A stretch of 64,000 bases of DNA, taken from Patescibacteria group bacterium UBA3533. Its GTDB lineage: Bacteria; Patescibacteriota; Minisyncoccia; Phycocordibacterales; Phycocordibacteraceae. Below are positions 1 through 64,000 of the stretch, piece by piece. The number at the start of each line of letters is the position of its first letter. The first letter of the stretch is position 1. The notes under the pieces are model-generated. The model did not search any database, was not told the origin of the DNA, and worked only from the letters and a program-made list of their open reading frames with translations. Where the stretch lies: positions 16,969-80,968 of the forward strand of contig DFOU01000011.1 in assembly GCA_002376865.1 (NCBI GenBank). Reading direction: 5' to 3'. Position numbers and translations under genes: made by a program.

Positions 1-712
1 CTAGAGTTGAGATGTAGTTTGTGAGAGCATCAAACCATACGTACATAACTTGAGAGTCATCTCCAGGAACTGGCACACCCCATGAAAGTCGTTCCTTCTC
101 TCGAGAAATACTAAAGTCTTCAAGTCCATTTTTTACAAACTCAATTGCTTCCTTTCGCCTCCAATCAGGAATGATAGAGTCTTCCCTCTCTAGATACTTT
201 GGAAGTGCATCTTGGTAGTTACTAAACCTAAAGAAGTAATTCTCCTCTTCAATTTCAACTGGGTCCATTGTTGGATGGTTTGGACACTTCCCATCTACAA
301 GCTCACTCTCCTTTAGAAAAGCTTCATCCCCTACACAGTACAATCCCTTGTACTTCTTTTTATAAATATCTCCCTTTGCCTCGCACCTTTTCCAAATTTC
401 CTGTGCTGCTTTTATATGATTTTCATCTGTTGTTCTGATGAATGCATCGTTTGAAAGATTGAGAGCTTCCTTCAGTTTTTTAAACTGCTCAGCAAAATGA
501 TCTACATACTCTTGTACATCTTTTCCTTCTTCTTCTGCTTTCTGAAGAATCTTTTGTCCGTGCTCGTCTGTTCCTGTACTAAAAAAGACGTCATTTCCTT
601 GTAGTCGCCAGTGACGGGCCAAAAGATCTGCTTGGAGAATTTCAAGTGCAAAACCAACATGCGGATCCGCATTTACGTATGGAAGCGTAGTTGTTATGTA
701 CTTATTTGTCAT
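1..712 (-). CDS. metG: methionine--tRNA ligase, N-terminal part (C-terminus lies beyond the window start)
   Basis: Minus-strand translation from ATG at 710-712: MTNKYITTTLPYVNADPHVGFALE...FFSTGTDEHGQKI, the MetRS-type TGTDEHGQKI motif. Edge ORF not in the ORF track. Confidence 0.8.
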   Translation of the reverse strand, partial: MTNKYITTTLPYVNADPHVGFALEILQADLLARHWRLQGNDVFFSTGTDEHGQKILQKAEEEGKDVQEYVDHFAEQFKKLKEALNLSNDAFIRTTDENHIKAAQEIWKRCEAKGDIYKKKYKGLYCVGDEAFLKESELVDGKCPNHPTMDPVEIEEENYFFRFSNYQDALPKYLEREDSIIPDWRRKEAIEFVKNGLEDFSISREKERLSWGVPVPGDDSQVMYVWFDALTNYISTL

Positions 713-795
713 TCCCTTGAGGGTATCACAGGTTCTCGTCTTGCTCTACAAATAAAAATGGGGTACTTTCATGGAGGAAATTAGGGAGGTTCCTT

Positions 796-1071
796 ATGGG
801 GCAGGAGTGCAATCATACACCCGGTGTGGTGGATGAAGCTTATTGTAAACAGATTTCAAGTGTGCCAGCACGTGCTGAGAGATGTGCTGAATGCACATGC
901 AAGTGGCGCGTGACCGGAACAAAGCCGGCAGATCCAGAAGACGGACTTCCTGTTACAAGCAGGCGGTTTGAGAAAATGGGGACTCTCGCGCTCCAAGGTC
1001 ATTCTTCAAGCAACAGCTCCTTTGGTGCTGGAGGAGGCACACAACAGTCAGCGCGTATTGGAAGCCGTTGA
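796..1071 (+). CDS. hypothetical small Cys-rich protein (91 aa)
   Basis: ORF-track ORF. AGGGAGG at 784-790, 5 nt before the ATG. Hairpin terminator directly after the stop (1078-1102). Locally GC-rich. Confidence 0.4.
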   Translation: MGQECNHTPGVVDEAYCKQISSVPARAERCAECTCKWRVTGTKPADPEDGLPVTSRRFEKMGTLALQGHSSSNSSFGAGGGTQQSARIGSR

Positions 1072-1077
1072 CAAAAA

Positions 1078-1108
1078 GGCCGTCGAGCATTCTCGACGGC
1101 CTTTCTCT
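1078..1108 (-). terminator. bidirectional intrinsic terminator (ggccgtcgag / ctcgacggcc stem)
   Basis: Inverted repeat at 1078-1102 with an A-run on one side and a T-rich stretch on the other. Lies between the convergent 3' ends of the 796 ORF and the AI-2E gene. Confidence 0.6.
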
Positions 1109-2154
1109 TATGCTGCTTCTCGCTTTTGCTGGAAATCGTGCACAAGCTCCTGGATACCAGCTGCTATAGGCACAGCAAGAATTACACCAATAACTCCAGC
1201 TAACTGTCCTCCTGCAATAATGGCAAGGATCACAAGAAGTGGTGGCACTCCAATCACCTTCTTAACTACAAGTGGGTAGATAAGATTTCCCTGGAATTGA
1301 TTTACTACCAAGAAGAGTCCCGCAACAATAAAGGCAAGTGTTGCTCCTCCATCTACAAGCGCAACCATAACTCCTGGAATTGCAGCGATAATAGATCCAA
1401 ATACCGGGATAAGCTCCAAGACTGCAGCAAAAACTGCGAGCAAGAGAGCGTACGGCACACCAAGGATCATAAGTCCAAGGTATACAAGGATTCCAATAAT
1501 GAAAGAGAGCATGAGCTGTCCTTGCATCCATAGTCCAATCTTTCGCTGAGACCTTCTCCATAGATCGATTACATAATCCTGATGCTTTGTTGGCGTAACA
1601 ATCCGTAGGAAATCATCAATTCCTTGCTCTCGTACTGCAAAGTAGAATGAGAGAACAATAGTAAGGAATAGTGAGAAGATACCTCCAAAGATTGTTGCCA
1701 GAAGCCGTACGATTCCCTCCCCAGTATCTGAGAATGACTCCTGCAGAGAAAGCAGTGAATCGAGAATAGTTGTTTTAGCTGATGTTGTTTCAGCTCCAAG
1801 GATTCCTGCATTTCCAATTGAAGTTGGAAGCTCCACCGTCTCAAGGTATTGAGGAAGAAGCGCTAGGAATGATTGTGCCTCGTCGAGTACTGGTGGGATA
1901 AAGTAATAGATACCTACAAAAATACTTCCAAATACCAGCAGGTACATGATGATTACAGAGAGTACGCGGTGCAATCGCAAATGCTTTTTGAAAAACTCTA
2001 CTCCTGGCTCAATGGCAGACGCCAAAACAATGGCTGTAAGTACCAAAAGAAGCAGTTCTCGTAGTACAAAAATCGCATATGCTCCAATAAGCACTAGTAG
2101 AATTTTGATAACGCTCCCTGCTGTTATTGAGATATTGATTGGTCCCTTTGTCAT
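1108..2154 (-). CDS. AI-2E family (PerM/UPF0118-like) membrane transporter
   Basis: 348-aa polytopic membrane protein; overall pattern typical of the AI-2E transporter family. Confidence 0.55.
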   Translation of the reverse strand: MTKGPINISITAGSVIKILLVLIGAYAIFVLRELLLLVLTAIVLASAIEPGVEFFKKHLRLHRVLSVIIMYLLVFGSIFVGIYYFIPPVLDEAQSFLALLPQYLETVELPTSIGNAGILGAETTSAKTTILDSLLSLQESFSDTGEGIVRLLATIFGGIFSLFLTIVLSFYFAVREQGIDDFLRIVTPTKHQDYVIDLWRRSQRKIGLWMQGQLMLSFIIGILVYLGLMILGVPYALLLAVFAAVLELIPVFGSIIAAIPGVMVALVDGGATLAFIVAGLFLVVNQFQGNLIYPLVVKKVIGVPPLLVILAIIAGGQLAGVIGVILAVPIAAGIQELVHDFQQKREAA

Positions 2155-2166
2155 AGGGCTATCTTA

Positions 2167-3537
2167 TCACGATAGTTTTGAAATCAGATCCTCGATCTTC
2201 ACACGTTCCTGTTCTGCAGTGTCTCGGTTACGTACTGTAACGTCATTTCCTTCAAGAGAGTCAAAATCAACGGTCACACAATATGGCGTTCCAATCTCAT
2301 CTTGCCTTCTGTATCGCTTTCCAATGTTTCCATTGTCATCAAACATTACATTTCCAAACTCTTTCTTTAAAGCTGTAAATACTTCCCTTGCCTTCTCTAC
2401 AAGCTCAGGCTTGTTCTTAAGAAGTGGAAATACAGCAACAGTAACTGGAGCAAGATGCCTTGGTAGAGCTAGAACAGTTCTAATATTCCCATCAACCTCA
2501 TCTTCTACGTAGTTATCAAGCAATGTAAACAACATTGCACGACCAAGACCACCTGATGTTTCAATAATATGAGGAGTTATTTTATTTCCTTCCCCATCTA
2601 TATATTGCATTGATGTACCAGAATACTCTTGATGCCGACGAAGATCCCAATCTCCTCGATGGTGTATCCCCCAAGCTTCTTTCCACCCAAATGGAGTTTT
2701 ATATTCAATATCCCAAGCTTCTTTTGCATAATGTGCCATTTCATCTTTCTCATGCTGCCTGAAGCGAAGATTTTCTTCTTTTATTCCCAGACCTTTATAC
2801 CATTCCATACTAAAGGCTTTCCAAAATTCATACCAACGCTCACCCTCTTCTTTAGTTGGCGCGATGTAATACTGAAGCTCCATTTGCTCAAACTCTCGCA
2901 CACGAAATAAAAACTGACCTGGAACAATTTCATTTCGAAAAGCTTTTCCTATTTGACCTATACCAAAGGGAAGCTTTGGACGCATTGAGTCTAAAACATT
3001 CTTAAAATTAACTTGTACTCCCTGCGTAATCTCTCCACGAAGGTATGCCTTATCTTTTGAACCATCTACAGCACCAAGGTACGTCTCCATAAGGAGGTTA
3101 AATACTTTTGGCTTTCCTAGTGCGTTCCCATCAGGACTTTTGAGTTCAAGCTCGTCAATTTTCTCCCCCATTTCTTCAATACTCATATTGAACGTTTCAA
3201 CTCCTGCATCCTCAAGAACATGGTCTGCACGATATCGTTTCTTTGTTTCTACATCCTCTACAAGTGGATCAGTAAAAGATTCTGTATGACCAGAGGCTTC
3301 CCACACCTTCTCTGGCATAAGAATTGAAGCTGAAATTTTGTACATTTCCTCTCGATCTTCTACAAACTTTTTTGTCCAATACTTTTTTATATTCTCATTT
3401 AAAATAGACCCAAGTGGACCAAGATCCCATACACCAGAGAGACCTCCATAGATTTCAGAACCTTGAAAAACAAACCCTCGACGCTTTGCGAGAGAAATAA
3501 GCTTTTCCATTTTGTTTTCTACTTCGTGATTTGCCAT
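2167..3537 (-). CDS. glyQS: glycine--tRNA ligase (class II, GlyQS type)
   Basis: N-terminus LAKRRGFVFQGSEIYGGLSGVWDLGPLG is the characteristic GlyRS start; 456 aa. Confidence 0.85.
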   Translation of the reverse strand: MANHEVENKMEKLISLAKRRGFVFQGSEIYGGLSGVWDLGPLGSILNENIKKYWTKKFVEDREEMYKISASILMPEKVWEASGHTESFTDPLVEDVETKKRYRADHVLEDAGVETFNMSIEEMGEKIDELELKSPDGNALGKPKVFNLLMETYLGAVDGSKDKAYLRGEITQGVQVNFKNVLDSMRPKLPFGIGQIGKAFRNEIVPGQFLFRVREFEQMELQYYIAPTKEEGERWYEFWKAFSMEWYKGLGIKEENLRFRQHEKDEMAHYAKEAWDIEYKTPFGWKEAWGIHHRGDWDLRRHQEYSGTSMQYIDGEGNKITPHIIETSGGLGRAMLFTLLDNYVEDEVDGNIRTVLALPRHLAPVTVAVFPLLKNKPELVEKAREVFTALKKEFGNVMFDDNGNIGKRYRRQDEIGTPYCVTVDFDSLEGNDVTVRNRDTAEQERVKIEDLISKLS

Positions 3538-3538
3538 A

Positions 3539-5416
3539 TTAGTTACTTACTACTCCTTGTGCTCCAGTATATGACGGATCGTCTGTAATTGCAGTAGTTT
3601 TGGCTCCTCCTATGGTTTGTACGGTTGTTTGTGTGAAGCGGTCAAATCCTTCAAAGATTTGCTGCCCAACAACTTGGATTACATCTCCTGCTTGAGAAGA
3701 TTGCGGTGTAATACCAACCTGGAGTGCAACAGTCTTTGAAGAGTGCGCTGGAATCTCTCCAATATTCCACGATACTTCCCCTGTTCTCTCATCGTGAGTG
3801 ATAGCAGCTGAAAGTGGTGTCTGTGCTCCAGTAAATGTCGCATACGATGGCAATACAAATCGCACAGCAGAGTTTGCAATAGTATTTGTTGTATTTCCTG
3901 CAATCAATGTGAGCGTGTACGTGCTTAACTCCCCTGCCTTTGGTGGCCATGGTCCAATATTTGTAAATGGTCCTGTTGTTCTTGTGAGAGACGTAGCGAG
4001 AGATAGTGCTGACGCAACAGAGATATCACGCTCTACTTTATTCGTTACAGTAGAAGGAGCTCCGCTTCCAACTTCACGCCCTGAGACAGTTCCTACTATG
4101 TCGAGTGCTGGATTTCGAGCAGATCCAAGCTCGGCTGTTGTTTTTATAGGGAGCGTGAATGTTACGGTTCCACGCTCTTCTGGATCAAGTGTCGCAAGCT
4201 CTGAGTTTGTTTCCTTATTAAAGGTAATTGTTTTTGTTCCTGCATTATAGAATCCTCTTCCCGCTGAGATACGCGTTTCATCAAATGCATTTCCTGAGAA
4301 AGTAATAGTGATTTCTGCATCAAAGATCTGACTATCGAGATTATTTTTCCACGTAAGGCGCCCTGTTAGATCATCACCTGCATCCACGGTAAGAGATTCG
4401 CTTGCGTCCCCATCGAGAGACATTGAGACTGCAAGCTGACTATCTACGAGTGCAACTTTTACATCTTGCTCCATATAGATGAGTCCTAGGCTGTTTCCTC
4501 CAGGAGATAGATCAGTTCCAATATATGCATTAATAAATCTCTCATCTCCAGAGTTTCCTACAATGTCTCCTGTTATCGTTACTGTCTCTTTCTCTCCTGG
4601 CTTAAGGGTTCCAAGGTCCCACACATTATTTCCAATGTCTGCTGTTGGATTAGCATCGCGCACCGAATATCCAAATGGATACTCCAGAAGGAGCACTGCA
4701 TTGGGTACTGACTCTTCGGAATTTGTCTGCACCGTTATTGTTGTACTAAAACTCTCACCAGGAGCTACCTCCTCTGGTGCTGAGAGTGTTACGGCAAGCG
4801 GCGCACTCGTTATGATCACAGGATAGACCTCCTCCTTTACTACAATAGCGTTTGAGCTCTCTGGTCTAAATTCAATACGAAGTTTAATTTCCTTTTCCTC
4901 TCCCTCAGTTCCAAACAAGACTCCCTCAAAAGCTAACTCTTTCTTTTCTCCTGGCTTTAGAGGACCAAGTGAGAGAGTTTTGTATTGTAATTCGCGACTT
5001 ACATCGAGTGCATCACGTGTTCCTGTTGGGAATGTAACGGTAAGTTCCGCAAATGGAAGATTCACTGGGTTGGTGTTCTTTACCGTTGCTTGAATCAACA
5101 CACTCTCCCCCGATGCAATTGCTGGAGGGATCTCTACATTAAATTCAATGTTTTTAGGAGATACGGTTCGTCCTCCCTGCAGTACGAAAAATGCAGCAAT
5201 GATTATTGCGAGAGCAAAAAATCCTGCAGATCCCAGAAGGAACCATGTGGCATAGGGCTTGTGTGGTTTTTCTTCTTTTTGAACAGGAGGAGTCCATGCT
5301 TCTTGCTCAGTTGCTTCAGGTACTGTTGTTTTAACTTTTGGAGAAAATCCCCGCCTTGAGGCGGTTTTCTTATATAAATCAGTTCGTAGAGAGTCTAATT
5401 TACCCTTCTCACTCAT
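3539..5416 (-). CDS. membrane-anchored surface protein with repeated Ig-like (CARDB/DUF11-like) modules
   Basis: Internal start MSEKGKLD followed by a TM helix (FLLGSAGFFALAIIIAAFFVL). Repeated modules such as LGPLKPGEKKELAFEGVLFG and LGTLKPGEKETVTITGDIVG. Confidence 0.55.
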   Translation of the reverse strand: MSEKGKLDSLRTDLYKKTASRRGFSPKVKTTVPEATEQEAWTPPVQKEEKPHKPYATWFLLGSAGFFALAIIIAAFFVLQGGRTVSPKNIEFNVEIPPAIASGESVLIQATVKNTNPVNLPFAELTVTFPTGTRDALDVSRELQYKTLSLGPLKPGEKKELAFEGVLFGTEGEEKEIKLRIEFRPESSNAIVVKEEVYPVIITSAPLAVTLSAPEEVAPGESFSTTITVQTNSEESVPNAVLLLEYPFGYSVRDANPTADIGNNVWDLGTLKPGEKETVTITGDIVGNSGDERFINAYIGTDLSPGGNSLGLIYMEQDVKVALVDSQLAVSMSLDGDASESLTVDAGDDLTGRLTWKNNLDSQIFDAEITITFSGNAFDETRISAGRGFYNAGTKTITFNKETNSELATLDPEERGTVTFTLPIKTTAELGSARNPALDIVGTVSGREVGSGAPSTVTNKVERDISVASALSLATSLTRTTGPFTNIGPWPPKAGELSTYTLTLIAGNTTNTIANSAVRFVLPSYATFTGAQTPLSAAITHDERTGEVSWNIGEIPAHSSKTVALQVGITPQSSQAGDVIQVVGQQIFEGFDRFTQTTVQTIGGAKTTAITDDPSYTGAQGVVSN

Positions 5417-5615
5417 GTAGGAAACTATACCATTACTTAAGTATTTGTTGACAATAATTTTTAAATACAGCACCATCATTTTAGATCTGTGTACCTTGGC
5501 AGTGAAAGAGACTTGCAGTGTATGTATTTGGTCGAAAACCAAATATTATACGAGGCACGAACGGCCTCCATGCTCTCTGGCCACGAACGGCCGCACACAA
5601 GGTGGAGTACAACAA

Positions 5616-6242
5616 ATGTCCGAACTCTATATTCCTGACATGTTACGTGAGGATATCATTCCCGACTCTCTTTTCAGACAATGGGAAAAGAAGCATCACG
5701 ATGGCATCACAAGAGACCTTATTCGTGAGCATTTGGACCAAAAAAACTGGGCCGCCCTCCTTCAGATGGGGACAGTCTTCTTCCTTCTTATCATTTTTCC
5801 TGCAATGTGTTTTCTAGTAGTAGTCGCCTGGGCAGAAGAACCAGAAGGGTTCATCTTGAAATGGAGCATGACTAGCGCTACTGTCACCACCCTTTTCTTT
5901 GGCATTCTTTGCTTACGTTATGGGGGCAGACACTCGAGAAAAGCAGGCGAATGCCTTGAGCGCTTTGCATCATTTTATGATGCGCTAAATAATACAGCTG
6001 ATGCGTTTGCAATGCCTTATTCAGAGCTGCATTTACTCATTCCAAATGGGAGAAGTCTTCTTGTGGAAGACGCAGGAAAAATCTTGAGATTGCAGAAAAA
6101 AGAAGAACGTTTCAAAGTAAAACTCTCTTCAAAAGAACGAGTTGATCTTGAAAATAGTTTCCGCGGTAAGTTTGATGCATTAAAAGCATTCGGGGTTGTG
6201 TCAGGTGGATATGGCCCAATCTTTGCTGATGCTCAGAAATAA
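5616..6242 (+). CDS. hypothetical membrane protein
   Basis: AAGGTGGAG RBS upstream of ATG 5616 (MSELYIPDML...). Two TM segments. Hairpin terminator at 6247-6283. Confidence 0.5.
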   Translation: MSELYIPDMLREDIIPDSLFRQWEKKHHDGITRDLIREHLDQKNWAALLQMGTVFFLLIIFPAMCFLVVVAWAEEPEGFILKWSMTSATVTTLFFGILCLRYGGRHSRKAGECLERFASFYDALNNTADAFAMPYSELHLLIPNGRSLLVEDAGKILRLQKKEERFKVKLSSKERVDLENSFRGKFDALKAFGVVSGGYGPIFADAQK

Positions 6243-6246
6243 CTAC

Positions 6247-6283
6247 AGCCCGACCACATTTGTGGTCGGGCTTTTCTTATTTC
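6247..6283 (+). terminator. intrinsic terminator
   Basis: agcccgaccacatttgtggtcgggct hairpin followed by tttcttatttc. Confidence 0.65.
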
Positions 6284-6561
6284 TCTAATTCTTCCTCAAG
6301 TATAAAGAGAGTAAGTTTTTTATGGCTTCCAATCTCGTATTACAAAACTCTTTCCTTTACGCTCTACTATTACCTTCTGGCCATCTCTCCAGCGAAGCGC
6401 ACGGACATCATCTATGGGGAGTGTTATAGAAATACTCCCTCCTCCGTTTTTGTTTAATTTACGTACGTTATAGTCTTCTTGTTTTTTACGTCCCATATTT
6501 TTAGTGTAGCAGAGAAATTCGGGAGTTATTCGGGAGTGTTTACAATATTTTAATTCTTCTA

Positions 6562-6596
6562 AAGAAAAGAGTCCTTGGTGTTATCAAGGACTCTAT
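6562..6596 (-). terminator. intrinsic terminator for the 6601-6849 gene
   Basis: agagtccttg / caaggactct stem; T-rich tract on the minus strand after the stem. Confidence 0.5.
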
Positions 6597-6600
6597 AAAG

Positions 6601-6849
6601 TCAGTTGTTATTGAGAACGGTTCGCATAACCCAGAAGAGTACGCCCGCAATAATTACAATCAAATGCGCATTATGCGCAGCGAAATCCATGATTGCATCC
6701 CAATCACCATCAAAAAGAAAGTAACCGATGATTATGAACCCCGGCAGTGAGACGACATGCACTATCCTCTGGGCAATCAAGTACGGGTCAATCTTTGCTT
6801 TCCTTTTTTTGGCAGGAGGCGACGCTCTTGAACGAATCAATAAAAGCAT
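6601..6849 (-). CDS. small membrane protein (82 aa)
   Basis: Two predicted TM helices. Sits immediately downstream of the YbjQ-like gene in a GC-elevated segment. Confidence 0.45.
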   Translation of the reverse strand: MLLLIRSRASPPAKKRKAKIDPYLIAQRIVHVVSLPGFIIIGYFLFDGDWDAIMDFAAHNAHLIVIIAGVLFWVMRTVLNNN

Positions 6850-6858
6850 TTTCGCCCC

Positions 6859-7257
6859 CTAGCTCGTCGCTGTAGCGATCGGCATTTGCCGGAAATCTCC
6901 GGTTCTCTTGAGTGCATTTGCAACACACGTCACTTCAACAACTTGTGTTGCGTCCTTGAGAATCCATTCTTGCACAAGAACAAGATCAGCCCCAAGGGCC
7001 TTTGCCTCTGCCTCAACTTCGGCAAGAGCTTCCTTCCGGGCTAGGCGTGCAGTTTCAGAAACTGAGCGCACATGACCTTTCTCGAACAGGTTTCGAATAG
7101 AGCGGCCTAAACCACTCGTTCCCATACTGATTGCGGCTACGCCGACAACCACCTGAAGGGGTTCGTACCCTGCAGCAAGCAGAGCATAAAGTTCTGGACC
7201 GGTAAGCTCAGCGCTTTTTGTAGCACCGAGCTTGGACTCATGTTCTTCCTCTGACAA
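6859..7257 (-). CDS. YbjQ/UPF0145 (DUF74) family protein
   Basis: GYEPLQVVVGVAAISMG...EAEAKALGADLVLVQEW follows the YbjQ family pattern. TTG start preceded by AAGGAG. About 52% GC. Confidence 0.65.
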   Translation of the reverse strand: MSEEEHESKLGATKSAELTGPELYALLAAGYEPLQVVVGVAAISMGTSGLGRSIRNLFEKGHVRSVSETARLARKEALAEVEAEAKALGADLVLVQEWILKDATQVVEVTCVANALKRTGDFRQMPIATATS

Positions 7258-7396
7258 AACACCTATCTCCTTTAGTTGCGTCTGACAAGAAAGTACAATA
7301 AATAACTAGACTGGTCAATCTTTCGTCTTAATTGACAAAACATAATCTTTATTGCACCTTACCTTTTAGAATCCAGATACAGAAAGGAAGCTTGAG

Positions 7397-8059
7397 ATGT
7401 CCGGTTCTCAAACACCAGAGATACTTGAGACGCTATCAGCACTTGTTGATCTAGGAGACCATCTCCTAATCAACTTTAGTACCGGGGAAATATGTGGTGC
7501 CGAGCTGAATGTAAAACACAGACCTTCAGTTGAACAATTCATACCTACCATCGTCAAAGACCTGCTTGATCAGGTGTTAAAAGCAGGTATCGAATTTGAC
7601 GCTGTGGTTGGAATTCCGACCGGAGGATGTGCATGGGCGAATGAATTTGCCAGGCAGGTGCTTGCTGAGAAGGCGGGAGTTTACCAACACCAGCTTTGCA
7701 AAGGAGACAACAGTTGGGAATTTTTAATTCTTAATCCGGCAAATATTCAAGAGGGGACAAGATTTATAGTTGTTGATGATGTCATCTACAATGGCCAGGC
7801 ATCAAGACTTGTCACCAACCTACTTGAAGCTGCTGGGTGTGAGGTTGTCTGTTTTGCCTTCCCTGTCGCCGTCAGCAATACCGGAGTTGAATTTTGGGAA
7901 CATTTTGACATTCCAGCATTTGTGACTTATGACGGCGCTTTCATAAAAAACTACCTCAAGAAGTACTGCAACGAGGAAGGGGTTCCTGAAGAATCGGTAC
8001 GAGGTGGTTGGCGCAAGAAATCCCAGCAGCGGCTCGCGCACGTAGCTGGAAGCGGCTAA
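7397..8059 (+). CDS. type I phosphoribosyltransferase-domain protein (orotate-PRTase-like)
   Basis: GIEFDAVVGIPTGG and the PRPP-binding loop RFIVVDDVIYNGQASR. AAAGGAAG RBS. Confidence 0.65.
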   Translation: MSGSQTPEILETLSALVDLGDHLLINFSTGEICGAELNVKHRPSVEQFIPTIVKDLLDQVLKAGIEFDAVVGIPTGGCAWANEFARQVLAEKAGVYQHQLCKGDNSWEFLILNPANIQEGTRFIVVDDVIYNGQASRLVTNLLEAAGCEVVCFAFPVAVSNTGVEFWEHFDIPAFVTYDGAFIKNYLKKYCNEEGVPEESVRGGWRKKSQQRLAHVAGSG

Positions 8060-8085
8060 ATAAATTAGGGAAAGTTCCCTTACCT

Positions 8086-8116
8086 GCCGGCGGATTAGTT
8101 TCCGCCGGCTTTTTTT
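8086..8116 (+). terminator. intrinsic terminator (gccggcgg / ccgccggc stem plus T7)
   Basis: Perfect 8-bp GC stem followed by ttttttt. The stop codon of the convergent thermonuclease gene lies in its loop. Confidence 0.7.
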
Positions 8117-8874
8117 ATTCCTTTGTCTGCTGTCTGCCAAATGTTATTACACGCTGCACTTCTCTCGTATCCTGCTTCTAGCGCCTCTTCTTCAGTACAG
8201 AAATACTGCTCTCCTTTTCTTGGGTCTATCTTTACCCGCTTATAGTTAGGGCATCCTGGGAGGAAATAGTCTTTGGTATAACTCTTAGTTATATTTCCTT
8301 TAATTACACACTCCTTGGAGAAAGGATCGGCATCTTGCTCCCCCACCCTTGTTTCTTCTTGTATAGGGCAGCTATTCCAGAGTCCTACGTTATCTTCTTT
8401 TGCTTCTCGCTCATCTGCTTGCAGTTGACTTAAGTATGTTCTATTTGGTTGTACGTATACTTCTTTTGCATACCCCTTCTCTACCAGCATGCTGTTTACA
8501 AATAGATTGTCCTTCTCTGGGTCTTCTTCGTGTATGAAAACGTAGCGCAATAGCCTATCAAAGCTATCTTGTGCGGTTTGGTCCTTCTGCAAGAGTATTT
8601 CCTTTCCAAGGAGTGTCTTGGTTAGGTATTCCTTTGCTTCTTTCCCGTAGCAGGAGTTTAGCTCTGGTGCATCAATGTTTAAGAGTCTGATGCGGATGTT
8701 GTTTTCGATGATTATAGTGTCACCATCTACTACCTCTTCTACAAGGTGTGGTCTTTGTTCAAAGTTTGCACCATATACCTCATATGTTTTGTATACCTCG
8801 TACCCTCCGTATCCTCCTGCGGCTGCTACAAAGGCAAGTACTGCCATGATTACCTTGTGCGGGAGGGGTTTCAT
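8095..8874 (-). CDS. secreted thermonuclease (SNase-like) with Cys-rich C-terminal extension
   Basis: N-terminal signal/TM segment. DGDTIIIENNIRIRLLNIDAPE...YGKEAKEYL...RLLRYVF...NSMLVEKGYAKE matches the staphylococcal-nuclease fold motifs. Confidence 0.8.
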   Translation of the reverse strand: MKPLPHKVIMAVLAFVAAAGGYGGYEVYKTYEVYGANFEQRPHLVEEVVDGDTIIIENNIRIRLLNIDAPELNSCYGKEAKEYLTKTLLGKEILLQKDQTAQDSFDRLLRYVFIHEEDPEKDNLFVNSMLVEKGYAKEVYVQPNRTYLSQLQADEREAKEDNVGLWNSCPIQEETRVGEQDADPFSKECVIKGNITKSYTKDYFLPGCPNYKRVKIDPRKGEQYFCTEEEALEAGYERSAACNNIWQTADKGIKKAGGN

Positions 8875-8898
8875 TAGATTTAGTGTAGCAGGGTTTTG

Positions 8899-9444
8899 CT
8901 ATTTAAAAGATACTGGAGTGAGTTTTGTTTTTTTAAAATCTTTATCTGCAGTAATAATTTTTTTTAATCCATCGTTTTCCATAACTGAAAGATGGAATGC
9001 ATCTCCTGGAGCAAGTCCATAATTTTTTATTCCTTCCAAGGCCCTTGGAAGATGCAGATGATCTAATTTAGAAAAACTAATATAGCCACCGCTTTGTAGT
9101 GAGTTTACTGTGACATCAATATTTCCACTGATTGCTTTATAAGAAAAGTTTATTTTGTTAAAAACTAACTTGAGAGTAATTCCAGAAAAACTTAATTTTT
9201 CTAAAATGGTATTTATTTTCCTAATTCCTGGCCTATTCCCCCTAATTCTATTTTGAACTTTTCTGACAACACCCAGAAGTTCATAGATACAAAGCATTGA
9301 GGTTTTCATATTGCACTCGTTGACCAAAAGCCATACAAGCATTTTCTGAGCCTTTACATGATCAGGGTGTTCTGGTATAGAAATTCCGGCAAGAAAATTT
9401 GCATCTAGAAAAACACTCTCTTTTTGTGCAATTTTTACTGCCAT
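8899..9444 (-). CDS. PIN-domain protein (VapC-like nuclease, enlarged 181 aa)
   Basis: N-terminal VFLDANFL (first acidic motif), internal IYELLG Glu, and C-terminal GDAFHLSVMENDGLKKIITADKDF (third and fourth PIN motifs). AT-rich. Confidence 0.6.
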   Translation of the reverse strand: MAVKIAQKESVFLDANFLAGISIPEHPDHVKAQKMLVWLLVNECNMKTSMLCIYELLGVVRKVQNRIRGNRPGIRKINTILEKLSFSGITLKLVFNKINFSYKAISGNIDVTVNSLQSGGYISFSKLDHLHLPRALEGIKNYGLAPGDAFHLSVMENDGLKKIITADKDFKKTKLTPVSFK

Positions 9445-9725
9445 TAAATTTTCCCATCAAAATGATGTGGTTTTGCGCCAGCCAAGCTTACTGTGCCAAC
9501 AACATTACTTAAAAAATGTTTCTGTTTTTCATTAAGCTGCTTAAACAACTGATCTCCAACATTTTTCTTAATTAAATTAAGCCTTCTTTCACTTTCTTGG
9601 TCAAAGATTTCAAAAAATAAAGGGGTTGCACCTGAGCTTGTGGAGTAACGTGACGATGAGATAAAAAGCTCACTTGGAACTGAAGCGTAAATATTTGCGT
9701 CATCTAAAGGGAAGTATGGAATCAT
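9444..9725 (-). CDS. hypothetical protein (93 aa); possible partner of the PIN protein
   Basis: Stop overlaps the downstream PIN gene start (ATGA at 9444). No recognisable motif. Confidence 0.4.
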   Translation of the reverse strand: MIPYFPLDDANIYASVPSELFISSSRYSTSSGATPLFFEIFDQESERRLNLIKKNVGDQLFKQLNEKQKHFLSNVVGTVSLAGAKPHHFDGKI

Positions 9726-9728
9726 AAA

Positions 9729-10337
9729 TTAAATTTTATCAATTAAATCCTTAAACTTTAGAAATTCTTTAACGAAGTCTTTTTTTATAGATTCTATATC
9801 TGAAAGTCCGGAAGGGTAATGCACATTCAAATGCGCGAGATATTTTTTGTCAGCACTCACCGGCTTTATTTCAAACATATATTTTTTTTCTTCCTCTATG
9901 AAATTAATGCTGACACCCGCTTGAGACACATGAACTAAATTAGCAATTTTTTTACTAATTAAATCTTTAACCTCAAAAGAGTCTTCTGAATTCACCAGGG
10001 CATCAAAATTAAATCCGTAAGATGTTACTTTTTTTTGAGAGATGATACCTTTTTCGAAAAAAAGATTTAGATCTTCCATTATTGATGTTTCGGTTGGATC
10101 TTGAGAGCCCTTATCATTTATTAAAACCCTAACATTTTCAAAAACAAAATCTTTTTTTAAATCTGGAACAATAATAACTTTAATCCCCGGCCCCTCTATT
10201 GTTGAAGAGTTTAAATCTTTTTGCTTATTACTTTCTTTTAGAAGATCAACCACGGTTGATCCTGAGATAACCTTTTGTTCAAGCGGCTCAGAAAACAAAG
10301 TTGTAATATTTAGCCCTTTGATACTTTCTATTCTCAT
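9729..10337 (-). CDS. hypothetical protein (202 aa), first gene of the AT-rich PIN operon
   Basis: 3-nt gap to the next gene; very AT-rich (about 33-35% GC); no recognisable motif. Confidence 0.45.
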   Translation of the reverse strand: MRIESIKGLNITTLFSEPLEQKVISGSTVVDLLKESNKQKDLNSSTIEGPGIKVIIVPDLKKDFVFENVRVLINDKGSQDPTETSIMEDLNLFFEKGIISQKKVTSYGFNFDALVNSEDSFEVKDLISKKIANLVHVSQAGVSINFIEEEKKYMFEIKPVSADKKYLAHLNVHYPSGLSDIESIKKDFVKEFLKFKDLIDKI

Positions 10338-10370
10338 TACCTAGATAATATACTAAATAGTCACCTTTAC

Positions 10371-10886
10371 CTACAACCCCGCAGCCAAAATTCCCTTATT
10401 CACCTCAAGTATCAAATCTTCTGTTTTGTCTACGTTAGCCTCCTTGTCCGCATACCCAAGTGCAACAAGTATTTCAAAAGCAATCTCTGCCTCTTCCCTT
10501 TCAAAATCTATATCTTCCTCTCCTTTTACAAGCGCCTCTAACCTTTCATACACTTTTTGCTGCACCTCGTGCTCGGGTAACAATCTCCCCAGAAGACCAA
10601 GTATGTTTGCATATACTTTTTTACGCTCTCCTGTAAGGGTAAAGGAGTATTGCCGTACTTGATCCATTCCTTTAAGGCGCCAATTATATCTTCCACGAAT
10701 AAGAGAATAGATACTGTGTGTCCCAGGCTGCGTGCATGCAGCAAACGTAGCGCCCGCCCGCTTTGCAGCTTGTGCAATTACACGAATCTTTCCCAAGTCT
10801 TGGGTAAAGATAATTGCCTCTACAGAGTCTTCCTTATTGGGACGAGCTTTTAGTACGAATCCTGGAGTTGTGTACGTCTCATGCAT
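10371..10886 (-). CDS. recO: DNA repair protein RecO-like
   Basis: N-terminal OB-fold-like segment (GFVLKARPNKEDSVEAIIFTQDLGKIRVIAQAAKR); 171 aa, reduced form. Confidence 0.5.
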   Translation of the reverse strand: MHETYTTPGFVLKARPNKEDSVEAIIFTQDLGKIRVIAQAAKRAGATFAACTQPGTHSIYSLIRGRYNWRLKGMDQVRQYSFTLTGERKKVYANILGLLGRLLPEHEVQQKVYERLEALVKGEEDIDFEREEAEIAFEILVALGYADKEANVDKTEDLILEVNKGILAAGL

Positions 10887-13800
10887 GAACGACGTTTATC
10901 GTAAGTTGCTTCTCGCCAAGATCTACTTCTATTCCTCCAGGAAGCTCTTGTACGCGCTGGATAGTTTTAACTCCAGCAACACTCATAATTTCACTCTTGT
11001 ATGCATCTAGGAATGCTGCATTTCCTGCAATAGTTAGGATTGCAAAATCGTGTGGAGAGAAGTCCGCCTTCTTTCGTGCATCTTGTACCGCTCGTATAAA
11101 TTCTCGAACCATTCCCTTCTCCTTTAGCTCTGGAGTTAGTTCTGTATCAAGTTTAAGCTCTTCTCCATCGAGAATAATGTTCTCTACGTTTACTTCTTCC
11201 TTGATAAGAGCTTGGTATTCCTCTGTTAGAGAGATTCCTTTCTTTAGAGTGAGCGCATTGAGTGGCTGCCGTACTTTGTGCCCTGCAGTTTGTCGCATCA
11301 TAAGTGCATCACTTACGATAGTTCGTACTTCTTTCATAGTATCGAGTACTTCTTGGTCTATCTTCCCTGCTTCTGGCCAATCACATAGGTGTACACTCTC
11401 AGCATCACTCTCTTCTTTTAGTTCTCTATATAGATACTCTGCATAAAATGGCGTAGCAGGTGCCATTACCTTTGCAGTCTCCATAAGTACAAAGCGAAGT
11501 GTATGCATTGCATGCTCTGCATCTTCTCCTCCCTCTTTAATACGATCTCGAGAGCGCCTGACATACCATGTTGAAAGATCATCAAGGAAATCGAGAAGTG
11601 GGCGTGTGGCTTTATCAAATTCATATCCTTCATATCCTTTTGTTGTCTGATCTACAAGCTCATTTAGTCTTGAGATAATCCATGTATCAAGTACGTGCTT
11701 TGTTCCCTCTTTTCTCTGTACAGTGTCCTTATATAGATTGTAGAAAGAAAGTACGTTGTGCAGTCTTCCTACCACTTTTGAAGATGTTTCTTTTACACCT
11801 GCTTCTGAGAAAGAGAAGTCTTCTGCTCGTGATACAGGAGATGCGAGCATGTAGTACCGCACAGCATCTGCTCCATATTTATTGATTATCTCCATAGGAT
11901 CAGGATAGTTCTTGAGTTTCTTACTCATCTTCTGCCCATCCTCTGCAAGTACCGTTCCATTTACCACTACGTTTTCAAATGGTGCTTTTCCGAAGAGCCC
12001 TACGCCAAGAACGAGTAGTGAGTAGAACCACCCTCGTGTCTGATCGAGTCCCTCTGCAATATATTGTGCAGGATATCCCTTTGATTTACTAAAGAGTCCT
12101 CCCTTTGGATTAAATACATCTAAGTTGCTGTATGGATAGTTTTGCTGCGCATATGGCATTGATCCAGACTCAAACCAACAATCAAACACATCGAGGATCC
12201 GTGTGTACTCTTCTCCATCCTTCTCAAGCTTTATCTCATCAATATATGGACGATGGAAATCTAGCTCATAGTTTGCATTGTGTGGCAGCGCCACAAATGG
12301 AAGGTCCACTCGTGCTCCAGGCTCTGCGTGTGTCTTATCATGAATTTCCATTGAACGAGCACTGTTTGCTCCCTCAACAACTGCAGGAAGAATCTCCATT
12401 CCAATTCCATGCGTAACGATAAGAATCTTCTCATCTTGAAGCTGCGCTTCCTTCTCGTACATAAATTCTCCAAAGCGCTTCTTCACATCAAGGAAGCTCT
12501 CCCCTCCTGGGATAGTTGTCTCGTACGTGAAATCTTTCTCAATGAAATCAAAGTAATCTTTGATTGGCTTTCCTTGGAAATCTCCAAATCCAAGCTCGGC
12601 AAGTCGCTCATCAAAGACAACTTCGTCCTTTGAAAGGCCAATTTCTTCTGCAATTATTTCTGCTGTCTGCTTTGTTCGAAGGAATGGAGAAGCAAAGATT
12701 TTTGTAACTCCTTCTACTTTTAGCTTTGCGCCAGTCTCTTTTGCTAGCTTTACCCCTCTCTCAGTTAGCTTATACGGATCATCTTTATGTGCACTTACTA
12801 CATTTTTTACATTGTGCTCTCCCTCAGCGTGGCGCATTGCCATGTACGTGTTTCCTGACTTCTTTACGTGCGCCCGAAGATCCTCAACTCCACCCAATAC
12901 AATCTGATCTCCTTCTTCGTTCTCCCAGACAGGAAGAGGCGCTCCCCAGAAACGACTTCTTGAGATTGACCAGTCCTTTCCTCCCTTAAGCCAGTTACCG
13001 AATCGCTTAGATCCAACCTCTTTTGGCACCCAATGCACTTTGTCATTCTCCTTTACGAGTTGGTTCGTTATCTTTGGAGCGTTCACAAACCATGAGTCCA
13101 TCGCATAGTTTAGAAGCGGCTCATCTGTTCGCCATGAGTGTGGGTAGCTATGCTCAATCTTCTCTTTTTTGAAGAGTTTTCCAGCGTGTGCGAGCGCTTT
13201 GATGATTTCAATGTCAGTTGCTTGATGATTATCCTTTGGCTTTGCATCCATTCCGGCAAAGTCCCCTACTTCTTTTACAAACTTTCCACTCTTATTTACG
13301 TGGTGCACGATTGGCACACCTTCCTTTTGTGCAAGCTCAAGATCTTCTGCACCAAATGCTGGCGCTAGGTGTACTGCTCCTGTTCCAGAGTCTTCAGTTA
13401 CATAGTCTGCTGCATAGATTTTCCATGCATTCTCCTTCCCTTCTATCTCTTCGTTGAGGTAGTAGTTAAATGGAGGTTCGTATTCTTTCCCAACAAGATC
13501 CTTTCCTTTCATCTCTTCAAGGACTTCGTACTCCATTCCTTCAAAGAGTGAGAGTTTTTCTTTTGAAACAATGTACGTACCGTCTAGCTTTTCATCCCCT
13601 GTTACCTTTACCTTTGTATATACAAAATCAGGATTTACAGCAGCTGCCATGTTTCCAGGGAGTGTCCATGGTGTTGTGGTCCAGACAAGGAGTGAGGCGT
13701 TCATTCCTTTAATAGGTAGCGGTACTGTTACCGCAAAGTCTGTAATATCTTTATACCCTTGTGCTACTTCAATATTTGAAAGCTCTGTTCCCAGAAGTGG

Positions 13801-14337
13801 ACTTAGGTGGAGTGATTTAAATCCTTTATAGATAAGACCTTTATCATAGAGTGTTTTAAATGCCCACCACACACTCTCGGTATATGTTGGATCCATGGTT
13901 CGATAGTCATTGTCCATATCTACGAATCGTCCGATTCGCGGAATGAACTTCATCCAGTCATCTCTATACTGAAGCACTACCTTCTTTGCCTTCTCTACAA
14001 AGTTCTCAATTCCTACCTCTTCGATTATTTCCTGCTTAGTTGAAACACCAAACTCCTTCTCAACTTGTGCTTCAAGAGGAAGTCCATGACAGTCCCATCC
14101 CCAGCGACGCGGTACCGTATACCCCTTCATTGTCTTATACCGAGGAACAACATCCTTTAGAGTGCTCGCTAGTACGTGCCCATAGTGCGGGAGTCCTGTG
14201 GCAAATGGAGGTCCATCATAAAAAGTGAACGTCCCTTTGGGAGATTTTTTCTCTACAGATTTTTCAAAAATGCGCTCATTCTTCCAAAATTCCAGCATTT
14301 CTTCCTCTCGCTTCGAGAAGTCACTTTTGTCGCTCAT
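10879..14337 (-). CDS. ileS: isoleucine--tRNA ligase (type 2) with an inserted histidine-phosphatase (PGAM-like) domain
   Basis: PHYGHVL (HIGH), WTTTPWTLPGN (editing domain), KMSKKLKNYP (KMSKS), FGNWLKGGKDWSISRSRFWGAPLPVW. Unexpected segment of about 200 aa at nt 12259-12879 containing MRHAEGEHN, SPFLRTKQTAEII, GGESFLD..KRF and VTHGIGMEIL. Start taken at MSDKSDFSKREEEMLEFW. Confidence 0.9.
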   Translation of the reverse strand: MSDKSDFSKREEEMLEFWKNERIFEKSVEKKSPKGTFTFYDGPPFATGLPHYGHVLASTLKDVVPRYKTMKGYTVPRRWGWDCHGLPLEAQVEKEFGVSTKQEIIEEVGIENFVEKAKKVVLQYRDDWMKFIPRIGRFVDMDNDYRTMDPTYTESVWWAFKTLYDKGLIYKGFKSLHLSPLLGTELSNIEVAQGYKDITDFAVTVPLPIKGMNASLLVWTTTPWTLPGNMAAAVNPDFVYTKVKVTGDEKLDGTYIVSKEKLSLFEGMEYEVLEEMKGKDLVGKEYEPPFNYYLNEEIEGKENAWKIYAADYVTEDSGTGAVHLAPAFGAEDLELAQKEGVPIVHHVNKSGKFVKEVGDFAGMDAKPKDNHQATDIEIIKALAHAGKLFKKEKIEHSYPHSWRTDEPLLNYAMDSWFVNAPKITNQLVKENDKVHWVPKEVGSKRFGNWLKGGKDWSISRSRFWGAPLPVWENEEGDQIVLGGVEDLRAHVKKSGNTYMAMRHAEGEHNVKNVVSAHKDDPYKLTERGVKLAKETGAKLKVEGVTKIFASPFLRTKQTAEIIAEEIGLSKDEVVFDERLAELGFGDFQGKPIKDYFDFIEKDFTYETTIPGGESFLDVKKRFGEFMYEKEAQLQDEKILIVTHGIGMEILPAVVEGANSARSMEIHDKTHAEPGARVDLPFVALPHNANYELDFHRPYIDEIKLEKDGEEYTRILDVFDCWFESGSMPYAQQNYPYSNLDVFNPKGGLFSKSKGYPAQYIAEGLDQTRGWFYSLLVLGVGLFGKAPFENVVVNGTVLAEDGQKMSKKLKNYPDPMEIINKYGADAVRYYMLASPVSRAEDFSFSEAGVKETSSKVVGRLHNVLSFYNLYKDTVQRKEGTKHVLDTWIISRLNELVDQTTKGYEGYEFDKATRPLLDFLDDLSTWYVRRSRDRIKEGGEDAEHAMHTLRFVLMETAKVMAPATPFYAEYLYRELKEESDAESVHLCDWPEAGKIDQEVLDTMKEVRTIVSDALMMRQTAGHKVRQPLNALTLKKGISLTEEYQALIKEEVNVENIILDGEELKLDTELTPELKEKGMVREFIRAVQDARKKADFSPHDFAILTIAGNAAFLDAYKSEIMSVAGVKTIQRVQELPGGIEVDLGEKQLTINVVHA

Positions 14338-14363
14338 ATAAAGGATATAGTAGCAGGATGTAT

Positions 14364-14394
14364 AAAAAGTGAAAGACCGCACAATTGTGCGGTC
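14364..14394 (-). terminator. intrinsic terminator after the 14409-14660 gene
   Basis: gaccgcaca / tgtgcggtc stem followed by tttcacttttta on the minus strand. Confidence 0.6.
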
Positions 14395-14408
14395 CTCCCC
14401 AAAGATCA

Positions 14409-14660
14409 TCAAGCGGCTTGCGAAAGCCAGACATGGCCGGTGCCATTTTGCTGACGCCTCAGTCCACGTGCATTTAAAAATGCATCTTGAATGGAGACAT
14501 CGACCTGGCCTGGATCGGTGATGGTAATAACCGAACCTTCCATGGGGATCAATCCCTCCTTTTCACAGTGAATTTCAACAGGTCCCTTTTTCAAGAGCTT
14601 GTTGATGTCGCGCGCGAGCGTGCGCTGCGCACTTGGCCCATATGGACGACATTTCGACAA
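14409..14660 (-). CDS. small hypothetical protein (83 aa), GC-rich
   Basis: TTG start preceded by AAGGGAGGAGTG, its own terminator, about 50% GC. No recognised domain. Confidence 0.45.
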   Translation of the reverse strand: MSKCRPYGPSAQRTLARDINKLLKKGPVEIHCEKEGLIPMEGSVITITDPGQVDVSIQDAFLNARGLRRQQNGTGHVWLSQAA

Positions 14661-14710
14661 TTTTCACTCCTCCCTTAAATGAACAGAAAGAAGAATATAG
14701 CATGATTTTA

Positions 14711-14743
14711 CAAAAGGAAAAGGTCGAGTATTAACACTCGACC
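14711..14743 (-). terminator. intrinsic terminator overlapping the 3' end of the 14731-14940 gene
   Basis: ggtcgagt / actcgacc stem with the stop codon in the loop, then ttttccttttg on the minus strand. Confidence 0.6.
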
Positions 14744-14940
14744 CCTCCCCGACGAATGAAGTGTGCGCGAAGCTGTTGGATTTCTACATCACGGGCAGAA
14801 TCCCCTGGCGGCGGAATAAATATCCCTGGAGCTTTAGTGCCTGTCTTTCTAACACGCACGTTGCCTACGTTGCCATTTAAATACTCAACACACTCTTCGA
14901 TTGTCGGGAAGTCCAGTTCAGGAATTTCTTTACTGGACAT
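14731..14940 (-). CDS. small hypothetical protein (69 aa), GC-rich, monocistronic
   Basis: AAAGGAGGAGAGA then ATG; extended -10 (TGcTATAAT) about 33 nt upstream; own terminator. Confidence 0.45.
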   Translation of the reverse strand: MSSKEIPELDFPTIEECVEYLNGNVGNVRVRKTGTKAPGIFIPPPGDSARDVEIQQLRAHFIRRGGVEC

Positions 14941-14969
14941 TCTCTCCTCCTTTGTAGAACCTCTAAAAT

Positions 14970-14985
14970 TAAATTATAGCACCCT
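14970..14985 (-). promoter_or_regulatory. extended -10 promoter element (TGcTATAAT) for the 69-aa gene
   Basis: Minus-strand gtgctataat immediately downstream of the argS stop. Confidence 0.45.
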
Positions 14986-16615
14986 ACATCTTCTCTGGAG
15001 CCTCTATTCCCAGAAGCCATAGTCCGTTTGTCATCGTTAGGACAAATGCCTCAATAAGCAGAAGTTTGTATCCCTCATACTCTCCTCCAAGGATCTTCTC
15101 TTTTGCATAGAAACTATTAAATTCAGAAGCAAGTTCTGTTAGGAATCCTGTTACGTGGTGTGGCTCATACTTTTCTTGTGCACGAGCAACAACCTCTGGG
15201 AATCTATACAGAATCTTCTCAAGATCATATGGCTGCTCTGGAGCAACTGCATCTGCATCATCTTTTGAAGAGTCAGCAAGGATTTTCTTTGCTCGTACGA
15301 GAGCGTACTGCAGATACGGCCCTGAATCTCCCTCGGTAGAAAGTGAGTTGTTTACATCAAAGACAATGTCTCCTCCTGGCTGCTGCCGCAGAATACTGTA
15401 CTTAATTGCAGCTACTGCTACTTTCCGTGCAGTTTCTTCATCAGAATTCTGCTCTTTTACTTTCTCTACAAGATTATCGATAAGAGACTTCGCCGTTACG
15501 ATATCTCCTGTTCTTGAGCTCATCTTTCCTTCAGAGAGCTTCATCAAACCATTTGAAAGGTGCGTGATCTTTTCTGCCTGCTCTGGATGAATCTCAGAGA
15601 GAGCTTCCTTGATTACCTTGAAGTACTCTGCCTGCTCTTTTCCAGTTAGGATGATCGATTGATTGTGCTCCCACCACTCGTCCTTGATAGTTTCAAGCCC
15701 AAGCTCCTTTGCTTCATACGTTGGTGTTCCCTGCTTTGTTTTAAATACTCGAGTATGTAGCCCCTTCTTTTCTCCCTCATATACGATAGCTCCATCACTC
15801 TCTACGAAAACTCCTTTTTTAATTCCTTCCTCTACCACCTTCATTCCAACAGGCGCTGACTCACTTTCGAAAATAAATCGATCTAATTTTATATCTAAAG
15901 TATCAAGAACTTCTTGCACTCCTTCTATTGAAATCTTCCTTCCTTCCTCATGCTCTTTCATGAGATCTTTGTCTTCTCCTGCATAGATAGCTTTATTGAG
16001 TGTATCTATCTCTTCTTTTGCAGATTCATTCTCTTCGTATTCTTTTGCACCAAGAGCATATGCTTCTCCAATTACAGCAGGAGAGAGCTCTTTCCCAAGT
16101 TTTCGCAGTCCATAGATGGCCTTTGCAGCATGTGGCCCCACATCTCCTCCATATGATTCCTTTTTAACTTCTGCTCCAGAGAATTGGAGAAGCCGTGCAA
16201 TAGATTCTCCAATAGTTGCCCCCATAAGGTGCCCAATGTGAAGCTGCTTAAATGCATTAGCATTTACATACTCCATGATCACTTTGTGATCTACATTATT
16301 AGTATTGCTTCCCCACAGCCTACCGAGTGATCCAATTACCTTAAGAGATCCCGTGAAGAACTCACGAGAGAGTTTGAAGTTAATAAACCCAGGACCTGCA
16401 ATAGATACTTCCTCCACAAATGGAAGGTCAATCTTTTTTACAATCTCTTCTGCAAGTTCCTTTGGATTTACTCCCCGCTCTTTAGCAAGAGTCATGGCTA
16501 TGTTTGTTGCATAGTCTCCATGACTTAGATCTTGAGGGTGCTCAAGATGTACTGAAGAAGCCTCCACATCTGCTGCGGCAGCTACTGCTTTTTGTAGTTC
16601 TTTTACGAGATCCAT
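14984..16615 (-). CDS. argS: arginine--tRNA ligase
   Basis: 543 aa, class I HIGH region (ANAFKQLHIGHLMGATIGESIARLL); ArgRS-like N- and C-terminal architecture. Confidence 0.8.
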   Translation of the reverse strand: MDLVKELQKAVAAAADVEASSVHLEHPQDLSHGDYATNIAMTLAKERGVNPKELAEEIVKKIDLPFVEEVSIAGPGFINFKLSREFFTGSLKVIGSLGRLWGSNTNNVDHKVIMEYVNANAFKQLHIGHLMGATIGESIARLLQFSGAEVKKESYGGDVGPHAAKAIYGLRKLGKELSPAVIGEAYALGAKEYEENESAKEEIDTLNKAIYAGEDKDLMKEHEEGRKISIEGVQEVLDTLDIKLDRFIFESESAPVGMKVVEEGIKKGVFVESDGAIVYEGEKKGLHTRVFKTKQGTPTYEAKELGLETIKDEWWEHNQSIILTGKEQAEYFKVIKEALSEIHPEQAEKITHLSNGLMKLSEGKMSSRTGDIVTAKSLIDNLVEKVKEQNSDEETARKVAVAAIKYSILRQQPGGDIVFDVNNSLSTEGDSGPYLQYALVRAKKILADSSKDDADAVAPEQPYDLEKILYRFPEVVARAQEKYEPHHVTGFLTELASEFNSFYAKEKILGGEYEGYKLLLIEAFVLTMTNGLWLLGIEAPEKM

Positions 16616-16624
16616 GTATGCACT

Positions 16625-17875
16625 CTATACAAAAATCTGCGGAATGGGAAACTTTTCACAAAGCTCTTCCACCTTTTTCCGCACCTCCCCTGCTTTGCTT
16701 GTGTCTTTTAGTACTTCAACCATCCACTGCGCTACCAACTTACTTTCAGCTTCTTTAAACTTTCTTGTTGTTATAGCTGGTGTTCCAAACCTGATTCCAG
16801 ATGGATCAAGTGGTGGACGAGTATCGTCCGCAATAGCATTTTTATTAAGCGTAATACCTGCCTCATCAAGCGCATGCTCAGCCTCTGCTCCTGTAATGCC
16901 AAATGAAGTATGTACATCAAGGAGTATGAGGTGATTGCTTGTCCCTCCTGTTAGCATTCTTGCTCCAGCTTCCTTAAACACTTCCTCCATTGCCTTTGCA
17001 TTTTTAATTACCTGCTCTGCATATTCTTTAAACTGTGGGGTTAGTGCTTCTCCAAAGCACACTGCTTTTGCTGCAATCTGATGCATATGAGGACCACCCT
17101 GGAATCCTGGGAACATTGCCTTATCTACTTTCTTTGCAATTTCTCCCTTCTCTCTTATGAGGATCATTCCACCTCGAGGTCCTCGAAGAGTCTTATGTGT
17201 CGTTGTAGTCATTACATCAAATCCATAATCAAATGGATTCTCGTGTGCTCCTCCTGCGATAAGCCCTGCAATATGCGCCACGTCTGCTACCGTGTACGCA
17301 CCAACTTCATCTGCAATCTCTTTAAACTTTTTCCAATCAAGTTCTCGTGGATATGCTGAGAATCCTGCAAGGATAATTTTTGGCTTCTCTTTTAGAGCTA
17401 CTTCTCGAAGCTCGTCATAATCAATCTCCCCTGTCTCTACATCCTTCATCTTGTACCGTACAAAATTAAAGATCTTTGCAATTGCTGTAACAGGGTGCCC
17501 ATGTGTTAGATGCCCTCCATGACTTAGGTCCATTCCGAGCACCGTGTCTCCTGGCTCAAGCAAAGCAAAGTAGAGTCCAATGTTTGCATTTGCTCCTCCC
17601 AAGGGCTGTACGTTTGCGTGCTCACACTTGAAGAGCTTCTTTGCTCGCTCAATAGCAAGCAATTCTACTTTGTCCGTAAATTCTTGTCCGCCATAGTATC
17701 GCTTTCCTGGATACCCTTCTGAGTATTTATTGGTTAGTACTGAAGACATCGTCTCTCGCACTGCAGCAGATACATAGTTCTCAGACGGAATGAGTTCAAG
17801 ACCTTTATCCTGTCGCTCCTCTTCCCCTTCGAGAATCTCTAGCACTTCTTTGTCCTGTTTTTTTAGATATTCCAT
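16625..17875 (-). CDS. glyA: serine hydroxymethyltransferase
   Basis: LELIPSENYVSAAVRETMSSVLTNKYSEGYPGKRYYGG and the PLP-lysine region TTTTHKTLRGPRGG. Confidence 0.95.
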   Translation of the reverse strand: MEYLKKQDKEVLEILEGEEERQDKGLELIPSENYVSAAVRETMSSVLTNKYSEGYPGKRYYGGQEFTDKVELLAIERAKKLFKCEHANVQPLGGANANIGLYFALLEPGDTVLGMDLSHGGHLTHGHPVTAIAKIFNFVRYKMKDVETGEIDYDELREVALKEKPKIILAGFSAYPRELDWKKFKEIADEVGAYTVADVAHIAGLIAGGAHENPFDYGFDVMTTTTHKTLRGPRGGMILIREKGEIAKKVDKAMFPGFQGGPHMHQIAAKAVCFGEALTPQFKEYAEQVIKNAKAMEEVFKEAGARMLTGGTSNHLILLDVHTSFGITGAEAEHALDEAGITLNKNAIADDTRPPLDPSGIRFGTPAITTRKFKEAESKLVAQWMVEVLKDTSKAGEVRKKVEELCEKFPIPQIFV

Positions 17876-17876
17876 A

Positions 17877-18278
17877 TTATTTTTTACATTTACATCCCTT
17901 TAAATTTGCTTGGTATAAAATTGCGTTTGGATCTTTTACGAACTTCCCATCAACCAACTCTCCTGTACGTGAATTAATTTCTTTGCATACCTCTTCCATT
18001 ATTGCCGCAGGCTCATATCCCTGCTTCTTGAGTGCCCCGATGGCAAAAACAATAATGTCAGCCCACGCATCTGCAATTTCTTCTTCTGGTGCCTCTGTGT
18101 CGCCAACAATTTCTTCTGCATAGTGAGCGGCGCGCTCTCGTGCAGTTACACTGTCATACTTCCCAGTGCTTTCTAGAAGCTCTTCAAGAATAAATGAGGT
18201 TTCTTTTTTGTGATTGAATCCTTTCTCGAGAAGCCCTCGCTCTTTATTCCAATCAATTATGTTTTCAAATACATTCAT
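17877..18278 (-). CDS. MazG-like nucleoside triphosphate pyrophosphohydrolase (all-alpha NTP-PPase)
   Basis: ELLESTGKYD...YAEEIVGDTEAPEEEIADAWADIIVFAIG with spaced acidic residues typical of the MazG/dimeric dUTPase fold. Adjacent to dut. Confidence 0.5.
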   Translation of the reverse strand: MNVFENIIDWNKERGLLEKGFNHKKETSFILEELLESTGKYDSVTARERAAHYAEEIVGDTEAPEEEIADAWADIIVFAIGALKKQGYEPAAIMEEVCKEINSRTGELVDGKFVKDPNAILYQANLKGCKCKK

Positions 18279-18281
18279 AAG

Positions 18282-18713
18282 TTATTTTCCAGTACTTCCA
18301 AAGCCCCCTTCTCCTCTCTCTGTCTCATCCAAAGATTCAACTTCCTCAAAATCAGCGTGCGCAACTTCTTGCAAAAGCATTTGCGCCACCTTATCTCCCA
18401 CATCAAAGGTGTGCGCCTCTGTTCCGTGATTGATGATACCCACTTTTATCTCTCCCCTATACCCAGCATCAATAACTCCCCCGAGCACTTTAAGTCCTCG
18501 CTTTATTGCATTTCCGCTCTTATCCCAGATAAGGCCCACATACCCTTCAGGAATCGCCATAGCAAGTCCTGTTGGCACAGCCTTATATTCTCCTGGACTG
18601 ATAGTTACACCTTCTGTGCTACAAAGATCCATTCCAGCATCATCACTGTGAGCAAACTCTGGCACTTTGGCTGCCTCATGGAGTTTCTGTACTTGTATCT
18701 TGAGCTTCTTCAT
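18282..18713 (-). CDS. dut: dUTP diphosphatase
   Basis: AGMDLCS...SGNAIKRGLKVLGGVIDAGYRGEIKVGIIN...GDKVAQMLL, the classic trimeric dUTPase motifs. Confidence 0.9.
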   Translation of the reverse strand: MKKLKIQVQKLHEAAKVPEFAHSDDAGMDLCSTEGVTISPGEYKAVPTGLAMAIPEGYVGLIWDKSGNAIKRGLKVLGGVIDAGYRGEIKVGIINHGTEAHTFDVGDKVAQMLLQEVAHADFEEVESLDETERGEGGFGSTGK

Positions 18714-18748
18714 ATCTGGATGTTCTGCTGTTTAGTTTCTCTATTCTA

Positions 18749-19441
18749 TCACGCTCTATTTTTTAGGATATTTTGCACCAGAGCCCATAATTCCTCATGA
18801 ATATCTTCCCGTGTTCGAGGCTTTCCACGCTGCGCACACGCAATTCTGTACCAAGCATTTAATTTCTTAACTATTGAAAGTGCTCTCTTTCGAGAATTTT
18901 CTTGGTATTCAAGACTCTCTTCCGTTGCGTCTTTCTTTCCTTTTGTATATTCCTTTCCTTTCTTTGCTTCTTTTAGGAGTTCTGCGGCAACTTTAACTGG
19001 CATGTCTAAATAGATAATGGCATCGGGGCGCGGAATTTTAAAAACACCATGTTCCATCTCATCAAGCCATGTAAGGAATGTTTTTAGTTTCTTTGCGTCT
19101 TGGATTTTCCCTCCTTGATGTATTTGGTTTGCACTTACATACCGATCAAGAATCACGGTATATCCTTTTTTCATCCAGTCTTCTATTTTCTTTTTTGATT
19201 CAAACCTATCTGCAGCATACAAAACCGATGCAATGTGCGGATCAGTCTTTAGGAAATCTCCATGGTCTCCAACAAGACACTCTCCTATTAGCTTCCCAAA
19301 GAAATTATTTTCGTAGTGAGGGAAATCCAGAGTACGTACAGGAATCTTTTCTTTTTTTAGACGTTTTAGAAGAAGTTCCGTTTGCGTTGCCTTTCCACTT
19401 CCATCTCCGCCATCCAGTACTATCAGTTTTCCGCGCTTCAT
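18749..19441 (-). CDS. tmk: thymidylate kinase
   Basis: P-loop GKLIVLDGGDGSGKATQ; about 230 aa. Confidence 0.85.
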   Translation of the reverse strand: MKRGKLIVLDGGDGSGKATQTELLLKRLKKEKIPVRTLDFPHYENNFFGKLIGECLVGDHGDFLKTDPHIASVLYAADRFESKKKIEDWMKKGYTVILDRYVSANQIHQGGKIQDAKKLKTFLTWLDEMEHGVFKIPRPDAIIYLDMPVKVAAELLKEAKKGKEYTKGKKDATEESLEYQENSRKRALSIVKKLNAWYRIACAQRGKPRTREDIHEELWALVQNILKNRA

Positions 19442-19498
19442 ATTGGAGCAATTGTACCTTATTTTGTTAATTTTTGAGCGTGGTAAAATTCTCTCTAT

Positions 19499-20344
19499 AT
19501 GAAGAAATATCTGAACCTGTTAGACGACGTATTAGAAAATGGAGTAGACCGAGAAGGACGAAATGGAACAACCCGTGCAGTCTTTGCACGCCAAGCCCGC
19601 TTCAATCTAGAAGATGGCTTCCCTGCAGTTACTACAAAGAAACTTGCCTGGAAGGCAGTAGTGTCTGAGCTCCTTTGGTTTATCGAAGGTTCAGGAGACG
19701 ATAATCGTCTAAAAGAAATTCTAGGGAAAGATAAAACCATCTGGAGCGCTAATGCGAATGCTGACTACTGGAAACCAAAGGCAAAATTCGATGGAGACCT
19801 TGGACGAGTGTACGGCGTGCAATGGAGATCTTGGCAAAAGCCCGATGGAAGTACAGTAGATCAATTGGCTGAGGTTATCGAGCGCATTAAAAATGATCCC
19901 TATGATCGAAGATTAATCGTAAGCGCTTGGAATCCAGGAGAGCTAGACCTTATGGCACTTCCTCCTTGTCATATGTTCTTCCAGTTTTTTGTAACTCCAG
20001 ATGAGTCTGGGAAGCCTGCAAAACTGTCACTGCATATGGTGCAACGAAGTTGTGATCTGTTCCTTGGAGTTCCATTTAACATTGCATCGTATGCCCTCCT
20101 TCTTTCTATGGTGGCGCAAGTAACGGGACTTAAACCATTTGAGCTTGTTATGAGCTTTAATGACCTACATATATATGGGGATCATATGGATGCAGTAAAG
20201 GAGCAGTTGAAGCGAGAGCCTATGGACCTCCCTACTCTTAAGCTTAATCCTGATGTTAAAAATATTGATGATTTCACAATGGATGATATTGAACTAGAAG
20301 GCTACAAATCGCACGACACCATAAAGGCAAAGATGGCGGTGTAG
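19499..20344 (+). CDS. thyA: thymidylate synthase (ThyA type)
   Basis: LLWFIEGSGD, RVYGVQWRSW, IVSAWNPGELDLMALPPCHMFFQFFV (catalytic Cys). Confidence 0.95.
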   Translation: MKKYLNLLDDVLENGVDREGRNGTTRAVFARQARFNLEDGFPAVTTKKLAWKAVVSELLWFIEGSGDDNRLKEILGKDKTIWSANANADYWKPKAKFDGDLGRVYGVQWRSWQKPDGSTVDQLAEVIERIKNDPYDRRLIVSAWNPGELDLMALPPCHMFFQFFVTPDESGKPAKLSLHMVQRSCDLFLGVPFNIASYALLLSMVAQVTGLKPFELVMSFNDLHIYGDHMDAVKEQLKREPMDLPTLKLNPDVKNIDDFTMDDIELEGYKSHDTIKAKMAV

Positions 20345-20368
20345 AATATAAAAGGAAAGGAGACGATT

Positions 20369-20899
20369 ATGGCTATCAAAATCATTGCAGCAATTGGAGA
20401 TAAGCGTCTCCTGGGAGTTGTTAAAGACGGAAAGCATGGTCTTCCGTGGCGAATTCCTGAAGACTCAAAACATTTTAGCCACAGCACAAATGGTGCGGTA
20501 GTTATTATGGGAAGATCTACATGGGAATCTTTGCCAGATAGGTTTAGGCCTCTTCCGGATCGAACAAACTTTGTTCTTACAAGAAATCCTGATTATAGAG
20601 CAGAGGGCGCTAGAGTTTTCCCTGGTCTACATGAAGCACTTGAGGTTGCAGAAACTTTAAGTGACAAGACCATTTGGATTATGGGAGGCGCTAGCATCTA
20701 CGAGCAGGCACTCCCTATCGTCGATGAACTCTCTCTTACAATTGTAGAGGAAGAGCTCCTTCCTCCACCAATGGGAGGAGAGGAGCGCATTCTCTTCCCA
20801 GAGTACGAGCATCTTTTTGAATGCATAGACTCAACTCCTCGCATGCGCTCAGACAATAAAAATATTCCATACCGCTTTCAAACTTGGAAGCGAAAATAA
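20369..20899 (+). CDS. folA: dihydrofolate reductase
   Basis: IKIIAAIGDKRLLG...GLPWRIPEDSKHFSHSTNGAVVIMGRSTWESLP; AAGGAAAGGAG RBS. Confidence 0.9.
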   Translation: MAIKIIAAIGDKRLLGVVKDGKHGLPWRIPEDSKHFSHSTNGAVVIMGRSTWESLPDRFRPLPDRTNFVLTRNPDYRAEGARVFPGLHEALEVAETLSDKTIWIMGGASIYEQALPIVDELSLTIVEEELLPPPMGGEERILFPEYEHLFECIDSTPRMRSDNKNIPYRFQTWKRK

Positions 20900-20902
20900 G
20901 GA

Positions 20903-20940
20903 AAGGGCTTGGAGTTATCTCCAAGCCCTTTATTCTTTTG
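20903..20940 (+). terminator. bidirectional terminator between folA and the convergent HAD-like gene
   Basis: aagggcttggag / ctccaagccctt stem followed by tattctttt. Confidence 0.6.
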
Positions 20941-21631
20941 CATTAATCCGCCTAAGCAATCCTGCCCAGTCTGCAATGTAGCCACAGTTCTTCGGACGAA
21001 TGAAGTCTGCGCTGTCTTTTGCATTGTAGTGATGCATGAAGAGCATTCGCAGAGTCGCAAGTGAATCATCTCCTGGTGCAAGCTGACGCTTCTTGTCATC
21101 TACGAATAGATCATATTCGTGAAGGACTTGCGTCTTATCTTTTGCACCAAACACCATTGGCACGTGAAGACCGTGCGCTTTACACCAATTCTCTACAACC
21201 TCGGCCGAAAAACCAGGTCCGCGAGAAGTAACGATGCTCACGTCATGTCCTGCTTCTACAAGTTCCTTGATCGCAGCAATTGCTCCAGGAATCTCAGGAA
21301 TATTCTCCGCATACTCAGGGCGCTCATAGAGCACTTGCTTCATAGCTTCATATTCCTCAGAAGTCACACTCAGGAGTGTTCCATCCTGCTGATGTGACTT
21401 ATCTTCAAGCACCCATTCTTTGGTGAAGGTATACAATGGCGTACGGCCACTGTATACAGCCACAATCATCTTGCGATATTCTTCAGAAAACGGAACCACA
21501 TTATCGTTCCCCAGATAGGGACCCTTCATGCTGTCACCATCTTCGAATTTGCCGTACATTTCCATGAGCACAAGACGACGAGCCTCATGCACATTGGCAA
21601 TGACGCCGGACCAATCAAGTCCTATTTTCAT
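20930..21631 (-). CDS. HAD-like hydrolase, possibly a 5'(3')-deoxyribonucleotidase-like enzyme
   Basis: N-terminal MKIGLDWSGVI (degenerate HAD motif I), IVTSRG (motif II), YDLFVDDKK (motif IV-like). Sits in the dNMP metabolism cluster. Confidence 0.35.
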   Translation of the reverse strand: MKIGLDWSGVIANVHEARRLVLMEMYGKFEDGDSMKGPYLGNDNVVPFSEEYRKMIVAVYSGRTPLYTFTKEWVLEDKSHQQDGTLLSVTSEEYEAMKQVLYERPEYAENIPEIPGAIAAIKELVEAGHDVSIVTSRGPGFSAEVVENWCKAHGLHVPMVFGAKDKTQVLHEYDLFVDDKKRQLAPGDDSLATLRMLFMHHYNAKDSADFIRPKNCGYIADWAGLLRRINAKE

Positions 21632-21671
21632 CTTGATACTCCTTTTTCTTCTGTGGAGAAGGTACCGTATC

Positions 21672-21702
21672 TAAATGAAAAAACAACCCGTGTGGGTTGT
21701 TT
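21672..21702 (-). terminator. terminator downstream of rplK
   Basis: aaaaaacaaccc gtgt gggttgttttttc, a hairpin with flanking A/T runs. Confidence 0.6.
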
Positions 21703-21708
21703 TTTCTC

Positions 21709-22128
21709 TTACTCTGTATCGACTCCCATGGAACGAGCTGTTCCTGCGATAACCTTCTTTGCTTGCTCTAGATCTTTTGCATTGAGGTCATCCATCTTTT
21801 CAGTTGCAATTGCTGCGAGCTGATCTTGAGATAGCTTTCCTACCTTAGAAACGTTTGGCTTTCCTGACCCCTTTGGCTTTCCAATTGCCTTAAGGATAAG
21901 CCTAGAAGCTGGAGGTTTCTTAAGTGTGAATGTAAATGATCGATCATCATATACAAATAAGTCTACAGGAATGATGTCTCCCATCATTTCCCGTGTCTGG
22001 TCGTTGAACTGGTTTACGAAATCACCGATGTTGATTCCAGCCGGTCCAAGAACAGTTCCAACAGGAGGGGCTGGTGTTGCCTTCCCTGCGGGAATCTGGA
22101 GTTTAATTTTCTTTACTATTTCTGCCAT
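21709..22128 (-). CDS. rplK: 50S ribosomal protein L11
   Basis: KIKLQIPAGKATPAPPVGTVLGPAGINIGDFVNQFN. Confidence 0.9.
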   Translation of the reverse strand: MAEIVKKIKLQIPAGKATPAPPVGTVLGPAGINIGDFVNQFNDQTREMMGDIIPVDLFVYDDRSFTFTLKKPPASRLILKAIGKPKGSGKPNVSKVGKLSQDQLAAIATEKMDDLNAKDLEQAKKVIAGTARSMGVDTE

Positions 22129-22145
22129 ATGCCTCCGTATACTAC

Positions 22146-22691
22146 TTATATTTTCTTAACCTGCAAGAAGTCGAGCTCAACCGGTGTCTCACGCCCAAAC
22201 ATAGACACAAGAACCTTTACCTTTCCTCGCTCCTCATCTACCTCTCCAATCTTTCCTTCAAGCTCCTTAAATGGTCCGTCTGTGATGGTAACTGCATCAT
22301 CAACCTGTAGGTCAATCTTATGCTTAACCACCTCAGTGTTCATTCGATTCATAAGCTGATCTACTTCAGCCTGACTCATAGGTACCGGATGGATTCCTGA
22401 TCCTACGAACCCTGTTACTCGTGGAGTGTTTCGAACCACATACCATGAGTCATCATCCACGATCATTTTTACAAGGATGTATCCAGGATATACACGCTCC
22501 TCTTCTGTTACGCGCTTCCCTGCCTTTACCTTGATCTTCTTCTCAGTTGGAACAACAACCTCATAGATCTTGTCTTCCATTCCAAGAGACTCGATTCGCT
22601 GCCTTAGATTTCGTGCAACGGCATTCTCATACCCTGAGTATGTGTGAATCGCATACCAATGCGCATCTGCTGTAATTTCTTGTTTTGCCAT
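22146..22691 (-). CDS. nusG: transcription termination/antitermination factor NusG
   Basis: [14 protein letters not shown]...KOW-like C-terminus [30 protein letters not shown]. Conserved secE-nusG-rplK order. Confidence 0.9.
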
Positions 22692-22693
22692 AT

Positions 22694-22876
22694 TTAGAAG
22701 ATGAACTGCTCAGCAATACTAGTAAGTACAAAGTCGAACGCTCCTAGAAGTGCTGCAACAAAAAGTGAAATACCAATAACAAGTAGCGAGTATGCAATGG
22801 CTTGCCTGCGTGTTGGCCATGAGACATGCTGCATCTCTCCACGTACGTCCCGTAAATAATTGAAGAATGATTTCAT
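22694..22876 (-). CDS. secE: preprotein translocase subunit SecE
   Basis: 60 aa, single TM segment, directly upstream of nusG. Confidence 0.7.
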
Positions 22877-22914
22877 GATTTTAAAAAAGCCCTTCCGGGC
22901 CCTTACTTACTTGG

Positions 22915-22942
22915 AGTATAGCACTTATCTGCCTTAGGTCAA
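22915..22942 (-). promoter_or_regulatory. sigma70-like promoter for secE (TTGACC, 16 bp spacer, TATACT) followed by a short GC hairpin plus T6 in the leader
   Basis: Minus-strand ttgacc taaggcagataagtgc tatact, then gcccggaagggc tttttt, 12 nt before the secE ATG. Confidence 0.4.
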
Positions 22943-22959
22943 TAGAAAAGGACGGCCTG

Positions 22960-23325
22960 TTAGGGCCGTCCCACTTTCTTGCGATTGTAGATTTCCAGAG
23001 GACTTGTAGGGCCAGTAGGGCCAGACTTAGCTGGAACAACTGGCTTTTTCTGCGCAGCTGTAGCAAGCTCCTCCACCTTAGCGGCAATTTCCTCTGAGGT
23101 ACTCCCAGTGGCGTACGTTGAGAGAAAATAACCCCAGGAGTGCGAACCTTGCTTTACCCTTCCCCTTACACGCTTAACAAGATTATTATATGAAATAACA
23201 TCTCCAAAGATTTTGGGGAATTCTTCGTACAGAAGTCCTGCAACTTCTTCAAAGGACTTTCCTTCCATTATCTTTTTTGCAATGAATTGCAAAATTTCAT
23301 TGGTCCAAGAGATTCGAAATCCCAT
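22960..23325 (-). CDS. hypothetical protein (121 aa)
   Basis: AAGGAGG RBS, 6 nt spacer. Stop codon embedded in the ggacggccc / gggccgtcc terminator hairpin. No recognised domain. Confidence 0.45.
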   Translation of the reverse strand: MGFRISWTNEILQFIAKKIMEGKSFEEVAGLLYEEFPKIFGDVISYNNLVKRVRGRVKQGSHSWGYFLSTYATGSTSEEIAAKVEELATAAQKKPVVPAKSGPTGPTSPLEIYNRKKVGRP

Positions 23326-23369
23326 GAGAACCTCCTTCTTTTGCCTGCGCTTGGTATAGCACAGCCTAT

Positions 23370-23407
23370 TTACAAAGAAAAGGGGCGCCTCAAAAAGAGA
23401 CGCCCCT
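23370..23407 (-). terminator. intrinsic terminator after the GC-rich 306-aa gene
   Basis: aggggcg / cgcccct stem, then ttttctttg on the minus strand. Confidence 0.6.
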
Positions 23408-23426
23408 GTTTGCCGACTGGTGAAAG

Positions 23427-24347
23427 CTAGGCTTTCACTTTCGGCTTCTTGAAAGTATTCGGAGGTTGCGGCGACTTGCCTTTGGTGGCAATCGTACGCT
23501 GCCGATCGAGCTCAGCACGCGCAGCCTTCTTGGCAGCAGCTTCAGCCCGTGAACCCTTCTTCTTGGGTCCGGCTTTGTGGAGCGAAACGACATTGTCGTT
23601 CCTGCCACCGAAGCGACCGTCATAGAAGCGCTTGTAGAGCCCTTCGAGACGGCGATTCACGCCTTCATTCGCCTGGTCACGATACTTCGTGACGAGAGAG
23701 CGAAAGCGCTGGCGCGACTCCGGCGAGAAGGATTCCGGATGCTCACTCGCATGGCCGATCAGCCAATGCATCGTCTTGTCCACATCCCTTTCAATCGTCT
23801 GCTCGATGATATCCAGAGTGCGAACGGTAACGAGCTCCTTGAGTTCGTCCATCTCGACGGAAGAATCGTAGGCTTTGCCGCCCTGGTTCGTAAGGCGAAC
23901 CTTGCGACCGGTTGCCGTCAGCACGATGATGCTGGCGTCTTCAGGCAGGAGCCAAAGCTCCTCTCGAGAAGTCACCTTCCCGCTGCGCTTGACGGTGCCG
24001 GCGTCGATCTGCTCGGCGCTCGAATTGTTCGGAGCATACACTCCGTGCTGAGCGACCTGTGTGTCCTTCACGCCGTAGCCGGTATGCACGAGCACGATGA
24101 TGTCGTTCCCCGCACCTTTCTCCGAAAGATGCGGTTCATCCCCGTGCAGGAAAAGCTGCTCGAACGGCGTATGCTGGAGCTTGCCGTAAAAACGAATGAA
24201 TCGCTCCCAGCCGCCAGACTCTCGATTGCCCAAATACAGAGCACTCGTGCTGTTGGGCGTAAGACCAGAGATTCTGATCCCAGCCGTAGGCGTAGCGTCA
24301 GAGAGAATGGTGATGGCGTTCGCGGTATTCGAAACGGGAACTTGCAT
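23427..24347 (-). CDS. hypothetical protein (306 aa), strongly GC-rich (about 58%), Lys-rich basic C-terminal tail
   Basis: ACAGGAGGGTTCC then ATG. Flanked by terminators on both sides. GC-rich third codon positions. No confident domain assignment. Confidence 0.55.
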   Translation of the reverse strand: MQVPVSNTANAITILSDATPTAGIRISGLTPNSTSALYLGNRESGGWERFIRFYGKLQHTPFEQLFLHGDEPHLSEKGAGNDIIVLVHTGYGVKDTQVAQHGVYAPNNSSAEQIDAGTVKRSGKVTSREELWLLPEDASIIVLTATGRKVRLTNQGGKAYDSSVEMDELKELVTVRTLDIIEQTIERDVDKTMHWLIGHASEHPESFSPESRQRFRSLVTKYRDQANEGVNRRLEGLYKRFYDGRFGGRNDNVVSLHKAGPKKKGSRAEAAAKKAARAELDRQRTIATKGKSPQPPNTFKKPKVKA

Positions 24348-24377
24348 GGAACCCTCCTGTGAAAAAAGTTTCGAAGA

Positions 24378-24407
24378 TCAAATAGAAAAGAGGACCTCAT
24401 GTCCTCT
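24378..24407 (-). terminator. intrinsic terminator after the SIMPL-domain gene
   Basis: agaggac ctcat gtcctct hairpin, then ttttctatttg on the minus strand. Confidence 0.55.
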
Positions 24408-24445
24408 ATCTAATACTATTATACCACCTGTGTAGTATTTGTCAA

Positions 24446-25249
24446 CTATCTGATTTCGTACGTAATATTTACGCGAGCGGTAATCTCACTCTCTCCTACT
24501 GGGATTTCAGGTGTTGCACTTCCTCCCTTTGCATACGCTCCATCAAATGAAGCCTCGTACATAGGGTATCCGTATCGATCACTGCTCTCCCAGAAGCCAA
24601 CAACTCGCACAAGACTTACCCCAAGATCCTTTGCAAGGGTTCGAGCCTTGTCTTTTGCTTCTTTAATAGCCTCTTCTCGAGCTTCAGCTTGAATCTTGTC
24701 TAGATCATCGATCTCGAAGTTTGGTCCGTGAATGTTTTGTACATTCATCTCTCCAAGACCTCCAAGAACCACCCCTACTTGGTCTAGGTCCCGAATTTTC
24801 ACCGATACACTCTGACTTACCTCATACCCACTAAGTACCTGCTCTCCTCCCCTACACGATACACCCGGCAGACATGTTGTCTGAAGGTAGTCATACTGAG
24901 GATATACATTGTATGAATTTGTCTTGATATCCTTGTCTGCAATATCCTGATCATCAAGGTGTGCAAGCACTGAGCTTATAAGCTCTGTTGTCTGCGACTG
25001 TGCTGACGCAACAGTGTCTTCCTCAAAAGAAACCGTGAATGAGATTGTTGCAATATCTGGCACTGCAACCGCCTCCCCCACTCCCTCAACTGAGATAGTG
25101 TTTGTGGCAGGAACACCACTTCCGATAAATCGAAGCTCCATTAATCCTGCTAATGTTTGCACTGCCAAAAATGCAGCAAGGAGAAGAAATACTGCAGTTA
25201 CTGCATTGTTTTTCTTATACTCCACAATTTTTTCAAATATTTCTTTCAT
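24446..25249 (-). CDS. SIMPL-domain (DUF541, YggE-like) periplasmic protein
   Basis: Signal/TM anchor, then SVEGVGEAVAVPDIATISFTV...QSVSVKIRDLDQVGVVLG...EAREEAIKEAKDKARTLAKDLG. Confidence 0.7.
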   Translation of the reverse strand: MKEIFEKIVEYKKNNAVTAVFLLLAAFLAVQTLAGLMELRFIGSGVPATNTISVEGVGEAVAVPDIATISFTVSFEEDTVASAQSQTTELISSVLAHLDDQDIADKDIKTNSYNVYPQYDYLQTTCLPGVSCRGGEQVLSGYEVSQSVSVKIRDLDQVGVVLGGLGEMNVQNIHGPNFEIDDLDKIQAEAREEAIKEAKDKARTLAKDLGVSLVRVVGFWESSDRYGYPMYEASFDGAYAKGGSATPEIPVGESEITARVNITYEIR

Positions 25250-25326
25250 ATGCGGGCAGTATATCAGTTTGGTTTACTTTTGTATTTAGTGCAGGTATGG
25301 TGGCACTAGAAAGAAAGGAGGTTCTC

Positions 25327-25761
25327 ATGGAACTTACAGAGACCATTATCGACCTGCCACCTGAAGAAGACTCTGATGAGTTCCTTCGGGTGAGAAAATG
25401 TGAGTTTGACCCAAACTCAGGTATTGAAACTGAGTATTGGATTCAACGAGTTGCACCGATTGAGGGAGGTCTTATCACTGTCCTTGGTAGTGCAAGATAC
25501 ACAGAGCGTGGGTTCTTGCTTCTTGTTGAGAAGATCATGCCCCACATAAAGCCGAAACTTCTTGCAGGGAATCCAGATGGCACCTTTCAGGTGACATATG
25601 AATTCCATGGAGGGAGAGACAATTACAGACTTCGCAGAACTACAGGAAGCGGAGCTCTGTCGGATCAAATGGTTCTTTCAAAAGAAGAGCTCAAAACAAC
25701 AGTGGAGGCATTGTCGTGGCTAGAACTACTCAGAGCATTGGTGCGAAAACTTGCCCGATAA
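25327..25761 (+). CDS. hypothetical protein (144 aa)
   Basis: GAAAGGAGGTTCTC then ATG (MELTETIIDLPPEE...). The start context is near-identical to that of the 22960-23325 gene. Confidence 0.45.
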   Translation: MELTETIIDLPPEEDSDEFLRVRKCEFDPNSGIETEYWIQRVAPIEGGLITVLGSARYTERGFLLLVEKIMPHIKPKLLAGNPDGTFQVTYEFHGGRDNYRLRRTTGSGALSDQMVLSKEELKTTVEALSWLELLRALVRKLAR

Positions 25762-25967
25762 CAGGCAATACGTATGAACTTTTTCTTGTCTCTGATCCGG
25801 GTGAAAGGTGTGCGATGACAGAAGTTGTTGGCACCACAAGATCTGGGACGAAGTTTAAAGTAACAAGCCTTCCTCTGGAAATTGATAAATGGAGGTCAGG
25901 ACTTGTTCTTGGACTTAAGTCCTCAGCACCTCCTAGGGGGCTGTAATAGAAATATTACGGCCTCTTT

Positions 25968-26477
25968 TTATTTATAGAGCTCTACTGTCTTTGCCACCTC
26001 CTCACAAATACCATCAATACACTCTAGTTTTTGAACTTCTTCTGCATTTACCCATGTATGGTCATCAAAACACCCCTCCTCAAGAACCACATCTCCACTT
26101 TTATATGAGACAGCAAGTTTAATAAGCACTACAGGAATACCGTCTGGCCGAATAAAGGTGTTGGAGTTAATAAATTTAAAGTCGTCATTTAATTCAACAC
26201 CTGCCTCTTCCATTGTTTCTCTTTTAAGGAGAGCTTCTACAGAATCGAGATAATCGAGCACTTCTCCATTTAGACGAGTTGGATGCTCTAGATCAAAATC
26301 TTGCCACTCCATCTTTCCTCCTGGTGTTGCCCACCTTCCAGGGTGCACCTTTTCAGTTTCTGAGCGCTTTAACAAAAGACATCGTCCATCTTCTTTTCGG
26401 TATACGAGTGCATTTGCAACAAAATAAAAGAGCTTATCTTTTTTTGCCTTTTCTGTGCTGATTTCTTTTGCTGGCAT
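25968..26477 (-). CDS. NUDIX hydrolase
   Basis: Nudix box GGKMEW...LKRETMEEAGV. Confidence 0.8.
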   Translation of the reverse strand: MPAKEISTEKAKKDKLFYFVANALVYRKEDGRCLLLKRSETEKVHPGRWATPGGKMEWQDFDLEHPTRLNGEVLDYLDSVEALLKRETMEEAGVELNDDFKFINSNTFIRPDGIPVVLIKLAVSYKSGDVVLEEGCFDDHTWVNAEEVQKLECIDGICEEVAKTVELYK

Positions 26478-27103
26478 TATAGTGAGACGCTACTTACAAC
26501 TTCTTCTACTGTTTGTAGATCTTCAAGATCTTCTATATCAAAGTCTTCCATCCAATTTTCTACTGCAATGTCTCGTAGCGCTACAAGAACCAAGAAATCC
26601 TCAAGGAAAATTCCATACGTTACCTCTACTGTTGCTTCAAATCGCTCATTTACAATTCGATACGCTTCCCTCTCTCCTATAGTTACTACTTCAAAATCTT
26701 CAAGAGATTCTGGGTGCAAGTCAGATGGTGTAAGCGTTACCTTTTCTAAGAGAGCTTGCTCTTTGTCTCCTGTTTTAAATGCGTGAACACTAATGCTGTT
26801 TGAAATTACACTTGGTTCTTTTGAGTAGAATCCTAGACGCCCTTCAACTATTGAAGAGAGTAGCGGGAGCGTGTCTATAAATCCATTGGGTGCGGTAAAT
26901 GAGATTGGATCTGTACTACATGCTTCAAACTCACACTGGGGGCCTGTGCGTCCTACTGCAGAACCATCTGGGCAGATGCGGGCTTCAAGCGTACAAGCAA
27001 TGGGTCCTTCAGGAGCGCTTCTGTCCCGAAGTGCATTTTGATAAAGAAAACTACCGAGCCCTAATAGAATAATGAGTACAACACCAAGGAATAATTCTTT
27101 CAT
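26477..27103 (-). CDS. membrane-anchored/secreted hypothetical protein with a Cys cluster
   Basis: Start at MKELFLGVVLIILLGLGSF (TM); CTLEARICPDGSAVGRTGPQCEFEAC. Confidence 0.45.
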   Translation of the reverse strand: MKELFLGVVLIILLGLGSFLYQNALRDRSAPEGPIACTLEARICPDGSAVGRTGPQCEFEACSTDPISFTAPNGFIDTLPLLSSIVEGRLGFYSKEPSVISNSISVHAFKTGDKEQALLEKVTLTPSDLHPESLEDFEVVTIGEREAYRIVNERFEATVEVTYGIFLEDFLVLVALRDIAVENWMEDFDIEDLEDLQTVEEVVSSVSL

Positions 27104-27138
27104 TCTGTAAGTATACTTGCTCACGGCAAATATAAAAT

Positions 27139-27167
27139 TTGACACTTATATTGTATATATGCATAAT
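27139..27167 (+). promoter_or_regulatory. sigma70-like promoter (TTGACA, 17 bp spacer, CATAAT) for the 27207 gene
   Basis: tttgacacttatattgtatatatgcataat; correct spacing; about 40 nt before the ATG. Confidence 0.5.
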
Positions 27168-27206
27168 CTAGATTAGAAACATCAGAAGCAATCAGGAGAT
27201 GCCAAG

Positions 27207-27584
27207 ATGGCAGAGTTTCAACTTATAGACCTTGGTGAAGGAAACGGTGGGGACGGCGAGGTGCGGGACAACTTCAGAGACGCACTGCGTGATCTTTATG
27301 CTCGCATCCAACATGTTCATGAACACAGAATTCTGACACAGCAGTGGCTGGAAACAGCTATATGGATTCGCATAACACACACTGTCACCGAACTGACTGG
27401 GCCAATCTATTTCTATGATGCACGTGATATCGCGCACCATTATGGTCTTGTTGATGATGGCGGGAAAACCATCAAAGACGATGTGCAAGAGCCTGATGAG
27501 GATATATTACTCGAAGCGGCCTTGTTGTGTGCTGCCCAAGGCACCGCCAAAGAATACATCGAGAATCTCAAGGCCGTAGCTTGA
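27207..27584 (+). CDS. hypothetical protein (125 aa), GC-elevated
   Basis: CAGGAG RBS, own promoter and terminator (27599-27640); about 50% GC. Confidence 0.5.
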   Translation: MAEFQLIDLGEGNGGDGEVRDNFRDALRDLYARIQHVHEHRILTQQWLETAIWIRITHTVTELTGPIYFYDARDIAHHYGLVDDGGKTIKDDVQEPDEDILLEAALLCAAQGTAKEYIENLKAVA

Positions 27585-27598
27585 GCAATGCTATTGGC

Positions 27599-27640
27599 CA
27601 AAAGGCCGCCCTCTTTTTGTGGCGGCCTTTCATAATAATT
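27599..27640 (+). terminator. intrinsic terminator
   Basis: aaaggccgcc ctctttttgt ggcggccttt. Confidence 0.65.
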
Positions 27641-27690
27641 TTGTAATATCTGTGTCGTATCACAAAGTAGAAAATGCTACAGTACTGGCA

Positions 27691-29727
27691 ATGAAGCGTG
27701 TTGCCATAATACTTGTTGCAATTACTGTCGCTTTTCCCTTTGTAGCCTCTGCTGATATCGTTCTTGATCCAGATGTAAAAAATCCAATTCTCTTTTTACC
27801 TGGAATTCAAGCAAGTCGTTTGTATTCATTTTCTGACAATGGAAATTTTGAGCGTGTATGGGAGCCGTTAGGCAATAGTGATCTTAGAGAGCTTGAGATG
27901 ACAGAGAATGGTGAGAGCGTAAATGATATTCGTGTTGGACAGGTTATAGATAGAATTTTTGGCATAGGAGAAATCATCTATGGAAAAAATGATTTTGATA
28001 CTACAAATCAAGTTTTTTCTAATCCAAAATTACTTGAGCCACTAAGACTAGAAGACAGTCTTACTCCTGAGACACAAAAATATTTTTCAGCATACCAACT
28101 GTGGGTCGCATACCCCTACGACTGGAGGTATGACGTCTTCGATATTATTAGAGATGGAACTCTTCGCATGGATGGAGAACGACAGTATCTTGTTGAGGTT
28201 GTAGAAGCACTTGCAGAAAAAAGTGGAAAGATAAATATTGTTGCTCACTCAAATGGAGGTCTTTTAGCAAAAGCTTTAATGGTTCACCTTGAGGAAATTG
28301 GAAAAGAAGAGCTTGTGGAGAAAATTTTTCTTGTTGGAACACCTCAACTTGGAACACCAGAGGCAATAGGAGGACTTTTACACGGATACAAACAAAGCAG
28401 AGTACTTGGACTTGTTACAAACTCTGCAACATCAAGAGAGATTTCAAAAAATATGCCTGGCGCATACGCTCTTCTTCCCTCTCCTGCGTACTTTGAGAGA
28501 ATAGAAACACCCGTTGTGACTCACAGTATTTCTGGAAACCCTGTTGGTAATATTCCTTCTGGACCACTTTCTTCATATCAAAATCTTTTTGATTTCCTTA
28601 CTGGAAAAACATTTACTAGAAATGATCCATTCTTTGTAGATGCGCCTATAACACTGAGAGAGAATCTACTGGAAAAAGCGAAGGCAACTCATGCACGAAT
28701 TGATGCCTGGACACCTGGGCCAGAAACTACAGTTACTGAATTTGCTGGAGTTGGAAATGAAACCGCTATTAGTTTTTCATATAGAGAAACCCAGGCTTCA
28801 TACTGCCCTATTGGTCGTTTGGTTTGTATAAAAAGAAATGCAATTACCTACAGTCCCATCTTTTCATTTGATGGTGACAGTACAGTTGTTTCTCCTTCTG
28901 GTATTTTAGGTGACGGATATTATTTAGACTTAAATAAACTTAGCCTAGAAACTGATCGTGCACGAGAACATAAAAACTTGCTTGCAGAAGAAGAGCTGCT
29001 TTTGGGACTTGCCCCTGCCTTAACTGGAGAAGTTGTAACGTCTGACTTCCTCACAACAGAAAAACCAATAATCCCCACTGACAGAAACCACATTGCTATC
29101 AGTGTGCATTCCCCTGTGATTATTTCCGCAGAAGATAATTTGGGAAACATAACGTCTGTTGAATACGACACTGACCCTTCACAGACTCTTTTGAACATTA
29201 GAGAAGAAATTCCAGAAAGTTTTGTTGAAATAATTGGTGAAGGAAAATACATCTTTCTTCCAGAAGGAAATTATGAGATTTCTATAACAGGTACTGATGT
29301 TGGGTCTTTTGATCTTCTTCTTTCAGAGCTTAATGACAATGGCGAACTTCAAGAAACAGAAAAGTATTCAAACATTCCTGTCACAGCAAGCAGTACGGCT
29401 GCAACAACAATAGAAACAAACACTCTTTCTTCACTAACCCTTGATATTGAAGGTGACGGAACAAATGATTTTACCTTCTCAGAGGATGGTGCAAATGCAG
29501 AATCAATTAAAACTCTTATGATAAGTAATTTTGCTGCGCTAGATCTTAGGCCAACACTTCATTCTGCAATTGATCAATACTTTGCACTTTTGGAAACAGA
29601 GACTGATGAGGAAGTGCGAGCAACAATTATTGCGCAACTTGATCGCATTACTCAATTTCTTGATGGAAGATACATTACACAGGAGACAGCTAACGCTTGG
29701 AGAGCTTTTGTGCGAAACTTAGAGTAA
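27691..29727 (+). CDS. secreted alpha/beta-hydrolase, LCAT/PGAP1-like lipase or acyltransferase
   Basis: Signal peptide MKRVAIILVAITVAFPFVASA; YPYDWRYD motif; nucleophile elbow NIVAHSNGGLLAKA. Confidence 0.6.
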   Translation: MKRVAIILVAITVAFPFVASADIVLDPDVKNPILFLPGIQASRLYSFSDNGNFERVWEPLGNSDLRELEMTENGESVNDIRVGQVIDRIFGIGEIIYGKNDFDTTNQVFSNPKLLEPLRLEDSLTPETQKYFSAYQLWVAYPYDWRYDVFDIIRDGTLRMDGERQYLVEVVEALAEKSGKINIVAHSNGGLLAKALMVHLEEIGKEELVEKIFLVGTPQLGTPEAIGGLLHGYKQSRVLGLVTNSATSREISKNMPGAYALLPSPAYFERIETPVVTHSISGNPVGNIPSGPLSSYQNLFDFLTGKTFTRNDPFFVDAPITLRENLLEKAKATHARIDAWTPGPETTVTEFAGVGNETAISFSYRETQASYCPIGRLVCIKRNAITYSPIFSFDGDSTVVSPSGILGDGYYLDLNKLSLETDRAREHKNLLAEEELLLGLAPALTGEVVTSDFLTTEKPIIPTDRNHIAISVHSPVIISAEDNLGNITSVEYDTDPSQTLLNIREEIPESFVEIIGEGKYIFLPEGNYEISITGTDVGSFDLLLSELNDNGELQETEKYSNIPVTASSTAATTIETNTLSSLTLDIEGDGTNDFTFSEDGANAESIKTLMISNFAALDLRPTLHSAIDQYFALLETETDEEVRATIIAQLDRITQFLDGRYITQETANAWRAFVRNLE

Positions 29728-30128
29728 TGATCCGAAGATACATTCCTTTTATTTTTATAGGTTTTTTACTTGCAGGCTTTTTCTTTACACAACCACCTCA
29801 TCTCGGGCTTTGTTTTAACAGCAACAATTCTTTCCTAGTTCCATTTTGCTTCATTAACTTCACAACTTTCTGGGGTTTTGTGTACGCAAGCACATACTTC
29901 CTTATTCCGGCATCTCTCTTGACCTACTTATTTACAAAAAGAGGTTTTGAAATTTGGCTTTGGTACACTGGAGCATCTTTGCTGCTTGGCGCTTTTGTTT
30001 ATTTCTTAAACTTAAATCTTTGGACACCCGGCCTTGGATTTTTTCCAGAAGTGCTATTGTTCAACATAATTGGAGCAATCTACTTGACCGGAACAGTTGT
30101 TATTACTTTATTCAATCTTAGAAAATAA
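29727..30128 (+). CDS. hypothetical polytopic membrane protein
   Basis: TAATG overlap with the upstream gene; 4 predicted TM helices; terminator at 30130-30162. Confidence 0.45.
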   Translation: MIRRYIPFIFIGFLLAGFFFTQPPHLGLCFNSNNSFLVPFCFINFTTFWGFVYASTYFLIPASLLTYLFTKRGFEIWLWYTGASLLLGAFVYFLNLNLWTPGLGFFPEVLLFNIIGAIYLTGTVVITLFNLRK

Positions 30129-30129
30129 C

Positions 30130-30162
30130 AAAAAGCTCACACATGTGAGCTTTTTGTTATTT
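30130..30162 (+). terminator. bidirectional terminator (aaaaagctcaca / tgtgagcttttt)
   Basis: Perfect 12-bp stem flanked by A- and T-runs; abuts the 3' end of tRNA-His. Confidence 0.65.
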
Positions 30163-30237
30163 TGGGGCGGCCAGAGAGAATCGAACTCTCGATGTCGGTA
30201 CCACAAACCGAAGTTTTGCCACTAAACTATGGTCGCC
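30163..30237 (-). tRNA. tRNA-His (anticodon GTG) with genomically encoded G-1 and CCA
   Basis: Hand-folded: 5' G(-1)GCGACCA..., D arm GTTT/AAAC, anticodon loop TTGTGGT, T-loop TTCGATT, 3' ...TGGCCGC C CCA. Confidence 0.8.
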
Positions 30238-30265
30238 ATGTGCTGCATTTATACCAGCTGTATTA

Positions 30266-30295
30266 AAAATAGTCGAGCTTCCTCGACTATTTTTA
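30266..30295 (-). terminator. symmetric terminator downstream of rplS
   Basis: aaaaatagtcgag cttc ctcgactattttt. Confidence 0.65.
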
Positions 30296-30315
30296 ATTGA
30301 TAGAAAAAGTTGAAA

Positions 30316-30912
30316 TTAATCTTCTTTCTTCTCTTCAGGTTCTTCCTCAGCTGGAGTCTCCTCTTCTGGAGCCTCTTCTGCTGCAGGAGCTTCCTCTTCT
30401 GGCTCTTCAGCTGGAGTCTCCTCGGGAGTCTCAGCAGGAGCTTCTTCAGCAGCCTTTGCTTCCTCTGCTGCCTTAGCCTCTTCCTCTGCCCTTGCAGCTT
30501 CATCAGCCTCAGCTTTATTTCGAGCGTCCTCCTGCTCCTTCTCAGAAACAGTAGTTCGATCCATAAGACGCATACGTCGTAGCTGTCGTCGCATCTCTCG
30601 AGCAACCTTCTCTCGAATGAAGTACAACTTAGATCGTCGAACCTTAGATCGCTTAACGATCTCAATTTTATCAATATTTGGAGAATATAGAGGGAAAATC
30701 TTTTCTACCCCAATTCCTGACAGAGTAGTTCGTACTGTAAAAGTAGATCCTGCCTCTGCTCCGTGCTTTACCGCAATAACAAGACCTTCAAAAAGCTGGA
30801 TACGAGTCTTTCCTCGCTCCTGGATTTTCTGGTGTACGCGAACAGTATCTCCTGACTTTACGCCAAGCTCTTTTCGCTCCTCAATATTTACGGGTGAAAT
30901 TACCGTGTTCAT
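30316..30912 (-). CDS. rplS: 50S ribosomal protein L19 with a long acidic low-complexity C-terminal extension
   Basis: [31 protein letters not shown]...[22 protein letters not shown]...[11 protein letters not shown], then about 80 aa of [12 protein letters not shown] repeats. Confidence 0.85.
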
Positions 30913-30977
30913 GGCGCAGAGAATAGCAATTGTACCTATAAAAAGCAAGCGCGATTCCTAAAAATCGCGCTTTTACT

Positions 30978-31316
30978 CTACTTTGGGTATTTCCAATTCA
31001 TATACTCAACAAAACCTTCCGGTGGCACGCCAACAACTTCAGCGAGCTTTACAGCATTCACAAGCTGCTTCATCGCTGCAAGTTGCAAATCTTGCTCACC
31101 TTGCTGAGAGATACCCCCTGTAGGTCCTCCGGCGTGGTCTGCTGGCTCTGTAATACCGGCAATAGCACCAGCAGACTTTATGACATGATCCTGTATATGT
31201 CGTATCGCAAAGAGCCTTTGCTGGGCAGGATCTTCAGGAAAATTTGGATATGTCTCCTTGTTAAAAACAAAGAGTCTCCCAACTCTTTCAAAGAGATCTT
31301 TTACAGATAGAGACAT
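30978..31316 (-). CDS. hypothetical protein (112 aa), possibly an all-alpha MazG-like fold
   Basis: No strong motif; the call is weak. Confidence 0.35.
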   Translation of the reverse strand: MSLSVKDLFERVGRLFVFNKETYPNFPEDPAQQRLFAIRHIQDHVIKSAGAIAGITEPADHAGGPTGGISQQGEQDLQLAAMKQLVNAVKLAEVVGVPPEGFVEYMNWKYPK

Positions 31317-31351
31317 TACTCTCTCCTTTCAATCTGACTTTTTAGAAAGTA

Positions 31352-32071
31352 TCACCCAGCCTTGAAGAAGTCCAGTGCATTCCCGAAGTCCTCAGGAAGT
31401 GGCGCTTCGAAGGTTTTGGTCTCTCCAGAGGGAAGATTTACCTCAAGGGTTTGTGCGTGGAGTGCCATTCGCTCAAATCCTAGTGCGCATTCTCTTTTGG
31501 GAGCATAGAGCTTGTCGCAGACAATTGGATAGTTTAAATACTTCATATGTACACGAAGTTGGTGTGTCCTTCCTGTCTTTGGATACAGCTTTACGGCTGC
31601 AAACTCGCCATTATCCTCCCCTACCTCATACTCTGTTATTGCTTCACGCAAATTTCCTCGAGCACCACGTTGCGCTGACCACATTTTAAAATTCTGAGCA
31701 CTTCGCCCTATTGGCGCATCGATAACTCCTTTTTTATTCTTTGGCACTCCATATACAAAAGCCAGGTATCCTTTCTTTACCTCTCTATTTTGAAACTGCT
31801 CTTTTAGATGCGCATGTGCTGCTGCTGTCTTTGCCAAAATTAAAACTCCAGACGTGTCTCTATCAAGACGGTGCACAACACCAGGTCGAGTTATCTCCTC
31901 TCCATTTTTAAGTGTCATTGCCTCCCCTACATCTTTGCTCTCAGGATAGCTCTCTAGCATCCAGTCACTTACCGTCTCATCTTTTGAAATGCCATCTGCA
32001 TGTACCAAAATACCAGCAGGTTTATTTATAACCACCACATCATTGTCTTCGTAAATAATTTCTATTTTCAT
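31352..32071 (-). CDS. RluA-family pseudouridine synthase
   Basis: Catalytic motif VHRLDRDTSGVLILAKT. Confidence 0.85.
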   Translation of the reverse strand: MKIEIIYEDNDVVVINKPAGILVHADGISKDETVSDWMLESYPESKDVGEAMTLKNGEEITRPGVVHRLDRDTSGVLILAKTAAAHAHLKEQFQNREVKKGYLAFVYGVPKNKKGVIDAPIGRSAQNFKMWSAQRGARGNLREAITEYEVGEDNGEFAAVKLYPKTGRTHQLRVHMKYLNYPIVCDKLYAPKRECALGFERMALHAQTLEVNLPSGETKTFEAPLPEDFGNALDFFKAG

Positions 32072-32745
32072 ACTCCGTGTCGCCTCTCTCTTTCATTGTA
32101 CTCTTTAATACACTCTATAAGGGTGTCTTTGCTAAAATCTGGCCAAAAGATATCAAGAAAGAAAAGCTCACTATATGCTGCTTGCCACATAAGGAAGTTT
32201 GAAAGTCTCTTCTCTCCTCCAGTGCGGATGATAATGTCAGGATCCTTCATATCAGCAGTATCAAGTGCATTACTTATTCCTTCCCCTGAAAGTTCTGCTC
32301 CAGCTTTCATTGCTCGCACAATCTCATCACGCCCTCCATATGAGAGCGCAAGTGCTACTGTCCCCTCTCCATTTTTTGTTCGCTCTTGAATTTCTTTCAT
32401 CTCTTCCTGAATTTCTTTTTCAAAACGAGAAAGGTCTCCGATAAATTTAATACGTGGTGCATTTGGAAGCTTCTTTAGCTCATCTTCAATTTTTGAAAGG
32501 CCCTGCTTTAGGAGTTCCATGAGTGCTTTTACCTCTTCTTCACTTCGATTCCAGTTCTCTGTTGAAAATGCATAAAAAATATATTCTGCTGCTCCATACT
32601 CATTTTTGAGAGATTCATATTCCTGAAGAAGATTAAGAAGTGCCTTAAATCCTTCGTTGTGTCCTTCAGCAGTAGACATGCCCTTTGCTCTCGCCCACCG
32701 GCGATTTCCGTCCATAATTATTCCTACTGAAAGCTCTTTACTCAT
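32068..32745 (-). CDS. uppS: undecaprenyl-diphosphate synthase (isoprenyl transferase)
   Basis: IIMDGNRRWARAKGM...ALSYGGRDEIV. Confidence 0.9.
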   Translation of the reverse strand: MSKELSVGIIMDGNRRWARAKGMSTAEGHNEGFKALLNLLQEYESLKNEYGAAEYIFYAFSTENWNRSEEEVKALMELLKQGLSKIEDELKKLPNAPRIKFIGDLSRFEKEIQEEMKEIQERTKNGEGTVALALSYGGRDEIVRAMKAGAELSGEGISNALDTADMKDPDIIIRTGGEKRLSNFLMWQAAYSELFFLDIFWPDFSKDTLIECIKEYNERERRHGV

Positions 32746-33019
32746 GCACTATTTCAAAACTCTTAAACTCCCCATTTGCACCATCCCACCATTTCACATC
32801 TATATTTTCAACCTCTGCCAATATTGGCCCTTCTTCCAAGAGATCTATGTAGTCCTTCAAATCTTGCTCTTCTCCCTCTGCTACAAGCTCAACCGTATTA
32901 TCCGGAAGGTTCTTAACCCACCCAGTTAAGCCGTATTTTCGAGATTTTCTCTTGGCAAAGTCCCGGTACATAACAAGCTGTACTCTTCCGGATATAATAA
33001 GGCGCACTCGTTTTTTCAT
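32738..33019 (-). CDS. acyP: acylphosphatase
   Basis: ISGRVQLVMYRDFA...GLTGWVKNLPDNTVELVAEGEE. Confidence 0.8.
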   Translation of the reverse strand: MKKRVRLIISGRVQLVMYRDFAKRKSRKYGLTGWVKNLPDNTVELVAEGEEQDLKDYIDLLEEGPILAEVENIDVKWWDGANGEFKSFEIVHE

Positions 33020-33076
33020 ACATGCGAGTGTATCACTCTTGCAGAAAAAGCAGTAATTGCGTATGCTCCTTTGTAC

Positions 33077-33152
33077 GGGCGATTAGCTCAGTTGGTAGAG
33101 CAGTTCGTTTACACCGAAAAGGTCGGGGGTTCAAGTCCCTCATCGCCCACCA
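33077..33152 (+). tRNA. tRNA-Val (anticodon TAC), CCA encoded
   Basis: GGGCGAT TA GCTC AGTTGGTA GAGC ... loop TTTACAC ... GGGGG TTCAAGT CCCTC ATCGCCC A CCA. Confidence 0.8.
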
Positions 33153-33157
33153 AAGAG

Positions 33158-33192
33158 AAACCGCACATCATAACGATGTGCGGTTTTCTTAT
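33158..33192 (+). terminator. bidirectional terminator (aaccgcacatc / gatgtgcggtt)
   Basis: 11-bp stem followed by ttctta. Confidence 0.65.
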
Positions 33193-33439
33193 GAGACATA
33201 ATCAAAATAGTCCTCACTAAGTCCAACACCAAACCCTGGAATTATATCTTCTTCAAAAGAAATCATGTGCCCGGGCTCACAGTCATCTTCTTTTCCATCA
33301 TCAAACCAAACTTTTTCTACAGTTAATGGCGTTCGCGGAATTGATGCTCCAGACTGTTCCAAGTACGTCAGAAAAAGTCTGGTTTCTTCATCGTCACGTA
33401 AGACAACTTTGTCGCCGACTTTAAACTTTGAAGATTCCA
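33189..33439 (-). CDS. small hypothetical protein (83 aa)
   Basis: Internal ATG of the 33189-33938 ORF preceded by GTAAGGAGAG. The upstream part of that long ORF overlaps the cupin gene in another frame, so the short form is preferred. Confidence 0.4.
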
Positions 33440-33513
33440 TCGATGCTCTCCTTACTATATCTAAAACTAAGGTATCAAAAGAAGAAACCCGGAGCAACTG
33501 CTCCGGGTTTTTC

Positions 33514-34029
33514 TTATTGATCTGCGTACCATACGATATCGTTTCCGATAATTGGTGCGGATGCAGAAAATAAGTATACATAGTCTCCTTCTCCGACGCG
33601 CTTAATGCTGTGCCAGATTCCAGGACGGATCTGGTATGCGCGGCTTCTCTGTAAAAATGTTGAGCCTTTAGGCTCCCCATGATCTGAGAAAAACTCAAAC
33701 TCCAGCAAGGTACATTTTTGTGTATCTTGGCCGGGAATAAGAATTGAACTTGCAGCAGCTTTGTGCCGATGTAAATCAATGTGATCCTCCGGAGCAAAGC
33801 GAAGTATTTCAACAGTAATTTTCTGTGGGAAGCCATACTCGACGAGCTTATCCTCAAAAAATTCTTCTGGAACATCTGCAGCAAATAGTGCCGCACGAGA
33901 TTCCGGATGCTCTTCACGCACCCAAGACAATCCCTCAAACTTACATGGAGGCATCGTCTTATTTATATGAGAGAGAAGTCCTCCAAGCGCTTTGAGCGTT
34001 TTAGGAACACCAGTCCTTCGAATGTTCAT
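33514..34029 (-). CDS. cupin-fold protein (hypothetical)
   Basis: AAAGGAGAG RBS; His-containing beta-barrel-like motifs (HIDLHRH...GIWHSI). Confidence 0.45.
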   Translation of the reverse strand: MNIRRTGVPKTLKALGGLLSHINKTMPPCKFEGLSWVREEHPESRAALFAADVPEEFFEDKLVEYGFPQKITVEILRFAPEDHIDLHRHKAAASSILIPGQDTQKCTLLEFEFFSDHGEPKGSTFLQRSRAYQIRPGIWHSIKRVGEGDYVYLFSASAPIIGNDIVWYADQ

Positions 34030-34071
34030 GACACTCTCCTTTCCTTCTATATATGAACCTACCTTAAAATA

Positions 34072-34102
34072 GAAAAAGACGCGAGCATTCGCGTCTTTTT
34101 CT
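34072..34102 (-). terminator. bidirectional terminator downstream of tRNA-Arg(TCT)
   Basis: aaaaagacgcga gcat tcgcgtcttttt. Confidence 0.65.
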
Positions 34103-34109
34103 TATCTAG

Positions 34110-34181
34110 TACTCCCACCAGGAATCGAACCCAGATCGAGAGGATAGAAGCCTCTTGTTTTATCCATTAAACTATGGGAGC
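34110..34181 (-). tRNA. tRNA-Arg (anticodon TCT)
   Basis: GCTCCCA TA GTTT AATGGATA AAAC A AGAGG CTTCTAT CCTCT CGAT CTGGG TTCGATT CCTGG TGGGAGT A; no encoded CCA. Confidence 0.75.
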
Positions 34182-34198
34182 TCCCCCATACCCTACGA

Positions 34199-34537
34199 CT
34201 AGTTACGTGCTGGGTCAACAAATGGATAGCTCGTATCTACAAATGCATCTTTCTCATTCTCTCGAACTTCAAAGATTGTTTCTATTTCTTTAAGACGATC
34301 TGAAATCTCTTGTGTCTCCTTTGGCTCTGGATTTGTGTTTGTGCTTTGTGAGAGTGGCTCTCCTTCGTACACACGAGTAAAGAAAATTGCATTTGTTACC
34401 GCAGATAGAAGCAGTGCAATTGCAGCAATAATAAGGAGCACCGTCCAATCTCGCTCTGCATTTATATGTCCTGCATACCCACGCTTAATCGTATTTACAA
34501 AGTTGAGAGCTTTTTTGCTGAGAGTTTTAAAATTCAT
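34199..34537 (-). CDS. bitopic membrane protein in the pil operon (PilO/PilP-like, putative)
   Basis: Single TM (WTVLLIIAAIALLLSAVTNAIFF); location downstream of pilMNO. Confidence 0.4.
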   Translation of the reverse strand: MNFKTLSKKALNFVNTIKRGYAGHINAERDWTVLLIIAAIALLLSAVTNAIFFTRVYEGEPLSQSTNTNPEPKETQEISDRLKEIETIFEVRENEKDAFVDTSYPFVDPARN

Positions 34538-34538
34538 A

Positions 34539-35051
34539 TTATTGTTGCTTCACGCTATACGATGCTGACGCAGTCCACGTTGCATCTCCCCCATCTCGTA
34601 CGATGGTCTCAATCGTACCGCTTTCAATTGTGATAAACACTGGAAGTTTTTCAATAGCACCAAGTGTCTGCATTACCCTCTTGAATGATCCTTCGGCAGT
34701 TAGATTGATATCAAACATTTCTGTCTCTTTATTTGCTGCAACTGAAACAATTTCAATCTCCACCCCTGTCTCCTCTTCAACTCCTTCAAGAATTTCCAAG
34801 AAATCTACAACAGTCTCTTCTGAGACAAGATATTCATACACCGTACTCTCTTGAGAGTTAATGAGCGTGAGGGTTCTTTGTGCTCTGTTGATTCGCTCTT
34901 CTTTATCAAAAGCTGCATTAATCTCTTGAGCTAAGAAGAAGCTACTCTCTTGAAGCTTTGAGACTGCATCAAAGGTAATAAAGTACGCGGTACCAGATAG
35001 TACAAGAATAAGTACTGAGATAATAAGTGGAATGAGAGTTCGCCGATTCAT
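34539..35051 (-). CDS. pilO: type IV pilus assembly protein PilO-like
   Basis: Bitopic topology; coiled-coil plus periplasmic domain; operon context with pilM and pilN. Confidence 0.5.
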   Translation of the reverse strand: MNRRTLIPLIISVLILVLSGTAYFITFDAVSKLQESSFFLAQEINAAFDKEERINRAQRTLTLINSQESTVYEYLVSEETVVDFLEILEGVEEETGVEIEIVSVAANKETEMFDINLTAEGSFKRVMQTLGAIEKLPVFITIESGTIETIVRDGGDATWTASASYSVKQQ

Positions 35052-35584
35052 GATTCTAATGTAATTGAAATATTAAATGGCAAATCTTTTTCCTTTGAAA
35101 GGTTCCCTATTGGGAAATCTACGCCGGCAACCTCTTCGCGCTCTTCAAGGGTCTTTGCAAAAGAGCGTAGCGCATCTCTATCATCTGCAATCCCGCGAAC
35201 ACCAATCTGCACTGCAGGATCTTTTGGATTATATGAGATCTGCGTAATGGCAATTCCAGAGCGAGACACTTCAAGCACCTCTTCTATTGCAGATACAAAT
35301 AGCGGCTGCTCGGGAAGTGTCTGGAGCAATGCAATCTGCTCATTGAGCGCCTTAAGGCGAGCCTCTACCTCATCACTTCCTGATGCCTCAAGAGTTTTTC
35401 CGATAAATTCCTTTTCTACCTCCTGATTTAGTACTCGTGCCTGCAAGAATACATATGAAGGAACGAGCAATATGCTGTGAATGATGGTAAGCACTGAAAC
35501 AACAAGAAGCACCACTGCAAGAAAGCGCAGCAAGTACATTCGCTTAAAGGCTTGTTTGCTTATCTCTGGAAGTAAATTAATCAT
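35048..35584 (-). CDS. pilN: type IV pilus assembly protein PilN
   Basis: Canonical N-terminal INLLPE motif followed by a TM helix. Confidence 0.65.
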   Translation of the reverse strand: MINLLPEISKQAFKRMYLLRFLAVVLLVVSVLTIIHSILLVPSYVFLQARVLNQEVEKEFIGKTLEASGSDEVEARLKALNEQIALLQTLPEQPLFVSAIEEVLEVSRSGIAITQISYNPKDPAVQIGVRGIADDRDALRSFAKTLEEREEVAGVDFPIGNLSKEKDLPFNISITLES

Positions 35585-36671
35585 CGTTAAATTCTCGAAG
35601 CGCAAGACCAATTGCTACGCTATAGCTTAGTGACTGCTCAAATTCAATTGGTGGCACTACCTCATTAAATGGCGCAAGATTCACAAAGGGATCCCCTGTC
35701 CTCACCGGCACACCAACAGATGCCATAAGGTACTCAGGAAGCCCGCGCAGACTTCCATTTCCTCCTGCAAGCACAATCATTTCAATTGGCTTTACTGACT
35801 TTTCATTTCTTGCCCTGTCTTGCCAGTATTCAAATCGCTTTGATACTTCATCGCGAAGTCCTGAAAGCGTTGTGAGTACTGATGAGAGGTACCCTACATT
35901 CCCCTCCTCTGGAATAATCCCTTTCTCTCGTTTAATAACTTTCGCCTCGTCCTCTGTTACGCCATAGAATTTCTGCACCGCTTGGGTTAGTGCATGCCCT
36001 CCAATATCAAGTGTGGTTGCAAAGAGTGGATGCTTTCCATCTTGAATGATCATGATCTTGGTTGTTGTCCTTCCAAAATCAACAATCATGCATGTTCCTG
36101 TATCTCCCTGTGAGAGCAGTGCTCGAGGGACTGCATTCATCTCGCTTTCCATTGCCTTTACCGTAATACCGCTTGCAGAGACTGCGTCACTGTACTCAGA
36201 AACTACACGCCGAGCGTACGCCACCCCTGTCACGTGCTGAATGTCTTTTTCTCGAGAGAGCCTGTCTGCACCAAAGCGCGCTTCAGATGCAGGAAGTGGC
36301 ACCTGCTCTGAAATGTTTTGAGCAACAGATGCGCGAAGCACCGCATCATCTGCTGTATAGGGAACTTTTGCTTGAAAGAGATATGACTTTTGCTCAGGGA
36401 GCGCAATGTTTGCAAAATGCACGCCGTGCTCTTTTTGAATTCTCTTTAAAACAGTCTGGAGTGTGCTTCGCTCTACAAGGTCTCCGTCGGTAATAACTCC
36501 TTTATTAAATCGGTACTTTCCAAATGCCTCAATAACCACTCCTTTTACTGAGCGGTTAAGTACAACAAACTTCACCCCACTTGCCGACATGTCGATACCA
36601 GCAGTTGGCATCTTCAAAAATCGTGGAGGCGGAAAAAGCGCGCGAAATGTTCGCGAAAGTCCTTGTGCCAT
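35577..36671 (-). CDS. pilM: type IV pilus assembly protein PilM (actin-like ATPase fold)
   Basis: 364 aa; FtsA/PilM-like pattern (AGIDMSASGVKFVVL...; MIVDFGRTTTKIMII). Confidence 0.75.
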   Translation of the reverse strand: MAQGLSRTFRALFPPPRFLKMPTAGIDMSASGVKFVVLNRSVKGVVIEAFGKYRFNKGVITDGDLVERSTLQTVLKRIQKEHGVHFANIALPEQKSYLFQAKVPYTADDAVLRASVAQNISEQVPLPASEARFGADRLSREKDIQHVTGVAYARRVVSEYSDAVSASGITVKAMESEMNAVPRALLSQGDTGTCMIVDFGRTTTKIMIIQDGKHPLFATTLDIGGHALTQAVQKFYGVTEDEAKVIKREKGIIPEEGNVGYLSSVLTTLSGLRDEVSKRFEYWQDRARNEKSVKPIEMIVLAGGNGSLRGLPEYLMASVGVPVRTGDPFVNLAPFNEVVPPIEFEQSLSYSVAIGLALREFNDD

Positions 36672-36710
36672 ACACGTAGTATACCGTCTCTTATCTACTT
36701 TCTTTCTTCT

Positions 36711-37340
36711 TTAGAGGACGAAGTGTACAAAAACACCTCCAAGGATTACCGCGGCAATAACTGCAACTAGTATCCCGATAGCTCCAAACATCTTAAGGCC
36801 TTTAAGCACCAGCCGTACACCATGGGGCCCTAGGTGCGCTACAAGGAATGCAATAATTCCGAATCGAATAATTCTCGCAAACACTACACCAAACAAAAAT
36901 GCACCGAAGTTAACTTTAAATACTCCTGCAGCAAGTAAAAATGGCACCCATGGAATTGGTGTTACTCCTACAAAAAGAATTCCCCATACTAGATTAAGAT
37001 CAAAGAGCTGCTGCACATTTGTAAATGCCTGCTCCCCCCCAACGAGAGCTAGCAAAATATTTCCAAACGTATCGAAAAAGAATGCACCAAGTATGTAGGT
37101 TATAACTGCACCAACTGCAGCAAAGAATGTCGCAAAGAGCGTATAGAAAATCCACTTACGAGGTTTTGCCAAGACAAGTGCTGCGATAACGATCTCTGGC
37201 GGGAAGAAAAGAATGATTGAATCAAGGACAGCAAATACCGCAAGCGCCGCTTTCGCAAGAAAACTATTCTCGCACCGCTCAAACCACTTCCACCACGCAG
37301 GAAGATCTTCTAATTGCTCGTCTTTGATTTCTGGTGTCAT
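36711..37340 (-). CDS. DedA/YqaA (SNARE-associated) family membrane protein
   Basis: LFFPPEIVIAALV motif and polytopic topology. Confidence 0.55.
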   Translation of the reverse strand: MTPEIKDEQLEDLPAWWKWFERCENSFLAKAALAVFAVLDSIILFFPPEIVIAALVLAKPRKWIFYTLFATFFAAVGAVITYILGAFFFDTFGNILLALVGGEQAFTNVQQLFDLNLVWGILFVGVTPIPWVPFLLAAGVFKVNFGAFLFGVVFARIIRFGIIAFLVAHLGPHGVRLVLKGLKMFGAIGILVAVIAAVILGGVFVHFVL

Positions 37341-37654
37341 CCTATTTTTGTACCAGGTGTTACGTCTGTTGTTGGAGAAATAAATGTTCCCTCATTTGGA
37401 ACCAAAATCATTCCATTACTTTCAAATCCTCGAATTGTTCGTGGCTCAAGATTTGTTACAAATGGAAACTGCTTCCCCACAAGCTCTTCTGGCTCTTCAA
37501 TTCTATCGCGAATACCTGAAATTATTTGTCTGTCCTCCTCTTCACCAAAATCTACTGTTAGCCGGACAAGCTTATCTGTATCTGGAACAAGCTCTGCACT
37601 TGTAACCGTACCAATGCTCATCTCTAACTTTCCAAAATCATCAATTGTTGCCAT
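37337..37654 (-). CDS. standalone tRNA-binding domain protein (CsaA/YgjH/EMAP-like)
   Basis: DFGKLEMSIGTVTSAELVPDTDKLVRLTVDFGEEEDRQIISG matches the Myf/EMAP OB-fold tRNA-binding domain. Confidence 0.75.
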   Translation of the reverse strand: MATIDDFGKLEMSIGTVTSAELVPDTDKLVRLTVDFGEEEDRQIISGIRDRIEEPEELVGKQFPFVTNLEPRTIRGFESNGMILVPNEGTFISPTTDVTPGTKIG

Positions 37655-38039
37655 GTCGCTCTAAATAACTCGTTAAAATAATTGCTGCTGCTATTGCGTC
37701 TGCTCTCTCGCTCTCCTTCCCCGCAAGTTTTTGTGCATCTTTTGCCTGCTTAGTTGTGTAGTACTCAGGTTCAAAATCAATTGTCACCCCAGCATTTACC
37801 CCAAGCTTCTCTGCAAAGTCTTTGAGCTCTTGTTGAATTGCATTCTCTTCTCCATCTAAATTCTTTGAATCTCCAAACACTACCGTTTGCACTCCTTCTT
37901 CTTCGATAAGTTTTGTAACCTCTTCAAGAAGAGCTGGCGTATTTGTTAATACTGTATGAGGGAACCCCATCTTTCCATCGTCATCTGAGAGAGCAAGCCC
38001 CACACACTTACTTCCATAATCAATTCCAAGATATCGCAT
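37641..38039 (-). CDS. ruvX: putative pre-16S rRNA nuclease / Holliday-junction resolvase-like YqgF
   Basis: MRYLGIDYGSKCVGLALSD N-terminal motif. Confidence 0.85.
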   Translation of the reverse strand: MRYLGIDYGSKCVGLALSDDDGKMGFPHTVLTNTPALLEEVTKLIEEEGVQTVVFGDSKNLDGEENAIQQELKDFAEKLGVNAGVTIDFEPEYYTTKQAKDAQKLAGKESERADAIAAAIILTSYLERHGNN

Positions 38040-38086
38040 ACATAGAGCATACCAGAGAGAATTTTCTATGCTATAGTCTCTGCCAT

Positions 38087-38392
38087 ATGGATTACACAGC
38101 AGTTATTGGATCAATCATCAGCGGAAATGCTGCTGAACTTGGTCTTATTGGAGGATTAGTAATTTTAGCACTAGTAGTTTGGACAATTGTTTGGAAAGGA
38201 CTTGCCCTATGGCACGCCGCAAAGAACGGACACAAAATTTGGTTCATTGCACTTCTTATTCTAAATACTGTTGGAATACTAGAAATCATTTACTACTTCT
38301 TCTTCCGAAAGAAAGGACAAAAAGGTCAGCAAATTGTTGAGGAAAATTTCCCGGCAAAAGAAGCTGAGGAAGAGCCAAAAGAAGCTCTATAA
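38087..38392 (+). CDS. small membrane protein (PLD_nuc_N-like, about 100 aa)
   Basis: Two TM helices with LWHAAKNGHKIWFIALLILNTVG; internal ATG chosen to avoid overlap with ruvX. Confidence 0.4.
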   Translation: MDYTAVIGSIISGNAAELGLIGGLVILALVVWTIVWKGLALWHAAKNGHKIWFIALLILNTVGILEIIYYFFFRKKGQKGQQIVEENFPAKEAEEEPKEAL

Positions 38393-38422
38393 CAAAAAGC
38401 GCCCATCTGGGCGCTTTTTGTT
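38393..38422 (+). terminator. bidirectional terminator (aaaaagcgccca / gggcgcttttt)
   Basis: Hairpin with flanking A/T runs between the 38087 gene and tRNA-Ser. Confidence 0.65.
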
Positions 38423-38427
38423 ATCTG

Positions 38428-38515
38428 CGGAGAGGGTGGGATTCGAACCCACGGACCCCGTAAAGGATCTCTTGTTTTCAAGACAAGTGCCTTAGACCAA
38501 CTCAGCCACCTCTCC
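38428..38515 (-). tRNA. tRNA-Ser (anticodon TGA), long variable arm
   Basis: GGAGAGG TG GCTGAGTTGGTCTAAGGC A CTTGT CTTGAAA ACAAG + variable arm + GTGGG TTCGAAT CCCAC CCTCTCC G. Confidence 0.8.
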
Positions 38516-38552
38516 CTGTCTATCCCCCTTAGGGCGACACTTTAGCACCTTT

Positions 38553-39005
38553 TTATACAGGAAACAAACCTTTTCCGAAGTGATGTGTAGCGTGACAATT
38601 TGGGCACAATAGTTCTAAATTAGATAATACATCTGTTCCGCCGCGATGCCGTTCCTTTTTGTGATGAACCTGGAGTATTGCGTAATTAGACATGTTACAG
38701 CGCTCACACACTCCACCTCTTTTTTGTGCCAATCTCTCTTTTAACAATGACCCTTGATACGCTTTGTTAAATTTACCTTCTTTAGTATACGAAATGCCAG
38801 TGCGTGACTTATTTGCACAGGTGCGCGAACAGGTCTTTTTTTGACCGACATAAACTCCTTTGCAGATTTTGCACTCTTTCTTTTTCTGCTGTCCAAGACC
38901 CATGCATTTTTGAGAGCAATATACGTTACCGTTTTTAATTTGTGTTGGCCTGCGATACATTCTCTCCTCGCACATAACACATTTGCAATTTGGTCTTCTT
39001 TTCAT
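38553..39005 (-). CDS. HNH endonuclease with Cys-rich zinc-ribbon repeats
   Basis: LQVHHKKERHRGGTDVLSNLELLCPNCHATHH, preceded by three CxxC...C repeats. Start at MKRRPNCKC; the upstream part of the ORF overlaps a plus-strand gene. Confidence 0.7.
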   Translation of the reverse strand: MKRRPNCKCVMCEERMYRRPTQIKNGNVYCSQKCMGLGQQKKKECKICKGVYVGQKKTCSRTCANKSRTGISYTKEGKFNKAYQGSLLKERLAQKRGGVCERCNMSNYAILQVHHKKERHRGGTDVLSNLELLCPNCHATHHFGKGLFPV

Positions 39006-39096
39006 ATTAAGTCTCTCTACCACTATACCACTTACTAAATGTTTTATTTGAACACTTCTGGGCAAATGTTCAAATGAAGATGCTATACTTTTTGCA

Positions 39097-39564
39097 ATGG
39101 ACAACAGCCCTCTATCTTGGAGAACAACAGAGAGGAATATCAAAGCCAGAAAACCTGACTGGTACTGGATCCTTGGAATTATTGCAGCAGCACTTGCTAT
39201 TGCTTCTATTCTTTTTGGAAACGTTCTCTTTGCAATTGTAATTGTCACAGGAGCAGTAGCGCTTGGCTTTGCTTCAGTTGGGGCTGCCAACGAATACACC
39301 ATTACGCTAACGAATCGAGGAGTGTTGATTGATTCAACACTCTTCCCATACGAAAATATTATCTCCTTCTGTATTCTTGAGTTTGAAAATGAAGATCCAG
39401 TACTTTCTCTTCGTACAAAAAGTATCTTTGCTCCACAGCTTTCTATTCCCCTTCCCGAAGGAATAGATCCTTATGAAGTATTTGATGTACTTGAGTACTA
39501 CGTACAAGAGGAAGAGCATCTAGATGGACTCTTCGAACGTTTTGTGGATTTTCTAGGATTTTAG
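39097..39564 (+). CDS. hypothetical membrane protein
   Basis: Two TM helices near the N-terminus; no recognised domain. Confidence 0.4.
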   Translation: MDNSPLSWRTTERNIKARKPDWYWILGIIAAALAIASILFGNVLFAIVIVTGAVALGFASVGAANEYTITLTNRGVLIDSTLFPYENIISFCILEFENEDPVLSLRTKSIFAPQLSIPLPEGIDPYEVFDVLEYYVQEEEHLDGLFERFVDFLGF

Positions 39565-39582
39565 TGTAATTTATTTGCTACT

Positions 39583-39654
39583 GCTCCCGTAGTTTAACGG
39601 ATAAAACATTGGCTTGCGGAGCCGACGCTCCAGGTTCGATTCCTGGCGGGAGCA
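39583..39654 (+). tRNA. tRNA-Arg (anticodon read as GCG)
   Basis: GCTCCCG TA GTTT AACGGATA AAAC A TTGGC TTGCGGA GCCGA CGCT CCAGG TTCGATT CCTGG CGGGAGC A. Backbone nearly identical to the tRNA-Arg(TCT) at 34110-34181. Confidence 0.7.
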
Positions 39655-39720
39655 CAAAGTATTTACATACAACCTTTTTCCTGTACCCTCTCTTTTAGAG
39701 AGAACATTGGAGTGAAGCTC

Positions 39721-40194
39721 ATGACAATTCAACATGTACATCTTCCTCTTGGAACTTTCAAGAGCCTTGAAGTACTAATCAATGCACTTAAAAAAGCCCA
39801 TGTGCCTATTGAGGCTGGTGCACACATGCTTCTAACAAATTTTGATTTCAAACTTGAGACAGAGGAACGTGCCGCAACCATTGCTATCGGACCCCTCTCA
39901 GACTTTGGAGTACAAGAAGACGTAACTCTTTTTGAATGCTTTAGGAAACTTGGGGAGAAAAATTACAAACCCTGTCCTCCTGAAGTTGGTCCGTTGCTTG
40001 CTTTGAAACGAGACCTTCCTCTCGACGTAAACAGTTTTGCTGTGGGCATGGAGCCTTTTTTGGCTCCCACAGACACGGAAGATATTTTCTATGTGAAATA
40101 CAATGGTGTATATAGGACACTTTCTTCTATGCAGGTAGGTGGAGAAACTTTCTTTACCCCGGCAGAAACAATAGCCATGATTGCCCCATCATGA
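39721..40194 (+). CDS. hypothetical protein
   Basis: GGAG then 9 nt then ATG; no recognised domain. Confidence 0.4.
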   Translation: MTIQHVHLPLGTFKSLEVLINALKKAHVPIEAGAHMLLTNFDFKLETEERAATIAIGPLSDFGVQEDVTLFECFRKLGEKNYKPCPPEVGPLLALKRDLPLDVNSFAVGMEPFLAPTDTEDIFYVKYNGVYRTLSSMQVGGETFFTPAETIAMIAPS

Positions 40195-40226
40195 TCTTAT
40201 GCGAAAAGCGCTTTCCAGCGCTTTTC

Positions 40227-40496
40227 TTATTTCCCCTCTTTCTTTGCGATAGCTCGAGCGAGCTGAGATTTCTTTCGTGAGGCAGTGTTTGGCTTAATGA
40301 TCCCTCGCTTTGCGGCTTTATCAATTGCCTTGTATGCAGTTGGAAGCTTTTCTTGTGCTCCTTTTACATCACCTGCTGTAATAAGCTCCTGTGTTTCCTT
40401 TACTTCATCCTTTAGAGTTCGGCTTCGGCGTACGTTAAACACTCGCTTTCTAAGCGATGCTCGGTGTGCCTTTTTTGCTCCTTCTGTAATTGCCAT
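40227..40496 (-). CDS. rpsT: 30S ribosomal protein S20
   Basis: Internal start MAITEGAKKAHRASLRKRVFNVRRSRTLK...; basic, 89 aa. Confidence 0.85.
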   Translation of the reverse strand: MAITEGAKKAHRASLRKRVFNVRRSRTLKDEVKETQELITAGDVKGAQEKLPTAYKAIDKAAKRGIIKPNTASRKKSQLARAIAKKEGK

Positions 40497-40556
40497 ATGT
40501 GAGCGCGATAATATAGGAGAAAGGCAACAAATGCAAGCGCGTGATACGATATATCC

Positions 40557-41114
40557 ATGATTAGAACGATTTCTGGGACGGTTCAGACAGTTAGTGACGA
40601 GCACGCAGTTATTGGCGTATTTGGCCTAGGCATTATGGTTCGCATGCCCAAAACCGACCTTCTCGCGCTCTCTAAAGGAGGTGAAGTTGCTCTCCACACC
40701 TACTTGGCCCTCCGAGAAAATGCAGCAGATTTATATGGCTTTGTTGCAGAAGATACGCTCCACTTCTTTGAGCTTCTCCTTACGGTCTCTGGTGTAGGTC
40801 CCCGCTCAGCTCTCGCTATTGCAGATCTTGCTCCTGTTGGAGTATTGGGAGATGCAATCCGTGCAAAAGATATCTCATACCTTACTCGCGTTGCGGGAGT
40901 TGGAAAGAAAATGGCAGAGAAAATTATCGTAGAGCTTAAAGACAAGGTTGAAGGAGATGGAGATGCAGAAGTAAGGGATGACGATACTGAAATATTAGAT
41001 ACACTAATAGCTCTTGGCTATAAGGAGCGTGAAGCAAAGAAAGCGCTCCACGCAATTCCAAATACTATCGTTGGGAAAGATGCCAGGCTTAAGGCAGCAT
41101 TAAAGCAATCATGA
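40557..41114 (+). CDS. ruvA: Holliday junction branch-migration protein RuvA
   Basis: MIRTISGTV...GGEVALHTYLALRENAADLYGF...LLLTVSGVGPRSALAI. Confidence 0.9.
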   Translation: MIRTISGTVQTVSDEHAVIGVFGLGIMVRMPKTDLLALSKGGEVALHTYLALRENAADLYGFVAEDTLHFFELLLTVSGVGPRSALAIADLAPVGVLGDAIRAKDISYLTRVAGVGKKMAEKIIVELKDKVEGDGDAEVRDDDTEILDTLIALGYKEREAKKALHAIPNTIVGKDARLKAALKQS

Positions 41115-42349
41115 TTTCAAAAATAAAATCACTCATCAGGAGCATTACTCCATCTTTTGTACTTTCGCTCTATCACCTTTCTCTTTCATTTATAAGTGCA
41201 GTATTAACCGGCTTCCCTGCAAAGAGCATGCAGGTGGTGCTTGTAACAGGAACAAAAGGAAAATCTACGGTTTCTGAATTGCTCTACACAATTTTAAAAG
41301 AGACTGATCACAAGACTGCTCTTATCAGCACCATCAAGTTTGCACTGCCTGAGGAAACTATTCCAAATAAACTAAAGATGACCATGCCGGGGCGCGGGCA
41401 AATTCACAGACTCTTGAAGCGTGCAAAAGATCAGGGAGCAACACATGCTGTTATTGAAGCTACGAGCGAGGGAGCAAAACTATTTAGACACACCTTCCTC
41501 TTCCCTTCTGTACTTGTCTTCACAAACCTACAGAAAGAGCATATTGAATCTCATGGTTCTTTTGAAAACTATAAAAATGCAAAGCTTCGATATGCAAAAG
41601 AAATCCGAAAAAATTCGGGAGCTATTGTTGCAAATGCAGATGATCCTCATGCGCAAGACTTCCTCTCATATGCAAAGGCACAAATTCCTTTCACTCAAGG
41701 AGAGCTAAAAGACTTGAGGACAGATGCAAAAGGAATTTCATTTACTTATGCAGGAGAAAACATTTCTCTTCCCTTGCCTGGAGTCTTTAATGGCCTTAAT
41801 GCACTTGCTGCACTTAAGGTTTCCGAGCTTCTAGGAATTAATACATCTGATGCAGCTGGGGCTATCCAGAAGATTGAAAAGGTGCGAGGGCGCGTAGAGT
41901 TTGTAGATGGAGGACAGGATTTTGCAGCAGTTGTAGATTATGCGCACACTCCAGATTCACTCGTTGCGCTCTATGGAGCTTTTAAAGACCAAAAAAAGAT
42001 CTGTATCTTAGGAAACACAGGAGGAGGAAGGGATACCTGGAAGCGCCCTCTTATGGGAGAGATTGCTGCAAAGCATTGCGATCATGTGATTCTTACCAAT
42101 GAAGATCCTTATGATGAGGATCCAGAGAAAATCATCTCTGAGATGTCAGAGAATATGACTCCTGCACCTACAGTTATTATGGATAGACGTGAGGCTATCG
42201 CATCGGCACTGAAGAAAGCTTCGAGGGGAGATGTTGTTCTGATCTCTGGAAAAGGAACAGATCCTTATATTATGGAAGCAAATGGCAAGAGAACAGAATG
42301 GGATGATGCGACTGTTGTGCGTGAAGAGCTTGCAAAGCTTACCGGTTAA
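41111..42349 (+). CDS. Mur ligase family protein (MurE-like, short)
   Basis: VVLVTGTKGKSTVSEL P-loop; DYAHTPDSL motif; 412 aa. Confidence 0.65.
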   Translation: MISKIKSLIRSITPSFVLSLYHLSLSFISAVLTGFPAKSMQVVLVTGTKGKSTVSELLYTILKETDHKTALISTIKFALPEETIPNKLKMTMPGRGQIHRLLKRAKDQGATHAVIEATSEGAKLFRHTFLFPSVLVFTNLQKEHIESHGSFENYKNAKLRYAKEIRKNSGAIVANADDPHAQDFLSYAKAQIPFTQGELKDLRTDAKGISFTYAGENISLPLPGVFNGLNALAALKVSELLGINTSDAAGAIQKIEKVRGRVEFVDGGQDFAAVVDYAHTPDSLVALYGAFKDQKKICILGNTGGGRDTWKRPLMGEIAAKHCDHVILTNEDPYDEDPEKIISEMSENMTPAPTVIMDRREAIASALKKASRGDVVLISGKGTDPYIMEANGKRTEWDDATVVREELAKLTG

Positions 42350-42367
42350 AACCTATAGTACATATAT

Positions 42368-43354
42368 ATGGCAGATGAAAGCGGAGGTGGAGGAGGAATT
42401 GGCGACGCCCTTTTCATAATTGGAATTTTTATTCTTCTCTTCTTCGTATGGGTTGCAACTGGCGGACCCAATAAGCCAATAGCATCTGGTGGATTTACTA
42501 TCACTTCTCCAAAACCTATTAGCACTGGTGAGGCTCGTGGAACTGGAGCGCTCCTAGGGTATAGAGCACCGAGCACTCCTCGAGTGAATACTCGCTCTTC
42601 TTCGGGGGGAGATGATTCAGAAACTGAAGAGCGTAAAAAACAAACAGAGGCAGAGAATGAACTTACTTCACTGGAGCGATCTATATATAGAGGAGACGTG
42701 ACACTTGTACGAAGTACTAGTGGTGCAAAGAAAACTGATCCACGAGAAGAGTATCTGAAGCTTAAGGTCTCATCTCGAGCAGAGAACCCTATTAGTATTT
42801 CAAATTGGAAACTAGTATCTGAGGTTACTGGAAAGAGTGAGGTGATTCCATTTGGAACAGAGCTTCCACTCTCTGGAATCATTACCGAGCGAGAAGCGCT
42901 CTACCTTGATCCGGGAGATGATGCATACATTATCTCTGGCCGCTCTCCTATTGGTGCATCCTTCCGTATAAATATGTGCATGGGATACTTTGCACAGTAC
43001 CAATCATTTACGCCAACTCTTAGAAAATCCTGCCCACTTCCTGAAGATGAGCTTAAAGCATTCTCGAGCATTGATCTAAATCGTGAAATAGCGTGTGAAG
43101 AATTTGTAGAGGACATTCCGCGATGCTCTATCGCAACAAGTATCCCCCCTACTGTTTCTGGATCTTGTAAAGGATTTGTTGAAACAAATATTAGTTACAA
43201 CGGATGTGTAAGAAATCACAAAAATGACGAGAAGTTCTTTGATGATGAGTGGCGCATCTATCTAGGAAGGTCTGGAGAACTGTGGAAGAAAGAGCGAGAA
43301 ACTATTCGACTGTATGATAGTGCTGGAAAGTTAGTAGATCAGATCTCATACTAG
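42368..43354 (+). CDS. membrane-anchored hypothetical protein with a possible lamin-tail-like (LTD) domain
   Basis: N-terminal TM; EYLKLKVSSRAENPISISNWKLVS resembles the LTD beta-sandwich core; Cys-rich C-terminus. Confidence 0.45.
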   Translation: MADESGGGGGIGDALFIIGIFILLFFVWVATGGPNKPIASGGFTITSPKPISTGEARGTGALLGYRAPSTPRVNTRSSSGGDDSETEERKKQTEAENELTSLERSIYRGDVTLVRSTSGAKKTDPREEYLKLKVSSRAENPISISNWKLVSEVTGKSEVIPFGTELPLSGIITEREALYLDPGDDAYIISGRSPIGASFRINMCMGYFAQYQSFTPTLRKSCPLPEDELKAFSSIDLNREIACEEFVEDIPRCSIATSIPPTVSGSCKGFVETNISYNGCVRNHKNDEKFFDDEWRIYLGRSGELWKKERETIRLYDSAGKLVDQISY

Positions 43355-43392
43355 TTGATATTCTCCTTACTTTGCGGTTATATAGGGGAATT

Positions 43393-43465
43393 CCGCCCAT
43401 AGCTCAGTTGGTAGAGCAGCTCCCTTTTAAGGAGAAGGTCCTAGGTTCGAGCCCTAGTGGGCGGA
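43393..43465 (+). tRNA. tRNA-Lys (anticodon TTT)
   Basis: CCGCCCA TA GCTC AGTTGGTA GAGC A GCTCC CTTTTAA GGAGA AGGTC CTAGG TTCGAGC CCTAG TGGGCGG A. Confidence 0.8.
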
Positions 43466-43477
43466 CAAGATATAAAA

Positions 43478-43502
43478 AAGAGGACATTAATCGTGTCCTC
43501 TT
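43478..43502 (+). terminator. terminator after tRNA-Lys (aagaggaca / tgtcctctt)
   Basis: Hairpin preceded by aaaaaa; the stop of the convergent 43487 gene lies within it. Confidence 0.5.
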
Positions 43503-43744
43503 ATAAGTTTTAGTGCTTCTTCTTCACTTATTTCTTCGTAGTCAAAACAATAGTCTGTCTCTTCAAACTTACAACAACGACATTTCCAATCTCTTTTCCA
43601 GGAAAAATATTGCCCTTTTGAATTCTTGAAGACATGAAGTCCATCATAATGACCACTACGTCGGAGACACGCAGAATCCTCATACTCTTCTAATTCAAAA
43701 TCGTGTTCCATCCGTGGAACTAGAAAGCCACAGCTCTCAACCAT
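43487..43744 (-). CDS. small Cys-rich hypothetical protein (85 aa)
   Basis: ORF-track ORF; CRCCK and CFDY motifs; no homology recognised. Confidence 0.35.
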   Translation of the reverse strand: MVESCGFLVPRMEHDFELEEYEDSACLRRSGHYDGLHVFKNSKGQYFSWKRDWKCRCCKFEETDYCFDYEEISEEEALKLIRGHD

Positions 43745-43777
43745 AACTGTCTCCTTTCTAGGAGAGAAGGTATCATA

Positions 43778-44398
43778 TTAAATTTTTAAAAGAAATAATT
43801 CCAACCCCTCTTCAAAATCCACCTCTCCTCTTCTAGCCTCATGATAGAAATCAATAAATCTTTTTGATTGCCGTGCTGCATTTTTATCCTTTGGAATATT
43901 CCTTCGAAGTTTTGAGTGGATAAATCCTGCAAGCATTTCAGGCTCTGCTCCTGCCTTTCGTTCTTTTTGATATTCTTTCCATAAAGAGAGTCCATCTCCT
44001 CTATCTATTGCATTCCAGATAGCAAAGTTTGGCTTGCTATCTTTTGCAGGAAGGTCGTATGAGAAAACTTTTGTGGCATTGGCTTCAATTGCTTTCTTTG
44101 CTTTAGCCAAAAGCTTCCCTTCTATAATTGCAAAAACATTGTCTGACTCTGCGAGACTTTTAATATGTTCGAGAATAAAATCTTCTTTGCTCTTACAAAG
44201 TCCATCAAGAGATATGAGCATTCGCTTTGCAAAGAGTGATTGTCCTCCAAGATTCTCCAATACTACTCCCTCATCAAATGTATCTTCAGTTAGTCGCAGG
44301 TATGTGAGAGAGGGATCTTTTGCACGCCCTGCCTCAATCCAAGCAGAAGCCTTTGCGCGAACTTTGTCCTGGTCTGTTCCTATAAATGCGTAGATCAT
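43778..44398 (-). CDS. holA: DNA polymerase III delta subunit-like (HolA-like, reduced)
   Basis: N-terminal MIYAFIGTDQDKV resembles the HolA start; ATGA overlap with the polA stop. Confidence 0.4.
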   Translation of the reverse strand: MIYAFIGTDQDKVRAKASAWIEAGRAKDPSLTYLRLTEDTFDEGVVLENLGGQSLFAKRMLISLDGLCKSKEDFILEHIKSLAESDNVFAIIEGKLLAKAKKAIEANATKVFSYDLPAKDSKPNFAIWNAIDRGDGLSLWKEYQKERKAGAEPEMLAGFIHSKLRRNIPKDKNAARQSKRFIDFYHEARRGEVDFEEGLELFLLKI

Positions 44399-46731
44399 AT
44401 ATCTATTGTCTCTCCCCAATTATCTCCTATTGCTCCGTCTACTTTAAGCGGTACATCATTTGTGTCTGTTAGCGGCACAGCATTCTCCATTATTTCTTTG
44501 ATCTTTGGAGCAATACTTGGATCCTTCATTTCATATACCAATTCATCATGCACCTGAAGCACAAGATGAGCATCGTGCCCTTCCTTCTTTAGGAACTCGT
44601 CTACCTTTACCATGGCAATTTTAATGATGTCAGATTGTGTTCCTTGGATTGGAGCATTAAGTGCCATTCGCTCAGCTTGAGCTCTCACAAATGGAAGTGA
44701 TGAGTTAATTCCTTCGAAGTGCCGGCGTCTTCCGAACATGGTTTCTGTATATCCAAACTTCCGAGCATTCCCTTTTGTGTGCTCAAGGTACTCTGAGAGT
44801 TTGTGGTACTTAGAGAAATACTCATTTAGGTACTCTTGTGCTTCAGCCTGCGTTGAATCAATTGCCTTCTTTAGGGCATTGACTCCCATTCCATAGAGAA
44901 TTCCAAAGTTAATGGCCTTTGCCCTTCGACGCATTTCTTTATCTACCTGCTCTGCTGGGACACCAAATACCTCTGCTGCTACCGCCTGGTGTACGTCCTG
45001 ACCTGTTTTAAATACCTCCATAAGTTTCTCATCGCCAGATAAGAAGGCTGCAATGCGTAATTCAATCTGAGAGTAATCAAATACTCCAAGTTTGTATCCT
45101 TTAGCTGGAATAAATGCATTTCGAATTACCTTTCCTCTATCACTCTTTATAGGAATGTTTTGAAGGTTTGGATTTATTGATGCCATTCGACCTGTTGTAG
45201 TTCCAGCTTGTACAAAGTCAGCATGCAGACGATTCTCTTTGTCGAGTGTTGTGTGCAATGTATCGATATATGTTGAGAGAAGTTTCTGAAGTTCTCGATA
45301 TTCAAGAATAAGAGGAATGATTTCATGATCCTCAATCATTTTTACAAGCTCGCTCTCTCGTGTTGATCGTTGTCCTGTTGCAGTCTTCTTTTGGTTCTTT
45401 GGTTTGAGCTCTAATTTCTCATACAGAATAACTCCAAGCTGTCTTGGAGAGTTAATGTTGAACTCTTCTCCTGCAAGTTTGTAGATCTTTGCTCTGAGTG
45501 CCTCAAGTTCTTTATGATATTCCTTTGAAAGTTTCTCTAGATGCTTCACATTAAGCATTACTCCCCTTTCTTCCATTTGGTGTACTACAGGCAGCAATGG
45601 CAACTCAATCTCATCATAGAGTTTTTGAAGTTTTGGTTCTTTTTTTAATTCTGCTTTTAGAATTTTTTCTGACTCTTTAAAATCTCGCACCTTTGTATAT
45701 GCACAAATATCTTCAAGACTTGGGTTGCTCGTATCAGAGTGCAAAAGCCAGAGCATAATTGCTACTCGCTCCACTTCCCTTATATCAATCTCCTCTTCTT
45801 TTTCTTCCTCCTTCTCTTCTTCTACAATTCCAGCAAGATTTTTTACCCGGTCGCGAAGTGTTCGAAAGCCAAGCTCACCAAAAAGCTCCATTAACTTCTC
45901 TACATGATTCTCTAGGTGCCAATCTTCAAACTTTTCAATTGTAATTGGAGCGTCAGTATGAATAATCGCAAGACTTTTTGAAAATTCTGCCTGCTCTTGA
46001 TGCTCTTTTAAGAGATTTATGATGCGAGGCTTAAATCCTTTCTCTAAAAATTGCTCTTCATCTTTTTTAAGCGCCTTATATACATCCTCGAGAGAGCCAA
46101 AAGCTTTGATGAGGCTTGTTGCAGTCTTGTCCCCCACTCCTGGGATACCCGGAATGTTGTCTGACGGATCTCCTCTGAAACCTTTGTAATCTGGAATGAG
46201 GTCTGAGTGGAATTCAAATCGATCCTGCACTGCTTCTTCATCGTACAAAACAGTGTCGGTTATTCCTTTTCGCATTGTAAATACTTTTACGCGACCCTCT
46301 TCTACAAGCTGTAGCGTATCCATATCGCCAGATACGATAATTACCTCAAGATCTTTCTTTCTTTTTGTCTTCTTTACGATTGTTCCAATCACATCATCAG
46401 CCTCGTACCCTTCTGCTGAATACAAAGGAATACCAAAAGCTTTGAAAATATCTGGCATTCGCCCTAATTGGTGCCCCAGTTCATCATCCATCTTCTTTCG
46501 TGTTCCTTTGTACTCTTCAAAAGCCAGATGCCTATGTGTTGGCTTTGGAAGGTCGTTTGTGGCAACGATATAGTCAGGATTGAGATCTTTAATTGTCTTT
46601 AGGAGAATAGTTGAAAGACCATAGAGCGCTCCTGTTGGCTCTCCTTTATCTGATACAAAGTCAGGTAATGCATGATACGCACGATGAATCAGTGCGTGTG
46701 AATCAAGTACGATTAGTCGTTTATCTGCCAT
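44395..46731 (-). CDS. polA: DNA polymerase I (5'-3' exonuclease plus polymerase; short, 778 aa)
   Basis: N-terminal FEN domain (LIVLDSHALIHRAYHAL); polymerase motifs DYSQIELRIAAFLSGD, KAINFGILYGMG, LQVHDELV. Confidence 0.9.
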   Translation of the reverse strand: MADKRLIVLDSHALIHRAYHALPDFVSDKGEPTGALYGLSTILLKTIKDLNPDYIVATNDLPKPTHRHLAFEEYKGTRKKMDDELGHQLGRMPDIFKAFGIPLYSAEGYEADDVIGTIVKKTKRKKDLEVIIVSGDMDTLQLVEEGRVKVFTMRKGITDTVLYDEEAVQDRFEFHSDLIPDYKGFRGDPSDNIPGIPGVGDKTATSLIKAFGSLEDVYKALKKDEEQFLEKGFKPRIINLLKEHQEQAEFSKSLAIIHTDAPITIEKFEDWHLENHVEKLMELFGELGFRTLRDRVKNLAGIVEEEKEEEKEEEIDIREVERVAIMLWLLHSDTSNPSLEDICAYTKVRDFKESEKILKAELKKEPKLQKLYDEIELPLLPVVHQMEERGVMLNVKHLEKLSKEYHKELEALRAKIYKLAGEEFNINSPRQLGVILYEKLELKPKNQKKTATGQRSTRESELVKMIEDHEIIPLILEYRELQKLLSTYIDTLHTTLDKENRLHADFVQAGTTTGRMASINPNLQNIPIKSDRGKVIRNAFIPAKGYKLGVFDYSQIELRIAAFLSGDEKLMEVFKTGQDVHQAVAAEVFGVPAEQVDKEMRRRAKAINFGILYGMGVNALKKAIDSTQAEAQEYLNEYFSKYHKLSEYLEHTKGNARKFGYTETMFGRRRHFEGINSSLPFVRAQAERMALNAPIQGTQSDIIKIAMVKVDEFLKKEGHDAHLVLQVHDELVYEMKDPSIAPKIKEIMENAVPLTDTNDVPLKVDGAIGDNWGETIDI

Positions 46732-47155
46732 AGGTAATATTTCTAGTCTCTCCCTTAAGCTCTATTTCTATTTCTTTCCGGAAATCAGGAAGCTCCTCCT
46801 CTACCCTCTCTGGCCACTCAAGTACGATGAGGTTTTTACTGTCTTGTAGTAACTCTTTAAAACTAATTGGTTCAAGACCCTCTTCTCCTTCTAGTCTATA
46901 TGCGTCTATATGAATAAGTTTTTCAAATTTTTGATCTACAAGATCGTACTCTTTCGCCAATACAAAAGTTGGAGATGTTATGTGCTCTTCAACACCTAAA
47001 ACTTTTGCCAATTCTTTTGTGAAGGCAGTTTTTCCAGCCCCCAAGTCACCCTTTAGAGTTAGCAAGGCTGCATGCTCGTTATCCTGCTCGAGTGTCTCGT
47101 ATATTTCTTTTGCTACATTTTGTAGCTCCTCTAGTGTAGAGATATTCCATTCCAT
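46721..47155 (-). CDS. tsaE: tRNA threonylcarbamoyladenosine biosynthesis protein TsaE
   Basis: LTLKGDLGAGKTAFTKEL P-loop and HITSPTFVLAKEY motif; start at MEWNISTLEEL; 11-nt overlap with polA. Confidence 0.8.
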   Translation of the reverse strand: MEWNISTLEELQNVAKEIYETLEQDNEHAALLTLKGDLGAGKTAFTKELAKVLGVEEHITSPTFVLAKEYDLVDQKFEKLIHIDAYRLEGEEGLEPISFKELLQDSKNLIVLEWPERVEEELPDFRKEIEIELKGETRNITYGR

Positions 47156-47175
47156 TAAGGCTATTGTACCAAATA

Positions 47176-47212
47176 TGAAAAACCGCGCCTTTCCCGAAGG
47201 AAAGACGCGGTT
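47176..47212 (-). terminator. intrinsic terminator after the GC-rich lipoprotein gene
   Basis: aaccgcgcctttcc cgaa ggaaagacgcggtt, then ttttcatat on the minus strand. Confidence 0.55.
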
Positions 47213-47231
47213 GCTTGCCGTCCACTTGAAG

Positions 47232-47684
47232 TTAGCGATAGCGGCCACTGCCGTAGTAGCTGGTGCGGCACGCAGGATGGCGATCCCAGCGAGTCACACA
47301 TTCGAAGCGATCCTCATGGAGCATCACGTCGAACTCTTCGGCCACACACGGGCCACGACGACGCTGGTTACAGCGAGGAATCGTGACAGAACGCCACTGT
47401 TCTTCGCCCTCCAGGCGCACCCAGACGATGTGGGCCGCATCACTCATGTGACGAAGCCGGTCCGAATGCATCGCTCCAGGTCGCCCCAAGATGGTGCAGT
47501 GGCCGCGGACATACCCTTCAGCTTGCGTGGTGCAAACCTCGAAAGGTAGTCCGGAGCGAAACTGGATGTTCCCAGTGTCGCCGAAGTTGAAGAAGTTACG
47601 GGCATCGCCCGAACCAACTTCGGCTGTGGTTGCGCACCCTCCGAGGAGGGTGAGCGCGGCAAGTAAAGGTACAAGATGACGCAT
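47232..47684 (-). CDS. putative lipoprotein (150 aa), about 60% GC, Cys-rich
   Basis: GGAGGG then ATG; signal peptide with lipobox LLGGC; composition sharply different from its neighbours. Confidence 0.55.
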   Translation of the reverse strand: MRHLVPLLAALTLLGGCATTAEVGSGDARNFFNFGDTGNIQFRSGLPFEVCTTQAEGYVRGHCTILGRPGAMHSDRLRHMSDAAHIVWVRLEGEEQWRSVTIPRCNQRRRGPCVAEEFDVMLHEDRFECVTRWDRHPACRTSYYGSGRYR

Positions 47685-47760
47685 GTCACCCTCCATTCAT
47701 TAGTGAATACTGTGTATATTATATAACTTTACTATGTTTTTGTCAATATAGATACTTCGT

Positions 47761-47792
47761 CTACGTAATTAACTACGTAGTTAATTACGTAG
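47761..47792. promoter_or_regulatory. perfect 32-bp palindrome (three TACGTA units) in the divergent pilB / lipoprotein intergenic region
   Basis: c TACGTA ATTAAC TACGTA GTTAAT TACGTA g equals its own reverse complement; about 20 bp upstream of the pilB start. Confidence 0.6.
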
Positions 47793-47813
47793 CTAGCACA
47801 TCCCTGGTATTAT

Positions 47814-49472
47814 GTGCCTATGCCAGAGTTTAAGGATGGAGATAAAACCCTAGACGCCGCACGGCGCGCTGAAGCTGAAGATGTTTCAGAGATTTTAGCG
47901 AATCGATACAACCTTGGGTACATAAACCTAAGCACCTACCCCATAAACCCTGAGGCACTTCGTTTGAGTACTGAGGATGAAGCAAGAGCAATGCGTATTG
48001 TTCCCTTTCAAAAAGAAGGAAAGGTTGTGAGCATTGCTTTTGATAGGCCGACAAATCAAAATATTGATACATTTGCTCAGGAACTTTCTTCAAAAGGATT
48101 TTCTGTGGAGAAATTCCTTGTATCTTCATACAGTATTGAAAAAGCTCTTACTCGATATGCTGATCTTGATGCAGCATCTACAAGCACTCCTGGAGCATTT
48201 ACTATTTCAGAAAATAGATTGGCAGAAGAGCTCTCTCAATTAACTTCCCCAGCTGACATTACGAAAAAAGTAGACTCTTTGAGCAAGTTAGATAAGGCAC
48301 GACGTGCCACACGACTACTTGAGGTTCTTTTTGCAGGAGCTGCCTCAGTTGGCGCATCTGATATTCACCTTGAGCCTGGAGAGGAGGCAGCTCGCATTCG
48401 AATGCGAGTTACCGGAATGCTCCAAGACATTGCTCGTATTGATCTTCCAGCATACAGCCTGCTCCTTTCACGTATTAAATTGCTCTCTGCAATGAAGTTA
48501 AATGTGCACACACGTCCACAAGACGGACGATTTAGTATTGCTATCGGAGAGAATGACGTAGAAGTGCGAGCATCTGCCATTCCTGGAGCTTTTGGAGAAT
48601 CTATGGTGCTGCGTGTTCTTAACTCAGAGCAAAGTAAGGTATCAATAGACTCGCTTGGTATCCCAGAAAATATTCTCTCTCGTATTGAAAAGGAAATTAG
48701 AAAGCCAAATGGAATGCTTCTCACAACAGGACCTACAGGATCTGGAAAAACAACAGCACTGTATGCATTCCTTCAAAAGATTTACTCTCCCGACATTAAG
48801 ATTATTACCATCGAAGATCCTGTTGAGTATAAATTGCCAGGAATTGTACAGACACAAGTTGAAAAAGATAAGTACACCTTTGCCTCAGGACTTAAGTCAT
48901 CTCTTCGACAAGACCCTGATGTAATTATGGTTGGAGAGATTCGAGATGCAGACGTTGCGGAGACCGCAATTAGAGCATCTCTAACAGGACACTTTGTACT
49001 TTCAACGCTCCACACCAATTCTGCGGCAGGAACCTTCCCTCGCCTTGTAAATCTTGGTGTTGATCCAAAGAGTTTTGGTTCTGCAATTAATGTAGCGATG
49101 GGACAGCGTCTTGTGAGGGTATTAGATCCTGCCAAAACAAAGGATGCACCTCTTGAAGGAGCAGAGAAAGAGTTTGTAGAGAAGCACCTCTCTACCCTTC
49201 CTGAGAACGTAGAAAAGCCAGAGGTTCCTGAAATGCAGAAAGTGCCTGCGACAGATACTCCAGCTGATGCTTTTGTAAGTCGAGTTGGAATTTACGAGGC
49301 AATCTTTATGGACGATGAGCTTGCTGAGTTCCTAAAAAGTAGCCCTAGCGAGAGTGCTATACAAAAAGAAGCGCACCGACAAGGTACGCTTACAATGGCC
49401 CAAGATGGAGTGCTTAAGGCACTTAAGGGCACAACTACAATCGCAGAAGTGATGCGAGTTGTAGGTGAATAG
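47814..49472 (+). CDS. pilB: type IV pilus assembly ATPase PilB (GspE family)
   Basis: Walker A LLTTGPTGSGKTT, Walker B/Asp box VGEIRD, His box LSTLHTNSAAG. The ORF starts with GTG at 47814; first ATG is at 47820. Confidence 0.9.
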   Translation: MPMPEFKDGDKTLDAARRAEAEDVSEILANRYNLGYINLSTYPINPEALRLSTEDEARAMRIVPFQKEGKVVSIAFDRPTNQNIDTFAQELSSKGFSVEKFLVSSYSIEKALTRYADLDAASTSTPGAFTISENRLAEELSQLTSPADITKKVDSLSKLDKARRATRLLEVLFAGAASVGASDIHLEPGEEAARIRMRVTGMLQDIARIDLPAYSLLLSRIKLLSAMKLNVHTRPQDGRFSIAIGENDVEVRASAIPGAFGESMVLRVLNSEQSKVSIDSLGIPENILSRIEKEIRKPNGMLLTTGPTGSGKTTALYAFLQKIYSPDIKIITIEDPVEYKLPGIVQTQVEKDKYTFASGLKSSLRQDPDVIMVGEIRDADVAETAIRASLTGHFVLSTLHTNSAAGTFPRLVNLGVDPKSFGSAINVAMGQRLVRVLDPAKTKDAPLEGAEKEFVEKHLSTLPENVEKPEVPEMQKVPATDTPADAFVSRVGIYEAIFMDDELAEFLKSSPSESAIQKEAHRQGTLTMAQDGVLKALKGTTTIAEVMRVVGE

Positions 49473-49672
49473 AAAAAACGCATAGTCCCTAAGGCAATTA
49501 AGATCCCTGAACCTGGGGAGTCAATCAGCAACAAAACCGAAGTAATGCACCAATTGGTCCCTGGGACGGGCCCAAGCCGTCAAGCTTTGCCTTAGAGACT
49601 ATACGTTCTTGTCTAAAGAAAAAGGCGAGTAAAGTACTCGCACTGGAAAGGATTCTATCATATAATACAGAC

Positions 49673-50653
49673 ATGTCAAGTACCCCGGAAGAAAAGAAAG
49701 ATATACGAGTAGACCTCGACGCAACACTTCGCCCTGATAATTGGAAGGAGTATGTAGGTCAGGAGCATGCAAAAGAGAACCTCAAGATCTCTATTGAGGC
49801 TGCTAAAAACCGTGGAGAGCTTCCGGAGCACCTACTTTTCTATGGACCTCCTGGTGTTGGAAAGACAACACTAGCGCACGTTATCGCAAATGAGCTAGAC
49901 GCTCCTGTGCGAGTAACATCAGGTGTTGCAGTTGAGCGTGCAGCAGATTTAGCTGCCATCCTTACAAACTTAGAGCCAGGAGACGTGCTCTTTATTGATG
50001 AGATTCATCAACTTTCAAAGAAAGTGGAGGAGCTTCTCTACCCTGCCCTTGAAGCAGGGAGGCTCGATATTATTTTAGGGAAAGGACCATCAGCTCGTAC
50101 TGTGCAACTAGACCTTCCTCCATTTGCACTCGTTGGTGCAACGACACGAATTGCCCAGGTATCGTCCCCTCTTCGCTCTCGCTTTGGAGGAGGAGTTCAT
50201 CAACTTGATTTATATACTGACGAAGAGATTCAAACGATCATCTCTCGATCTGCAAAGCTTCTAAAGTTTGATGTGCCTGAAGATGTTCTAAAACTTATTG
50301 CACACCGTTCACGATCTACTCCAAGAACTGCAAACTTCCTCTTAAAGAGGTTTAGAGATTATGTCTCTGTACAAGACAAGAAGCCTGATCCAAAGTTGTT
50401 TGCAGATGCATGTACATTGTTTGGAATAGACGAGATGGGACTTACTAAAGACGATAGACGATATCTTAAAGTTCTAATCGAGACATTCCGAGGGGGACCT
50501 GTTGGAAGCAAGACACTCGCTACAGCTCTTGGAGAAGAAGTTACAACACTTGAAGACCTTTACGAGCCATACCTTATCCGTCTTGGGTTTGTTGAAAGAA
50601 CAACAAGAGGACGTACTGCAACAAAGAAAGCATATGAGCATTTGGATTTATAG
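49673..50653 (+). CDS. ruvB: Holliday junction DNA helicase RuvB
   Basis: LLFYGPPGVGKTTLAHVIANEL, DVLFIDEIHQLS, GATTRIAQVSSPLRSRFG. Confidence 0.95.
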   Translation: MSSTPEEKKDIRVDLDATLRPDNWKEYVGQEHAKENLKISIEAAKNRGELPEHLLFYGPPGVGKTTLAHVIANELDAPVRVTSGVAVERAADLAAILTNLEPGDVLFIDEIHQLSKKVEELLYPALEAGRLDIILGKGPSARTVQLDLPPFALVGATTRIAQVSSPLRSRFGGGVHQLDLYTDEEIQTIISRSAKLLKFDVPEDVLKLIAHRSRSTPRTANFLLKRFRDYVSVQDKKPDPKLFADACTLFGIDEMGLTKDDRRYLKVLIETFRGGPVGSKTLATALGEEVTTLEDLYEPYLIRLGFVERTTRGRTATKKAYEHLDL

Positions 50654-50654
50654 T

Positions 50655-50810
50655 ATGGATAAAAAAGAAAAAAATCTGGGAATTGCCATAGGAGTAGGAT
50701 TGAGCCTTGGAGTTGTGTTTGGTGCAGTTCTTGAAAATGTTGGACTTGGAATATCCTTAGGGCTGGCACTTGGTGCTGGAGTTGGTGTTGCTTTTAATGA
50801 AAAGGAGTGA
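50655..50810 (+). CDS. small glycine-zipper membrane peptide (51 aa)
   Basis: MDKKEKNLGIAIGVGLSLGVVFGAVLENVGLGISLGLALGAGVGVAF; start overlaps the ruvB stop. Confidence 0.3.
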   Translation: MDKKEKNLGIAIGVGLSLGVVFGAVLENVGLGISLGLALGAGVGVAFNEKE

Positions 50811-50849
50811 CTTTTCTTTTAAGTTTTAAGTACGTATAGTAGAAGCAAT

Positions 50850-51380
50850 ATGGCAGGACATAATAAGTGGTCAAAAATTAAGCACAAGAAAGCAATTACC
50901 GATGGAAAGAAAAGTAAGGTCTTTTCAAGGCATGCAAAGTTAATTGCAGTTGCAAGTAAGGCAGCAGGTGGAGATGTAAGTGATCCAGGTCTTCGTGCTG
51001 CAATTGATAATGCAAAGGCAGATTCAATGCCAAAAGATAATATTGAGCGTGCTGTCGCAAAAGGAACAGATAAAAATGCTGCAGATCTAGAGCCAATTAC
51101 CTATGAGTTCTATGGGCCCGGAGGACTCGCCTTTATTGTCGAAACACTAACTGACAATAGAAATAGAACAGCTCAAGAAATTAAGCACATTCTTTCAAGG
51201 AGAGGCTTTACTCTCGGTGAGCCAGGATCTGCCGCATGGGCATTTACAAAATCTGGAATGGAATGGACTCCAAATTCAACAATGGATCTTCCGGATTCTG
51301 AACTTGAATCATTTGAGGCACTTATAGAAGATCTGGAGGAGCAAGACGATGTACAAGATGTCTTCAGCAACAAATCATAA
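50850..51380 (+). CDS. YebC/PmpR-family DNA-binding regulator (short form, 176 aa)
   Basis: MAGHNKWSKIKHKKAITDGKKSKVFSR N-terminus. Confidence 0.8.
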   Translation: MAGHNKWSKIKHKKAITDGKKSKVFSRHAKLIAVASKAAGGDVSDPGLRAAIDNAKADSMPKDNIERAVAKGTDKNAADLEPITYEFYGPGGLAFIVETLTDNRNRTAQEIKHILSRRGFTLGEPGSAAWAFTKSGMEWTPNSTMDLPDSELESFEALIEDLEEQDDVQDVFSNKS

Positions 51381-51852
51381 AACAATACTAGCGTGTGACC
51401 CCGGATATGACCGGCTTGGTATTGCTGTGCTTGAAGGAACAGTGCACGAGTCTTCCCTCCTCTTCTCTACCTGTCTTCAAACAGATAAAAAAGATGATCT
51501 CTCAAAAAGACTTGGGGAGCTACACCAAGAGCTTCTTTCAATAATTAAAAAATATAAACCTGATGCGATTGCAGTTGAAAAACTTTTCTTCTCAACAAAT
51601 AATAAAAAGAGTGCGCTTGCTGTAGCAGAGTCTCGAGGCATGATTTTAGCACTCGCTGGAGTTCACGAAATCCCTGTAATTGAACACTCTCCCCAAGAAG
51701 TAAAGATTGCAGTAACTGGATATGGAAGTGCCAGTAAAAAAGATGTAATGGACATGACAAAGCGTCTTATCAAAGGAATTGACCCTAAAGCACTTGATGA
51801 TGAATATGATGCGGTAGCGCTTAGTATCTGTGCGCTTGCATCTCATAGGTAG
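51349..51852 (+). CDS. ruvC: crossover junction endodeoxyribonuclease RuvC
   Basis: ILACDPGYDRLGIAVLEG; conserved yebC-ruvC linkage. Confidence 0.8.
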   Translation: MYKMSSATNHKTILACDPGYDRLGIAVLEGTVHESSLLFSTCLQTDKKDDLSKRLGELHQELLSIIKKYKPDAIAVEKLFFSTNNKKSALAVAESRGMILALAGVHEIPVIEHSPQEVKIAVTGYGSASKKDVMDMTKRLIKGIDPKALDDEYDAVALSICALASHR

Positions 51853-51891
51853 GTGCGATACCTTCGATATTGGATTAAAAGGGAGAGAACA

Positions 51892-52320
51892 ATGAGTTTT
51901 CAATATGTTGCTGCCGCAAGTGCTTTTCTTTCGGCAATTGCAAAAATTGAGCGGGAAGAAGACTTTCTTCCGCTTTGTTTTTTTGTTGAAAAAACTTCTG
52001 AAGCTTCTCACATGTCTGAGGAGGATATCTCTGAAGTACTGGAAGCACTTGATCTTGAGATTGAGTCTTTCCGTGCTGAGATAGACCCGGATGAGAAGAT
52101 GCTGGGAAAAGCTTTGAACCTTCGTGAAAAAATCGCAAACAAAGACGGCGGTATCTATCCCGCCTGCGAAATTCTGGAGGAAGCAGTAAAGAAATTTGCT
52201 GCCCCGGGACAAAGGCGTGTTTTGCTTGAGCTGTGCAAGATTCATGGTCCTCAACAAAACATTCCTCATCGAGAAAGACTCACTGAGGGACTCTCTGTCT
52301 CTCTTCGGGAAGCAGCGTAG
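51892..52320 (+). CDS. hypothetical protein (142 aa)
   Basis: AAAAGGGAGAGAACA then ATG; strong hairpin terminator at 52328-52356. Confidence 0.4.
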   Translation: MSFQYVAAASAFLSAIAKIEREEDFLPLCFFVEKTSEASHMSEEDISEVLEALDLEIESFRAEIDPDEKMLGKALNLREKIANKDGGIYPACEILEEAVKKFAAPGQRRVLLELCKIHGPQQNIPHRERLTEGLSVSLREAA

Positions 52321-52443
52321 TTTTTTAATGGCCTGCCAAGATTCTTGGCAGGCCATATTTATATCCACAAACACGCAAAAAACATCTTGCGTGTATAAAT
52401 TTTTTTGATAAAAATACAGAGCGCAAACGCGCCATTAGATCTA

Positions 52444-52599
52444 ATGAACATTTTTATGAGCGATCATGAAGATATGAGTCCAGCAATGGATGACGAAATG
52501 ATGGACGATGCTATGGAAATGGATGCAGATGATGCTGAAATGGAAATGGACGGTGAGGATCACGAAGAGGATGGTGATTCTGACGAAGACGAGGAGTAA
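52444..52599 (+). CDS. small extremely acidic Met/Asp/Glu-rich protein (51 aa)
   Basis: MNIFMSDHEDMSPAMDDEMMDDAMEMDADDAEMEMDGEDHEEDGDSDEDEE; extended -10 TGTATAAAT upstream; strong terminator at 52606-52646. Confidence 0.35.
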   Translation: MNIFMSDHEDMSPAMDDEMMDDAMEMDADDAEMEMDGEDHEEDGDSDEDEE

Positions 52600-52605
52600 A
52601 TATAT

Positions 52606-52646
52606 AAAACACAACGGCCCTACACTTGGGGCCGTTGTGTTTTACG
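52606..52646 (+). terminator. intrinsic terminator (aaacacaacggccc / gggccgttgtgttt)
   Basis: 14-bp stem followed by tacgttgg. Confidence 0.65.
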
Positions 52647-52669
52647 TTGGTACTCGCTAGTATTGATGC

Positions 52670-54751
52670 ATGAAAAAGAAAGGTCTGCTTAGATCACACC
52701 ACAAGAGAGTATTGGCTCTGTTTTTCGGAACAGGATTCCTTATGACAGGGATTCTTATTCTTTGGGTTGCCCTACTCCCTACTCCAGACCTCAATGCTTT
52801 TGAGGAGCGAAAGGTTGTACAATCTACAAAAATCTATGACCGTACAGGAGAAGTTCTTCTCTATGATTTAAGTCAGGATGTGAAGCGGAGCTTGGTTCCT
52901 CTATCTGACATTTCTCCATATATTCAAAATGCGACTATAGCACTTGAGGACGATCGTTTTTATGACCACTTTGGTGTTCGTCCAATTGCTTTTGTACGAG
53001 CAATTCTTGTAAATATTACAAAAGGATCATTCGCTCAAGGAGGATCAACAATCACACAGCAGGTTGTAAAAAACTCTATCCTTACTATCGATAAGAGTAT
53101 TTCTCGAAAGCTAAAAGAGTGGATTATCGCTATTAAGCTTGAGCAGGTGTACTCAAAGGATCAAATTCTTTCTGTCTATCTCAATGAATCTCCATATGGA
53201 GGAAACTTGTATGGAGCAGAGGAAGCCTCTCGTGCTTTCTTTGGAAAAAGTTCAAATGACGTAACGCTTGCAGAGGCTGCATACCTTGCAGCACTTCCTA
53301 AAGCACCTACTTTTTACTCTCCATATGGAAATAACAGAGACAAACTAGAAGAGCGAAAGAATTTTGCACTACTAAGAATGTCTCAGCTTGGATTTATTAC
53401 AGAAGAAGAGCACGAGTCAGCAAAAACAGAAGACGTTACCTTCCTCCTTCGAGGAGACCAAGGAATCAAAGCTCCTCATTTTGTATTTTATGTGCAAGAA
53501 AAACTAGAGGAGCTTTATGGTCCACGTGTAATTGAAGAAGGAGGACTTACTGTTATTACAACTCTTGATTTTGATCTTCAAGTTAAGGGTGAGGAGATTG
53601 TAAATCGATATGCACTAGCAAATGCTGAGCGACATGATGCAGAAAATGCTGCAATTATTGCTATTGATCCAACAAATGGAGAAATCCTCACCATGGTTGG
53701 TTCAAGAGACTACTTTGATACTGAAATTGATGGGAACTTTAATATTGCTCTAGCCGAGAGGCAGCCTGGATCTACCTTTAAACCATTTGTATATGTACAA
53801 GCTCTACGAGAAGGATACACACGAGACACAATTCTCTTTGACCTCCCTACTCAGTTCTCTGCTTCTTGTGATTCAGACAAGTTTGAAAGTGATGATGAGT
53901 GTTATTCACCTGGAAACTATGATGACCTCTTCCGTGGGCCAATGAAATTGATTGATGCTCTTGCACAATCAGTTAACGTACCTGCCGTTAAGGCTCTGTA
54001 TCTTGTTGGAATTCAGGATGTAATTAATCTTGCCTCAAGAATGGGACTCACTACCCTAACTGATCCTGATCGATACGGACTTTCTCTTGTGCTTGGAGGT
54101 GGAGAAGTTCAACTTATCGACATAACAAGTGCTTATGGAGTATTTGCAACCAATGGAGTGAGAAACGATGAGTTTGCCATTAAAGAAATTCGGGATAAAA
54201 ACGGTGATATAGTCTATGAATCATCTCTTTCTCCTAAAGTTGTTCTAGAAGAGGCTGCTGCAAAAGAATTGAACTTCATGCTTTCAAATAATGAAGCTCG
54301 AACTCCAGCATTTGGAGCAAACTCTCCTCTACACTTTGCAGGATATGACGTTGCTGCAAAAACAGGAACAACAAATGATTATCGAGATGCGTGGATTATT
54401 GGATATACACCAAACATTGCAGTTGGAGCGTGGGCTGGAAACAATGACAACAGACCAATGGATAAGCAGGTAGCTGGATTTATTATTGCTCCACTATGGA
54501 ATGAGTTTATGCGAGAAGCTCTCCTTACTCGCCCAAGAGCATTCTTCTCTGAGACTCCTCCTGTACCGCAAGACATCAAACCCATCCTTCGAGGTGTGTG
54601 GAATGTGGAGAATAATATTGGACACTCAATCCTTCATTATGTAGACAAGAACAATCCCAGAGGGCCTCAACCTCTATTGCCTGGAAATGATTCTCAATAC
54701 GCACACTGGGAGTACTCTGTGCAGAATTGGTTGTTTGGAGGTGTTAATTAA
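52670..54751 (+). CDS. class A penicillin-binding protein (transglycosylase plus transpeptidase)
   Basis: GT51 motifs ALEDDRFYDHFGV and GGSTITQQ; transpeptidase STFKPF, SVN and KTGT motifs. Confidence 0.9.
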   Translation: MKKKGLLRSHHKRVLALFFGTGFLMTGILILWVALLPTPDLNAFEERKVVQSTKIYDRTGEVLLYDLSQDVKRSLVPLSDISPYIQNATIALEDDRFYDHFGVRPIAFVRAILVNITKGSFAQGGSTITQQVVKNSILTIDKSISRKLKEWIIAIKLEQVYSKDQILSVYLNESPYGGNLYGAEEASRAFFGKSSNDVTLAEAAYLAALPKAPTFYSPYGNNRDKLEERKNFALLRMSQLGFITEEEHESAKTEDVTFLLRGDQGIKAPHFVFYVQEKLEELYGPRVIEEGGLTVITTLDFDLQVKGEEIVNRYALANAERHDAENAAIIAIDPTNGEILTMVGSRDYFDTEIDGNFNIALAERQPGSTFKPFVYVQALREGYTRDTILFDLPTQFSASCDSDKFESDDECYSPGNYDDLFRGPMKLIDALAQSVNVPAVKALYLVGIQDVINLASRMGLTTLTDPDRYGLSLVLGGGEVQLIDITSAYGVFATNGVRNDEFAIKEIRDKNGDIVYESSLSPKVVLEEAAAKELNFMLSNNEARTPAFGANSPLHFAGYDVAAKTGTTNDYRDAWIIGYTPNIAVGAWAGNNDNRPMDKQVAGFIIAPLWNEFMREALLTRPRAFFSETPPVPQDIKPILRGVWNVENNIGHSILHYVDKNNPRGPQPLLPGNDSQYAHWEYSVQNWLFGGVN

Positions 54752-55107
54752 ATAAGAACTTCCTTCTCATTTATAAGATGAGTATGAAAATGTGCCGGAA
54801 TTGATTTATTTCTCATCATCGGTTCAAACATATATCCATAATTAGAATGGATATATTCTTTTTTAATTAGAAGCATCTCTTCAAACTCTTCTTGCGTTAA
54901 TTCTTCTTCTCCTACATGTCTTTTTGAAACCAACATGTCATGATCTTTTGCAATAAGGTCATACGGAAATTTATTTTTAATTATTTTCCAATGATTCCAT
55001 TCTTTTATTGATGGTTCATTACAAAGAGGACACTCTTTAAGTCCTCCATTATTTTTTTCTTTTGTATATAAAGCTTCAGTTTCTTTTGTTCTAAAGATCT
55101 TTCCCAT
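54748..55107 (-). CDS. HIT-like (histidine triad) family protein
   Basis: C-terminal HFHTHLI histidine triad; AT-rich. Confidence 0.5.
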   Translation of the reverse strand: MGKIFRTKETEALYTKEKNNGGLKECPLCNEPSIKEWNHWKIIKNKFPYDLIAKDHDMLVSKRHVGEEELTQEEFEEMLLIKKEYIHSNYGYMFEPMMRNKSIPAHFHTHLINEKEVLI

Positions 55108-55108
55108 A

Positions 55109-56203
55109 TTATCGATTCATCGGCATTACAATATACGTAAATGTAGTGTCTCCCACCCCCTGAATAAGAAGTGGCTTCCCAGGACCTGCAAATGAGAATT
55201 GCGTACTATCTGAATTAATAACTCCATATACTTCAGATACATACCTGTGGTTAAAGTTCATAGAAATATCATCTCCTTCAAGAGCAGCTTGTACTGTCTC
55301 TACTGTCTCTCCCGTATCCATGTTCTGAGCGAGCAAAATAAACTTCTTTCCTTCAGGAGATACATCCACCGTTACCTTTGAGAAACTGTCGCTAAAGATA
55401 GCAACGGTCTTTAGAGCATCTAAAAGATCTTGCGTAAGGATAGTTGCGTGCGTTGTAAAGCTCTTTGGAAGGATTTGTGTGTAGTCGGGGAAGTTTCCAG
55501 TTGTAAGTCGTGAAGTAACAAATCCTTTTCCAGTATCAAATGTCACATGATGCTCATCAAGTGATACAGAAACAGTATCTGCTCCATCTAAAATAGAAAT
55601 AATATCGGGTACATTTCGTGCTGGCACCAAAATAGGATCAAATTCAGTACTTTTATCTACAGGAACCTTCTTTTCAGCAAGGCGGAATGAATCAGTTGCA
55701 ACAGAAACAAGTCCTTCATCTGTTCCTTTCAAATAAATAGAAGCGAGCTCAGGTCGAATCATCGATAGAGAGGCGCAAAATGCCACGCTATCAAAACTTT
55801 GAGCTAGTTTAGGACCAGGTATCGTAAAGGTAGTTCCTGATGCTTTAGGAAGGTCTGGGAAGTCTTCTGCAGAGATAGTTTTAATCTTAGTTGAACCAAC
55901 CTTTGTCTTTGCAGTTACGATATCTCCTGATGCTTTTAGAGAAAGAGTCTCATCTCCTTTTAGTGTTCCAACAAAGCTTGTAAGGATAGGTGCTGGGATT
56001 GCTACCTCACCCTCTTCAGTTACCTTTCCAGGCAATACAAACTCAATACCAACTTCTAGGTTTGTTGCTCTCACCATCACCTTATTGTCTTTTGCAATTA
56101 GAACAACACAACCTAGTACAGGCAGTTGAGGATTTTTTTGTACAACGCGTGCAGCTCCTTTCACTGCATGTTGTATATCCCTGTGCTTAATTTCTATATA
56201 CAT
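55109..56203 (-). CDS. dnaN: DNA polymerase III beta sliding clamp
   Basis: 364 aa, three-domain clamp pattern; directly downstream of dnaA. Confidence 0.85.
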   Translation of the reverse strand: MYIEIKHRDIQHAVKGAARVVQKNPQLPVLGCVVLIAKDNKVMVRATNLEVGIEFVLPGKVTEEGEVAIPAPILTSFVGTLKGDETLSLKASGDIVTAKTKVGSTKIKTISAEDFPDLPKASGTTFTIPGPKLAQSFDSVAFCASLSMIRPELASIYLKGTDEGLVSVATDSFRLAEKKVPVDKSTEFDPILVPARNVPDIISILDGADTVSVSLDEHHVTFDTGKGFVTSRLTTGNFPDYTQILPKSFTTHATILTQDLLDALKTVAIFSDSFSKVTVDVSPEGKKFILLAQNMDTGETVETVQAALEGDDISMNFNHRYVSEVYGVINSDSTQFSFAGPGKPLLIQGVGDTTFTYIVMPMNR

Positions 56204-56434
56204 AAGTTATTGTTGTTATTAGTACTGTGGAGAGGTGGAAAAGTCTTTTATATCCCTCTATTCTCCCCTCCTTCTCTCCTGCTCCCTGTTGATAGTGTTG
56301 TGTTCCCAGAAAATATTTTTGTGTATAATTTTTCTTTTTTTAAAGTCGGTGTGGAAAAGGTCATTTTTGTTAGATTGTTATCCCAGTCTTTTTTATTTCT
56401 TTTCCACAGTACTTTACCCACAGTATCCCCAGGG
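56204..56434. other. putative oriC (dnaA-dnaN intergenic): DnaA-box-like 9-mers plus an AT-rich unwinding element
   Basis: tgtggaaaa (56348-56356), ttttccaca (56398-56406), ttacccaca (56412-56420), ttatcccag, and the AT tract gaaaatatttttgtgtataatttttctttttttaaag. Confidence 0.5.
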
Positions 56435-57790
56435 TTATACGAGTAATCCTCGTACCTGATCGACTTCCTCACTGAGGGCAGTATCAGTGAGAAGCTCTCT
56501 CTTAATCTTCTCACATGAGTGGATTACGGTTGTATGGTCCCTTCCGCCAAGCTTACTTCCAATAGTTGGGTACGACACACTGAAATCTTCTCGGAGGATA
56601 TACATAATTACCTGCCGAGGGCGTACCACCTCCCTCCTTCTTGTCTTCTCATAGATTGATTCCTCATCAATTCCGTAGAATTCAGCAATCTTAGAGACGA
56701 TGTTCTTAACAGAGATCGATCGCTGAGGCTTACTAATGGTTTTAAGGATGTGTTTTACGTCATTTAGACTTGGTGTCTCCCCTTTTAGCTGTGCTTGGCA
56801 CACAATACTGTTTAATATTCCCTCAAGTTCTCGAATACTCCCCTTTGCAGAGGTTGCAATGAACTCAATTGTCTCCTCAGGCAATACAATTCCATGTTGT
56901 GTTGCCTTCTTTCGAAGGATTGAGATACGAGAATCAGTATCTGGCTCTCCAATATCTACAATCATTCCCATTGAGAAGCGAGTTTGCAGCCTATCTGCAA
57001 TCTCAGGGATGTGATTAGGGTTTCGATCTGATGAGAAAACAATTTGTTTGTTGTTATCGTGTAGATAATTAAACAAATGGAACAATTCTTCCTGTGTTTT
57101 CTCCATTTTGGCGATAAATTGAATATCGTCCATGATAAGAAGGTCATATTGACGGTACTTCTCCTTAAATCTATTTGCCGTTCCGTTTGCAACGGCACTT
57201 TGGAACTCATGAGCGAACTTCTCAGATGCTAGGTAGAAGACTTTTCGGTTTGGATACAGTCTTTTGTATTCATTTCCAATAGATTGGATAAGGTGAGTCT
57301 TCCCTCTTCCTGTGTCTCCATAGATAAATAGAGGGTTGTACGTTATTCCAGGTCTTTTAACTGAAGCATTTGCTGCAGCATATGCCAATTCATTAAAAGA
57401 ACCCACAACAAACGAATCAAACGTATATCGTGGGTTTAGATTGTCACTCTTGTTGATGTAGTACTGCTCAAGAGGAAGCTCTCCTGTAGCATTCTTGGTC
57501 TTATATGAGCGGTCTGCGTGCCTTCTCTTCTCGTCTCGTACAATAATGTACTCAATATTTCGTATATCCTCACTAATTCCAAGCACAATTTGTAAAAGAA
57601 GCTTATGGAATTTCTTTATGTACCAGTCTTTAAAGAATTGAGATGGCACTCCAATGTAGACAACGCTGTCATCTATCCGTACAATACCGCTGTCCTTAAA
57701 CCATGTGTTGAAGTTGGCAGATGAAATAGAGAGTTCAACCTGAGCTAATATTTTTTCCCACAATTCACGCGTATCAATCTGAGTGTTCAT
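56435..57790 (-). CDS. dnaA: chromosomal replication initiator DnaA
   Basis: Walker A GDTGRGKTHL; C-terminal DNA-binding signature GGRDHTTVIHSCEKIK. Confidence 0.95.
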   Translation of the reverse strand: MNTQIDTRELWEKILAQVELSISSANFNTWFKDSGIVRIDDSVVYIGVPSQFFKDWYIKKFHKLLLQIVLGISEDIRNIEYIIVRDEKRRHADRSYKTKNATGELPLEQYYINKSDNLNPRYTFDSFVVGSFNELAYAAANASVKRPGITYNPLFIYGDTGRGKTHLIQSIGNEYKRLYPNRKVFYLASEKFAHEFQSAVANGTANRFKEKYRQYDLLIMDDIQFIAKMEKTQEELFHLFNYLHDNNKQIVFSSDRNPNHIPEIADRLQTRFSMGMIVDIGEPDTDSRISILRKKATQHGIVLPEETIEFIATSAKGSIRELEGILNSIVCQAQLKGETPSLNDVKHILKTISKPQRSISVKNIVSKIAEFYGIDEESIYEKTRRREVVRPRQVIMYILREDFSVSYPTIGSKLGGRDHTTVIHSCEKIKRELLTDTALSEEVDQVRGLLV

Positions 57791-57889
57791 AACAATGTAT
57801 TATAAAGATCTGAGCGGAAGTTTAAAGGCCTAGAAAAAACCCTGATTCATTGCCAAATTTTTAACAACCTGTTAGTATCCTGTGGATAT

Positions 57890-58036
57890 ATGCCAAAGCG
57901 AACATACCAACCAAATAAGAGGAAGCGAGCCAAGACACATGGTTTCCTTTCACGAACCGCTTCCCCAACTGGGAAAAACGTACTAAAAGCGCGACGACGT
58001 AAGGGTCGAGCAAGTCTTTCAGTATCTTCTAAATAA
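57890..58036 (+). CDS. rpmH: 50S ribosomal protein L34
   Basis: Hand-translated [48 protein letters not shown] (below the ORF-track size cutoff). TAATG overlap with rnpA. A DnaA-box-like tgtggatat lies immediately upstream. Confidence 0.85.
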
Positions 58037-58347
58037 TGCTTAAGAAGGAACAACGTCTTAGTCGAGATAAGTTCAATAGCATCTTTGCAAGTGGAAAACG
58101 CATCCATAGTGATGCGTTTTCGCTTATATACTCCCCTACTACGGATGTGCCGTGTGCTTCTGTTGTTGTTTCTAAAAAGGTTGCAGGAGGAGTTATTGCT
58201 CGCAACTTACTAAAGCGAAAACTCTATAATGTTATTAAAACAAACTTAGTGCACGACACCATTTTGCTTACAAAGAAAGGAATTAAAGGCAAAAGTTTTG
58301 AGGAACTTGTAGAAATTTATAACGACCTGCTTACAAAAGCGAAATAA
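58036..58347 (+). CDS. rnpA: ribonuclease P protein component
   Basis: Basic 103-aa protein (VVVSKKVAGGVIARNLLKRKL); conserved rpmH-rnpA-yidC order. Confidence 0.8.
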   Translation: MLKKEQRLSRDKFNSIFASGKRIHSDAFSLIYSPTTDVPCASVVVSKKVAGGVIARNLLKRKLYNVIKTNLVHDTILLTKKGIKGKSFEELVEIYNDLLTKAK

Positions 58348-58365
58348 GGTAGAATACATCTCACT

Positions 58366-59133
58366 ATGATCGGAAACATTTTTCACGCAGTAGCGTACGA
58401 CCCTATTTATAACCTTTTAGTATTTCTTGTAGACGTTATCCCTGGAGGTGATGTAGGTCTTGCGGTAGTTTTAGCTACTGTTGTGGTGAAGATTGTTCTC
58501 TTCCCTCTTTCGCTCTCTGCCGTACGTACGCAGATGGTGATGAAGATTGCGCAGCCTAAAATTAAAGAGATTCAGGAGCGTCTAAAGGATAAGCGAGAAG
58601 AAATGGCAAAAGAGCTTATGGCTCTCTATAAGGAGTATAAGATTAATCCTTTCTCATCTCTCCTACTCTTCCTTATCCAGATCCCTATTATTATCGCCCT
58701 GTACCTCGTGTTCCTTCGAGAAGCCTTTCCAGAGGTAAATGTAGATCTTCTCTATTCATTTGTTGCTATTCCAGAGGTCATAAGTCTTCAGTTCCTAGGA
58801 TTTATTGATGTAACAGGACGAAGTATCATCCTCGCACTTCTTGCAGGTATTACAGCTTATTTCCAGGTTCGTTTTGCGATGCCAGCTCCAGGACCACGGA
58901 AAGAAAATGCGTCTATGAAAGACGACATGATTCGAAACCTACAGATTCAGATGCGATTTATGATGCCTGTGCTTATTACAATCTTTGCATATGTAATTTC
59001 AGCTGCGGTGGCTCTCTATTTTGTTGCAAGCAACCTCTTTGCAATTGGACAAGAGCTTTATATGCGTCAGACAGTAAAGAAGGAAAAGAAAGAAGAGGAA
59101 GGAATTGTGGATGCTGAGGTGAAGGAAGTTTAA
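58366..59133 (+). CDS. yidC: membrane protein insertase YidC (short form)
   Basis: TVVVKIVLFPLS...KIAQPKIKEIQERLKDKREEMAKELMALYKEYKINPFSS. Confidence 0.9.
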   Translation: MIGNIFHAVAYDPIYNLLVFLVDVIPGGDVGLAVVLATVVVKIVLFPLSLSAVRTQMVMKIAQPKIKEIQERLKDKREEMAKELMALYKEYKINPFSSLLLFLIQIPIIIALYLVFLREAFPEVNVDLLYSFVAIPEVISLQFLGFIDVTGRSIILALLAGITAYFQVRFAMPAPGPRKENASMKDDMIRNLQIQMRFMMPVLITIFAYVISAAVALYFVASNLFAIGQELYMRQTVKKEKKEEEGIVDAEVKEV

Positions 59134-59201
59134 GTTCTTTACAAAAAAATTATTCTATGTGACATTGCACCTAGCAAAGGCTCTTTAGAAGGAAGAGAAC
59201 A

Positions 59202-59510
59202 ATGGAAAAATATAGAATCTTTTTTCCACTTGGTATTTCGCGGGTAAAAAAAGAAGAAGATATAAAAGGACTGCGAGATATTCTTGGTAAATTTGAGTTT
59301 CTTGGTGTGAATGTTTCTCGAACCTCAGAGACAGCTTTCTCGATTAGCCTCAATCGTACGAAAGTTCCAACAGCTCGTAGTGGACTAAAGGACATTAGTG
59401 AGACTGTTGGAGGTCTTGTTGGAGACAGCCTACGTTTGATGTTTGGCCAGAAAATCAAAATCTTATCTCCGAGGGAAAATGGTGTAGAAGTCGTTTTTTA
59501 CAAAGAGTGA
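59202..59510 (+). CDS. hypothetical protein (102 aa), possibly a small Jag/KhpB-like RNA-binding protein by position
   Basis: AGGAAGAGAACA then ATG; position after yidC; no confident motif. Confidence 0.35.
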   Translation: MEKYRIFFPLGISRVKKEEDIKGLRDILGKFEFLGVNVSRTSETAFSISLNRTKVPTARSGLKDISETVGGLVGDSLRLMFGQKIKILSPRENGVEVVFYKE

Positions 59511-59519
59511 CAATCAGAC

Positions 59520-59560
59520 AAAAACGCCTCATGTTACTTAACATGAGGCGTTTTTCTTTT
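59520..59560 (+). terminator. strong bidirectional terminator (aaaacgcctcatgtta / taacatgaggcgtttt)
   Basis: 16-bp perfect stem followed by tctttt. Confidence 0.7.
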
Positions 59561-60746
59561 AGAGATCAAATCCCCAAAGAGTGCCGTCTCTCCTGTTGAT
59601 GAAGGTTAGATAATCTTCATCCTCATCTACCGAAAGGTTAATTCCATCAAATGGCCCGCTCTCATCAAAGAATGCAATTGCTCGTGCTGTTCCAAGAGCA
59701 GCATTAATGCGCCACAGAGAGTCAGTAAATGAAATATATCCTTGGTACCAGTGCTCTGGATAGTTTGCAGGAGGTATGATCTCAGGAACCATACAATAGA
59801 GTGTTGTCTCATCTCCCCACACACACTTCTCAGGAAGTACTGCAAGCGGCAGTGCTTTTATTTCATCATCTCCCCTATCGTAGAGAGCTGATGTGTATGA
59901 CCTGTCTGAAGACTCGCTAAATACTACAAACTCTCCCGCTTCATTTGGAAGTGCGGTAAGTCCATTGATTCCTCCAAGGATTCGCTTCTGCGATCCATTT
60001 TCATAAAAATAAAGTGCGCCAGCGAGCGTGCTTACTGGCTTGGTAAGAACAGCAGCAAAAGACTCAGCAAACGAAGGAACAAGAATGCTTAGAAGATTGC
60101 TTTCAAATGAAAGACTCTCCCCTCTTCCTTCATTGTCTGAGATAAACCCTTCGCTTCCCCTCTCTGTTGTATGAACAGAAAGAAGTGAGTCATTAAATGT
60201 TTGCACTGCAGGTAAATCAACATCAAGGTATGAGCCATTGAGTGATCCTCCAGCAAGATCTCCAAGGTATGTTTCTATCTCTCCATCTCCATTCACGTAT
60301 CTAAAGACAACTTTGCTTGGATCGTTAAACCAGTGGACGTCCTGGATACCTGGGAAGGTTGTATTTGAAGTTCTTTCAGCTGTATTTTCTTCTGGATCGT
60401 ATGAGAAGACGTGCCCTGTTTGTTTGTCTACATACTGCACAACTGGTGTGCGTACAGACTCTGTTGTGCTCCCTACCGTTACTTCTATCTCATTTGTTCG
60501 AACAATAACTCCAGCTACAGGAGCTTCATGAATTTGTGTGAGAATAGTTTTTTCCTGTATTGGAGTGTCGTCAACAACAAAATCGATGTTGTCATCCTCT
60601 GGAATAGTTATAGGAGATCCTCCAGAACCAAATGATGGATTATTGTTTGGTGTTCCTGAAGTATCTCGAAGGACAAAGAAGTACACTCCCCCTGCAAGAA
60701 GGACGAAGAGAAGAATTATTCCTAAAAAGATTGCGATTCGGTTCAT
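59559..60746 (-). CDS. membrane-anchored hypothetical protein (395 aa), large extracytoplasmic domain
   Basis: N-terminal TM (IAIFLGIILLFVLLAGGVYFFVL); no recognised domain. Confidence 0.45.
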   Translation of the reverse strand: MNRIAIFLGIILLFVLLAGGVYFFVLRDTSGTPNNNPSFGSGGSPITIPEDDNIDFVVDDTPIQEKTILTQIHEAPVAGVIVRTNEIEVTVGSTTESVRTPVVQYVDKQTGHVFSYDPEENTAERTSNTTFPGIQDVHWFNDPSKVVFRYVNGDGEIETYLGDLAGGSLNGSYLDVDLPAVQTFNDSLLSVHTTERGSEGFISDNEGRGESLSFESNLLSILVPSFAESFAAVLTKPVSTLAGALYFYENGSQKRILGGINGLTALPNEAGEFVVFSESSDRSYTSALYDRGDDEIKALPLAVLPEKCVWGDETTLYCMVPEIIPPANYPEHWYQGYISFTDSLWRINAALGTARAIAFFDESGPFDGINLSVDEDEDYLTFINRRDGTLWGFDL

Positions 60747-60749
60747 GTT

Positions 60750-61679
60750 TTAAAATAGTCCACACCTAACACCTCCACTTCCTCCAACAATTTCTAATCT
60801 TTCAACAATACTGTCTCCAACTCGTGTTCGTGTTGTCGGCATGAGCTCAAGAATTCCTGCATGGAGAAGTTCCGTAACTTTATTGTCTGCCCAAGTACTA
60901 TTAGCATTTTCATCAATTTGATTACACAGCCCAGCTTTTACACGACCAGTAATATTAATGGCTGCACCCTGTATAACTGTCCCAAGTTCGTTATCTAAAT
61001 AAATATCAGCTTTAACAGCAATATTTATTGTTCTCTGGTCACAAAAGACTTCATTGTGTGTTCCTCCATCAGCTCTTACTCTTCTGCTGTCCAGCAAACC
61101 TTCTGTACTAGAGCAACATCTCGCAAGTTCAGTATGAGACATGTCTTCTACGGTCGGTAGGTGACCATCTCTTTCTGGCCCAATAACATTCTGTTTGTTG
61201 CCCCTCCAAGCGACATCAGTACATGCAGCAGAAATGGTTCCTTCAACTCCTCCAGGACCTCCTACTCCATTATCAATAGGGTTTCTTCCGTATTTGTCAG
61301 GATCAAGATTATCTAAATTGAAATTAAGATTCAAAATATCTTGATTGATAACTCCAAATACAATAACTGGAGAAAGCAGAAGCAGAAGTCCAAGGATTGC
61401 TCTTTGGATATCTTCTCTTCCTGCACTCTTTTCCCCCACCGCCTCACTTGTCATGTATCTAAATCCTCCATACATAATGATAAGTACTGCAAGAATAGCT
61501 CCAAGACCAACTCCATACTGATAGAGTTGATTTACAAATGAACCGATGTTCTCTTGGTTTCCTGTTTCTACACCAATGTCAGTTAAAGGTTCTACAGTAA
61601 TAGCGCCTTGTGCGAGAGCTTCTGCGCCAAAAAGAAGTGCAAGTGCAAGAAGTCCGAATGTATAAAGTGTTGCTTTCAT
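60750..61679 (-). CDS. hypothetical secreted/membrane protein; N-terminal part has VirB2/TrbC-pilin-like topology
   Basis: Signal peptide, two closely spaced TM helices (LGAILAVLIIMYGGF / ILGLLLLLSPVIVFGVI), then a Cys-containing extension of about 190 aa. Confidence 0.4.
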   Translation of the reverse strand: MKATLYTFGLLALALLFGAEALAQGAITVEPLTDIGVETGNQENIGSFVNQLYQYGVGLGAILAVLIIMYGGFRYMTSEAVGEKSAGREDIQRAILGLLLLLSPVIVFGVINQDILNLNFNLDNLDPDKYGRNPIDNGVGGPGGVEGTISAACTDVAWRGNKQNVIGPERDGHLPTVEDMSHTELARCCSSTEGLLDSRRVRADGGTHNEVFCDQRTINIAVKADIYLDNELGTVIQGAAINITGRVKAGLCNQIDENANSTWADNKVTELLHAGILELMPTTRTRVGDSIVERLEIVGGSGGVRCGLF

Positions 61680-61680
61680 A

Positions 61681-62679
61681 TTAGAAATTAAATAATCCTG
61701 AATTTTCAATACCAAAAGTAAATGCTGCTGAATCACTTCCTTGGATAACCACTTCCTTAGGGTGTTCGATTGAAACACTTACCTGTGCTTTCCCTCTTCC
61801 ATTCCCTGCTTGGCGAAGGGTGATGGTTCCAAGGTCATCATTGGTGCTTTCTACTGTCTTTCCATTTAACTTCCACTTATATGTAATAGGAAGAGAGCTT
61901 CTGTATGTCCCCGGTACATAAAATGGCTCTGCATTAATTGTAACCTCTTCTTCTGCAAGCTCTGATTCGTTTGCCAAGATACTCGCAGTACTTAGTCCAA
62001 GAAGTGGGTTAATGGCATAGAGTAGCACCTGAGGAGTTTCAGTTTTTAGAGAAACAACCTCTCTTCCTTGTACTTTTCCATCAGCACTTTCTACGTCTAC
62101 ACGAACTTCAAGCCTTCTGCTGTATGGAGCCGCGGTTGTCTTTAGAATGTTTCGTCCAGCGCCAGATAGTGATCCTTGCACGGTTCCATTTACACGCCAT
62201 GTGTAGATAAAATCTTCAGCATCGTATCCATTTCCAAAAAACGGGGTTGCAACAACACGAATAGGTGCCTCATGTGTAGGAAGAGCCCTTCCTTTATATA
62301 GTGGTGGTGTGTAGGTGTTGGGTTCAACAATAAGATCAATTGCAGATGTGGTTATGGCAGTGCTGTGAGAGATAGTTTCCCCTCCCCTTGTTGCGGTAAA
62401 GGCAACAGTTTTTCTTTCTCCAACATCTCCTGCAATTACCTCAATACTTTTTATTCCCTTCCCCTCCTTTACAATCTCCCCATCAACTCTCCAGGTTGTA
62501 TATGCTCGAGAAATATCAAAAGAGTATGTCTCTGCAAAGACAGTAACCACTTCTCCTGTGTCAGGGAATTGAGGATTTATTTCAAAATCAAAGGCACGCT
62601 CCACCTGCGCTGCAGCAGGTAATGCGCTCAAAAGAGAAAGTACTAAAAGTGCACTAAAAATCCGTACAAGTGCTTGCAT
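61681..62679 (-). CDS. secreted protein with three Ig/PKD-like repeats
   Basis: Signal peptide; repeats WRVDGEIV, WRVNGTVQ and WKLNGKTV. Confidence 0.5.
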   Translation of the reverse strand: MQALVRIFSALLVLSLLSALPAAAQVERAFDFEINPQFPDTGEVVTVFAETYSFDISRAYTTWRVDGEIVKEGKGIKSIEVIAGDVGERKTVAFTATRGGETISHSTAITTSAIDLIVEPNTYTPPLYKGRALPTHEAPIRVVATPFFGNGYDAEDFIYTWRVNGTVQGSLSGAGRNILKTTAAPYSRRLEVRVDVESADGKVQGREVVSLKTETPQVLLYAINPLLGLSTASILANESELAEEEVTINAEPFYVPGTYRSSLPITYKWKLNGKTVESTNDDLGTITLRQAGNGRGKAQVSVSIEHPKEVVIQGSDSAAFTFGIENSGLFNF

Positions 62680-62727
62680 ATAGTGCTATGGTAGCACGCA
62701 CTACAGAAGAAAAAGTGTGGTTTTCAA

Positions 62728-63201
62728 CTATGCTGCTCGCTTCTGCTCCTCCTCTTTTTGATTATCATTTGCGGCCTTGGCAACTTTGCTTACAACTTTT
62801 CCCGCTGGAGTTGCTTTAAGTAAGAAATCAGGCACAAGTGATGCAGGAAATCCTTTTGATCCATTTGCTTCAATTAGTGTAAAGAGAACTGATCCTGAAA
62901 GAATTGGCATTGCTGTCAAAAAAGGTAGTGCTTCAAGCAATAGCCCCCCAGTTCGTGAAAGGAATGACATTGGTTTCTTAATATTGAAAAATTGTACGTT
63001 AAGGAAGGCAAACCAGATTATAAATACCATATACGCAAAGATAGTAACTGGTGTTGTGATTACAAAAACAAGAACTTGGGTTACTACAGTTGGAAGAAAG
63101 CCAAGCATTGTCTCTACAAGCTGGAAAAGATCAAAGAAACCAGCGACAAGTAGCATTGCGCTAGCAGGAAGCATTCCTATTTTTGGTTTATTAGGCTCCA
63201 T
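62728..63201 (-). CDS. polytopic membrane protein immediately downstream of the VirB4-like gene
   Basis: 3-4 TM helices; 11-nt overlap with the VirB4-like gene. Confidence 0.4.
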   Translation of the reverse strand: MEPNKPKIGMLPASAMLLVAGFFDLFQLVETMLGFLPTVVTQVLVFVITTPVTIFAYMVFIIWFAFLNVQFFNIKKPMSFLSRTGGLLLEALPFLTAMPILSGSVLFTLIEANGSKGFPASLVPDFLLKATPAGKVVSKVAKAANDNQKEEEQKRAA

Positions 63202-64000
63202 TTTGTGGATTTGTTGCAGCTAAGCGCTCCTTTTCGCGCTTTATGGCAAGTAATTGTGATGGATCTGAGGTAATAATCTGATCCTCTGTGTATGAGGCAA
63301 CAATCTTAATAGCTACATGTTTAAGTCCTGCAAAGAATATTCCCTCTCCTACCCCACTTTCAAGAAGCAAGAACTTCTCTTCTTCAGTTAAATTAAAGAT
63401 TTCTTGCAATTGATCAATAACAGTTGGCGACTGCTTCATCAAAAGTTGCATTGAAGAGTTTGAAAGCATTGGTCTTCCGTATGGAGAGTTTAGGAAGTCA
63501 TCTACATCTTGCGTAAGAGCTGCAACTCCAAGGAAGTACTTTCGTCCTCGCTTTGCCATTGAGTAGAGGAAGGATGCGGTGTCCTCATGCTTCATCATCC
63601 ACCATGCCTCATCAATAACAAGAAGTCGTTTCTTGAGATTTCTTCGTACCGCATTCCAAATGTGGTGCGTGATGATGTACATCGCAACAGGCTTAAGGTC
63701 ATCCTCCATGTCTCGCACTGAGAAGACAATAAATTGCTTATTGATGTCGACATTGGTTGGGCGATTTAAGAATCCAGACCATGTTCCTCGTGTGTACTTG
63801 CTTAGTTTTTGCACCAAAGAGTCAGATCCTTCCATCCCAGAGAGCACCATTTCAAAATCTGAGAGAAGTGGCACCTCCATGTTTGAGAAATCAGTCTCAC
63901 CGGTAATGTCTTTAAGTGCATACGTCTCAGATAGCGCCCGATCTACCATCGCATCCTCCTCAGGAGTGAGTCCCCCGAGCATAAGCCGGAATAATCCCAC
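63191..64000 (-). CDS. VirB4/TrbE/CagE-family type IV secretion ATPase, C-terminal 269 aa (N-terminus beyond window end)
   Basis: Walker B LLVIDEAWWMM, then AKRGRKYFLGVAALTQDVDDF, the conserved VirB4 C-terminal motifs. Confidence 0.65.
   Translation of the reverse strand: MGLFRLMLGGLTPEEDAMVDRALSETYALKDITGETDFSNMEVPLLSDFEMVLSGMEGSDSLVQKLSKYTRGTWSGFLNRPTNVDINKQFIVFSVRDMEDDLKPVAMYIITHHIWNAVRRNLKKRLLVIDEAWWMMKHEDTASFLYSMAKRGRKYFLGVAALTQDVDDFLNSPYGRPMLSNSSMQLLMKQSPTVIDQLQEIFNLTEEEKFLLLESGVGEGIFFAGLKHVAIKIVASYTEDQIITSDPSQLLAIKREKERLAATNPQNGA

What the first reader, a model, noticed from the sequence alone, without database searches (positions are those of the whole stretch)
59559..64000. Partial type IV secretion-like locus: VirB4-family ATPase, membrane protein, Ig-repeat secreted protein and a VirB2-pilin-like fusion protein
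The right edge encodes the C-terminal 269 aa of a VirB4/TrbE-family ATPase (LLVIDEAWWMM; GRKYFLGVAALTQ). It is followed co-directionally by a polytopic membrane protein. Next comes a signal-peptide protein with three W(R/K)(V/L)(D/N)G repeats. Then a protein whose N-terminus has the signal-plus-two-TM topology of VirB2/TrbC pilins fused to a 190-aa Cys-containing domain. Last is a bitopic protein with a large extracytoplasmic domain. Together with the type IV pilus genes elsewhere in the window, this suggests a conjugation-, competence- or symbiosis-related envelope machine. Its accessory components are not assignable to known VirB families.
Basis: partly seen in the sequence, partly recalled or inferred. 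Interest (0 to 1): 0.55.

Follow-up and report, generated by a model that had tools for sequence, protein, structure and literature searches.

The report
Patescibacteria type IV secretion locus
The right edge of the window is the downstream half of the chromosomal, relaxase-less type IV secretion system already described for ultra-small Patescibacteria; its one less ordinary feature is a single VirB2-like pilin whose cysteine-rich outer tail is swapped as a cassette between close relatives.

Summary
The same contig was recovered, and it completes the locus upstream: ksgA, a toxin-antitoxin pair, g310, g457, a VirB6-like protein, g167, PrgI (VirB3-like), TrsD (the VirB4 N-domain as a separate ORF) and a 611-aa VirB4. 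Downstream come g157, g332, the pilin and g395, then yidC, rnpA, rpmH and dnaA.

No coupling protein or relaxase lies in about 72 kb. This matches the Patescibacteria T4SS described by Quinonero-Coronel et al. 2025 and shown essential in Saccharibacteria by Wang et al. 2023. The system is therefore already known.

New detail for this Paceibacteria/Kaiserbacteria-type lineage:
- The module g157 / g332 (three Ig-like domains) / pilin / g395 (membrane-anchored beta-propeller) is nearly universal downstream of virB4 in 80 related genomes.
- VirB4 is more conserved than DnaA, whereas the envelope proteins sit near 30% identity.
- There is one pilin gene per locus. Its conserved hairpin is followed by a 0-322 aa disulfide-type tail with no known fold or domain.
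- That tail is replaced with sharp DNA borders in a close relative.

Most likely this is a host-contact transport machine, not a conjugation machine. Function is inferred, not shown.

The parts
63191..64000 (-). C-terminal 269 aa of the VirB4 ATPase, cut by the window edge. The full gene is 611 aa at L001 7654-9489. It is preceded there by trsD, prgI, g167, a virB6-like gene, g457 and g310.
   Evidence: NCBIfam CD1110-family VirB4 E=1.4e-47 for the fragment. The full protein scores 393.5 bits against a cut-off of 325. The window is identical to L001 over 9001 nt. Identity is 72-92% in 80 Paceibacteria-type genomes.
62728..63201 (-). g157: small polytopic membrane protein with 3-4 TM helices and a charged C-terminal tail. 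It belongs to an unannotated Patescibacteria family with no Pfam or NCBIfam match.
   Evidence: Three hydropathy peaks. An iterative HMM finds it at the same position in 67 loci. D24, P93 and P99 are nearly invariant. The database search returns only Patescibacteria hypothetical proteins with no Pfam domain.
61681..62679 (-). g332: secreted protein with a signal peptide and three divergent Ig-like beta-sandwich repeats, each carrying a W-[RK]-[VL]-[DN]-G motif.
   Evidence: Motifs at residues 63, 161 and 269. W161 and W269 are invariant in 37 homologues. BiPBP_C matches 12 of 37 members, and phage Hoc Ig matches at E=9e-4. It is present in 78 loci.
61608..61679 (-). Pilin gene: signal peptide, residues 1-24, ending ...ALAQ|G.
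   Evidence: Hydrophobic N-terminus and a conserved A-x-A-Q motif in the alignment.
61305..61607 (-). Pilin gene: conserved VirB2-like helical hairpin, residues 25-125. It has two TM helices joined by a nearly invariant basic loop, YMTSE..G.K..GR..I.RA.
60750..61259 (-). Pilin gene: variable C-terminal cassette, residues about 141-309 plus the stop codon. It comprises a Gly-rich linker and a 6-Cys alpha/beta domain with no recognisable fold.
59559..60746 (-). g395: N-terminal TM anchor, a roughly 40-aa linker and an extracytoplasmic beta-propeller. It has a conserved Cys308/Cys318 pair and an aromatic cluster near the C-terminus.
   Evidence: AF2 pLDDT 88.6, pTM 0.82, all-beta. Foldseek gives 931 PDB matches at E<=0.001, and the listed ones are mostly WD40-type and TolB-type propellers. 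The profile hits TolB at E=0.012. Some homologues carry PG_binding_1. It is present in 65 loci.

Best explanation
This is the downstream half of the chromosomally fixed, vertically inherited type IV secretion system of a marine Paceibacteria-class (Kaiserbacteria-related) Patescibacteria cell. It is the MPF-FATA-derived, relaxase-less T4SS already described for this phylum.

Shown:
- The locus runs from ksgA to the rpmH-rnpA-yidC/dnaA origin region.
- It encodes g310, g457, an extended VirB6-like protein, g167, PrgI (VirB3-like), TrsD plus VirB4 (a split VirB4), g157, g332, one VirB2-like pilin and g395.

Inferred mechanism:
- TrsD/VirB4, docked on PrgI and the VirB6-like channel protein (perhaps with the small membrane protein g157), powers extraction of pilin from the membrane. 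It also drives substrate passage.
- The pilin hairpin polymerises into a tube or short conduit, with both termini outside.
- The disulfide-bonded C-terminal tail is therefore displayed on the surface. It acts as an exchangeable host-recognition module.
- The secreted three-Ig protein g332 and the membrane-anchored, peptidoglycan-associated propeller g395 form the wall-spanning scaffold. They stand in for the missing VirB8/9/10-type parts.
- The machine serves contact-dependent exchange with the host cell on which the bacterium lives: effector export or uptake of host material. It does not serve conjugative DNA transfer.
For: Identity of the system:
- VirB4 passes the CD1110-family cut-off. PrgI passes the Pfam cut-off.
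- TrsD-type ORF: NF041427 E=7e-6, and VirB4 N-terminal models also match.
- TrbL and TrbL_4 hit the VirB6-like family. PF18895 hits the pilin.
- The composition and the position next to ksgA, rnpA, rpmH, dnaA and dnaN are exactly those reported for Patescibacteria T4SS (PMC12102498).

Vertical inheritance and essential-type constraint:
- The same gene order occurs in 80 species-level genomes.
- Locus GC is 0.426, against 0.425 for the window.
- VirB4 identity exceeds DnaA identity in 58 of 59 genomes and correlates with it (rho 0.64).

Not conjugative:
- No T4CP, relaxase or integrase appears in the 64-kb window or the 8.7 kb beyond it.

Exposed, fast-evolving outer parts:
- Median identity is 76% for VirB4 but 26-33% for g332, g395, g457 and g310.
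- 45 of 47 pilin tails of 80 aa or more have an even Cys count. Tails are 5.5% Cys, against 0.1-1.1% in four other locus proteins.
- 54 tails fall into 32 unrelated clusters.
- A relative with a 94%-identical hairpin has an unrelated tail, while 62%-identical hairpins carry homologous tails.
- The DNA breakpoints of the replacement are sharp.

Peptidoglycan link:
- PG_binding_1 occurs in g395 homologues.

Functional precedent:
- The homologous Saccharibacteria T4SS and its pilins are essential for epibiotic growth, whereas ComEC is not (PMC10633639 and PMC12857230).
Against: - No function was tested here. No Paceibacteria T4SS has been studied experimentally in the papers read.
- Only about 72 kb of a genome of roughly 0.6 Mb was examined, so a distant T4CP cannot be excluded. 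The 2025 survey finds VirD4-like genes far from virB4 in many Patescibacteria.
- The pilin's own PF18895 score is marginally below the cut-off. A profile of the hairpin finds no solved VirB2/TraA pilin by sequence.
- Whether a subunit carrying a roughly 18-kDa domain can polymerise is unknown.
- The roles given to g157, g332 and g395 rest only on position, topology and fold.
- The tail's binding role is inferred from its variability alone.
Confidence: 0.65

Rival explanations
1. A DNA-uptake machine. It would be analogous to the Helicobacter ComB system or the archaeal Ced system. Both use VirB4-type ATPases and VirB2-like or pilin-like proteins without a relaxase or coupling protein. It would import host or environmental DNA as a nucleotide source or for transformation.
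For: - No relaxase or T4CP lies near the locus.
- A VirB2-like pilin is present.
- There are weak CedB and CedD hits on VirB4.
- In Kaiserbacteria-type relatives, comEC lies a few kb upstream of prgI.
- The 2025 survey notes comF, recG and radA near T4SS genes in class ABY1.
- These organisms cannot make nucleotides, which is general knowledge about Patescibacteria.
Against: - In Southlakia epibionticum, competence depends on type IV pili and ComEC. Deleting comEC is tolerated, whereas the T4SS is essential.
- The CedB hit is only 27.8 bits against a cut-off of 700.
- comEC is not adjacent in this genome's locus.
- A hypervariable surface domain is not needed for sequence-independent DNA uptake.
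Confidence: 0.15
2. The pilin fusion does not polymerise. It would be a membrane-anchored surface adhesin or receptor, or a minor/tip subunit, that reuses the VirB2 hairpin only as an anchor. The T4SS would then be pilus-less like other Gram-positive systems.
For: - Gram-positive MPF-FATA systems lack pili and use surface adhesins.
- No second, tail-less pilin gene occurs in the window or in the 20-kb neighbourhoods of 69 related loci. A pilus would therefore have to be built entirely of bulky subunits.
- No solved pilin is found by sequence.
Against: - The hairpin, and especially its inter-helix loop, is the most conserved part of the protein. In F- and T-pili this loop lines the lumen, which is established structural knowledge. 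Such conservation is more than a mere anchor would need.
- Sister lineages carry the same gene without any tail (tails of 0-11 aa in L057, L071, L073, L074, L077, L080 and L082). They are plain pilins.
- A flexible Gly-rich linker separates hairpin and tail.
Confidence: 0.3
3. A conjugative element (ICE), or its remnant, integrated next to the replication origin.
For: - VirB4, TrsD and PrgI are most similar to conjugation proteins of Firmicutes and Mollicutes elements.
- A PhD/ParE toxin-antitoxin pair lies at the upstream border.
Against: - No relaxase, T4CP, integrase or repeat borders were found.
- The position and gene order are identical in 80 species.
- GC content equals that of the genome.
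- VirB4 divergence tracks DnaA divergence, and VirB4 is even more conserved than DnaA.
Confidence: 0.03
4. The variable pilin tail is a polymorphic toxin domain delivered to the host, comparable to the CdiA-CT and Rhs-CT cassettes.
For: - A conserved N-terminal part is joined to non-homologous C-terminal cassettes at a sharp junction.
Against: - The replaced segment ends at the pilin stop codon, and the conserved g395 gene follows 3 nt later. No immunity gene travels with the cassette.
- The tails are Cys-rich with even counts, which is typical of stable extracellular domains.
- No toxin family or fold was detected.
Confidence: 0.04

Closest known systems
Patescibacteria (CPR) T4SS: the Southlakia epibionticum ML1 locus SEML1_0004-0019 (Wang et al. 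2023) and the phylum-wide survey of Quinonero-Coronel et al. 2025
   Same: - Split VirB4 (TrsD plus VirB4), PrgI, an extended VirB6-like protein and PF18895 VirB2-like pilin.
- No relaxase or coupling protein in the locus.
- Location beside dnaA, dnaN, rnpA, rpmH and ksgA.
- An Ig-like exported protein next to virB4 (PEGA protein SEML1_0005 in S. epibionticum, g332 here).
   Different: - S. epibionticum has six short, divergent pilin genes in an array. It also has lysozyme-like and 1114-aa proteins downstream of virB4.
- This lineage has one pilin gene with an exchangeable Cys-rich tail, and the module g157 / three-Ig protein / beta-propeller.
- No VirB1-like hydrolase was recognised in the locus.
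Gram-positive conjugative T4SS of class MPF-FATA (pGO1/pSK41 TrsC-TrsD-TrsE, pCF10 PrgH-PrgI-PrgJ, CTn2 CD1110)
   Same: - VirB4 passes the CD1110-family model.
- TrsD exists as a separate small ORF, as in pGO1.
- A PrgI-type VirB3 is present.
- The envelope is monoderm, with no VirB7/9/10.
   Different: - No relaxase, T4CP, VirB8-like (PrgL) protein, VirB1-like hydrolase or PrgB-type adhesin was found.
- It has a VirB2-like pilin, which these systems lack.
- It is chromosomal, syntenic and vertically inherited rather than mobile.
Relaxase-less DNA-import T4SS relatives: Helicobacter pylori ComB and the Sulfolobales Ced system
   Same: A VirB4-type ATPase works with pilin-like or membrane proteins and without a relaxase or coupling protein.
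   Different: - Sequence similarity to CedB and CedD is far below their cut-offs.
- ComB has VirB7-10 homologues for a diderm envelope.
- In the only Patescibacteria tested, competence runs through type IV pili and ComEC, not the T4SS.
Type IV pilins (T4P major pilins), as an architectural analogue only
   Same: A conserved hydrophobic N-terminal polymerisation module is followed by a variable, disulfide-stabilised globular C-terminal domain exposed on the filament. Variation is concentrated in that domain.
   Different: - The families are unrelated. Here the module is a two-helix VirB2-type hairpin with a Sec-type signal peptide, not a class III signal peptide with a single N-terminal helix.
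- Assembly would use VirB4, not PilB.
- The window's own T4P genes (PilB, PilM) are separate.

Membership tests
VirB4/TraC/TrbE family T4SS ATPase | Full-length match to a curated VirB4 model above its cut-off, including the Walker A/B P-loop domain | tested here: met
   The 611-aa protein scores 393.5 bits against NF045971 (cut-off 325), and also matches P-loop_TraG, AAA_10 and DUF87. The window fragment gives E=1.4e-47 and contains the Walker B motif LLVIDEAWW.
VirB4/TraC/TrbE family T4SS ATPase | Placement inside the VirB4 clade (Patescibacteria/MPF-FATA branch) in a phylogeny | not tested
   No tree was built. The indirect evidence is that the 80 best genome matches (72-92% identity) are all Patescibacteria MAGs, and the best curated model is the Firmicutes CD1110 type.
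Patescibacteria T4SS (as defined in PMC12102498) | TrsD-like ORF and PrgI/VirB3-like ORF adjacent to virB4 | tested here: met
   In L001, 6587-7039 is PrgI (36.4 bits, cut-off 27). L001 7029-7652 is TrsD/TraC-like (NF041427 E=7e-6; VirB4 N-terminal models also match). They are present in 76 and 79 of 81 loci.
Patescibacteria T4SS (as defined in PMC12102498) | VirB2-like pilin (PF18895 or PF04956) encoded near virB4 | tested here: met
   The pilin lies three genes downstream of virB4. The survey's inclusion criterion was i-Evalue below 0.001 with more than 50% profile coverage. The window protein has a whole-protein E of 7.3e-6 and covers profile positions 3-70 of 71.
Patescibacteria T4SS (as defined in PMC12102498) | No relaxase associated with the cluster; chromosomal position near dnaA/dnaN/rnpA/rpmH/ksgA | tested here: met
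   The locus is bounded by ksgA and by yidC-rnpA-rpmH/dnaA-dnaN. No relaxase or T4CP domain appears in any ORF of 225 aa or more in the window, or in the 8.7 kb beyond it. The rest of the genome was not seen.
VirB2/TrbC-type T4SS pilin | Signal peptide followed by two hydrophobic helices joined by a short basic loop | tested here: met
   Hydropathy peaks lie at residues 5-23, 52-70 and 94-112. AF2 predicts helices 45-77 and 84-116. The loop YMTSEAVGEKSAGREDIQR is conserved.
VirB2/TrbC-type T4SS pilin | Sequence match to the family model above the curated cut-off | tested here: inconclusive
VirB2/TrbC-type T4SS pilin | Polymerises into an extracellular filament or channel in a VirB4-dependent way | not testable with these tools
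   This needs cryo-EM or cryo-ET, or biochemistry.
VirB6/TrbL | Polytopic membrane protein matching TrbL/VirB6 models, encoded in the T4SS cluster | tested here: inconclusive
   The 726-aa protein at L001 3544-5724 matches PF04610 at E=4.6e-4, 20.5 bits, below the 25.9 cut-off. Two of 23 family members reach E=6.8e-7, and one hits TrbL_4 at 4e-7. It lies outside the window.
Conjugative T4SS (MPF-FATA) as a mobile element | Relaxase plus type IV coupling protein (VirD4/TcpA), and VirB8-like and VirB1-like components | tested here: not met
   None was detected in the locus or in the 64-kb window. The whole genome could not be checked.
Diversity-generating retroelement target (considered for the variable tail) | A template repeat similar to the variable region, and a reverse transcriptase nearby | tested here: not met
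   blastn of the tail against the whole window finds only itself. No reverse-transcriptase domain appears among the scanned ORFs.

The most novel reading that the evidence does not exclude
In this Paceibacteria lineage the T4SS pilus would be built from a single VirB2-like subunit. Each copy would display an exchangeable, disulfide-rich domain of a fold not seen in the PDB. That would make it the first conjugative-type pilin naturally fused to a globular receptor-binding module. Cassette replacement of that module would set host range. This would be a second route to pilin diversity, alongside the multi-gene pilin arrays of Saccharibacteria and Microgenomatia. The co-occurring g157 membrane protein would be a dedicated factor for handling the tailed pilin.
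Probability: 0.3. Interest if true: 0.7.

Novelty: new member of a known kind. Interest (0 to 1): 0.4.

Why it matters
Patescibacteria make up a large share of uncultured bacterial diversity and live attached to host cells. Their T4SS is the only T4SS known to be essential to its owner, and its substrate is unknown.

This locus does not change that picture. It does give concrete handles for the largest class, Paceibacteria:
- a defined and nearly universal core: prgI, trsD, virB4, g157, the three-Ig protein, the pilin and the propeller;
- a motor more conserved than DnaA;
- one clearly exposed, cassette-like variable domain. It is the obvious candidate for the host-specificity determinant, and it could be matched to hosts in co-occurrence data or tested by binding assays.

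Tried and rejected
- **Promoters and terminators.** The scan over 59100-64000 gave nothing above the shuffled expectation.
- **Rfam.** Only tRNAs were found in the window.
- **PDB profile searches.** The pilin hairpin, g332, g395 and g457 returned only weak hits (Hoc Ig, TolB) or none.
- **g457 as VirB5/TraI-like.** Only one of 22 homologues hit DUF4141, at E=3.6e-5. This remains a lead and is not a claim.
- **DGR or silent-cassette mechanism for tail variation.** There is no repeat of the tail and no second pilin-domain ORF in 64 kb.
- **g157 as a DsbB/VKOR-like oxidase for the Cys-rich tails.** Rejected, because the window protein has no cysteine.
- **The 102-aa ORF at 59202-59510 as Jag/KhpB.** There is no Pfam hit and no homologue in 80 loci.
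- **ICE hypothesis.** Rejected on synteny, GC content and congruent divergence.
- **Taxonomy look-up of UBA2103.** Nothing was found.

Full report
**1. Observation**

The region 59559-64000 carries five co-directional minus-strand ORFs exactly as described.

- **VirB4 fragment (63191-64000, 269 aa).** It contains the quoted motifs. It matches NCBIfam VirB4-like CD1110 family at E=1.4e-47 and Pfam P-loop_TraG at E=4e-18.
- **g157 (62728-63201).** It has three hydropathy peaks.
- **g332 (61681-62679).** It has a signal peptide, and WRVDG, WRVNG and WKLNG at residues 63, 161 and 269.
- **Pilin-like protein.** It most likely starts at the ATG at 61679 (309 aa) rather than at the upstream GTG of the mechanical ORF. 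This is the start used by the public gene calls, and it fits the homologue alignment. It has a signal peptide, two hydrophobic helices and a six-cysteine tail.
- **g395 (59559-60746).** It has a single N-terminal TM helix.

Intergenic distances are -11, 48, 1 and 3 nt, so this looks like one operon. The simple promoter/terminator scan added nothing.

**2. Extending the contig**

An exact-sequence look-up of g332 recovered the same contig twice. One copy is ENA ERZ27286447 k119_1073675 (114 kb, locus L001). The other is a JGI metagenome contig (sample 3300020447, L002). The window and L001 are identical over 9001 nt. The conversion is window x = 72680 - L001 position.

Upstream of the window edge, the locus continues as follows:

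| Gene | Size | Evidence |
|---|---|---|
| VirB4 (rest of the gene) | 611 aa in all | 393.5 bits against NF045971, cut-off 325 |
| TrsD/TraC-like | 207 aa | Aligns to the N-terminal 130-200 residues of VirB4 models, so VirB4 is split as in pGO1 |
| PrgI (VirB3-like) | 139-150 aa | 36.4 bits, cut-off 27 |
| g167 | 167 aa | Not identified |
| VirB6-like | 726 aa | Polytopic, with a coiled-coil tail; TrbL E=4.6e-4, family members reach 6.8e-7 |
| g457 | 457 aa | Secreted |
| g310 | 310 aa | TM protein with a TSP3-type calcium-binding repeat |
| PhD/ParE pair | - | Toxin-antitoxin |
| ksgA | - | Upstream boundary |

Downstream of g395 lie an orphan 102-aa ORF, yidC, rnpA, rpmH, dnaA and dnaN.

No coupling protein, relaxase or integrase domain was found in any ORF of 225 aa or more in the window, or in the extra 8.7 kb. 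No second pilin-domain ORF or other T4SS family member occurs elsewhere in the window.

**3. What it is**

This is the Patescibacteria T4SS. Quinonero-Coronel et al. 2025 (PMC12102498) describe a distinct VirB4 clade sister to MPF-FATA. It comes with TrsD, PrgI, VirB6 and PF18895-type VirB2-like pilins near virB4, and almost never with a relaxase. In Paceibacteria and Microgenomatia it sits next to dnaA, dnaN, rnpA, ksgA and rpmH. Every one of these features is present here.

Wang et al. 2023 (PMC10633639) showed that the homologous cluster SEML1_0006-0019 of Southlakia epibionticum, including its six pilins, is essential for epibiotic growth. The FEMS review PMC12857230 stresses that comEC is dispensable there.

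A scan of one genome per species with VirB4 returned 80 loci, all from Paceibacteria-, Kaiserbacteria- or Parcubacteria-labelled MAGs, at 72-92% identity. Some carry generic 'Saccharibacteria' labels. The best match is the complete genome of 'Patescibacteria group bacterium UBA2103'. The host organism is therefore a marine member of this lineage.

**4. Conservation of the locus**

BLAST and iterative HMM searches of all ORFs in the 81 loci gave the following.

- **Core order.** prgI, trsD, virB4, g157, g332, pilin, g395, (yidC), dnaA is present wherever the contig reaches. Locus counts are TrsD 79, g332 78, PrgI 76, pilin 69, g157 67 and g395 65.
- **Upstream module.** ksgA, g310, g457, virB6-like, g167 is adjacent in about 44 loci. 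It is absent from the adjacent upstream sequence in 20 Kaiserbacteria-type loci. In the three examined (L004, L020, L053) housekeeping genes and comEC lie upstream instead.
- **Conservation gradient.** Median identity to the window proteins falls steeply: VirB4 76%, DnaA 67%, TrsD 55%, PrgI 49%, ksgA 48%, yidC 46%, pilin hairpin 40%, g457 33%, g395 30%, g332 29%, VirB6-like 29%, g310 26%.
- **Vertical inheritance.** VirB4 is more conserved than DnaA in 58 of 59 genomes. Its divergence tracks that of DnaA (Spearman 0.64). Locus GC equals window GC.

This is the signature of an old, vertically inherited, strongly constrained machine whose exposed parts evolve quickly. It is not the signature of a mobile element.

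**5. The accessory proteins in the window**

- **g395.** AF2 with 47 homologues gives pLDDT 88.6 and pTM 0.82: a TM helix, a linker and an all-beta domain. Foldseek finds 931 PDB matches at E<=0.001, and the listed ones are mostly WD40-type and TolB-type propellers. The sequence profile weakly hits TolB (E=0.012). Three homologues carry a PG_binding_1 domain. Invariant Cys308/Cys318 and a Trp/Tyr cluster mark a conserved site. It is a membrane-anchored extracytoplasmic propeller, probably associated with the cell wall.
- **g332.** It is a signal-peptide protein with three divergent Ig-like repeats. BiPBP_C matches 12 of 37 family members, and the family profile hits the Ig domains of phage Hoc.
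- **g157.** Its family is found only in Patescibacteria and has no Pfam or NCBIfam annotation. It has a conserved Asp in the first helix and two prolines in the last.

None of the three can be assigned to a VirB family. As an inference, they are candidates for the wall-spanning scaffold that replaces the VirB8, VirB9 and VirB10 functions.

**6. The pilin**

*The tail.* After a Gly-rich linker comes a roughly 165-aa domain, modelled with pLDDT 76-94.
- It has no credible PDB neighbour and no Pfam match.
- It has only five relatives among 1.84 billion representative proteins. Four are pilins of about 310 aa and one is a 225-aa fragment.

*Variation across related loci.*
- There is exactly one pilin gene per locus. 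Its tail ranges from 0 to 322 aa.
- Of tails of 80 aa or more, 45 of 47 have an even number of cysteines. Tails are 5.5% Cys, against 0.1-1.1% in four other locus proteins.
- The 54 tails of 60 aa or more fall into 32 BLAST clusters, 29 of them singletons.

*Mosaic distribution.* P0006 has a mature hairpin 94% identical to the window's but an unrelated tail. P0004 and P0012 have hairpins only 62-63% identical but homologous tails.

*Sharp DNA borders.* The contig carrying P0006 (L083) aligns to this locus at about 80% identity through g332 and the pilin hairpin. The alignment stops at window 61260. There is no alignment across 60750-61259, and it resumes at about 79% exactly at the g395 start.

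The tail is therefore an exchangeable cassette. No template repeat, silent copy or reverse transcriptase was found in the window. How the cassette is replaced remains unknown.

*Published context.* The papers read do not mention tailed PF18895 pilins. A structure-clustering preprint notes that PF18895 proteins dominate freshwater-specific structural clusters, which fits such diversity.

**7. Mechanism**

*Shown:* composition, topology, synteny, the conservation gradient and the cassette behaviour.

*Inferred from established T4SS knowledge:*
- TrsD/VirB4, on PrgI and the VirB6-like protein, energises pilin extraction and substrate passage.
- The pilin has both termini outside, so the disulfide-bonded tail faces the exterior.
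- The tail's variability points to recognition of a variable partner, most plausibly the host cell surface.
- g332 and g395 bridge the wall.

By my own rough geometry, using F-pilus parameters, a domain of about 18 kDa per subunit is only just compatible with a helical tube when held on a 25-residue linker. The alternative, that the protein is a non-polymerising surface anchor or a tip subunit, therefore stays open (confidence about 0.3).

The substrate is unknown. Lack of a relaxase and T4CP argues against conjugation. The Saccharibacteria genetics argue against ComEC-linked DNA uptake, but that does not exclude it here.

**8. Verdict**

The system as such is already described, so the finding is a further member of a known kind.

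The added value is:
- definition of the conserved downstream module in the Paceibacteria/Kaiserbacteria-type lineage;
- the single pilin with an orphan, cassette-like, cysteine-rich tail;
- an unexplained co-occurrence of long tails with g157. The counts are 43 tailed and 11 untailed pilins in loci with g157, against 0 and 11 in loci without it (Fisher p=8e-7, not corrected for phylogeny).

Interest is moderate.

Noticed in passing
window 10879-14412 (-): The isoleucyl-tRNA synthetase (1177 aa) carries a histidine-phosphatase (His_Phos_1) domain at residues 526-685, inserted within the catalytic domain match.
   Followed up: no
window 59202-59510 (+): A 102-aa ORF lies between g395 and yidC, at the position where jag/khpB often sits. 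It has no Pfam hit and no homologue in 80 related loci. The DNA here is not conserved in the close relative L083. It may be an orphan gene, or not a gene at all.
   Followed up: partly
L020 4130-5659; L053 5258-6799; L004 5286-6814 (two ORFs): In the three examined Kaiserbacteria-type loci that lack the adjacent VirB6 module (20 such loci in all), a comEC gene (Competence + DUF4131) lies 2-3 kb upstream of prgI. In L004 it appears split into two ORFs.
   Followed up: partly
related loci L003-L082 (pilin and g157 positions): Long Cys-rich pilin tails occur only in loci that also encode the g157 membrane protein: 43 of 54 loci with g157, against 0 of 11 without it. This is not corrected for phylogeny. 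g157 has no cysteine, so it is not a DsbB-like oxidase.
   Followed up: partly
L001 644-1169: A PhD/ParE-type toxin-antitoxin pair sits between ksgA and the first T4SS gene.
   Followed up: no
L001 2168-3541 (g457 family): This secreted 457-aa protein has conserved WINSGF.GSPAF and TPGSVI motifs. One of 22 homologues hits DUF4141 at E=3.6e-5. From memory, that domain belongs to Bacteroidetes conjugative-transposon proteins, so this is a possible VirB5/TraI-like lead. It is untested.
   Followed up: partly
window 27619-29727 (+), 3539-5542 (-), 8095-8874 (-), 38553-39302 (-): Other envelope or scavenging-type genes are present: a 702-aa LCAT-like acyltransferase/lipase, a 667-aa DUF11-repeat protein, a staphylococcal-nuclease homologue and an HNH-domain protein.
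   Followed up: no
loci L058, L064, L066, L068, L070, L071, L072, L077, L080, L082: The g310 family (TM plus TSP3 repeat protein) has two matching ORFs per locus in this sub-clade. For L068 and L072 the two hits lie side by side. Most loci of this sub-clade lack g157 and have short pilin tails.
   Followed up: no
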